Source of the DNA: Halomicronema hongdechloris C2206 | GTDB lineage: Bacteria > Cyanobacteriota > Cyanobacteriia > Phormidesmidales > Phormidesmidaceae | Length of the DNA stretch: 32,000 nucleotides | Reading direction: 5' to 3' | Assembly (NCBI RefSeq): GCF_002075285.3 | Contig: NZ_CP021983.2 | Coordinates: forward strand, 5,370,001-5,402,000 | Shown: positions 1 through 32,000 of the stretch, one piece after another | How positions within the stretch are numbered: the stretch's first letter is position 1 | Layout of the letters: each line of letters opens with the position of its first letter | The notes under the pieces: model-generated | Database searches by the model: none | The model's input: only the letters and a program-made list of their open reading frames with translations | Told to the model about the DNA's origin: nothing | Made by a program: the position numbers and the translations under genes

Positions 1-302
1 GCAGCCATCCACAAGCTCGAGGAATTCGGCATCAGTACCAGGGCAAAGGAGCTGAGGATGGCCCCAGCTAAAAAGTAAGGACGGCGGCGTCCCAAAGGCC
101 CCCAGGTGTTATCGCTGAGGTTACCGATAATGGGTTGAATGACTAAGCCAGTTAAGGGAGCGGCCAGCCAAAGGATCGGAATTTGGTGGGCATCAGCCCC
201 GAGATGCTCGAAGATAGCGCTGGTGTTGGCCATTTGCAGCCCCCAGCCAAACTGAATGCCTAAGAAACCGAAGCTCATATTCCAGAGCTGCCAGAAGCCC
301 AT
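1..302 (-). CDS. MFS transporter (GPH / sucrose-H+ symporter-like), 5' part only; gene continues beyond the left edge
   Basis: Absent from the ORF track because it is truncated. Reverse-strand translation from ATG 302..300 gives MGFWQLWNMSFGFLGIQFGWGLQMANTSAIFEHLGADAHQIPILWLAAPLTGLVIQPIIGNLSDNTWGPLGRRRPYFLAGAILSSFALVLMPNSSSLWMA. That is hydrophobic TM1/TM2 plus the MFS loop motif G-x-LSD-x6-GRRRP. An alternative in-frame GTG at 317..315 lies 5 nt after GGAGG. Confidence 0.7.
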   Translation of the reverse strand, partial: MGFWQLWNMSFGFLGIQFGWGLQMANTSAIFEHLGADAHQIPILWLAAPLTGLVIQPIIGNLSDNTWGPLGRRRPYFLAGAILSSFALVLMPNSSSLWMA

Positions 303-768
303 TCTTTTTTGACTCACACTTACCTCCACTCCAGTGAACTGTTACTCTTTGCAGCCACAGTTCCTGGTGGCGGGTAGTAATAGAGTAAAAACACCATGAC
401 AACTAGGAATGACAACAGTCCCCTACGGAATACATTCCCTCGGCAGATAGTGAGACCGGTTAGCCAATCCTCAACGGCATGTCACGTTGGCAACAGCACG
501 GCACCGTTAGGAGCCTACGAATTGGGATTAACAGGTTATCGATGTCAATATAGGGGTTACCCACCCAGGGAAAGGACACGAGGCAACCTTGGCAGGGAAC
601 CTTTTACCAGCAGCCCTGGAGTCATCACCTTAACTCATTAGGAGTCAGTATTCAGACTCGGGGCCGGGCAGCTCAAGGACCTCCCTACCAGATTCCTGTG
701 AGGCACTGTTTTTATCCTAACGTGTTTTATTCGAGCTTCCCTGTTATGGGGACTACTGCCAATGGTGC

Positions 769-1824
769 CTATTTAGCTGATTGCGAGGCTCGCAACTGGC
801 CACAAGCGGCTGATTTCTCTAGACCGCGGGAATAGCGGACGCTTACGGCAATGTGGTGCTCTGCCAGGGTCTGAACAAATCGGCGAATATGCCGGTGGCT
901 GGGGCGCTGATAATCAGCTTCATCAATGGGATTGTAGGGAATTAAGTTGACATGGCTTTGAAAGCCCCGCAGGTGTTCTGCTAACTCGATGGCATGGTTC
1001 ACCCGATCATTGACACCTGCCAATAGGATGTATTCGAAACTGACCCGCCGCCCAGTTTGATTGACATACTCACGACAGTCATCCAGCAGGGCCTGGAAGG
1101 GATAATGGCGGGCACTGGGAATCAAGCGCTCCCGTAAGGATTGGTTCGACCCATGCAGGCTCACCGCCAAGGTGATTTGCAGTTGGTGCTGCGCTAGTTG
1201 TTGAATTCGCCCCGGCAAGCCAACGGTTGACAGGGTCATGGCGCGTTGACTAATTCCCACATCCTGATTGAGGCAGCGAATCGCTGCTACAACAGCGTCG
1301 ACATTCAGGAGCGGTTCTCCCATGCCCATGAAGACGATATGGCTGACTCGCTGTTGAAAGTCTTCTTGTACCGTCAGAACTTGATCGACAATCTCATGGG
1401 TGGCCAGGTTACGCAGAAACCCGCCTTTGCCAGTGGCACAAAAGTCACAGGCCATGGGACACCCGATCTGCGATGACACACAGACTGTGAGTCTTTGGGC
1501 ACTGGGAATACCAACGGTTTCGATGATGTGACCGTCGGCTAGGCGCAGTAGATATTTGACGGTGTCGTCTGGAGCGGTGACGCGATGATGCAACTGAGAG
1601 CGGCCAATGGGAATATCGGCCACCTGCTGCCGCCAGGCCTTGGGAAATACCGAGATATCGGCTAGGGAGCGGATGCCCTGGTGATAGATCCAGCGATGGA
1701 GTTGCCCGCCGCGATAGGCCGGTTGGCCTTGGGCAATAACCCAGTCAGTGAGCTGTCTTTGGGAAGCGCCTAACAGGGGCGTGAGGGATGTCGTCGGGGC
1801 GGAGGTAAGGGTGGCATCAGCCAT
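769..1824 (-). CDS. rlmN: Radical-SAM rRNA/tRNA adenine-C2 methyltransferase RlmN
   Basis: ORF 769..1869. It has the radical-SAM cysteine triad [20 protein letters not shown], and the C-terminal AACGQL cysteine motif typical of RlmN/Cfr. ATG at 1824 (MADATLTS...) is preferred over the upstream GTG at 1869. Confidence 0.9.
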
Positions 1825-1984
1825 GGCAGCAACGTCGAGGCAGGTGACTAGGGCGACACGACAACACACGAGGTGAACTCGAGATAGGGTCCTATCCTAA
1901 CAATCTCTCAACGTGTAGTGTCGGCTAGCTCTGTATCAGGGTGAGGGGAGCCTCGAGTAGATCGGTAAGCCTAGTTGGCAGGCG

Positions 1985-2857
1985 TTAGCCTTGGTCTTGC
2001 CGATGGCGTCGCCGTCGACCTGGGGGCTCGTCATTTGGCGCTTCAGGCTGAGTGGGAGAATTCATCAAGTCCACTAGCCCTTCGGTGAGCATTTTGGGGT
2101 CCATGAAGACTACTTTGGAATTGTCGCTAGCGCTGAGTTTTTGGTTGGACTCAACATAGCTCTGGGCAATCAGGAAATTGAGGATCTCTTTGGAGTTGGG
2201 GCGCTCTTTCAGGGCATCAGACAGCATTTGGATGGATTTTACGGTGCCTTCGGCTCGAGTGATGTCAGCCTGTTGTTCTCCCTCAGCTTCTAGCACGGTG
2301 GCCCGCCGTTTCAGTTCTGCGGCCTGTTGCTGTTGCATCGATTCAATCACATCGGGCGGGGGTTCAATTTTTTGCACTTCTACTCGAGTTACCTTAACCC
2401 CCCAAGGTTCGGTGGCCTCGTCGAGTTGATCTAAGAGCGCCTTGTTCATGTCCTCTCGTAGGGAGAAGGTCTCTTCCAGCCGCATTTTACCGATCTCTGA
2501 GCGCACGGTGGTGATTACCAGCTCTCGAATGGCGGCTTCAATATCCTCTACGGCATAGTAGGTACGCTCTAGGTCTAGAATCTTCCAATAGACAACGGCG
2601 TCTACTTGCAGGGCAACGTTGTCTTTAGTGATGGCAGCCTGGGGCTGCACATCTAGAATGCGCTCTCGAATGCTGTCTATCAGGACGACTGCATCTAGCA
2701 TTGGGATGATAAAGTTGAGGCCTGGCTTCAGTTTGCCTCGATAGCGACCCAATCGCTCCACTAGGCCTTCATTGCCTTGATTAATGATGCGCACAGACCC
2801 AACGGTATAGGCGACAATCAGGAAGGCCAGAGCGGCAAAGATTGATGGGGACCCCAT
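1985..2857 (-). CDS. SPFH/band-7 (stomatin/HflKC-like) membrane protein
   Basis: 290-aa ORF. An N-terminal TM helix (IFAALAFLIVAYTV) is followed by an SPFH core (RIINQGNEGLVERLGRY, VDAVVYWKI) and a coiled-coil tail (QQQQAAELKRRATVLEAEGEQQ). Confidence 0.85.
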   Translation of the reverse strand: MGSPSIFAALAFLIVAYTVGSVRIINQGNEGLVERLGRYRGKLKPGLNFIIPMLDAVVLIDSIRERILDVQPQAAITKDNVALQVDAVVYWKILDLERTYYAVEDIEAAIRELVITTVRSEIGKMRLEETFSLREDMNKALLDQLDEATEPWGVKVTRVEVQKIEPPPDVIESMQQQQAAELKRRATVLEAEGEQQADITRAEGTVKSIQMLSDALKERPNSKEILNFLIAQSYVESNQKLSASDNSKVVFMDPKMLTEGLVDLMNSPTQPEAPNDEPPGRRRRHRQDQG

Positions 2858-2936
2858 GGTGGGTACGCTCCTGGTGCTGATAACGTGATATCGACAAGTC
2901 TAAAGCCTTCTTACCGATTCAGCGGCAAATTGGCCC

Positions 2937-3263
2937 TCAGGTGCTGGGCAGTTGTAGTGAGGACATCACCATGGCAATGAGGGCGATGATCCCGGCGATA
3001 ATCATCAGGCCAGCCGGCATGAATTTGCGGGTCTTGCGCAGGCGATCGATGAAAACGATGATGAGGACCAGGGTAACGATTAGGGCAAGCCACTGCCCCA
3101 GGAGATTCCCGCCGGCCCAAAGCACTCCGCCGAGGATGAGCAAGGCGCCGCTGATGAGGCCAGAGATGAGGGAGGGACGGCTGCGTACCTTGACGTAGCC
3201 CATGATGCCTCCCAGGATGGCAAGGATGCCGTATGCGATCGCAACCGCTGTGCCGAGTGTCAT
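2937..3263 (-). CDS. Small polytopic membrane protein, TMEM14/UPF0136-like
   Basis: 108-aa ORF made almost entirely of glycine-rich TM helices. ILAILGGIMGYVKVRSRPSLISGLISG matches the GG-x-GY-x-K-x-S-x-SL signature of the TMEM14 family as I recall it. Confidence 0.6.
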   Translation of the reverse strand: MTLGTAVAIAYGILAILGGIMGYVKVRSRPSLISGLISGALLILGGVLWAGGNLLGQWLALIVTLVLIIVFIDRLRKTRKFMPAGLMIIAGIIALIAMVMSSLQLPST

Positions 3264-3357
3264 CGATCCCCTATGGTGCTAACAGGTCGCCTCCTATCCT
3301 GCCAGGTTTACGGATTATCCGGCCTTACCCTCAGGCAATCGTTACATTCCCCTATCC

Positions 3358-4656
3358 ATGAGTGGACTTGCCCCCACCGTCATCGCCGACATCCAGCATT
3401 ATCGACAGCAGGCCCGCTCTCTGCTGTTGTACTATGCCGTCTGGGAAACTCCCCCTGGCCAGGCATTTCTGCAACTCCTCGATGCCCTCTACGCCAGCGA
3501 CAGTGATAGTTGCCTCCAAGCCTACGGCAACTGGTTTGCTGCCCTGGCCAAACCAGGCGAGAGCTGGTGCAGTCATCTACTGCAGCGCATTCTAGAGGCC
3601 GATAATCCCTTCAGCCACTGGAGTCAGCAGACAGACTTAGCCCATCTCCCCACTCCCTTGGTACAAGCTGCCCGGCACGATCTGCAGCGGCTGCAGAGCC
3701 TATATGGGTTTCCGGAACAGACTCTAGCCCACTGGGTCCAAACCCTGTGTCAATTACCCGAGCCCCCTGTGGTTTGGCAACTGCCAGAGCCAGCTCCATC
3801 CCTGAAACTCTTTCACCTGACCAATTGGAGCGACGGCCTCGACGAACTGGTTGCCCACTACCGTCACCACGGCACTGGGCTATTTGCCCGCTACCGGGCC
3901 CTGCGCTGGCAGAAGGGGCAGCTGCTAGGCATCGCCCATGCTGATCCCATTCGCCTAGACCAACTGGCCGCCTACGACTATCCCCGCCAGATCCTGATTC
4001 GCAATACCGAATTCTTGTTGGCTGGCCATCGCGCCCTTCATGTGCTGCTCTATGGCAGTCGGGGCAGTGGCAAGTCTTCCCTGGTCAAAGCCCTATTGAA
4101 CCAGTATCATCCCCAGGGGCTGCGACTGGTGGAAGTCGCCAAGGCTGACCTACAGGATCTGCCCCAGATCGTGGAGCAGCTGCGGCTAGTCCCCTTGAAA
4201 TTTATCCTCTTCGTCGATGATCTCTCCTTCGAAGAGGACGACGACGCCTTCAAAGCGTTGAAAGTAGTCTTAGAAGGCAGCCTCACCGCCCGCCCCGACA
4301 ACGTGGTGGTCTATGCTACCTCCAACCGCCGTCACTTGGTGCGGGAATTCTTCAGCGAACGGCCCCGTCCTCGCGATCAGGACGAAGTGCAGGCCTGGGA
4401 CACCCTGCAGGAGAAACTCTCCTTCAGCGATCGCTTCGGCCTCACCCTCACCTTCGAAGCCGCCGACCAACCCACCTATCTCACCATCGTCAAGCACTTG
4501 GCCAGCCAGGCGGGGATTCAGTTAGCCGACGCCGACCTGGAACGTCAGGCGTTGCAATGGGCCACTCGCCACAATGGTCGCTCCGGCCGTACCGCCGGCC
4601 AGTTTATTGACTTTCTGCAGGCGGACTTAGCGCTAGGAGAGGGAGACAGTGATTAG
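3358..4656 (+). CDS. DUF815-family P-loop (AAA-like) ATPase
   Basis: 432-aa ORF with Walker A LLYGSRGSGKSSLVKA, Walker B ILFVDDLSFEE and sensor VVYATSNRRHL. This order and spacing are characteristic of DUF815 (PF05673) proteins. Confidence 0.8.
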   Translation: MSGLAPTVIADIQHYRQQARSLLLYYAVWETPPGQAFLQLLDALYASDSDSCLQAYGNWFAALAKPGESWCSHLLQRILEADNPFSHWSQQTDLAHLPTPLVQAARHDLQRLQSLYGFPEQTLAHWVQTLCQLPEPPVVWQLPEPAPSLKLFHLTNWSDGLDELVAHYRHHGTGLFARYRALRWQKGQLLGIAHADPIRLDQLAAYDYPRQILIRNTEFLLAGHRALHVLLYGSRGSGKSSLVKALLNQYHPQGLRLVEVAKADLQDLPQIVEQLRLVPLKFILFVDDLSFEEDDDAFKALKVVLEGSLTARPDNVVVYATSNRRHLVREFFSERPRPRDQDEVQAWDTLQEKLSFSDRFGLTLTFEAADQPTYLTIVKHLASQAGIQLADADLERQALQWATRHNGRSGRTAGQFIDFLQADLALGEGDSD

Positions 4657-4879
4657 GAATGTTGTGGAACGATACATCTAACCCCTGCATTTGCTCCAGT
4701 ACGCCGAGCAGCGGGAGTGGAGACGGTTGGTGGCGATACCGGAGTCAGGGATTTTGATTGCCCTGGAGCAGGGAGAGGTATTTAGCTATCTGCTGCAGTA
4801 CCGGCAGTTAGGGTAAGTCTCAATGGCTAGGGACTACTGAAGTTCTTGGCCTTTGTTGGGGTTCAGGCTGTGACTATGT

Positions 4880-4909
4880 ATTGAAGAGAGGTTAATTGAA
4901 GAGAGGTTA
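4880..4909 (+). promoter_or_regulatory. Perfect 15-bp tandem direct repeat (ATTGAAGAGAGGTTA x2) 38 bp upstream of the vapB-like start; candidate TA operator
   Basis: Read directly: 4880..4894 and 4895..4909 are identical. They lie in the intergenic region immediately 5' of the antitoxin gene. The operator role is inference. Confidence 0.35.
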
Positions 4910-4946
4910 GGTATGCTAGGGGCAGGCTTACCTAGAGACGACAACC

Positions 4947-5168
4947 ATGACGTTGCAAGAGTTAATACAAGAGGCTCAACGCTTGAGTTGGCAAGAGCAG
5001 TTTCATCTAGCGACTCGTTTGTTGCAATGGGTTGAGGCTAAGATGCCAGTCCAATTTGAAAGTCAATCTACAAAACAACGTCAGCCAGATTTACATCCTG
5101 GGGCGTTTGTTGTCGCAGATGATTTTAATGAACCTTTGCCTGATAGCTTCTGGCTAGGTGAAGGATGA
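4947..5168 (+). CDS. Type II antitoxin (DUF2281-like VapB partner)
   Basis: 73-aa ORF. The C-terminal tail PGAFVVADDFNEPLPDSFWLGEG is typical of antitoxins paired with PIN toxins. Its stop overlaps the vapC start in ATGA (5165..5168). Confidence 0.7.
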   Translation: MTLQELIQEAQRLSWQEQFHLATRLLQWVEAKMPVQFESQSTKQRQPDLHPGAFVVADDFNEPLPDSFWLGEG

Positions 5169-5551
5169 AGCTTTTGTTGGATACTCACACGTTTATCTGG
5201 TGGGACAGCCAATCGAGCCAGATTCCTGAGGGCACGTTGGACTTATTGAAAAGCCCTGATAATGAGCTTTTACTCAGCTTGGTGAGCGTTTGGGAGATTC
5301 AGATTAAGGCACATTTAGGCAAACTTGAGTTGAAAGCGCCTTTGCTGGATATCGTTCAACGGCAGGAAAGCCAGAACGGTGTTGTGATTCTTCCTATCGC
5401 CCTTGCCCATATTATTGAGCTTGACCAGTTGCCCTGGCATCACAAAGACCCGTTTGATCGGTTGCTCATCGCCCAGAGTCGGGTCGAGGCAGCAACGCTA
5501 GTGTCTAAAGACCCAGCTTTTAACCACTATGACTGCCAAATGATTTGGTAG
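5165..5551 (+). CDS. vapC: PIN-domain toxin VapC
   Basis: 128-aa ORF with N-terminal MKLLLDTHTFIWW and acidic PIN residues (D6, E in SVWEIQIK, D in HKDPFDRLLIAQ). It is translationally coupled to the upstream antitoxin. Confidence 0.85.
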   Translation: MKLLLDTHTFIWWDSQSSQIPEGTLDLLKSPDNELLLSLVSVWEIQIKAHLGKLELKAPLLDIVQRQESQNGVVILPIALAHIIELDQLPWHHKDPFDRLLIAQSRVEAATLVSKDPAFNHYDCQMIW

Positions 5552-5562
5552 CAGTGCCCGAT

Positions 5563-5754
5563 ATGAGAGCGATCGCTGCTTATCCGGATGATAGGCCTTA
5601 TCCCAGCTACCTGATGTTTGACATGGTGAATCAGCGCCCGATTCATGTGGTGGCAGCAAAGGATAATGAAACTCAGACGGTTTATGTCGTGACTGCCCAT
5701 GAGCCTGATGCAAATCTCTGGCAACCTGACTTCAAAACTCGGAAAAGACCATGA
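5563..5754 (+). pseudogene. DUF4258-family toxin-like gene lacking its N-terminal ~40 codons
   Basis: AIAAYPDDRPYPSYLMFDMVNQRPIHVVAAKDNETQTVYVVTAHEPDANLWQPDFKTRK matches the C-terminal two thirds of DUF4258 proteins (YP-D-x-P-x-PS...HVV...VIT-Y-PD...W-x-DF-x-R). The usual HA-x-ER..ERGI N-terminal helix region is absent. The frame opens only at 5533, inside the vapC 3' end. The ORF-track start at 5545 is TTG and the first ATG is 5563. Confidence 0.55.
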
Positions 5755-5939
5755 TGTGTGTCATTTGTAAGCAAGGGCAAACCCAGGCTGGCTGGGTGAC
5801 GGTCACGCTGGAGCGTGAGGGGGCGATTGTGGTGTTTAAGCGGGTGCCTGCTGAGATTTGTGAAAACTGTGGTGAATATTACCTCAGCGACGAGGTGACC
5901 GGGGAATTGCTAGAGCGGGCGGAAGAGGTGATGGCCTAG
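5751..5939 (+). CDS. YgiT-type zinc-finger (MqsA-family) antitoxin
   Basis: 62-aa ORF with two CxxC pairs (CVICKQG ... CENCGEYY). The ATGA overlap with the DUF4258 stop (5751..5754) is the usual DUF4258/YgiT pairing. Confidence 0.75.
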   Translation: MMCVICKQGQTQAGWVTVTLEREGAIVVFKRVPAEICENCGEYYLSDEVTGELLERAEEVMA

Positions 5940-6278
5940 AGGCCGGTCTTTGACCAACGCTAGTGGTGCTGAGGTTGAGATTCGTCGCTATCAGCTTGAA
6001 GCCATTGCTCTGCCTGGAAGAAATTGAGCGCGATTCCCGAGTCGGGGATGTTGATGACGCCTGAGTAGGGGGAGGTGTTCAGCTTGTTAAGGCGCGATCG
6101 ACAGGTGGATTGACCGTAGCACAGTCAAACTCTAGAAAGTTCAGCAAAAGTGGGACGAACTTAATCCTTAATGTCTGTTTCGCTTTTGCTGATAGACCTT
6201 TGATTTTCCGAAATTTTCTCTTGCTGAACTGATGAGCTGGTTAAGATAGCGGTAAGCCATTCCTGATTCTGATGGAGC

Positions 6279-9032
6279 ATGACGCAAAGTCCTGGAAATC
6301 AACCTAGCTGGTGGGATCCTGTCCAAAAACTCTTGGACAAAAAGTATGTTGATTGGGGGGTTCCCAGTGTTTTTATCGCCATTGCAGTTAGTTATGCTAA
6401 GCCTCCTAATCCAGACTGGCGATCATTTGGTATTTTTCTGGGAATCGCAGCAGGAGCTTGGCTATTACTTCGGATTGGCAGCAGGCTACTGCCCTACTTC
6501 GATAAGCTACTGGACTGGATATTACGCAAGCTAGAGGAAGGCTGTGCTGAACTCACTGATCGCACTGAAGGCATTTATTACAGATACTTGAAAGCCGATT
6601 GCGAAGACTACGAAGGGCGAGGGTTCAATGCAGGAGGACTCAGCCTAGAAGCCGTCTATGTCCCCCTGAAGCTTTCGGAAAACGCGGCCAGAAATGTCTC
6701 TCAAGACATTGTCAGACAGCAGCGACGGGCATTTGACCCACAAGCCTTTCAAAGAATTGGCAAATTGATTTCGACCATTGGCAGCCCGAAAAGCCGTTGC
6801 TGACATCTGGTGATTTTGGGCGCTCCGGGTTCAGGCAAATCGACCTTGATGCGTCACATCACATTAATGTACGCCATTCGCAAACGGCGGCGACTACATC
6901 CACGAGTCCCAAAACTGCATCCGGTCTTATTGCGCCTACGAGAAATCTACGAACTCATTCTGGAACATCCTGAGCCATCCTTAGCTGACCTGACGAAGCA
7001 GTTCTTTCAAGGAAAATCTGGTGACCTGAAAGCCAAACTAGAGGAGAGTCCTCGATGGTTTGAGAAGCGGCTGCGCCGCGGTCGTTGCCTGGTAATGTTA
7101 GACGGCTTAGATGAAATTGCCGATGATAGCCAACGGCAAGCAGTCAGTCGGTGGGTAGATCGGCAACTCAAAGACTACTACGAGACGCCATTCATTCTGA
7201 CATCTCGACCGGATGCGTATAAAAAAGCGCCTCTCTATGAAAATGCCATTGAGCTTGAGGTACAGCCGTTCTCGACCAAGGAACGCAATACCTTTATCCA
7301 CAATTGGTGCTTCAACTGGCGCAAGAACACAACCGAGGGCAGAGTCAACACCGAGAAAGCTAGACAGCGGGCAGAAGGCTTGATCTATCAAATTGAGTCG
7401 TCTCCAACATTGCGACTCATGGCCACCAACCCATTGCTGTTGTCTTTGATGGCCCGCACCCATGTCGACAAGGGCAAACTGGCCAGCAAGCGAGTGGATC
7501 TCTACGGCGAGGTTTGCCAAGTGCTGCTAGAAGGACGACAACGCTACCGCAAGACAACGGAAGCGGTATTATCCGCCAGTCGTAAGCAGGGAATTTTGCA
7601 GCGCTTGGCCCTGGAGATGACCAAGGCCGGAATGCTCCAGTTCACCTTAGACAACAAACCCGCGAAAGAAGGGACGTATACTCAAGCAAAGGCCCTACTC
7701 CAAGCAGAACTCAGCCGCGTTCCTAGGCATGCGCCGACGCCAGAGGAATTTATCGGTAAAGATGAAGTTGGCGTGCGGGAACTGCTGAGCGATCGCCAGC
7801 AAGAAGGACTGTACGAATTTGCCCACCGCACCTTTCAGGAATATTTAACCGCCGCCGAACTGAAACGAACCGGACGGATCGACTGCTTGCTAAACGCCTT
7901 TGCGGTGGGTGAGCAAGCGTTGGCATGGTGGCGCGAAACCATTCGCTTTTATGCGGCTCAGGCAGATGCCACAGCCATTATTGAAGCGGCTTTGAAGGAA
8001 GAGCATCGTTCAGTTGCGGCTCTGGCCTTAGCCTATGAATGCCTGAACGATACGGAAAACCTCGATCCGGCAACTCAGCAAAAACTAGAACAAGAACTGG
8101 ACCGGGGGTTACATTCCAGCGATTTAGAAGAATTTCGTCTGGCCGCCAGAGTTCTGCTGTCGGTGCGCTTGAACCGCCTGAATACCGACATGCGAGAGCC
8201 GCAGACGATAACCGATGAAATCCCAGAGATAGAAGATTCCGAATACGTTACCTGGGCTGAATATCAGTTTGTGCAGGATCAAATATTGTTGCGAGAGATG
8301 GCAGAGTCCGAACGTTCCATGCCTTCGCCCAATCGCAAAGCCATCCCCGATGCTAAGCAGCCGGTGACAGGCATTGATATTTGGGATGCCTACCAATTTT
8401 GTGGTTGGCTCAGCCAAATGACTCAGAAGCAGTTTGGAGAAACAGCGCAGTATCGACCGCAGCAACCATTCGACGGCAGGATTCAGTTAGTTAGGTTTCG
8501 CGTGCCTGAACAGTATCAACCACTGGCCTACTATCTATCGACCGGACAATGGCAAAGGGCCGATCAGGAAACCATTAAGGTGATGCTTAAAGTCGCCGGC
8601 AAGAAAGATCAGGGCTATTTAAGCGTTGATGACATTAAACACTTCCCAGGTGTAGACTTGCGGCTGATCGATTTTTTATGGGTCACTTATAGCAATGGAC
8701 ACTTTGGCTTTAGTGTGCAAGAGCAAATCTGGCTAGAGGTAGGTGGTAAGCTAGATTTTGGCAGAGACAAACAAGCCGCCAGCGCGGCCTTCAAAAAAAT
8801 GAGCGATCGCAACGGCTGGCGGGTAAACGGAAACTATATCTCCTACAGCCAAGTAACTTTCGACACTTCTTCTGCCCCGGTGGGACACCTCCCTGGTGTG
8901 GTGGTTGTTTGCGGTGATGTCTCGGGGGGGGGTGGGGGCTGTGTGGATTGTGCTGGGGTTTTGGGGTCGTTGGACGATACGTGCTGGGGCATGGTATTTC
9001 TCTTCTCTCGCATCCAGACTTGTAAAGTCTAA
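6279..9032 (+). pseudogene. 2TM - NACHT NTPase - short FGE/SUMF1-like segment - GUN4-like domain protein, interrupted by one in-frame TGA (6801..6803)
   Basis: ORFs 6279..6803 and 6810..9032 are in the same frame, separated only by TGA-CAT-CTG. The N-terminus has two TM helices (VPSVFIAIAVSYA, FGIFLGIAAGAWLLLRIG). NACHT motifs are Walker A ILGAPGSGKSTL, Walker B CLVMLDGLDEI and ILTSRP. YVTWAEYQF...PVTGIDIWDAYQFCGWLS resembles an abbreviated FGE-sulfatase segment. The C-terminus (about 8520..8900) reads QWQRADQET...FPGVDLRLIDFLWVTYSNGHFGFSVQEQIW...GWRVNG...APVGHLP, which is the GUN4-domain signature. Confidence 0.8.
8924..8966 (+). repeat. G-run cluster (G9-T-G5 ... G4-TTTT-G4) inside the 3' end of the NACHT-GUN4 gene
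   Basis: Read directly: G9 at 8924..8932, G5 at 8934..8938, G4 at 8955..8958 and G4 at 8963..8966. It encodes SGGGGGC. Confidence 0.9.
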
Positions 9033-9238
9033 TTCATAGGCACTTCAGACATTCCTAAACTTTTATTGCCAGGTGCCGATCTGCGAGAACATGAGGGTTC
9101 CAGCGTTTTCTTACCTGGCACCGAGGTTGTTATCAATTTCTACGTACTGTTGTCAAATTGCATACCTGAAATCTCCGGATTCAGGGCATTGACCAAACCA
9201 CCTACAAACGAATTGCGTTGATTAACCCGACAGACCCT

Positions 9239-9265
9239 GTAGGGGCAAACGGCCGTTTGCCCTAC
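9239..9265. repeat. REP-like GC-rich palindrome (GTAGGGGCAAACGG/CCGTTTGCCCTAC), upstream copy
   Basis: 27-nt near-perfect palindrome with one C missing relative to the intragenic copy. It is preceded by the 16-mer GTTGATTAACCCGACA (9217..9232), which recurs at 9707..9722 inside the RAYT gene. Confidence 0.85.
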
Positions 9266-9323
9266 CACAGACAGACGATCCACAAACAGATAACCCACGA
9301 TTGGGCATCCACACCGAAAAATC

Positions 9324-9349
9324 GTAGGGGCGTACGCCGTACGCCCTCC
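9324..9349. repeat. Second REP-like palindrome variant (GTAGGGGCGTACG-C-CGTACGCCCTCC)
   Basis: Stem GGGCGTACG/CGTACGCCC is read directly. It shares the TCGTAGGGGC prefix with the 9748 copy. Confidence 0.75.
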
Positions 9350-9449
9350 AAACATTACGTCTATGACATTTGCCAGCATCTTTCCTAGCCACAAGATCCG
9401 CAACGGATCGATCTGGGAATCCTAACCTTATTCCCATGCGTCAATTCCC

Positions 9450-10040
9450 GTGCCATACAACCCCGACAAACACCACCGTCGGTCTATTCGTCTCAAGGGA
9501 TACAACTATTCATCCGCTGGGGCTTATTTCATCACCCTCTGCACCTTTCAGCGTCAGTGCCTATTTGGACGAATCATCGACGGCGCAATGCAATTGAATG
9601 AATGCGGCCAGATCATCGCCGAAGAATGGCTGCAATCCAGCAGCATCCGGCAGGAAATTGATTTCGATCAATGGGTGATTATGCCCAACCACCTGCATGG
9701 CATTGTGTTGATTAACCCGACACATCTGGTAGGGGTGCACGGCCGGATCGTAGGGGCAAACGGCCGTTTGCCCCTACAGCGAACGGGGCATTCGCAGCGC
9801 GTTGTTCCCCCGATGAAACCCCGTTCGCTGTCATCATTCATTGCCGGATTTAAATCTGCCACGACCAAACGCATCAATACTGCCCGCAATTCACCAAGAA
9901 CCCCAGTCTGGCAGCGCAATTATTATGACCACATCATCCGCAGTGAAGAGTCCCTCCAAAGAATTCAGCAATATATCCAAAACAATCCTGCTACCTGGCA
10001 AAATGACCAGCTAAATCCGTCTAATCCATCAAAGTTTTAG
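9450..10040 (+). CDS. REP-associated tyrosine transposase (RAYT; IS200/IS605-type Y1 HUH transposase)
   Basis: 196-aa ORF with a GTG start. It has the HUH motif MPNHLHGIV, the catalytic-Tyr region WQRNYYDHIIR and a typical N-terminus RRSIRLKGYNYSSAGAYFITLCT. An extra Gly/Arg-rich segment (THLVGVHGRIVGANGRLPLQRTGHS) sits between the two motifs. Confidence 0.85.
   Translation: MPYNPDKHHRRSIRLKGYNYSSAGAYFITLCTFQRQCLFGRIIDGAMQLNECGQIIAEEWLQSSSIRQEIDFDQWVIMPNHLHGIVLINPTHLVGVHGRIVGANGRLPLQRTGHSQRVVPPMKPRSLSSFIAGFKSATTKRINTARNSPRTPVWQRNYYDHIIRSEESLQRIQQYIQNNPATWQNDQLNPSNPSKF
9750..9777. repeat. Perfect 28-nt palindrome GTAGGGGCAAACGGCCGTTTGCCCCTAC embedded in-frame in the RAYT coding sequence
   Basis: Read directly; the two 14-nt arms are exact reverse complements. 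A half-copy, GTAGGGGTGCACGGCC, lies at 9729..9744. Confidence 0.9.
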
Positions 10041-10831
10041 CTGCCAAGATGCTTAATTGACAACTCCATCATGTCTATCAGATGCTGAGCCAGCACAGTC
10101 CGATGACAGCATTCCGGGTTTGCTTCCATACACACCAAAACACTCGGTTCAGACTTCAGTAACGACATTGCCCTGTGCAAGTCATCCCAGCGGTCCGACA
10201 GACCACACCGATATTCCTTAAACAGAGCCACATAGCTGTCCGTTGAGGACAAATTTGCTCTCGCTGAACCCGGAATCCCTAACCCCGGCAAATGCTGGTA
10301 ATCAATATCCAGCGCATTGCATAACCGCTTGAGAGTGCTCTTATGAAAACCATAGCGACGGGAAATCGGATTGTAGCGAACGTCAATTAACCTGCGAATA
10401 CCCGATCGCATCAGCAGATTCAAAAACTCATCAACGGTTTTGCCTTCGTAGCCAGCGGTATAAATCGCCTGATCAGCCACAGGGCGCTGTTCTCGGCGTT
10501 GCCTCGGCAAATCACTGTTCACCGTAAACCAGGGATAGTTGGCATAGACCGTATCGATCAAGGCTGAGCCAGAAAAATTGCCGTACTGCTGGGTGACAGC
10601 CGTAATGTCTTGAGCGATCGTCTTGGGTAGCTTAACTTCCTGCTCTTTGCCCAGAGTCGTCAACTGCCAAAGCCTATCGGCAGCCTTCTCCATAAAGCCA
10701 TTGCGAACCAACGTATCCGTTTCACGGTTCAGGGTGAATGAGTAGGGTCCATAACGATAGGGGATGAACTGATAGAAAGTCTTGCCGCCATGAGATTGCG
10801 TTTCCTGCCCCAGCAGAAATGCCCACTTCAT
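10037..10831 (-). CDS. DUF488-domain protein with an N-terminal wHTH/Panacea(DUF4065)-like module
   Basis: The C-terminal half (IYTAGYEGKTVDEFLNLLMRSGIRRLIDVRYNPISRR...VLVCMEANPECCHRTVLAQHL) is the DUF488 signature. The N-terminal part (LQLMKWAFLLGQE...FYQFIPYRYGPYSFTL) resembles the KLQKLLY...GP motif of DUF4065-type domains, which is a tentative reading. ATG 10831 is used because ORF-track codons 10832..10879 start at a TTG and are encoded by the IS end. Confidence 0.65.
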   Translation of the reverse strand: MKWAFLLGQETQSHGGKTFYQFIPYRYGPYSFTLNRETDTLVRNGFMEKAADRLWQLTTLGKEQEVKLPKTIAQDITAVTQQYGNFSGSALIDTVYANYPWFTVNSDLPRQRREQRPVADQAIYTAGYEGKTVDEFLNLLMRSGIRRLIDVRYNPISRRYGFHKSTLKRLCNALDIDYQHLPGLGIPGSARANLSSTDSYVALFKEYRCGLSDRWDDLHRAMSLLKSEPSVLVCMEANPECCHRTVLAQHLIDMMELSIKHLGS

Positions 10832-10842
10832 CAACTGTAGGG

Positions 10843-12322
10843 GAATGGCACTGACATAAGAGAGCAGAAAAGGCTTCAAGCGCTTGATCTGTAAGAATCG
10901 AAGTGTTGAAGCCCATAACTATGCCTCTATGATGCCGAATCGTGCCGAAGTCCTCAAGGAGAAATACCAGAACAGTATCGCTCTCCCGTTTGCTGAGGTG
11001 CTGCCGGAAGCTGAGATTCAGTCAGTGCTGAACGAGCAAGGAATCCGGTATCGCCGAGTGTTATACACGCCCATGGTGGTGCTCTGGAGTTGGCTCTCCC
11101 AAGTGCTCGATGTCGATGGTAGTCTCAGTCATGCCGTCAAGCGGGTGACGACCTGGATGAGCTTGTCGGGATTGACGGTGCCGTCAGCCGATACCGGGGG
11201 CTACAGTAAAGCGCGAAAACGTCTTCCCGAGTCAATTTTCCCGCCTTTGTTACAGCGGGTAGCGAGGGCCTTGCGACAGAAGGTGCCGCCCGCTCAACGG
11301 TGGTGTGGTCGTCCGGTCAAGGCCTTTGATGCGACGACCGTCTTGATGAGTGATACCGCAGCCAATCAAGCGGCGTATCCCCAACACAGCAATCAAAAAG
11401 CCGGCTGTGGCTTTCCCATTCTCAAGCTGCAGGTGTGGTTTTGTGTGACGACCGGCGCGGTCCTGGAGGTGGCGATGGCCCCCTTTCGGGTGAGTGAATG
11501 GCGCTTGGCCCGCCAACTCTATCGGAAGCTGCGCCCGGAGGATGTGGTGGTGGCCGATTCAGCCTATGGCACCTATGTGGATCTGGCCTGGGTCGCCTTG
11601 ACGGGAGCCGATGCCGTCTTTCGCAAGCATCATCAGCGCCGCTGTGATTTCAGGCGAGGCAAAAAATTAGGCATTGGCGACCACATCGTCCGTTGGCAGC
11701 GCCCGAAACAATACCCCAAGGCCCTCTCATCTGGGGAGCTTGGGGCCTTGCCCGAGTCGATTGAGGTGCGGGAAGTCTATCTCTCGATTCAGGTGCCTGG
11801 GTTTCGCCCCACCAACGTAGTGGTGGTGACCACGCTGAGAGACCCTAAACGCTATCCCAAAGCCAAATTGGCCGAACTCTATCACCGCCGTTGGCAGGCT
11901 AGCGAAGTCAATCTCAGGCATCTCAAGACCACCTTAGCCATGGAGATGATTGCGGCCAAAACGCCGGCCATGGTAACCAAAAGTATTTGGCTGCATTTGG
12001 TGAGCTACAATCTGCTGCGGACGCTGATGTGGGATGCCACAGCCCACTCTGAGGTCGGCGCTTTACGGGTCTCCCTGCAGGGCACTCGGCAACAATTCAA
12101 TCACTTCCGAGCCGAGTTCCTGCATCTGGCTCCATCCAAGCGAGGGCAGGGGTACCAAGCCTTGTTAAGCGCTGTGCGAGAGCTGATAATTCCCCCTCGA
12201 CCGAACCGCTCAGAACCTCGAGTCGTCAAACGTCGTCCTAAACCTTTTCCAAGAATGCAAGAACCCCGCTCGGTCCTGAAAGCTAAGCTGGTCGCTTGAT
12301 AGGGCTTACGTCAGTGCCATTC
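10843..12322 (+). mobile_element. IS4-family-like insertion sequence (~1.48 kb) with 18-bp terminal inverted repeats
   Basis: IRL is GAATGGCACTGACATAAG (10843..10860). IRR is CTTACGTCAGTGCCATTC (12305..12322), whose reverse complement is GAATGGCACTGACGTAAG, giving a 17/18 match. The repeats bracket a single DDE transposase ORF. No direct target duplication is visible beyond GG. Confidence 0.8.
10929..12299 (+). CDS. IS4-family DDE transposase
   Basis: ORF 10884..12299 has a TTG start, and the first ATG is 10929. The DDE context is VKAFDATTVLMSD, VVVADSAYGTY and YHRRWQASEVNLRHLK (a Y-x2-R...E-x6-K-like signature). Confidence 0.85.
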   Translation: MMPNRAEVLKEKYQNSIALPFAEVLPEAEIQSVLNEQGIRYRRVLYTPMVVLWSWLSQVLDVDGSLSHAVKRVTTWMSLSGLTVPSADTGGYSKARKRLPESIFPPLLQRVARALRQKVPPAQRWCGRPVKAFDATTVLMSDTAANQAAYPQHSNQKAGCGFPILKLQVWFCVTTGAVLEVAMAPFRVSEWRLARQLYRKLRPEDVVVADSAYGTYVDLAWVALTGADAVFRKHHQRRCDFRRGKKLGIGDHIVRWQRPKQYPKALSSGELGALPESIEVREVYLSIQVPGFRPTNVVVVTTLRDPKRYPKAKLAELYHRRWQASEVNLRHLKTTLAMEMIAAKTPAMVTKSIWLHLVSYNLLRTLMWDATAHSEVGALRVSLQGTRQQFNHFRAEFLHLAPSKRGQGYQALLSAVRELIIPPRPNRSEPRVVKRRPKPFPRMQEPRSVLKAKLVA

Positions 12323-12324
12323 GG

Positions 12325-12498
12325 TTATAGATAACTACTGGCCTGGCGGCTAAACATCAGGTGATATTGTCCCTGTAGTGCCATGAGCTGCTCGTGGCTA
12401 CCCTGTTCGATGATCTGCCCGTGCTCTAAGACGATGATGCGATCGCAGTGATCAACCTGATGAGAGCAGCGATCGCTATGATTGGAGAACAGCGACTG
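12325..12498 (-). pseudogene. 3'-terminal remnant (57 codons) of an ABC-transporter ATPase
   Basis: Reverse translation gives QSLFSNHSDRCSHQVDHCDRIIVLEHGQIIEQGSHEQLMALQGQYHLMFSRQASSYL*. The D-R-I-I-V-L-x-x-G-x-I-x-E-x-G-x-H-x-x-L tail is the conserved end of ABC exporter nucleotide-binding domains. The frame is closed by TGA at 12499..12501. There is no start codon, Walker A or signature motif. Confidence 0.6.
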
Positions 12499-12578
12499 TC
12501 AGACAACTCAGTTATTAGAATCACCTTCGCATTGCCACCCAACTCGCCAATAACTATCAACTTTCAGAACAGTACTTT

Positions 12579-12818
12579 ATGCAAATCACCATTCAAATCC
12601 CAGATGACCTCCAACAAAAGCTCACCCAGCGAGCCAGCCAGCTCAACATTCCCTTAGAAACCCTGATTTTGGAGTCCCTCGCCGACCTCGTTGAGCCATC
12701 AGATCCTGACGACACTCCCAAAGCAGTCGTGCTTGAGAGTCTGCGAGTGTCCCTAGAGGATGTCAAAGCAGGCAGAGTTTACCCCATCGAAGACCTCTGG
12801 AACGGCATTGATGAGTGA
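12579..12818 (+). CDS. Ribbon-helix-helix type II antitoxin (RelB/ParD-like)
   Basis: 79-aa ORF. MQITIQIPDDLQQKLTQRASQLNIPLETLILESL is an RHH-like N-terminus. Its stop overlaps the toxin start (ATGAGTGA, 12811..12818). Confidence 0.7.
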   Translation: MQITIQIPDDLQQKLTQRASQLNIPLETLILESLADLVEPSDPDDTPKAVVLESLRVSLEDVKAGRVYPIEDLWNGIDE

Positions 12819-13155
12819 ACCGCCTGCCGTCCAAATTCAGTTTTCCGCTGAATTCAAAACTCAGCTTCGCAGTCTGGCAAAGCGCTATCGTCAGATTCGT
12901 AGCGATCTCCAATCCCTAATCACTCGCCTGCAAGCCGGAGAGTTTCTAGGTGATCAGATACCGGGCACTGGATTTACAGTCTTCAAAGTCCGCGTCAAAA
13001 ACAGCGACATCCGCAAAGGCAAGCGAGTGGGCTACCGGGTGATTTATCAGGTGATTGAGCCAACCTCAGTGCTGCTGCTACTGATTTACGCCAAATCAGA
13101 TCGAACGGATGTGACAGCAGCAGAAATCCAGGCCGTCATCAAAGAATATCAGTGA
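12811..13155 (+). CDS. RelE/ParE-family toxin
   Basis: The internal ATG 12811 of ORF 12760..13155 is used. FKVRVKNSDIRKGKRVGYRVIYQVIEPTSVLLLLIYAKSDRTDVTAAEI is the KGKSGGYRVIY...IY-KS signature of RelE/HigB-like toxins. Confidence 0.8.
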   Translation: MSEPPAVQIQFSAEFKTQLRSLAKRYRQIRSDLQSLITRLQAGEFLGDQIPGTGFTVFKVRVKNSDIRKGKRVGYRVIYQVIEPTSVLLLLIYAKSDRTDVTAAEIQAVIKEYQ

Positions 13156-13391
13156 ACAGAAACTGTCATAAATCACTGTCTGCAACATCAACTGCTGCCC
13201 CTGTGGGCAATCGCTGGTAAGCAAAACCTTCAGGGCATGGGTCCGTCAGTCGAGCCAGATCTTGCTGGCGATCGCCCCCTGACCCCCCGGCGGGAACGCG
13301 ATTGAGTCATGGGAGCAAACGCTCTGATTAAAGTAGTAAGTGCTCAGCACACAGCAATGCCATGAAAATCAGCAGCCATACGAACACTTCT

Positions 13392-14285
13392 CTATTCATT
13401 CTCACCGAAACGAGCCTGTAAACACTCGGTAAACAGCTGCACCTTAGCAGAGAGATGGCGGTTGACCGGGTAAATCACAGACATGGCGATGGCTGGGGCG
13501 GTGTAATCCGTCAACAGGGGGTGTAAGGTGCCGTGTTGCAGATCATCACCGACGATAAAGGTGGGGAGTAGGGCAATGCCTAGTCCCTGCAGGGCCGCTT
13601 GCCGCAAGACTTCACCGTTATTGCAGCACAACGCCCCATTTACAGTCACTGCGTGTCGGCCGTCAGGTCCCTCCAGGATCCACTGGTTGCCGGTGGCCAG
13701 ATAGCCGTAGTGGAGGCAGGAATGCTGGGATAAGTCTTGGGCATGTTGGGGCCAGCCCTTCTTATTTAAATAGTTAGGGGTGGCGCAGAGGACCCGCTGC
13801 ACTGGCATCAACTCATGCACAATCAGGCTGGGGCTGGTGGGGGGCTGGGCGATGCGTATCGTAATGTCGAAGCCCTCTTCAATGGGGTCGATGAACCGAT
13901 CACTGAGGGCCAGTTCCACTTGGAGGTCTGGGTAGGAAGCTAGAAATTCAGCCAGGGCCGGGGCCAGATGGCGAGTGCCGAAGGACATGGGGGCATTGAT
14001 GCGGAGACTGCCGCGCACCTCGGTCTGCATTTGGGTGGCGGCCAGTTCTGCCTCCTGCAGGTCCTCCAAAATCGCCACGCAGCGCTCGTAGAACGACAGG
14101 CCCGTTGCCGTTGGGGTGACCTGGCGGGTGGTGCGATGCAGCAACTGCACCCCCAGGTGGTCTTCCAGGTTAATCACCAGTTTGTTCACGGCGGAGCGGG
14201 ACAGGCCCATCTCTCGGGCGGCGGCGGCAAAGCCTCCGGCGATGACTACCTGAGTAAAGGCGCGTATGCTCTCAAATTTATCCAT
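13392..14285 (-). CDS. LysR-family transcriptional regulator
   Basis: 297-aa ORF. The N-terminal [48 protein letters not shown] is followed by a LysR substrate-binding domain. It is divergent from the pirin gene. Confidence 0.9.
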
Positions 14286-14306
14286 GGTTATTGTTGATAA
14301 ATTGGC

Positions 14307-14336
14307 GACAGATTGTAGATAAAATTGCCAATTGTC
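14307..14336. promoter_or_regulatory. Imperfect inverted repeat GACAGATTG-N13-CAATTGTC in the LysR/pirin divergent intergenic region; candidate LysR box
   Basis: Read directly. It lies 22 bp from the lysR start codon. The function is inferred only from its position. Confidence 0.25.
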
Positions 14337-14530
14337 TTTTTATTGGATTCAATTCATAATACAGCTAACGGCAATCAGCCCTGATTCAGTCCAGAGCAAG
14401 CTGGTTCTCTAGTACTTAATAAGGAGTCACTTGCGATCGCACCCTTTGCCCTTTGCTGGGCGATTGCCAACCAGATCGTTTTTTCAGCCATCGTTTCTAT
14501 CACTGCTTTGCGCCGACGAGGAGGTGCCCC

Positions 14531-15235
14531 ATGATCACGATTCGCCCAGCCAATCAGCGTGGCGCCGCCAACTTTGGCTGGCTCGATAGCCGCCACACCT
14601 TTTCCTTTGGCAACTACTACGATCCCAATCACATGGGATTTGCCAGCCTGCGGGTAATCAACGAAGACAAGATCCAGCCATCCCAGGGATTTGGCACCCA
14701 TGGCCATCGCGATATGGAGATCATTACCTACGTACTCGAGGGCGCCCTAGCCCACAAAGACAGCATTGGTAACGGATCTGCCATTACCCCCGGAGATGTG
14801 CAGCGCATGTCTGCCGGTACTGGCATTCGCCACAGTGAGTTTAATCACTCTGCCACCGACCCGGTGCATCTGCTGCAGATCTGGATTCTGCCGGAGCAAA
14901 CTGGTCTGGAGCCCAGCTACGAACAGATTCGTATCCCCACGGAAGATAAACGTGGTCAGCTACGGTTGATCGGCTCTCGCCAGGGCCGGGAGGGCTCGAT
15001 TACCATTCACCAAGATGTGGATCTCTACGCGGCAGTACTCAGTCAAGCCGATGCCGTCGAGTATGAGTTGTCCCCCAATCGGGCCGCCTGGCTGCAGGTG
15101 GCTCGCGGAGCGGTTCAGCTCAATGGTGAGTCGCTCACCGCCGGAGACGGGGCCGCCATCGTTGATGAAACGTCCCTAGTCATTGCTAGCCAAGCCGAGG
15201 ATACCGAAGTGGTGTTGTTCGATATGGCAGTTTGA
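14531..15235 (+). CDS. Pirin-family protein (YhhW-like bicupin)
   Basis: ATG 14531 is preceded by GAGGAGG. The sequence has [32 protein letters not shown] and the metal-site motif [19 protein letters not shown]. Confidence 0.9.
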
Positions 15236-15442
15236 GGCAAGGGGGCTATCTGGGCCCCCTGCAAACCACCGTTGGCCATTGTTTCGTGGATGTCAATTAA
15301 ATCCATACTGACGCCCCCTACTGTGATGGCAGCCATAGCCAACTCTGAGTCGGCCGTCATCAAATCAAGAGTTAGGAGCTGCAATCTCCTAGCAATTGTC
15401 AGTTCCTAGTGCCTGCCGAAAACCCAGTAAAGACCTATTGCC

Positions 15443-16030
15443 ATGACTACTCCAAAACTGCTGGCCTTTGCCGGCAGCCTCCGCCGGGACTCATTCAACA
15501 AGAAGCTGGTCAAAATTGCCGCCGCGGGGGCCGAAGCTGCCGGCGCCAAGGTCACCTATGTTGATCTGAAAGACTATCCCATGCCCATCTACGACCAGGA
15601 TTGGTTCGATCAGCATGGGTTTCCCGAGAGTGTGCTGCAGCTCAAGGGCCTGATGAAGGACCACCACGGCTTCTTGATTGCCTCGCCGGAGTACAACAGC
15701 TCTATTTCTGGGGCATTGAAGAACATGATCGACTGGACCTCTCGCCCTGAGGAAGGAGAGGCGCCTTTGTCTCTGACTTGCTTCAAGGGCAAAACCGCCG
15801 CTATCATGGCCACCTCTCCGGGGGGATTAGGCGGCCTGCGCGGTCTTAACCATGTGCGCTCGATTCTGGAGAACATCGGGGTGTTGGTGATTCCCGACCA
15901 AAAGGCCATCCCAGGAGCCTATCAGGCCTTTGATGAGGCCGGCAATCTGGTAGATGAGAAAACCCATGATGCGATCGCATCTATTGCCGCCAAACTGGCC
16001 GACGTCACTGCCAAGTTGCAGACTGCTTAA
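15443..16030 (+). CDS. NAD(P)H-dependent FMN reductase (flavodoxin-like fold)
   Basis: 195-aa ORF with LLAFAGSLRRDSFNKKL and LIASPEYNSSISGALKNMIDWTSR, which are the PF03358-type motifs. Confidence 0.85.
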   Translation: MTTPKLLAFAGSLRRDSFNKKLVKIAAAGAEAAGAKVTYVDLKDYPMPIYDQDWFDQHGFPESVLQLKGLMKDHHGFLIASPEYNSSISGALKNMIDWTSRPEEGEAPLSLTCFKGKTAAIMATSPGGLGGLRGLNHVRSILENIGVLVIPDQKAIPGAYQAFDEAGNLVDEKTHDAIASIAAKLADVTAKLQTA

Positions 16031-16217
16031 GAGGCCCGCTGCGCTAACCAATCCGTAAAGCCTGCCACCACTTGCTGCACGGCCGCAAACCCAGCAGGCA
16101 CCTGCCGAGCCAAGGCCAGGGCTCGATGGCGAAGCGGCGATAGGCATCTAACTCCAACAGCAGGGATACTATACGTGATGCCGAAGATCCTGATCACATA
16201 TCAGTTTGGGAAAAACC

Positions 16218-17198
16218 TCATGATGCAGCGGATTCTGCATCGTCTTGATGGTGAGAGACATGCTCCAAAATCCTTTCGCCTAAGGCTTTATGCCTGGGGT
16301 GGTCAACCAGTCCGGTATCCAGCAGCACGACCCCAAACAGGATCGCCCATCCCTTGGCCTTGAGCAGCATGGCTTCCGAAATCTCGCCATAGGCAGCCAG
16401 AGCTTGAAGGCGTGCATTGTGGTCAGCAAAGAGCATCCAGATAGACGCTAAATCCGTTGCCACATCGCCAGCTGTGATGTCGCCCCAGTCGATAATGCCG
16501 GTAATGACTCCGTTCTCAACCAACACATTGCGGGGATGCAAATCCCCATGCAGCCACCAGGATTGAAAATCAGCAGGTGCGTGCAAAGCAGCCTGCCAGA
16601 TATGCCTGATCTTTTCGGTAATGAGGTTGGTCTTGGCCTCCAGTCGCTGCATGCGCTCTTCTGTTGACTCTGCCCGCTGGCTCAGTGGCACTCCCCTCAC
16701 CGGATTATGGGGCGCATTAGCTGGAGCCGGCTGATGCAGTGCTTTGAGAAATGAGCCAAACCGTTGCGCTTGGTTTGCATCGGGTGGCGCTTGATCTGCC
16801 GCTCGACCAGGCAACCACGGCAGTATGCTCCATCGCCAGGGATAGCCGTGGCCAGGCAACCCGATTCTCAGTGGAATTGGAACCGCAATCGGCAGTTGAT
16901 TCGCCAACACCGGCAGCCAGGTTTGTTCATGTTCGATGAGCGGAGCGGCAACGTTTCGGCGAGGCAGTCTGACACAAAACTGGTCACCCAGACGAAACAT
17001 CGCATTATCCCACCCAACATCTACAGGTTGAACTGGCAGATGCGCTAAATCAGGATGCTGGTCTGCTAGCAACCTGTGGACGAGGGTTGCATCAATTTCC
17101 AGTTCTGATGCTGGTGTCCCTGCCAAGGCTAACGTTTGATGTGCTTGCATACCTGCCTTACCACTCGGTGTTCCTGGGTTAGCTCTCGTCAATTCCAT
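16218..17198 (-). CDS. Aminoglycoside phosphotransferase (APH) family kinase
   Basis: The catalytic loop is WLHGDLHPRNVLVENGVITGIIDWGDITAGD (Brenner HxDxxxxN plus DWG). The N-lobe has GWDNAMFRLGDQFCVRLPRR. ATG is at 17198; 17201 is GTG. Confidence 0.85.
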   Translation of the reverse strand: MELTRANPGTPSGKAGMQAHQTLALAGTPASELEIDATLVHRLLADQHPDLAHLPVQPVDVGWDNAMFRLGDQFCVRLPRRNVAAPLIEHEQTWLPVLANQLPIAVPIPLRIGLPGHGYPWRWSILPWLPGRAADQAPPDANQAQRFGSFLKALHQPAPANAPHNPVRGVPLSQRAESTEERMQRLEAKTNLITEKIRHIWQAALHAPADFQSWWLHGDLHPRNVLVENGVITGIIDWGDITAGDVATDLASIWMLFADHNARLQALAAYGEISEAMLLKAKGWAILFGVVLLDTGLVDHPRHKALGERILEHVSHHQDDAESAAS

Positions 17199-17391
17199 CA
17201 CGTTTGTGGTGTGCTGTCATGCCGCAGGTGAGCGACGTAATACGGAGAGCAACCAGAATGGTTTCTGAGGTTGGTCGAGGATAGAGACTGAGATTAGACA
17301 ACAGCGCAATCAGAAGAATCGAGAGGCCGACCCCTATCCACCCCAAAGGCTTCACATCCGTTGGCGTAGGCTGAAGCTGATTCATAATCAC
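17179..17391 (-). CDS. Hypothetical small single-TM protein
   Basis: 70-aa ORF filling the gap between the AAC(3)-like and APH genes. It has one hydrophobic helix (LGWIGVGLSILLIALL) and no recognisable family. Confidence 0.25.
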   Translation of the reverse strand: MIMNQLQPTPTDVKPLGWIGVGLSILLIALLSNLSLYPRPTSETILVALRITSLTCGMTAHHKRDGIDES

Positions 17392-17405
17392 GTCCTTTCT
17401 GAAGG

Positions 17406-17437
17406 TGCATGTCTTTAAAGCTGCATGTCTTTAAAGC
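17406..17437. repeat. Perfect 16-bp tandem duplication (TGCATGTCTTTAAAGC x2) spanning the AAC(3)-like stop codon
   Basis: Read directly: 17406..17421 equals 17422..17437. The gene's TAA (17431..17433) lies in the second copy. Confidence 0.9.
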
Positions 17438-17949
17438 TCTGATGCCTTGGAGTGACCCGTCGCTGATTGCTCAAATGGCTCGCCAACAGCTACGGCAATA
17501 TCAAAATGTAAGACATCTTCCCGAACGCCCAGTTTTGAGTACAAACTGATAGCCGGTTCATCGCCGTGGTCAGCCTGTACGAAAATGAGATAGGCTCCCC
17601 GGTCGGCAGCAAGAGGCTTCAGTGCCTCGATGAGTTTCGTGGCAATACCCTGGCGTCGGTATTCTACGAGGACTGCCAAATCATAGATATAAATTTCGCT
17701 GCGTTCCTGTTCAAACTTTTGCAGCTCGTAGGCGGCTAGACCGCCAACCACTTTTCCATCTTTTAAGGCGACCAGCCCGATAAAGTGGCGTTGGCTGAGT
17801 AGCTTTTGCAAGTAATCATTACTGGGCTGAGCCTGGCAATAGGTGTCCGCTTCATCAAAAGCATCGCCAAAGACAGTGAGCAATGCTCTCATTAAATCGA
17901 TATCGGTTTCAGCCAGTTGCTGAATGGCTATGTAGTCTGTTGGTTTCAT
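17431..17949 (-). CDS. AAC(3)-I-like aminoglycoside N-acetyltransferase (GNAT)
   Basis: KFEQERSEIYIYDLAVLVEYRRQGIATKLIEALKPLAADRGAYLIFVQADHGDEPAISLYSKLGVREDVLHFDI is nearly colinear with AAC(3)-Ia as I remember it (KFEQPRSEIYIYDLAV..RRQGIAT...[34 protein letters not shown]). Confidence 0.8.
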   Translation of the reverse strand: MKPTDYIAIQQLAETDIDLMRALLTVFGDAFDEADTYCQAQPSNDYLQKLLSQRHFIGLVALKDGKVVGGLAAYELQKFEQERSEIYIYDLAVLVEYRRQGIATKLIEALKPLAADRGAYLIFVQADHGDEPAISLYSKLGVREDVLHFDIAVAVGEPFEQSATGHSKASEL

Positions 17950-17967
17950 TGGAAAAGTTGTCCACCC

Positions 17968-18438
17968 CTAACTGGCAAGTTCGCACGGTTGGCGGCGCTT
18001 GGTGAACTTCGCTTCTCCGGCATACTCCCCCTCCGCCACAACCTCCGTCAGTAGCCAATCCAGGTGTTGGTAAAAACCATACGCTCTGAGCGATGGATCA
18101 TTTCCTGTCAGGAGCCAAATTTCGTCGAGTCCCTGAGACCATAGCCAGGTCTCGGCGGCTTGCATGAGGGCTCGTCCCGCGCCTTGACCTTCAAACTTGG
18201 GAAGCACAAAGATACCGAAAATCGTGGCTTCAGTGGCGTTGGCGATCGCAAACCCCACCGATTGTCCCGCCAGTTCCGCGATCCAAGCACAGCAGTCTGT
18301 CGCCAGCGTTGCGGCAATGGACTCCGGCGTGATGCCCAGCTCAGCAATCTCTTCGCGCGATTGGTGGTTTTCGGTAACACTGGTGCGGATATCAAACATC
18401 ATTTCAATATCGGTTGATTGAGCGACTCGAACTAACAT
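17968..18438 (-). CDS. GNAT-family N-acetyltransferase
   Basis: 156-aa ORF. The acetyl-CoA motif A is FVLPKFEGQGAGRALMQAAETW. Confidence 0.8.
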   Translation of the reverse strand: MLVRVAQSTDIEMMFDIRTSVTENHQSREEIAELGITPESIAATLATDCCAWIAELAGQSVGFAIANATEATIFGIFVLPKFEGQGAGRALMQAAETWLWSQGLDEIWLLTGNDPSLRAYGFYQHLDWLLTEVVAEGEYAGEAKFTKRRQPCELAS

Positions 18439-18500
18439 GATTTATCTCCATTCAAGAACGTATTTTTTGGGTGCCGTGTGCGACTCACAATCCTTAGTCA

Positions 18501-18989
18501 TCAAACTTCTAGCGCGCAAATCATATTGAACGATTCGCTGCCGGTGCGGTTGAGAATTTCGCTGCCGGAGACCGGCACAAAGCCGACTCGCGAATATAGA
18601 CGCACCGCAGGGTTATCACCGCGCACACTCAGACTCACGGCGGGGAAGGCTCCCTTGGCAGCGGCTAACAGTTGGGTGAGCAGACGCGTGCCAACGCCCT
18701 GCCCGCGATAGTCGGGGGCAACACCGATCGACAACTCAGGAATGTCATCGCGGATATAGCCAAATCCTTTGTCACCCCCTGACCAAAGCCGTAACCAGGC
18801 AGCACCAATCGGGGTGGCGGCTCGCCATGCCCCATAGCCCACATCTCCCGGACGCCCCCACCCCGTGGTATAGCGAGCCAGCAGGGGGTGTTGTAGAGCC
18901 TCCAAAGAGGATTCGTGAGCGGCATACCGCAGCATTTCCCACACTATCGGCTCATCTCCAGCGGTCAAAGGACGCATCGTGTAATCCAT
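18501..18989 (-). CDS. GNAT-family N-acetyltransferase
   Basis: 162-aa ORF. Motif A is VAPDYRGQGVGTRLLTQLLAAA, followed by NPAVRLYSRVGF. Confidence 0.8.
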   Translation of the reverse strand: MDYTMRPLTAGDEPIVWEMLRYAAHESSLEALQHPLLARYTTGWGRPGDVGYGAWRAATPIGAAWLRLWSGGDKGFGYIRDDIPELSIGVAPDYRGQGVGTRLLTQLLAAAKGAFPAVSLSVRGDNPAVRLYSRVGFVPVSGSEILNRTGSESFNMICALEV

Positions 18990-19142
18990 GAATTTTTGAT
19001 GGGTTTTACTGTGTAGATAACTGTGGGAGATAGCGTCAAGCTCATACCTCCATCGAAAAGGCGATCGCTCACAGCGGCGATCGCCCTGCTGCTCAATGAT
19101 TTCGGCTTCCGACGGATCATCAAATCTCAGCCCTCAAGCGCT

Positions 19143-19919
19143 CTAGGCCAAACGATTGGCCGCTGAGCGTAACTGCTCTGAGCAGTCTTTGGTAATCGGT
19201 GCGCCATGAGCCACGGAAATCACCCGTAAAGACGACACCGTATCAGCCAAAGTCTGCAACCATTGACGATAAGCCGCTTTGTCGGTCATGAAGAACCGCT
19301 GACCCAGAGCAGTAATGCCGAATTGGTTACCGGCCCCAAGCCAGCGCAGGAGCCACTTGCTCCGGGGCGCATGCGCTTCCAGGTAAGCATCGGTCAGGTT
19401 GAACAGGATATCGGTGAACAGCAACGCCTTGCCCGTCGTCAGGGGGAGTTCATATACCAGTTCCTGGGGACGAATGCCGTTTGGGGTGTGGCAAATAATG
19501 CCGTAATCAGGCAGCCATTCTTCCGCGATCGCATCGACCGCCACTACTTCTTCCACATAGGGCTTAGCGACGGCTGGAGCTACTACCGCTAACTGGGGAT
19601 AACGGCGTTTGTAGATGGCCGCGTCAATCCGATGGATGCGGTTCGGCACGATCATGATGGTCGGAGTCCCGAGAGATTCCAGGTGTTTCAGGCTAGCCTC
19701 ATCTAGGGCGATCGCGCTATGAATTAGCAAACATCCATCGGGGAGTCGATAAATTACCATCTCCCTGGGCGTCGGCCTCAGCACCCCGATAACGTGCCAC
19801 AACCCGGACACCAGTTCAGTTATGGGACTGTGGGGCAATACATGGGCGGCCCATGCCTCGGCCAAACTATCTCCACACCCGTTGTCGATAAAGGGGTTTC
19901 TGCCCCGCATGAGTGACAT
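19143..19919 (-). CDS. DUF4336-like (MBL-fold-related) protein
   Basis: 258-aa ORF. MVIYRLPDGCLLIHSAIALDEASLKHLESLGTPTIMIVPNRIHRIDAAIYKRRYPQ matches my recollection of DUF4336 proteins. Confidence 0.5.
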   Translation of the reverse strand: MSLMRGRNPFIDNGCGDSLAEAWAAHVLPHSPITELVSGLWHVIGVLRPTPREMVIYRLPDGCLLIHSAIALDEASLKHLESLGTPTIMIVPNRIHRIDAAIYKRRYPQLAVVAPAVAKPYVEEVVAVDAIAEEWLPDYGIICHTPNGIRPQELVYELPLTTGKALLFTDILFNLTDAYLEAHAPRSKWLLRWLGAGNQFGITALGQRFFMTDKAAYRQWLQTLADTVSSLRVISVAHGAPITKDCSEQLRSAANRLA

Positions 19920-19990
19920 TTTTCAAGCATATTGATTCAGGCTCTTGCGATTTAATTCAGCATTTCGGCAAGGCAGGCGTACAATGGCGA

Positions 19991-20380
19991 TTAACTCTCT
20001 ATCCTGACAATCGTCGCGTCAATTTCTACTAGCTGGTTTTCATGGCCCAGCAGAAAAACTCCTAGCAGCGTTGCAGGCGGCACAGCGTTATCAAACCACT
20101 CTGCAACAGCCTGCCACGCATTGGTAAGATTTGCATGGTCACCAACCACGTATATTTTTAGTTGCCGAATGTCGCGATCGCTAAACCCATACAAATTCAT
20201 CAAGGTGCGCAGGTTTTTTAGGCACTGACTGGCCTGGGCGTGGGGACTGCCAATGCCGACTAAATTGCCCTCAATACCATGAGGTACCTGCCCGGCAACA
20301 AATAGCTGATTGCCAACCGGCTGAGCGTATTGGTAACCAGGGGTGACAGCTAGTCCTGCCTGGATTTCAAGAGTATTCAT
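19991..20380 (-). CDS. RidA/YjgF/L-PSP family protein
   Basis: The internal ATG 20380 (MNTLEIQ...) is used. The sequence has YAQPVGNQLFVAGQVP...QASQCLKNLRTLM...LVEIDATIV. Confidence 0.8.
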   Translation of the reverse strand: MNTLEIQAGLAVTPGYQYAQPVGNQLFVAGQVPHGIEGNLVGIGSPHAQASQCLKNLRTLMNLYGFSDRDIRQLKIYVVGDHANLTNAWQAVAEWFDNAVPPATLLGVFLLGHENQLVEIDATIVRIES

Positions 20381-20399
20381 AAAAACCTTCTTCGAGATA

Positions 20400-20870
20400 A
20401 ATAGGGAGAACTTGAACAAGTCTTTCCAGTCGATTGAGTCATAGCCAAGCAACAATTGAATCGCCTGCTCAGGGATGGCAACGCCAGTACGAGAGCTGCA
20501 GAAGTCAGGTGTTTTGAGCAGCCTAAAAACAAATCGAGAAGATCCGGAGAACCGAGAAGATATTAAGTCTAACCGCCCCCAGGTTTGGAGGCCAGGGAAC
20601 TAAAATCGGATTCAACAGCGTAAGTCCTGCTAAACCCAACGTTGCCTTGAGCGGCAGTCGAATGGGTTGTTCGCTGCCATAGGATGCGATCGTCGTCTCA
20701 AAGAGTTCAATAGCGCCCTCGCGACTTTTCTGGTCTTCCCCAAAGGTGAGAAACCGGGTGGACTCGCGATCGGTCATAAACTGGATGAACGGCTCCCGAT
20801 CCTCTGGGACGAACCGACGGATTTGCAGGCAAGCAGTTTCTATCAGTGGCTGAGCAGGGAATAGAGACAT
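20400..20870 (-). pseudogene. Decayed RimJ/RimL-type GNAT acetyltransferase
   Basis: The N-terminal half is intact (LIETACLQIRRFVPEDREPFIQFMTDRESTRFLTFGE...). The frame then degenerates into non-GNAT sequence and stops at 20523. A motif-A-like stretch (RTGVAIPEQAIQLLLGYDSIDW) reappears in another frame at about 20424..20492 and runs into the RidA upstream region. The frameshift reading is tentative. Confidence 0.45.
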
Positions 20871-20886
20871 CAGTAACTCAATGACA

Positions 20887-21444
20887 TCAATCGTTCGACT
20901 GAGCAGTAGAGGTTGGATAGATCATCGCGACTCGTCGGTCGGGACGCAGTCCACGCTGCTGTTCGGCTTGTTCCAGCTCAACATGGCGTGGCGTCAATTT
21001 AGCCGAATCGATGATGATACAAAATCCTCGACGCTGATAGAAGGGCGCGTTCCAAGGGACATCGCGGAACGTCCTTAAGGTGACCGCTCTGTAACCAGCA
21101 GCCGTGGCCCATTCGCAAACTTGACGCAGCAGTGCAGAACCCACGCCCCGCTGCCCATGCTCTGGCACCACCGAGAGTTCATCCAAGTGGGCGTACTCAT
21201 CGAAGTCGAGCACCAGCGCGAATCCGACCGGTTCACCGATCGCCGTCTCCGCAACCCACAACCTCCCGGCTTGGCAAGCTAGCGCTAAATCCGCAACTGA
21301 GTTGACGTGGTTTAAGCTGTCTACCGTCAGCCCGGTGGCTTCTAATTGGTCGAGAAATTGCTGTGCGGCTCGCCGCTCGATCGCAGGCAAGTCGGCAACA
21401 TCAACCCGGTTAGCTTTCCGAATCCGATAAGCAGATGGCGTCAT
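20887..21444 (-). CDS. GNAT-family N-acetyltransferase
   Basis: ATG is at 21444; 21471 is TTG. Motif A is VVPEHGQRGVGSALLRQVCEWA, and the C-terminal part is WNAPFYQRRGF. Confidence 0.8.
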   Translation of the reverse strand: MTPSAYRIRKANRVDVADLPAIERRAAQQFLDQLEATGLTVDSLNHVNSVADLALACQAGRLWVAETAIGEPVGFALVLDFDEYAHLDELSVVPEHGQRGVGSALLRQVCEWATAAGYRAVTLRTFRDVPWNAPFYQRRGFCIIIDSAKLTPRHVELEQAEQQRGLRPDRRVAMIYPTSTAQSND

Positions 21445-21488
21445 TGATGGCTGCTGATGATATGTGAGCAACTTGAAGTTAGGAAAAC

Positions 21489-21785
21489 TCAGTGCGGATC
21501 TTGCCGAGAGTGAGCGTTATAGCGCTGCTCCAACCAGATCCGCAGAGCCTCTTCAGAACGGTTTTTGAGTCGCTGCTGAGTAACCGGATCGTAGGCATCA
21601 AACCAGATTTCACCCTTGCGAGCTCGAACCGTGTGAACTTTGGGCGTATTGTCTGGAGCAAAGAACCGTAGCAGTCGACCCATCACCGTTTTCAGTCCTT
21701 GAGCGACTTTAGACGGCGGGTGAGTTGAGAAGCTACCGACGGGCAATAACTCTAGTTGTTCATAAGTGCTGGATTGGTTATTCAT
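21489..21785 (-). CDS. Conserved-looking small hypothetical protein
   Basis: ATG 21785 lies 8 nt after AGGAG. KGEIWFDAYDPVTQQRL...EEALRIWLEQRY resembles small cyanobacterial hypothetical proteins. No function is known to me. Confidence 0.5.
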   Translation of the reverse strand: MNNQSSTYEQLELLPVGSFSTHPPSKVAQGLKTVMGRLLRFFAPDNTPKVHTVRARKGEIWFDAYDPVTQQRLKNRSEEALRIWLEQRYNAHSRQDPH

Positions 21786-22094
21786 GGAAAACACTCCTAG
21801 TGTTGCTGGAGACGAGCAGCTGGGATGAGGACAGTCCTGGAAAGCCAGAAAACCAATCGTAGAGATTAGATTCCCGGGCTCACATCATCTCTGTTAAAAG
21901 AGAATGTCTAGGGAAGACGTTGGCTTCACGCTGTTCGAATCAAGTTGGATTTAGGAATCCTGAATTTCCCCAACTCTCCGCCTGGTAGATTCAACGTTAG
22001 TCGCTCGCTATCGTCACTGTCGTTGTGGGAAAGGTATGGGTTTTGTTGCCCAGGTATGGAAAAGTAAGGTAGGAGCCTCTTATCAGCCAATTCC

Positions 22095-25000
22095 ATGGAC
22101 CCAGAACAGATTCTTGAAACGGCCAATGTTGTTCTGTTTGCCTACGAACAGCGGTATCTTTCTGATGTAGAAACCGCGATTTTGTTGGGTGCGATCGCCG
22201 ATCAAACCTATGAAGAAATTGCTGAGTCAGCGGGCTATTCGATCAACTACCTGAAACGGGATATCGGCCCTAAGCTCTGGCGATCGCTCTCTGCAGCCCT
22301 GGGTGAAAAAGTTAGCAAAACCAACTTTCAACAAGCCCTCAAGCGCCACCATGACCAAGCTATCCCGCCAGCTGTGGCTACACCTGCTCAGGCTGCACAA
22401 CAAGATTGGGGCGAAGCGCCTGATGTGAGCTTCTTTGTCGGTCGCCAGGCTGAGTTAGACATTCTGCAGCAGTGGAGTGTAGAAGCTCGATGTCGCCTGG
22501 TGGCTTTGCTGGGTATGGGGGGTATTGGCAAAACTGTCCTGGGGGTGACATTGGCCCAGCAGGTGCAGTCAGGCTTCGACATCGTCATCTGGCGCAGTCT
22601 CCGCAACGCTCCCCCTCTGGAAACCTTACTGACGCAACTGGTGCCGCTGGTGTCTCAACAGCAAGCGACCCAGCCCGCGCTGCCCCACCTGCTACCCTAC
22701 CTGCAGACGACTCGCTGCCTGCTGATTCTGGATAATTTGGAAGCCCTTTTGCAGCCTCAGTCCATCGGCCGCTTTCGTCCTGGCTATGAAGACTATGAGC
22801 AGCTGTTTCAGCTCGTGGGCGATGCTTCCCATCAAAGCTGCATGGTGCTGACCAGCCGCGAAAAGCCCTCGGTGTTAGCCAGCCGCGAGGGGGTAGAATT
22901 ACCCGTGCGATCGCTCACCCTAGCGGGTTTGCAAGCTGAAGCCGATGCCATTCTCACCGCCAAGGGGTTGCCGGAAAACCGCGATCTGCGCCATCAGCTG
23001 ATCGAGACCTATGGCGGCAATCCCCTGGCCCTCAAGATTGTGGCAACCTCGATTCAAGACCTGTTCAACGGTGACATTGCGACCTTCCTGGCTCAGGGAA
23101 CGGTGCTGTTCAACGGGGTGCGCCATCTCCTTGATCAGCAGTTTGAGCGCCTCTCATCCCTGGAGCAGACGCTGATGTACTGGTTGGCCATTAATCGGGA
23201 TTGGACAACGGTCGACACCTTGCAGGATGATATCGTCCCTCCGGTATCCCCCTATCGCTTGCTAGAGGGGTTGGAAGCCCTCTGTCGCCGGAGCCTGATT
23301 GAGCGGCAGGGTGGTCGCTACACCCAGCAGCCGGTGGTTATGGAGTATGTGTGCGATCGCCTCATCGAAAACATCGTGGCAGAACTGACTACTCCAGAAC
23401 TCAATCTATTCATCAGCCATGCGTTGCTAAAAACGACTGTGGCAGAGTATGTCCGAGATAGCCAGACTCGACTCATCCTGGCACCCATTGCTCAAGAATT
23501 TCGGCGCACCTTTGCGGCAATCGCCAGTTTAGAGCAGCAAATCCTCAGGATACTGACAGCCTTACGTCAGACGGAAACCACCCAATCTGGGTATGGGAGT
23601 GGAAACCTGATCAATCTTTGCCTTCAGCTCGGACTCAATCTGTCGGGATTTGACTTTTCGGGGCTGAGAATTAGCCACGCCTGTTTGCAGCAGGCGGAAT
23701 TGTGCAATACCAATTTTAGTCAGGCTGATTTTAGTAAAACGCTCTTTGCTGAAGCGTTTGCGACTGTTTCAGCGATAGCTTTCAGTCCCGATGGTCGTTT
23801 GCTCGCCTGCGGAGAATTTGAAGGCAAGCTCTATATACGGCAAATGCCCAATGGTGAGATCATCAATGTTATTCCGGCACACTCAGCCTGGATCTATCAA
23901 ATTGCCTTTAGTCCCGATGGCAAATGGTTGGCCAGCGGTTCCCATGACTACACGGCAAAGGTTTGGGAGGTGTCGACTGGACGATGTCAACACACTTTTC
24001 GACACGCCACGATTACCAACGGCATTGCTTGGTCCACCGACGGTACCCAACTGGTTAGTGTCAGCAATGAACCAGCGTTGCATTTTTGGAATGTTGCTAC
24101 TGGTGAACCCATTAAGACCATACCGACCCAAGTGACTGGATTTTCCGTCGCCCGCCGTCCAACAGGAGACCGGCTGGCATGTTCTGGTCGGGGGAACACA
24201 ATTTCCATTTGGGATGCCGAGGGCAACACTCTGCTCAACGTATTGCCCGGTCACGACAACACCATCTGGCTTCTAGTATTTAGCCCCGATGGGAAAGGGA
24301 TCGCCAGCACGGCCCAAGATGGCACAGTCATGCTTTGGGATTTGGCTACGGCAACTGGTCGTCAGCTTCATAACAATACTTCCATCATGGTTTGGTGGTT
24401 GGCCTTTAGCCCTGATGGCAAAACGCTGGCAGGCGCTTCCCTAGACTCAACCTTAAGGCTTTGGAGCGTCGAAACGGGCCAGCTTACCAAAACTCTGTCA
24501 GGCCATGGGGGTAATATTTGGGCTGTGGCCTATAGTCCTGACGGTCGTCTCCTGGCGAGCTGTGGTGAAGATCAAACAGTCAAACTTTGGCACAGTGCTA
24601 ATGGTGATTGTTTGCAAACCTGGCAAGGCTACAGCTTATCGGTTTGGGACATCGTCATTAGCCGTAGCGGTCAGCAGCTGATTTCTGACCATCAAAACGG
24701 TGTACTGCATGTGTGGGACTTAGATACAGGCAGTTGCATCCGGAAGATGCAGGGCCATACCGGTCTGGTGAGTTCAATTGCTCTCAGCCCGGACGATCAG
24801 GTGTTAGCCAGCGCCTCTCAAGATTGCACGGTGCGACTCTGGGATATCCACAGCGACGAGTGCCTGAGCGTGTATACCGGACATGAAAATGTGGTGCTGT
24901 CGGTAGCCTGGCATCCCGACGGACAACGATTGGCCAGCACCTCACTCGATGGCGTTGTCAACATCTGGCAGGCGCAGACCCAGGACTGTCTACAAATCTT

Positions 25001-25604
25001 GAAGCTGGGCATTTTGGTCGCCACTGCCGACTGGCACCCTAACGGACAGATTTTAGCCACCGGGCAACAGGATGGGCTCATCTGCTTGTGGGAGGTCAGT
25101 TCGGGAGCCTGCTTGCGGTCCCTTACAGGGCATATAAACTCGGTGCTTTCAGTGGCTTTCAGTCCTGACGGGAAAGTCTTAGCGAGTGTTGCTCACGACC
25201 AGACTACCAAATTGTGGGATGTCGAAACGGGAAAATGTCTGCATACGTTCGGCGGTCATTCAGCATGGGTCGTGGCGGTGTCCTGGCATCCGAACGGACC
25301 TCTATTAGCCACCTGCTCCCAAGATCGCACAGTGCGGCTCTGGGATGTGTACAACCGGGACTGTCGCCTGGTATTGGAAGGCCACACGAACCGAGTCAAA
25401 GCCGTACGCTGGGGGCCAGAGGGTGAGTGGTTAGCGACCTGCAGCCTCGATGAAACGATACGGTTCTGGAATTCTGAGACGGGAGAGTGCTTCAAAACCT
25501 TGAGGGCCAAACGCCTCTACGAAGGCATGAAGATTACCGAAGTCACCGGATTGACTGAAGCCCAAAAGGCCAACCTGCGATCGCTAGGAGCGACTGACCC
25601 TTAG
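22095..25604 (+). CDS. STAND NTPase: HTH-like N-terminus - NB-ARC ATPase - 14 WD40 repeats
   Basis: 1169-aa ORF with P-loop [12 protein letters not shown], Walker [19 protein letters not shown] and [10 protein letters not shown] (NB-ARC GxP). A pentapeptide-like linker ([32 protein letters not shown]) follows. I counted 14 repeats of the type FSPDG-x-LAS-x-S-x-D-x-T-V-K/R-LW. Confidence 0.9.
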
Positions 25605-25747
25605 TATGCCGGACGTAGTCGGTATTCTTGCTGCTGCTAATGCTGCTGGATGGAAGCAGTACATGGGCGCTCCCAAGCAGGGCAAATATTCCATGCTAGA
25701 CAATAACAACGCTTGCTCTTCGTAAATCCACACGGTTAGAACGCAAC

Positions 25748-27808
25748 ATGCGGTTTAGAGGTTTTCTCGTCCTTCTCTGTGCTCTCCTGGCAGTTGGTCT
25801 GTGGGGAATGCCTACGGCGTTGATTCGGGCTAATTCATCTCATCTACTGGTTGTTGCCCAGCAACATCCCCTGGCGAACGACAACAATCTGGGCACAGCA
25901 GCACGGCCCTTGCGCACCATCAACGCGGCGGCCCAGCGAGCTCATCCGGGAGATACCATTCGTGTCCATGCCGGGATCTATCGGGAGCGGGTGATTCCTT
26001 TACGCGGGGGTGAGGAAAATAACCCCATCGTCTACGAAGCGGCACCTGGAGAAACCGTAATTCTGCGGGGGTCTGAGGTTTGGTCAGCACATCCCGTCGG
26101 TACAGCAGCCGGTCTAAATAAACCTACCCCCTATTGGGACGGTGTTGTCCCCGAGCATCTATTTTCTCGGGTTGACCCCTTTACGGAACCCTTGGAACGG
26201 ATGCCAGCGGGATATTTACGCGCCCAGGTTTTCTTTCAGAGTCAACCGCTGCAGCAGATTTTAGATAGGCAAACTCTGCAGGCCCAATCCGGAAGTTGGT
26301 TGTTTGATAGTGAGACCCGGCGCGTGTCTGTACATTTGCCACGGGCCTATCCGGCATCAAAGCCACCGTTTCTCGAAATCAGTACCCGCCGGGCAGTATT
26401 TGCCCCGACAATACGGGGATTAGGGTACATCCATGTCCGTGGTTTTATTATGGAGCACGGTGCGAATCCGTTTCCTAGCGGTTTCTGGCGCAGTCAATCC
26501 CCCCAAGCCGGCATTTTAAGTCCCCGTTCCGGCCACCATTGGGTGATCGAACACAACACGATTCGTTACGCCAAAAGCATCGGTCTCGATTGTGGCAGTG
26601 AAGGACGATATGACATCGATGGGTTAGAACAACCCATTCCTGAGGGGGTAGGTTATCACATCATCCGTTACAACCAGATCACCGATAACGGTGCTTTGGG
26701 CGTTGCGGGCTGGAAACAAACCGCGTCTCTGATTGCCCATAATGTGATTGAGCGCAACAATCGGCTAGGCTTTACGGCGCCAGAAACAGGGGGTATCAAG
26801 GTTCACGAATTCGTCAATGGACAGATCATCGGTAATGTCATTCGTAATAACGAATCCTTTGGTATTTGGGTTGATAACGTCTACCGCGATGCCCGCATCA
26901 GCCGCAATCTTGTCTTGAATAACCAGGGAGCCGGTATTTTTGTGGAAATGGGAGGTGGCCCGGCCCTGGTGGACAATAATATTGTCGCGTTTACCAGGTT
27001 AGGGGAAGGCATCTATACCCACGATGCCAGCGGTGTCACCGTGGCCCACAACTGGCTCCAGGGAAATGCTCATTTTGGCGTTTATATGCGGACGGTGACT
27101 GACCGCCAGTTCCGTCGAGCGGATGGGACGACAGAAGAAGTGGCCACGCGAGGGCAGCGTATCTTGGGGAATGTGTTTGTAGACAATTATCGGGGGCATA
27201 TTAGTCTCCCGTATCCGGCCGCCCCTGATATCGATAACGTCTCTGACTATAATCTCTTCATTGGTGGCACGGCTTGGCAGTGGGAGGGACAGGAACCTCA
27301 CCGGTTTGTCTGGAACTATCGTCCCGACCATGGGCAGCGATCGCAACTGGTCAACACCCTGCGTGAGGCGTTTGCCCGCGGCGAGTTGCCCGAGCAGGAA
27401 GCCCCTAACTATGATGCCTGGCAAGAACGGTTATCCTTTTCATTGCCTTGGTGGCGCGTGGTTACTGGCAATGATCGTCACAGTGTTGCCCCACCCATTG
27501 CAGCGGGTGAGGTCGTCAACGGTGCTGTCGAGAAAGGTGCGATCGCACTCCGGACGTTCACGCCCTCGCTTGATCTGGAAGATGTTTCCGTGATGTCCCG
27601 TTTGCCGATTCCATCCCTGCCTCTCCCCAGTTCCGACTTCTTCGGCAATCCCATCGACAACTCTCTACCCTTTCCAGGGCCCTTTCAAACCTGGCCTGCT
27701 GACGGTTCGGTACATTGGCCGCTGTGGCCAGTAGATGAATACAGCAGCTATCTGGCCAAGACTCTATACAATGGAGGCAATGTTAAGAACCATGACGTTC
27801 CTGAATGA
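25748..27808 (+). CDS. Secreted right-handed parallel beta-helix repeat protein (pectate-lyase-fold)
   Basis: The signal peptide is MRFRGFLVLLCALLAVGLWGMPTALIRA. The N-terminal cap is RPLRTINAAAQRAHPGDTIRVHAGIYRE. Repeated N-x-I-x-x-N/G-I beta-helix rungs follow (IRYNQITDNGALGV, IAHNVIERNN, IIGNVIRNNESFGIWV, ISRNLVLNNQGAGIFV). Confidence 0.75.
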   Translation: MRFRGFLVLLCALLAVGLWGMPTALIRANSSHLLVVAQQHPLANDNNLGTAARPLRTINAAAQRAHPGDTIRVHAGIYRERVIPLRGGEENNPIVYEAAPGETVILRGSEVWSAHPVGTAAGLNKPTPYWDGVVPEHLFSRVDPFTEPLERMPAGYLRAQVFFQSQPLQQILDRQTLQAQSGSWLFDSETRRVSVHLPRAYPASKPPFLEISTRRAVFAPTIRGLGYIHVRGFIMEHGANPFPSGFWRSQSPQAGILSPRSGHHWVIEHNTIRYAKSIGLDCGSEGRYDIDGLEQPIPEGVGYHIIRYNQITDNGALGVAGWKQTASLIAHNVIERNNRLGFTAPETGGIKVHEFVNGQIIGNVIRNNESFGIWVDNVYRDARISRNLVLNNQGAGIFVEMGGGPALVDNNIVAFTRLGEGIYTHDASGVTVAHNWLQGNAHFGVYMRTVTDRQFRRADGTTEEVATRGQRILGNVFVDNYRGHISLPYPAAPDIDNVSDYNLFIGGTAWQWEGQEPHRFVWNYRPDHGQRSQLVNTLREAFARGELPEQEAPNYDAWQERLSFSLPWWRVVTGNDRHSVAPPIAAGEVVNGAVEKGAIALRTFTPSLDLEDVSVMSRLPIPSLPLPSSDFFGNPIDNSLPFPGPFQTWPADGSVHWPLWPVDEYSSYLAKTLYNGGNVKNHDVPE

Positions 27809-28746
27809 CTGTATTCCTTGTCCTCACTATCCTGCTGGTGCTTGTGGCCGTCGGAGTGACCAGCTATCTGCTCACGGCCCGCCGCTACCGGTCCGCCGAC
27901 ACCGTCGCCAGCTCCTACGATCAGTGGACTAGCGATGGCATTTTGGAATTTTACTGGGGCGACCATATTCACCTGGGTCACTACGGGGATCCGCCGCGTC
28001 GCAAAGACTTTCTTCGGGCTAAAGCCGACTTCGTCCACGAAATGGTCCGTTGGGGCCGCTTGGATCAACTGCCTAAAGGCACGACGGTCTTAGATGTGGG
28101 CTGTGGCATCGGCGGCAGTAGCCGTATCCTGGCCCGAGACTACGGTTTCTCCGTCTTGGGGGTGACCATCAGTCCCCAACAGGTGGAACGGGCTCAGCAG
28201 CTCACCCCGCCCGATCTAGATGCCAGGTTCCAGGTAGACGATGCCATGGCCCTGTCCTTCCCCGACGGCAGCTTTGACGTGGTCTGGTCCATCGAGGCGG
28301 GGCCCCACATGCCCGACAAGGCAGTATTCGCCAAGGAATTACTGCGGGTGCTGAAACCCGGCGGGATACTAGTAGCGGCCGACTGGAACCAACGGGACGA
28401 TCGGCAACGGCCCCTAACCGGTTGGGAGCCTCTGGTCATGAGGCAACTGCTCGATCAATGGTCCCATCCGGCCTTCGCCAGCATTGAAGGCTTTGCCGAA
28501 CACCTAGAAGCCACCGGCCTGGTAGCTGGTTCGGTGGAAACGGCAGATTGGACCCAGGCCACCCTACCTTCCTGGTTAGACTCCATCTGGCAAGGCATCG
28601 TCCGGCCCCAGGGATTGATCAAATTTGGGCCGTCAGGATTGGTGAAATCCCTGCGGGAAGTGCCTACCCTGTTGCTGATGCGCCTAGCCTTTGGCAGCGG
28701 CCTATGCCGCTTCGGCATGTTTCGGGCCGTGCGGGCTCAACGGTGA
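27805..28746 (+). CDS. MPBQ/MSBQ (tocopherol/plastoquinone pathway) SAM-dependent methyltransferase, Sll0418-like
   Basis: An N-terminal TM anchor is followed by DQWTSDGILEFYWGDHIHLGHYG, SAM motif I VLDVGCGIGGSSRILA and FDVVWSIEAGPHMPDKAVFAKELLRVLKPGG. From memory it is almost colinear with Synechocystis Sll0418. Its ATG overlaps the upstream stop (ATGA, 27805..27808). Confidence 0.8.
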   Translation: MTVFLVLTILLVLVAVGVTSYLLTARRYRSADTVASSYDQWTSDGILEFYWGDHIHLGHYGDPPRRKDFLRAKADFVHEMVRWGRLDQLPKGTTVLDVGCGIGGSSRILARDYGFSVLGVTISPQQVERAQQLTPPDLDARFQVDDAMALSFPDGSFDVVWSIEAGPHMPDKAVFAKELLRVLKPGGILVAADWNQRDDRQRPLTGWEPLVMRQLLDQWSHPAFASIEGFAEHLEATGLVAGSVETADWTQATLPSWLDSIWQGIVRPQGLIKFGPSGLVKSLREVPTLLLMRLAFGSGLCRFGMFRAVRAQR

Positions 28747-28749
28747 TAT

Positions 28750-28913
28750 CACATCAAGCCGCTGGATGAAGCGAAAGTTGCTCTGGTTTTTGCTGAGTAG
28801 GGGAATTTGATTTTTGATCGCGGTTGCAGCAATCAGAGCATCAGCGAAATGGCTGTTGTGCCGTCGTTGGCGACATCAATGAGAATGTCTGTATCGACCA
28901 GAATTTGAGCCAT
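28750..28913 (-). pseudogene. PIN-domain toxin remnant (copy A) with an internal ~206-nt deletion
   Basis: From ATG 28913 the frame reads MAQILVDTDILIDVANDGTTAIS and then stops. The PIN C-terminus (FADALIAATAIKNQIPLLSKNQSNFRFIQRLD) continues in another frame. The middle of the domain, present in copy B, is absent. Confidence 0.7.
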
Positions 28914-28914
28914 A

Positions 28915-29175
28915 TCAACTGCGCCAGTGTTGTTGACGAATTTGCCTTACCCATGCAGTGCTATCTGCCATTGCGGGGCGAGTCTCCTTCAGAGATGCTT
29001 CGCAAACGCTCCACATACTGATAAAGGATTCGTTTTCGATGTTGAGGGGTTGGTGGGTTGTGGGCTCTGATGAGGAATAGCGCTGTTTCAGGAAGGCAAC
29101 GAAATCTACTACGAGCTGTTGGGCTGTGGCAGGCAGGGTAGAAATGTCGTCTCTCAGTTGCTCAAATTCGGGCAT
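28915..29175 (-). CDS. Type II antitoxin (copy A, apparently intact)
   Basis: 86-aa ORF MPEFEQLRDDISTLPATAQQLVVDFVAFLKQRY...MADSTAWVRQIRQQHWRS. Its stop lies 1 nt from the remnant toxin ATG (TGATATG). Confidence 0.65.
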   Translation of the reverse strand: MPEFEQLRDDISTLPATAQQLVVDFVAFLKQRYSSSEPTTHQPLNIENESFISMWSVCEASLKETRPAMADSTAWVRQIRQQHWRS

Positions 29176-29215
29176 GGATCAAGGGCTTTGAAGAAGCTAC
29201 TTCTTAGGGTTATCG

Positions 29216-29629
29216 CTAGGGGAGTAATCTGAAACTCTCGCAGTGGCTGGGTCGAAAGATTCGGAAGTCTCGTTGGTCAATGGTCAAGATGGTTGTGATG
29301 GCTAATCGTTCGGCCATTGCCATAATGGTGGAATCGACAAAGTCAACTTTGCTGTCGAGATACTGCTCTACGATATTGGCGGCTCTGGCGATGTCCGGGT
29401 CGGTGGATGCGGTAAGGACAAAGCGACTGGCAGGGATACCTTTCAAAAAGGCGACGACGGTTGGTATGCCTACGTCACGGCCTACCAGATAGGCAACTTC
29501 TACGAGCACGACTTGGGGCAGCAAAATTTGAGGAAATTGTAGGTAAACCGCTCTTACCTCAACGTGTCTGGGGTCTGCTTTGTTGACCAGGGCAACAACA
29601 AAGCCACTATCCGCTAAGACTGCTTCCAT
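29216..29629 (-). CDS. vapC: PIN-domain toxin VapC (apparently intact)
   Basis: 137-aa ORF with MEAVLADSGFVVAL (the first PIN Asp), VLVEVAYL, DFVDSTIMAMAERL and ILTIDQRDF. Confidence 0.85.
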   Translation of the reverse strand: MEAVLADSGFVVALVNKADPRHVEVRAVYLQFPQILLPQVVLVEVAYLVGRDVGIPTVVAFLKGIPASRFVLTASTDPDIARAANIVEQYLDSKVDFVDSTIMAMAERLAITTILTIDQRDFRIFRPSHCESFRLLP

Positions 29630-29880
29630 GTGAACCCGGAGTCTGGGGTGATGTCTTGTTCGAGGATGGTTTTGGCCTGGGTGGACAGATCTGGAGAACC
29701 AGAGAAAAGCCCAATTAGCGGATCCTCTTCGGCAGTAGCAGGCTCGGCGGGCTGATCGAATGAGTCAACGGGTTGGTACACCAGGATGAGTTCGATGTCC
29801 TGGTTAGCTAGTTGCTCAGGCATTTGAAGCTGGACGCTGCCATCAGGGTTAACGTGGGCTCGAAGTCTTAAGGTTTGCAT
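29614..29880 (-). CDS. Type II antitoxin partnered with the 29216..29629 PIN toxin
   Basis: ATG is at 29880; 29913 is TTG. It overlaps the toxin start by 16 nt. The C-terminal motif is DPLIGLFSGSPDLSTQAKTILEQDI. Confidence 0.65.
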   Translation of the reverse strand: MQTLRLRAHVNPDGSVQLQMPEQLANQDIELILVYQPVDSFDQPAEPATAEEDPLIGLFSGSPDLSTQAKTILEQDITPDSGFTWKQS

Positions 29881-29937
29881 GGTGGTCGTAAATAAGGTAA
29901 CTTTGGAATTCAAACAATGACATCGTCGGTAGCAATT

Positions 29938-30174
29938 TCAACGGGACCAAAGACCGAGTTTGTAGTTGCTCGATAGGTCAGAATCGCCCTCGAAGCAGCC
30001 CACTAAGCCGTCTTCTTGCAGCACCTCCAGAGGAGATTTGGAGGGTGGGTTAAGCTGCTCGTAGTATAGGTCAATGGCCTGGTTCAAGATTTCAGACAGG
30101 TCTTGATTGGTGTGCTGTTGAATGTAAGCCAGCTTTTTTGCGTGGTTGTCGTCAATTTGGGTAACAATATCCAT
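29938..30174 (-). CDS. RHH-type antitoxin-like protein without a cognate toxin (orphan)
   Basis: ATG is at 30174. MDIVTQIDDNHAKKLAYIQQHTNQDLSEILNQAIDLYY has an RHH-like pattern. The tail GLVGCFEGDSDLSSNYK carries the same G-x-F-x-G-x-x-DLS motif as the neighbouring antitoxin. Confidence 0.55.
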   Translation of the reverse strand: MDIVTQIDDNHAKKLAYIQQHTNQDLSEILNQAIDLYYEQLNPPSKSPLEVLQEDGLVGCFEGDSDLSSNYKLGLWSR

Positions 30175-30230
30175 AGGCTTATCTCTAAGTTGTTGGCATT
30201 TCAAAAACTGGAAAGAGTAATGAAGGGTAT

Positions 30231-30617
30231 CTAAGCAGATCGAGCTGCTGGATAAAGCTGCTGGATAAAGCGGAAGTCGCTCTGGTTTTTGCTGAGTAAA
30301 GGAATTTCATTGCCGATCGCGGCTGCAGCAATCAGAGCGTCAGCGATTAGAAGACCGTGGCTGAGGAAATACTCTTGAAGCAGTTGGGTGGCAATCTCAC
30401 TGCTCTGGCTAGTTAGCGTCAGCACTTGAAATTGAGCCAGGCAGCGTTAGGCCTGTAGTTCGGTTTTGTTGCGGCATCGGACAGTTAGCTCCATGACGGT
30501 GATGATAGAAACGGTCAGGGTAGAGGCTTGGCTCTCGTTAGCCAGGCGCTCTATGGCGATCGTATCGTTGTTGGCGACATCAATGAGAATGTCTGTATCG
30601 ACCAGAATTTGAGCCAT
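30231..30617 (-). pseudogene. PIN-domain toxin (copy B) with an in-frame TAA at codon 57
   Basis: From ATG 30617 the frame reads MAQILVDTDILIDVANNDTIAIERLANESQASTLTVSIITVMELTVRCRNKTELQA*RCLAQFQVLTLTSQSSEIATQLLQEYFLSHGLLIADALIAAAAIGNEIPLLSKNQSDFRFIQQL. The TAA is at 30447..30449. The ORF track shows only the 64-aa tail. Confidence 0.75.
30243..30268. repeat. 13-bp tandem duplication (AGCTGCTGGATAA x2) near the 3' end of vapC copy B
   Basis: Read directly: 30243..30255 equals 30256..30268. Copy A carries a single unit at the equivalent place, so the duplication shifts the C-terminal frame of copy B. Confidence 0.85.
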
Positions 30618-30618
30618 A

Positions 30619-30878
30619 TCAACTGCGCCAGTGTTGTTGACGAATTTGCCTTACCCATGCAGTGCTATCTGCCATTTCGGGGCGAGTCTCCTTCAGAGAT
30701 GCTTCGCAAACGCTCCACATGCCGACAAAGGGTTCGTCTTCGAGGTTGAGAGTTGGTGGGTTGTAGGCTCGGGTGAGGAATAGCGCTGCTTCAGGAAGGC
30801 GACGAAATCTACCACGAGCTGTTGGGCTATGGCAGGCAGAGTAGAAATATCGTCTCTCAGTTGCTCAAATTCGGGCAT
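30619..30878 (-). pseudogene. Antitoxin (copy B) with a 1-nt frameshift
   Basis: The first 40 or so codons match copy A. At about 30750..30752 GTTGAGAGTTGG replaces GTTGAGGGGTTGG of copy A. The conserved tail (MADSTAWVRQIRQQHWRS) continues in the -1 frame. Confidence 0.7.
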
Positions 30879-30944
30879 GGTTTGTCTCCGGGGCTATGTT
30901 CTAGGCAAAACAATTTCAACTATCTATTAGCACGTACTCGCTAC

Positions 30945-31340
30945 TCACGGACTTCCGACTCCCGACTCCCTCGGCGGATGCGCTACACTCGGGCCGGTGG
31001 GGAGTGGGTCGAGGAGGGTTTGGTAGGGTTGGCCGCTGGCGATGGCAGTGGCCATGGCGTCGTAGATTTGGCGGATGGTGTCTTTGGTGCGGTAGTGGCC
31101 GTGGGCTTTTTCGTCTTTGCGTTTGACGATAGGGAAGGTTTCCATGATGTAGTCAACGTCGTCGCGCTGGATGCCGTAGAGATGGAAGTAGGCGGCGTCG
31201 AGTTCGCAGCGGAGTAGCAAGCGGCGGTTTTCATTCCATTTGGAGGGGGGACCTTCGTAGCCGCAGTCTTGGGCAAAGGGTTGCAGATCCCAGGAGTTGT
31301 AAGTTAGCTCAAGAACATGCGAGAGTATCCAGTCGCTCAA
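30945..31340 (-). pseudogene. C-terminal fragment resembling the conserved tail of large type IIG / Eco57I-like N6-adenine DNA methyltransferase-restriction proteins
   Basis: The frame has no ATG; the ORF-track start is [84 protein letters not shown] matches my recollection of the C-termini of such enzymes, which exceed 1000 aa. Nothing methylase-like lies upstream. Confidence 0.4.
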
Positions 31341-31417
31341 AGTCTTGCGTTTATCCCATCACTATTTAGGACAGGCAGGTTGCATTCCTAGGGTCTGCTC
31401 CATTTGACGCTGTCTCG

Positions 31418-31603
31418 TTGGCCCGAGTTGAGAACATCGTAAATGATCCTAATGAACTACTTTGCTCGGACGTCGTTGATCGGTTGTATTGGGTAGGGGG
31501 AGCCGTTCATCCTGGCAGTGGTCTAATGACGATTCTAGAGTCCGCCAGGAATACCGCAACCTTGGTCAACCAGGATATTTCTAGGAGTTATTCTGGCAGC
31601 TGA
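31418..31603 (+). pseudogene. C-terminal fragment of a CrtI-like FAD-dependent oxidoreductase
   Basis: 61 codons with a TTG start. RLYWVGGAVHPGSGLMTILESARNTA resembles the terminal GLY-x-G-x-x-HPG-x-G motif of the phytoene-desaturase family. The roughly 450 aa that should precede it are missing. Confidence 0.35.
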
Positions 31604-31663
31604 GCACCCCGGCTACAATGGAACCACTGCAGCTTCTGGGGCGATGGCAACGCCAGAAAAACC

Positions 31664-32000
31664 ATGGTGGGCAAACAAACACGACGGAATTTCTTCCTGG
31701 CTGGGGCGGCGGTCGCTGGTAGCATCATCGGCGGTCGAGCCGTAAGCCAGCTCCACGGTAAATCCAACGCTACCGATACACCGCTGCCGCAGACGGAGCC
31801 CATCCCCCAGCGTTCCCTAGGAAGTACCAATGTGGTCTTGCCCATCTTCGGCCTGGGGGGGGCTGGACGCACGCCCTTGTCCCAGGAGGGGCGATCACAA
31901 GAAGCCGAAGCTCTGGTGGATGCTGCCCTAAAGCTGGGGATTCGTTACTTCGATACGGCAGCAGACTATGGTCCTAGTGAAGAGAACTTAGGCCGGGTGC
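31664..32000 (+). CDS. Aldo/keto reductase with a twin-arginine (Tat) signal peptide; 5' part, continues beyond the right edge
   Basis: Not in the ORF track because it is truncated. From ATG 31664 the translation is MVGKQTRRNFFLAGAAVAGSIIGGRAVSQ...SLGSTNVVLPIFGLGGAGRTPL...EAEALVDAALKLGIRYFDTAADYGPSEENLGRV. It has the TRRNFF Tat motif and the AKR N-terminal FDTA-x-x-YG signature. Confidence 0.75.
   Translation, partial: MVGKQTRRNFFLAGAAVAGSIIGGRAVSQLHGKSNATDTPLPQTEPIPQRSLGSTNVVLPIFGLGGAGRTPLSQEGRSQEAEALVDAALKLGIRYFDTAADYGPSEENLGRV

Follow-up and report, generated by a model that had tools for sequence, protein, structure and literature searches.

The reading frame at 6279-9032 on the forward strand of the window, the whole 32,000-nucleotide stretch of the Halomicronema hongdechloris genome analysed here, holds a copy, broken by a nonsense codon, of a single-gene STAND protein of the bacterial NLR-like kind that is widespread in cyanobacteria. 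Intact, this protein measures about 900-940 amino acids. A putative two-helix membrane hairpin stands at its N-terminus, the NACHT NTPase comes next with its helical and winged-helix domains, and a short FGS-type piece leads to a GUN4-paralogue module that is truncated at its C-terminus. The family is common in cyanobacteria and already known, and its architecture is not new; what is new in this analysis is the 3' junction and DNA element at the ends of GUN4-module genes. Taken whole, we consider it probable that the gene is an interrupted STAND copy whose hairpin, NACHT and GUN4 parts would have formed a molecular switch and whose tail derives from a DNA element that is not part of GUN4.

Inspection of the open reading frames and translations confirmed the single long frame described in the initial annotation, but it is interrupted once by an in-frame TGA (6801-6803, +) that precedes the P-loop and lies five codons upstream of the Walker A glycine, and an intact ORF for one NACHT polypeptide is therefore lacking here. 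The stop makes nonsense of an arginine codon: the matching codon is CGA (Arg) in the closest intact relative, CGA stands at this position in locus P0003, and the 91%-identical P0007 has Arg. On one side of the stop lies a 5' fragment of 174 codons (6279-6803, +), encoding the membrane hairpin and the pre-NACHT region and conserved in homologues, and on the other a 740-codon ORF starting from GTG (6810-9032, +; RefSeq WP_225889409.1). In GenBank the two are separate genes of 174 aa (hypothetical protein XM38_051130) and 727/740 aa, and the start of the second is placed 13 codons beyond the GTG at 6810, past the P-loop. Beyond the TGA no further stop or frameshift was found in the frame and the dN/dS ratio against the closest intact locus is low (0.15 overall, 0.076 in the NACHT region), which together argue for a recent inactivation. 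Since the CGA-to-TGA change cuts the NTPase off from its hairpin, this copy has most likely lost its activity, and not long ago; judged from its sequence, the H. hongdechloris copy is probably dead or crippled. The TGA could also be a sequencing error or be read through at a low level in its TGA-C context.

That the gene still functions in this strain, through such low-level read-through or as a system split into two proteins, a 174-aa membrane piece and a NACHT-GUN4 piece of 740 aa translated from a restart at GTG 6810, appears quite unlikely. The downstream 740 codons are intact and under strong purifying selection in the pairwise comparison, the GTG sits 7 nt past the stop, and the stop is a UGA followed by C, a context reported as leaky in E. 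coli. Nevertheless, a protein restarted there would lack the conserved strands ahead of NACHT as well as the opening residues of the P-loop strand, kept in the homologues compared, none of the intact relatives listed is split at the stop position, and the low dN/dS reflects a history shared with intact relatives rather than present-day selection.

The domain content was determined by a Pfam search of the joined translation with the stop replaced, a repaired protein of 917 aa, and on the AlphaFold model of an intact homologue (76% identical, pLDDT 84.6) standing in for the interrupted protein. The NACHT profile (PF05729) matched residues 177-343 above its cutoff with an E value of 3.5e-13, placing the NTPase core at 6807-7307 (+), with Walker A GAPGSGKST at 6819-6845 and Walker B LVMLDGLDE at 7089-7115. 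The hallmarks used to recognize a NACHT domain, namely Walker A GxxGxGKS/T, Walker B hhhhDGxDE and the sensor-1 arginine, are all present. Both Walker motifs and the TSRP motif occupy columns that are invariant or nearly so among 69 homologues, in which G184, G186, K187, T189, D275, G276, D278, E279, S309 and R310 do not vary, and the canonical P-loop NTPase read from the sequence at first was thus borne out. As in NLR structures, the NTPase core is followed in the homologue model by a helical and winged-helix region (7308-8225, +). A PDB fold search with this model placed only NLRC4, NLRP3 and NOD2 among its first 20 matches (best E value 7e-11, all 20 at or below 2e-9), and the model thereby supports a bacterial NLR-like STAND/NACHT NTPase with helical and winged-helix domains.

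Upstream of the NTPase, two N-terminal transmembrane helices had been proposed. The second hydrophobic helix (aa 48-68; 6420-6482, +) is of transmembrane strength, with a Kyte-Doolittle value of 1.7 here and up to 2.4 in relatives, and in the homologue model it begins a long helix running to the NACHT domain. The first (aa 24-40; 6348-6398, +) is only marginal (about 1.0 here and 1.0-1.7 in relatives), although this short helix is conserved among relatives and is modelled at 23-40 as part of a helical hairpin with pLDDT of about 80. Lys and Arg are found on both flanks of the hairpin. In some relatives the conflict-system adaptor EAD1 replaces the hairpin, so the N-terminus fits an effector or adaptor position; the suggested order, with the effector at the N-terminus and the sensing module at the C-terminus, agrees with this variable N-terminal module and with the C-terminal position of the GUN4-type module.

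Between the winged-helix region and GUN4 lies a small α/β piece (8226-8504, +) that is similar to the N-terminal third of FGE-sulfatase (FGS) domains and is constant in this NACHT clade. The FGE/SUMF1-like segment of the initial annotation falls below threshold in the window protein (E value 0.067, 13.3 bits against a cutoff of 23.3, profile positions 65-110 only), whereas relatives reach the cutoff with 24-30 bits, limited to positions 35-122; a full FGS domain, of about 250 residues and scoring above the Pfam cutoff, is not present. A PDB profile search with the piece gave nine weak matches (E values 0.03-1.6), seven of which we take to be FGE-fold proteins (ToxD, PvdO, PorK, OvsA), and no FGE structure was returned by the fold search with the model of the window C-terminus. 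In relatives that have no GUN4, the partial FGS match is the same, and some 200 residues without an assigned domain come after it. We considered the piece as a scar left by a cassette that had replaced an FGS domain; this is possible, without specific support, as the GUN4-less relatives share the same partial match.

The C-terminal GUN4 signature was recovered for the core of the module up to GHLP, but the residues past APVGHLP belong to the junction and DNA element described below. Pfam GUN4 (PF05419) matched residues 744-874 with an E value of 1.5e-35 and ended at profile position 125 of 141. The core (8508-8894, +) comprises the 'cupped hand' helices through GHLP (codons 8883-8894). In the fold search with the model of the window C-terminus (pLDDT 84.2), all 14 matches at an E value of 0.001 or below were GUN4 (best 7e-9). 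The module shares its core fold with canonical GUN4/Ycf53, the Mg-chelatase cofactor (1Y6I, 1Z3X, 4XKB, 7E2R), with TM-scores of 0.69-0.71 to the plant and algal cores and rmsd of 2.3-3.3 Å. Alignments to 1Y6I and 1Z3X stop at GHLP(LL), where the window reads GHLP-GVVVVC, a region that is hypervariable in the family. In contrast to canonical GUN4, the module is joined to a STAND NTPase and has neither the LxNxLR motif (Asn211, Arg214) that follows the GHLP loop, nor Arg217, nor helices α7/α8; it falls in a paralogue group for which a loss of bilin binding was proposed. Where α7/α8 would be, the model shows coil of low confidence that leads into a single short helix (pLDDT about 70), which is encoded by the DNA element read in any frame. 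We also dropped a conserved C-terminal Ser-Arg considered as an equivalent of Arg214, the tail being read in all three frames.

The initial annotation had further proposed a switch triggered by a tetrapyrrole or its mimic, and the structural check of the GUN4 pocket bears on this proposal in both directions. Mapped onto the published list of palm residues (PMC1084334), most hydrophobic positions are kept or conservatively replaced (F105W, L116M, V135I, F138, L143, I146, W150, F160, V162, W167, F174, L177M). With the GUN4 fold confirmed by the fold search, this 'greasy palm' speaks for a porphyrin, chlorophyll precursor, bilin or phage mimic that would turn the NACHT domain on from the GUN4 pocket, and the same prediction is made by Kibby et al. 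and Kaur et al., the latter proposing GUN4 as a tetrapyrrole-responsive regulator (Kaur, Burroughs, Iyer and Aravind, eLife 2020, 2021). However, Asn211 is required for bilin binding, and substitutions of Arg214 abolish porphyrin binding (PMC1084334, PMC10156173); the palm residues Val218, Ala219, Tyr223 and Trp228 come from α7/α8, and Ser125 and Gln126 are important for Mg-porphyrin binding. In the window module similarity to the solved GUN4 structures ends at GHLP(LL), the motif carrying Asn211 and the essential Arg214 is absent, the helices with the four palm residues are replaced by a junction read in any frame, and the Ser125 and Gln126 positions are Lys and Asp. Paralogues without the porphyrin- and bilin-binding residues were proposed to have lost bilin binding or to bind other metabolites (PMC1084334, PMC10156173). 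The tetrapyrrole trigger is thus weakened by the missing LxNxLR motif and α7/α8, and we regard it as unlikely.

Drawing on what is known of NLRs and bacterial NACHT proteins, we infer sensing, oligomerisation and membrane damage for the intact family. The hairpin of the intact protein would be inserted in the membrane so that its two ends face the cytoplasm, and the C-terminal FGS-piece/GUN4 module would keep the ADP-bound NACHT domain closed. Binding of a hydrophobic ligand or a partner in the GUN4 'palm' would free the NACHT domain, and ATP-dependent oligomerisation would then cluster the N-terminal hairpins, damage the membrane and lead to growth arrest or abortive infection. The opposite polarity would make the hairpin an anchor or sensor and GUN4 the output or adaptor, so that clustered GUN4 engages Mg-chelatase or pigments and disturbs tetrapyrrole flow, causing for example light-dependent oxidative damage. 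GUN4 is indeed also listed among adaptor-type effectors by Kibby et al. (10.1101/2022.07.19.500537), and the module is joined to the effector enzymes kinase, TIR or caspase in 55 of 96 genes and is thus an add-on of general use, not a sensor particular to NACHT proteins. Yet in these kinase-, TIR- and caspase-GUN4 proteins the enzyme is the obvious effector, which makes GUN4 regulatory; moreover, EAD1 substitutes for the N-terminal hairpin and not for the GUN4 module, and the porphyrin-binding residues are lost for an output role just as well. GUN4 as the output is hence very improbable, and the hairpin is retained as the candidate effector.

Over its final 45 codons the gene runs through a G/T-rich junction into a conserved DNA element. 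The junction (8895-8997, +) contains 50% G and 33% T over 8895-8999, with a run of nine G at 8924-8932; two of its three frames are fully open, and both its length and its sequence are hypervariable among relatives. Localised hypermutation of the junction was considered but is not claimed, as the junction is conserved in a 95%-identical pair and, in pairs of 89-91% identity, very divergent and partly alignable. As read from these sequences, the pattern fits weak constraint combined with frequent indels. The element (8998-9121, no strand assigned) is common to GUN4-paralogue genes across cyanobacteria. Its 5' block, TTCTCTTCTCTCGCATCCAGACTTGTAAAGTCTAA, holds stops in three frames (TAA at 9023-9025, TAA at 9030-9032, TAG at 9037-9039), and its 3' block, CTTACCTGGCAC, is what remains of a convergent RAYT-like gene that has been lost, namely of its coding end (VPG..). 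Among 96 sampled GUN4-module genes, with kinase, TIR, caspase and NACHT partners, 95 end in this element, which is read in all three frames. The GUN4 passages of the papers by Kaur, Burroughs, Iyer and Aravind, which treat GUN4 as a protein domain only, and the literature retrieved with both terms mention neither the conserved 3' element nor that it is read in three frames, nor the RAYT-like gene beside it.

In relatives, a convergent RAYT-like Y1 gene often follows the element; of this element/Y1 side the window retains only a remnant of about 125 nt. The Y1 gene beside GUN4 modules shares with the Y1 HUH enzymes of RAYT and IS200/IS605 the Y1_Tnp domain (E value 2e-19), the HUH motif and the catalytic Tyr. 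Unlike a RAYT, it scores below the cutoff of the RAYT model (72.5 against 80 bits), has an additional C-terminal extension of about 120 aa, lacks flanking REP hairpins and is tied to one protein-coding module instead of intergenic repeats, and its conserved flank is one-sided and without a stable fold. The combination that marks RAYT and IS200/IS605 elements, a Y1 gene with hairpin ends or REP repeats on both sides, was not found. No second conserved end was detected upstream of the Y1 gene, and with one flank conserved this is not a two-ended insertion sequence. Furthermore, RNAalifold on 54 copies of the element gave only a 3-bp stem and no covariation, and DNA folding of both strands gave z-scores of -0.1 to -1.7 and no stable fold; these results therefore lend no support to a structured RNA or to a hairpin end of the classic IS kind. 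Positions 8700-9600 matched no Rfam family. A phage origin was rejected: the GUN4 module had no tblastn match in phages, and the sole match of the element to a viral contig is a chance one, in an unrelated gene.

N-termini that are unrelated to each other carry closely related or near-identical GUN4 modules, as a portable cassette would. We tentatively propose, as a possibility that falls well short of the probable, that the GUN4-paralogue module is a portable DNA-level C-terminal cassette, made up of the core to GHLP, the frame-tolerant junction, the three-frame-stop block of ~45 nt and the convergent Y1 gene. It would be grafted by the Y1 enzyme or by recombination at the block onto kinase, TIR, caspase, CHAT, AAA_35 and NACHT partners, and leave the variable junction behind. 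The window gene would then be one such graft, by now without its Y1 gene, and may have taken the place of the remainder of an FGS sensor domain.

The initial annotation regarded the gene as a candidate for an undescribed system; this does not hold, as the architecture is already catalogued. More than 500 relatives share the layout, those with a named source are all cyanobacterial, and most are labelled "GUN4 domain-containing protein". Cyanobacterial NACHT proteins with a C-terminal GUN4 are named as a common type in the preprint by Kibby et al. (2022, 10.1101/2022.07.19.500537), and a literature search for experiments on the NACHT-GUN4 architecture found none. The bNACHT anti-phage proteins described there share the central NACHT with helical and winged-helix domains, the likeness to NLRC4, NLRP3 and NOD2, a variable N-terminal output position and a C-terminal sensor, and, as far as the available text goes, no NACHT-GUN4 protein is among those reported as tested. 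The window protein differs in its two-helix hairpin, in the FGS fragment before GUN4 and in the interrupted frame. No PADLOC bNACHT model, nor any other NACHT defence model of PADLOC, matches it, and NCBIfam EruA gives 40 bits against a cutoff of 1000. The conflict systems of Kaur, Burroughs, Iyer and Aravind (eLife 2020, 2021) include the same set of domains (NACHT/STAND, EAD1, FGS, GUN4, caspase, TIR and kinase) in multicellular cyanobacteria.

The PADLOC search yielded one notable match, the other four being at 2.5e-4 or weaker. Positions 309-431 of the 450-position profile of PD-T4-6, a Ser/Thr-kinase anti-phage protein of E. coli (PDLC04062), match the GUN4 region with an E value of 3.7e-35, as strongly as Pfam GUN4 does, while the window protein has no kinase. 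The original PD-T4-6 paper mentions only a kinase, and tblastn of the GUN4 module gave no plasmid match outside cyanobacteria. Cyanobacterial kinase-GUN4 proteins may have been taken up into the profile, and the match is therefore no evidence of GUN4 acting in defence; PD-T4-6 as an experimental precedent for a defence GUN4 is unproven.

The accessory conflict context described for the window is present: its neighbours encode PIN/VapC, DUF4258 with an MqsA-like gene, RAYT, an IS4 DDE transposase and ParE/RelE. Homologue loci are single-gene systems in variable surroundings, often with toxin-antitoxin or mobile genes; their association with defence islands is mixed, and some copies lie among housekeeping genes. 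Two Nostoc genomes hold the gene at a syntenic position, which together with the housekeeping neighbours argues for vertical descent and against a mobile defence island. This synteny, the restriction to cyanobacteria and the copies adjoining psbN/psbH, ChpXY and adjacent Proton_antipo_M (ndhD/F-type) genes would suit a housekeeping regulator of chlorophyll or tetrapyrrole metabolism instead of a conflict system. Nevertheless, the chlorophyll-biosynthesis synteny that would speak for such a role is absent at all eight homologue loci examined, none of which has chlH/I/D, hem or chl genes nearby. In addition, the family has many paralogues of variable architecture whose EAD1, TIR and caspase partners are typical of conflict systems, toxin-antitoxin and transposon neighbours are frequent, and the window copy is dispensable because it carries a stop codon. 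We regard a housekeeping role as highly improbable, the least favoured of the readings weighed here.

The window gene is thus an ordinary copy, probably dead, from a family already counted by specialists among the NLR-like proteins of bacteria, and not a new system. Because the residues and helices for porphyrin and bilin binding are missing, the reading of a GUN4 domain as a sensor of chlorophyll precursors should not be transferred to these very common cyanobacterial fusion proteins. The C-terminal "motifs" of GUN4-fusion proteins are three readings of one DNA element beside a RAYT-like gene. If a Y1 enzyme does move a protein-domain cassette, bacteria would have a way of shuffling domains by which immune-type receptors are diversified, and the annotation of these genes would be affected too, since the tails are not protein motifs.

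The gene at window 6279-9032 (+) has 918 codons in a single reading frame, interrupted by an in-frame TGA at 6801-6803, five codons 5' of the P-loop; the initial annotation had described one long frame without mentioning this stop. Beyond the TGA, no further stop or frameshift was found in the frame. GenBank and RefSeq split the frame into two genes, one for a hypothetical protein of 174 aa and one for a “NACHT/GUN4” protein of 727 or 740 aa (ASC74139.1, 727 aa, is 100% identical to the translation of the window gene). Around the stop, the window sequence AGC CGT TGC TGA CAT CTG GTG corresponds to AGC CGC TGC CGA CAT CTG GTA in the nearest intact locus; Arg is also found at this position in a metagenomic fragment of 91% identity, and 10 aligned homologues carry Arg, His or Lys. 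Thus one C-to-T substitution turned an Arg codon into the stop. Compared pairwise with the closest intact locus, the gene has a dN/dS of 0.15 over its whole length and of 0.076 within the NACHT part. Either the inactivation is recent or the TGA is a base-calling error; the window copy is probably dead.

A Pfam search of the window translation, with the stop replaced, yielded the NACHT NTPase (aa 177-343, E 3.5e-13) and the GUN4 domain (aa 744-874, E 1.5e-35) that had been read from the sequence, and the Walker A, Walker B and TSRP motif columns are invariant or nearly so among 69 aligned homologues. In the AlphaFold2 model of an intact homologue of 76% identity (pLDDT 84.6, pTM 0.74), helices 23-40 and 47-93 precede the NACHT core and its helical and winged-helix domains, and NLRC4, NLRP3 and NOD2 are the structures in the PDB that the model matches best (E about 1e-10). 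Of the two N-terminal TM helices claimed, the second hydrophobic segment (aa 48-68) has a Kyte-Doolittle score of 1.7 in the window and at most 2.4 in relatives, but the first (aa 24-40) reaches just 1.0-1.7 and was over-read; the two helices probably form a membrane hairpin whose ends are both cytoplasmic. The proposed FGE/SUMF1-like segment was also read too firmly, since the FGE-sulfatase match in the window protein (aa 669-713, E 0.067) stays under the Pfam cutoff, but this FGS piece reaches it in relatives, always at about profile positions 35-122 of 255. PDB matches of a profile from 26 family members were weak, seven of nine being FGE-fold by protein names. GUN4-less relatives carry the same piece with a different sequence after it, and the similarity of the window protein to one of them ends directly after the piece. 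The FGS piece is a constant small domain of the NACHT clade, and the C-terminal modules that follow it vary.

The homologue search returned 528 relatives; among the matches listed, those with a named source are cyanobacterial, most are titled “GUN4 domain-containing protein”, and most of the full-length ones have this layout and a length of 900-940 aa. In some relatives EAD1, a conflict-system adaptor, stands in place of the membrane hairpin, and in others a full FGE-sulfatase domain is added after a partial GUN4. At 8 homologue loci examined, the gene is single without a conserved partner, no chlorophyll-biosynthesis genes were found, and PIN toxins, Uma2, Y1 transposases and transposons often occur. 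One copy sits among psbN/psbH, tatA and pth, and the syntenic position is kept in two Nostoc genomes. GUN4 and FGS have been described by Kaur et al. from conflict systems of cyanobacteria. It is reasonable to read the window gene as a conflict switch of the NLR-like kind; with cyanobacterial NACHT/GUN4 conflict proteins already predicted in print, the idea of the initial annotation is a published prediction, and we found no experimental work on the NACHT-GUN4 architecture in the literature.

The neighbours in the window (vapBC, DUF4258/YgiT, RAYT, IS4 and relBE) are as initially described. Directly upstream of the vapBC pair lies a DUF815-family AAA ATPase (3358-4656, +; E 1.7e-94). A DUF488 protein (10037-10879, -), whose ~145-aa N-terminal half has no assigned family, is 5 nt from the start of the IS4-type DDE transposase gene (10884-12299, +), followed by a ParE/RelE-like toxin (12760-13155). 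A cluster is formed by four GNAT acetyltransferase genes (17431-18989 and 20887-21471, -), an APH-type phosphotransferase gene (16218-17201) and one of the L-PSP endoribonuclease family (19991-20455), and a second PIN-domain gene is found at 29216-29629. At least the C-terminal half of the 1169-aa protein encoded at 22095-25604 (+) consists of WD40 beta-propeller repeats (best matched stretches between aa 548 and 1138); its first ~540 residues gave no family among the best 25 Pfam rows, and the protein may be a further NTPase of the STAND type, with the repeats as its sensor.

The model of window residues 640-917 (pLDDT 84.2) gave 14 fold-search matches with E <= 0.001, all GUN4 structures (best E 7e-9), and superimposes on the Arabidopsis and Chlamydomonas GUN4 cores with TM-scores of 0.69-0.71 and rmsd of 2.3-3.3 Å. 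Mapping the palm residues given by Verdecia et al. (PMC1084334) through the HMMER alignment to Synechocystis GUN4 shows that helices α2-α6 largely keep their hydrophobic palm. All alignments to solved GUN4 stop at GHLP or GHLPLL (Synechocystis 205-210); the LxNxLR motif that comes next and helices α7 and α8 are missing from the window module, which continues GVVVVCGDVSGGGGG. In this motif Asn211 is required for bilin binding and substitution of Arg214 abolishes porphyrin binding, and for paralogues without such residues it was proposed that they have no bilin binding or may have other metabolites as ligands (PMC1084334, PMC10156173). The modelled GUN4-paralogue fold supports a protein that may bind something hydrophobic in the palm but not one that binds tetrapyrrole like GUN4, and the suggested tetrapyrrole trigger is weakened. 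Positions 309-431, the C-terminal third, of the PADLOC profile PDLC04062 (PD-T4-6) behave as a GUN4 profile (E 3.7e-35 on the window protein); therefore the PD-T4-6 label is likely to be given by PADLOC to kinase-GUN4 proteins of cyanobacteria and to other GUN4 proteins.

After GHLP follow 10-110 residues that are unalignable even between family proteins of 76-79% identity. The proteins end in three tail types, LFSR[IV]xTCK[LV], SSLASRLVxCNI and LLS[HR]xDL, which are three reading frames of one DNA sequence, TTCTCTTCTCTCGCATCCAGACTTGTAAAGTCTAATTCATAG in the window; the closest relative has nearly the same block and uses a different frame. This 5' block, with stop codons in all three frames, opens a conserved element that also has a 3' block, and of which about 125 nt (8998-9121) remain in the window. 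Scanning reference genomes with a degenerate 21-nt pattern from the block, we found at least 120 matching stretches, about four of which lack flanking conservation and look like chance; among the matches listed, 79 of 80 titled ones are cyanobacterial, from many genera. The Pfam GUN4 domain is present in 95 of 96 distinct ORFs ending in the block, with protein kinase (27), TIR (16), caspase (12), NACHT (11), EAD1, AAA_35 and CHAT as partners, and the three frames are used 45, 26 and 25 times. In 1785 pairwise BLAST alignments over the block, similarity sets in sharply at 3-8 nt ahead of the pattern and, measured from the pattern start, continues for a median of 62 nt. Between GHLP and the block lies a junction of 19-148 nt, which occurs in all three length classes modulo 3 and is rich in G (38%) and T (31%) versus a background of 22% and 27%; in the window it is 84% G+T, contains a G9 run and is fully open in two of three frames. 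DNA of G and T only cannot contain a stop codon and in any frame gives Gly, Val, Trp, Cys, Leu or Phe, and the pyrimidine block in any frame gives Ser/Leu/Phe, then Arg or His. Thus the tail tolerates frameshifts. No significant fold or covariation was found for the 5' block flank, and no Rfam family matches the element region.

At several Nostocales loci a short repeat, ACGCCCTAnnGGGAAGTCAAAAG, is inserted at varying points downstream of the GUN4 3' block; it replaces the remainder of the element at loci L031, L038 and L116, where it directly follows the 5' block, and also at L099 and L106. In Aetokthonos hydrillicola (L009), EAD1-GUN4 (1597-2967) and EAD1-NACHT-GUN4 (8001-10736) genes, both terminating in the element, are separated by 5 kb and surrounded by Tn7-like, Tn3 and resolvase genes, and their matching EAD1 domains suggest a partner pair. 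At L003, the NACHT-GUN4 homologue has a diverged, GC-richer element, and two more GUN4-domain genes 3.5 kb downstream (14355-16404; 505 aa and 171 aa) end without a recognisable one.

At roughly 40% of loci (about 46 of ~120, by inspection) a convergent ORF runs into the element. Of these ORFs, 16 are full length, at about 200-275 aa. The ORF encodes a Y1_Tnp domain (E 2e-19) in which the HUH motif and the tyrosine motif GHFWEKRYHS are present, and it is closest to REP-associated tyrosine transposases (72.5 bits versus a cutoff of 80). The last residues of the Y1 protein, ..VPGIG.., are encoded by the reverse complement of the 3' block CCGATACCTGGCAC, and the most common distance of the stop from the start of the pattern is about 89 nt, within a range of about 63-127 nt. 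Therefore the 5' block is a non-coding flank of the Y1 gene, and the GUN4 gene end overlaps this flank. No conserved sequence was found upstream of the Y1 gene. The window RAYT (9450-10040, +) is a different protein, encoded on the other strand; just upstream, at 9229-9350, are two GC-rich palindromes with GTAG-type heads (ctgtaggggcaaacggccgtttgccctac, cgtaggggcgtacgccgtacgccct), and palindromes and gene together resemble a classic REP/RAYT pair that has no relation to the GUN4-linked Y1 family.

In Stigonema ocellatum, EAD1-CHAT-GUN4 and AAA_35-GUN4 genes have unrelated N-terminal 340-400 residues, with GUN4 modules of 83% amino-acid and 89% nucleotide identity, blocks of 92% and Y1 regions of 87-91% identity. 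Similarly, 21 of 58 ORF pairs with GUN4 modules at least 70% identical have N-terminal parts without detectable similarity. These similar modules on unrelated N-termini show that the GUN4 module and its 3' flank have been moved or recombined recently between different genes. We found no literature combining GUN4 with IS200, RAYT or transposase in the sense of a linked cassette, and we infer that the Y1 enzyme may be the mover of the module. Of greater interest is the DNA-level anatomy of the GUN4 module, as a lead rather than a finding.
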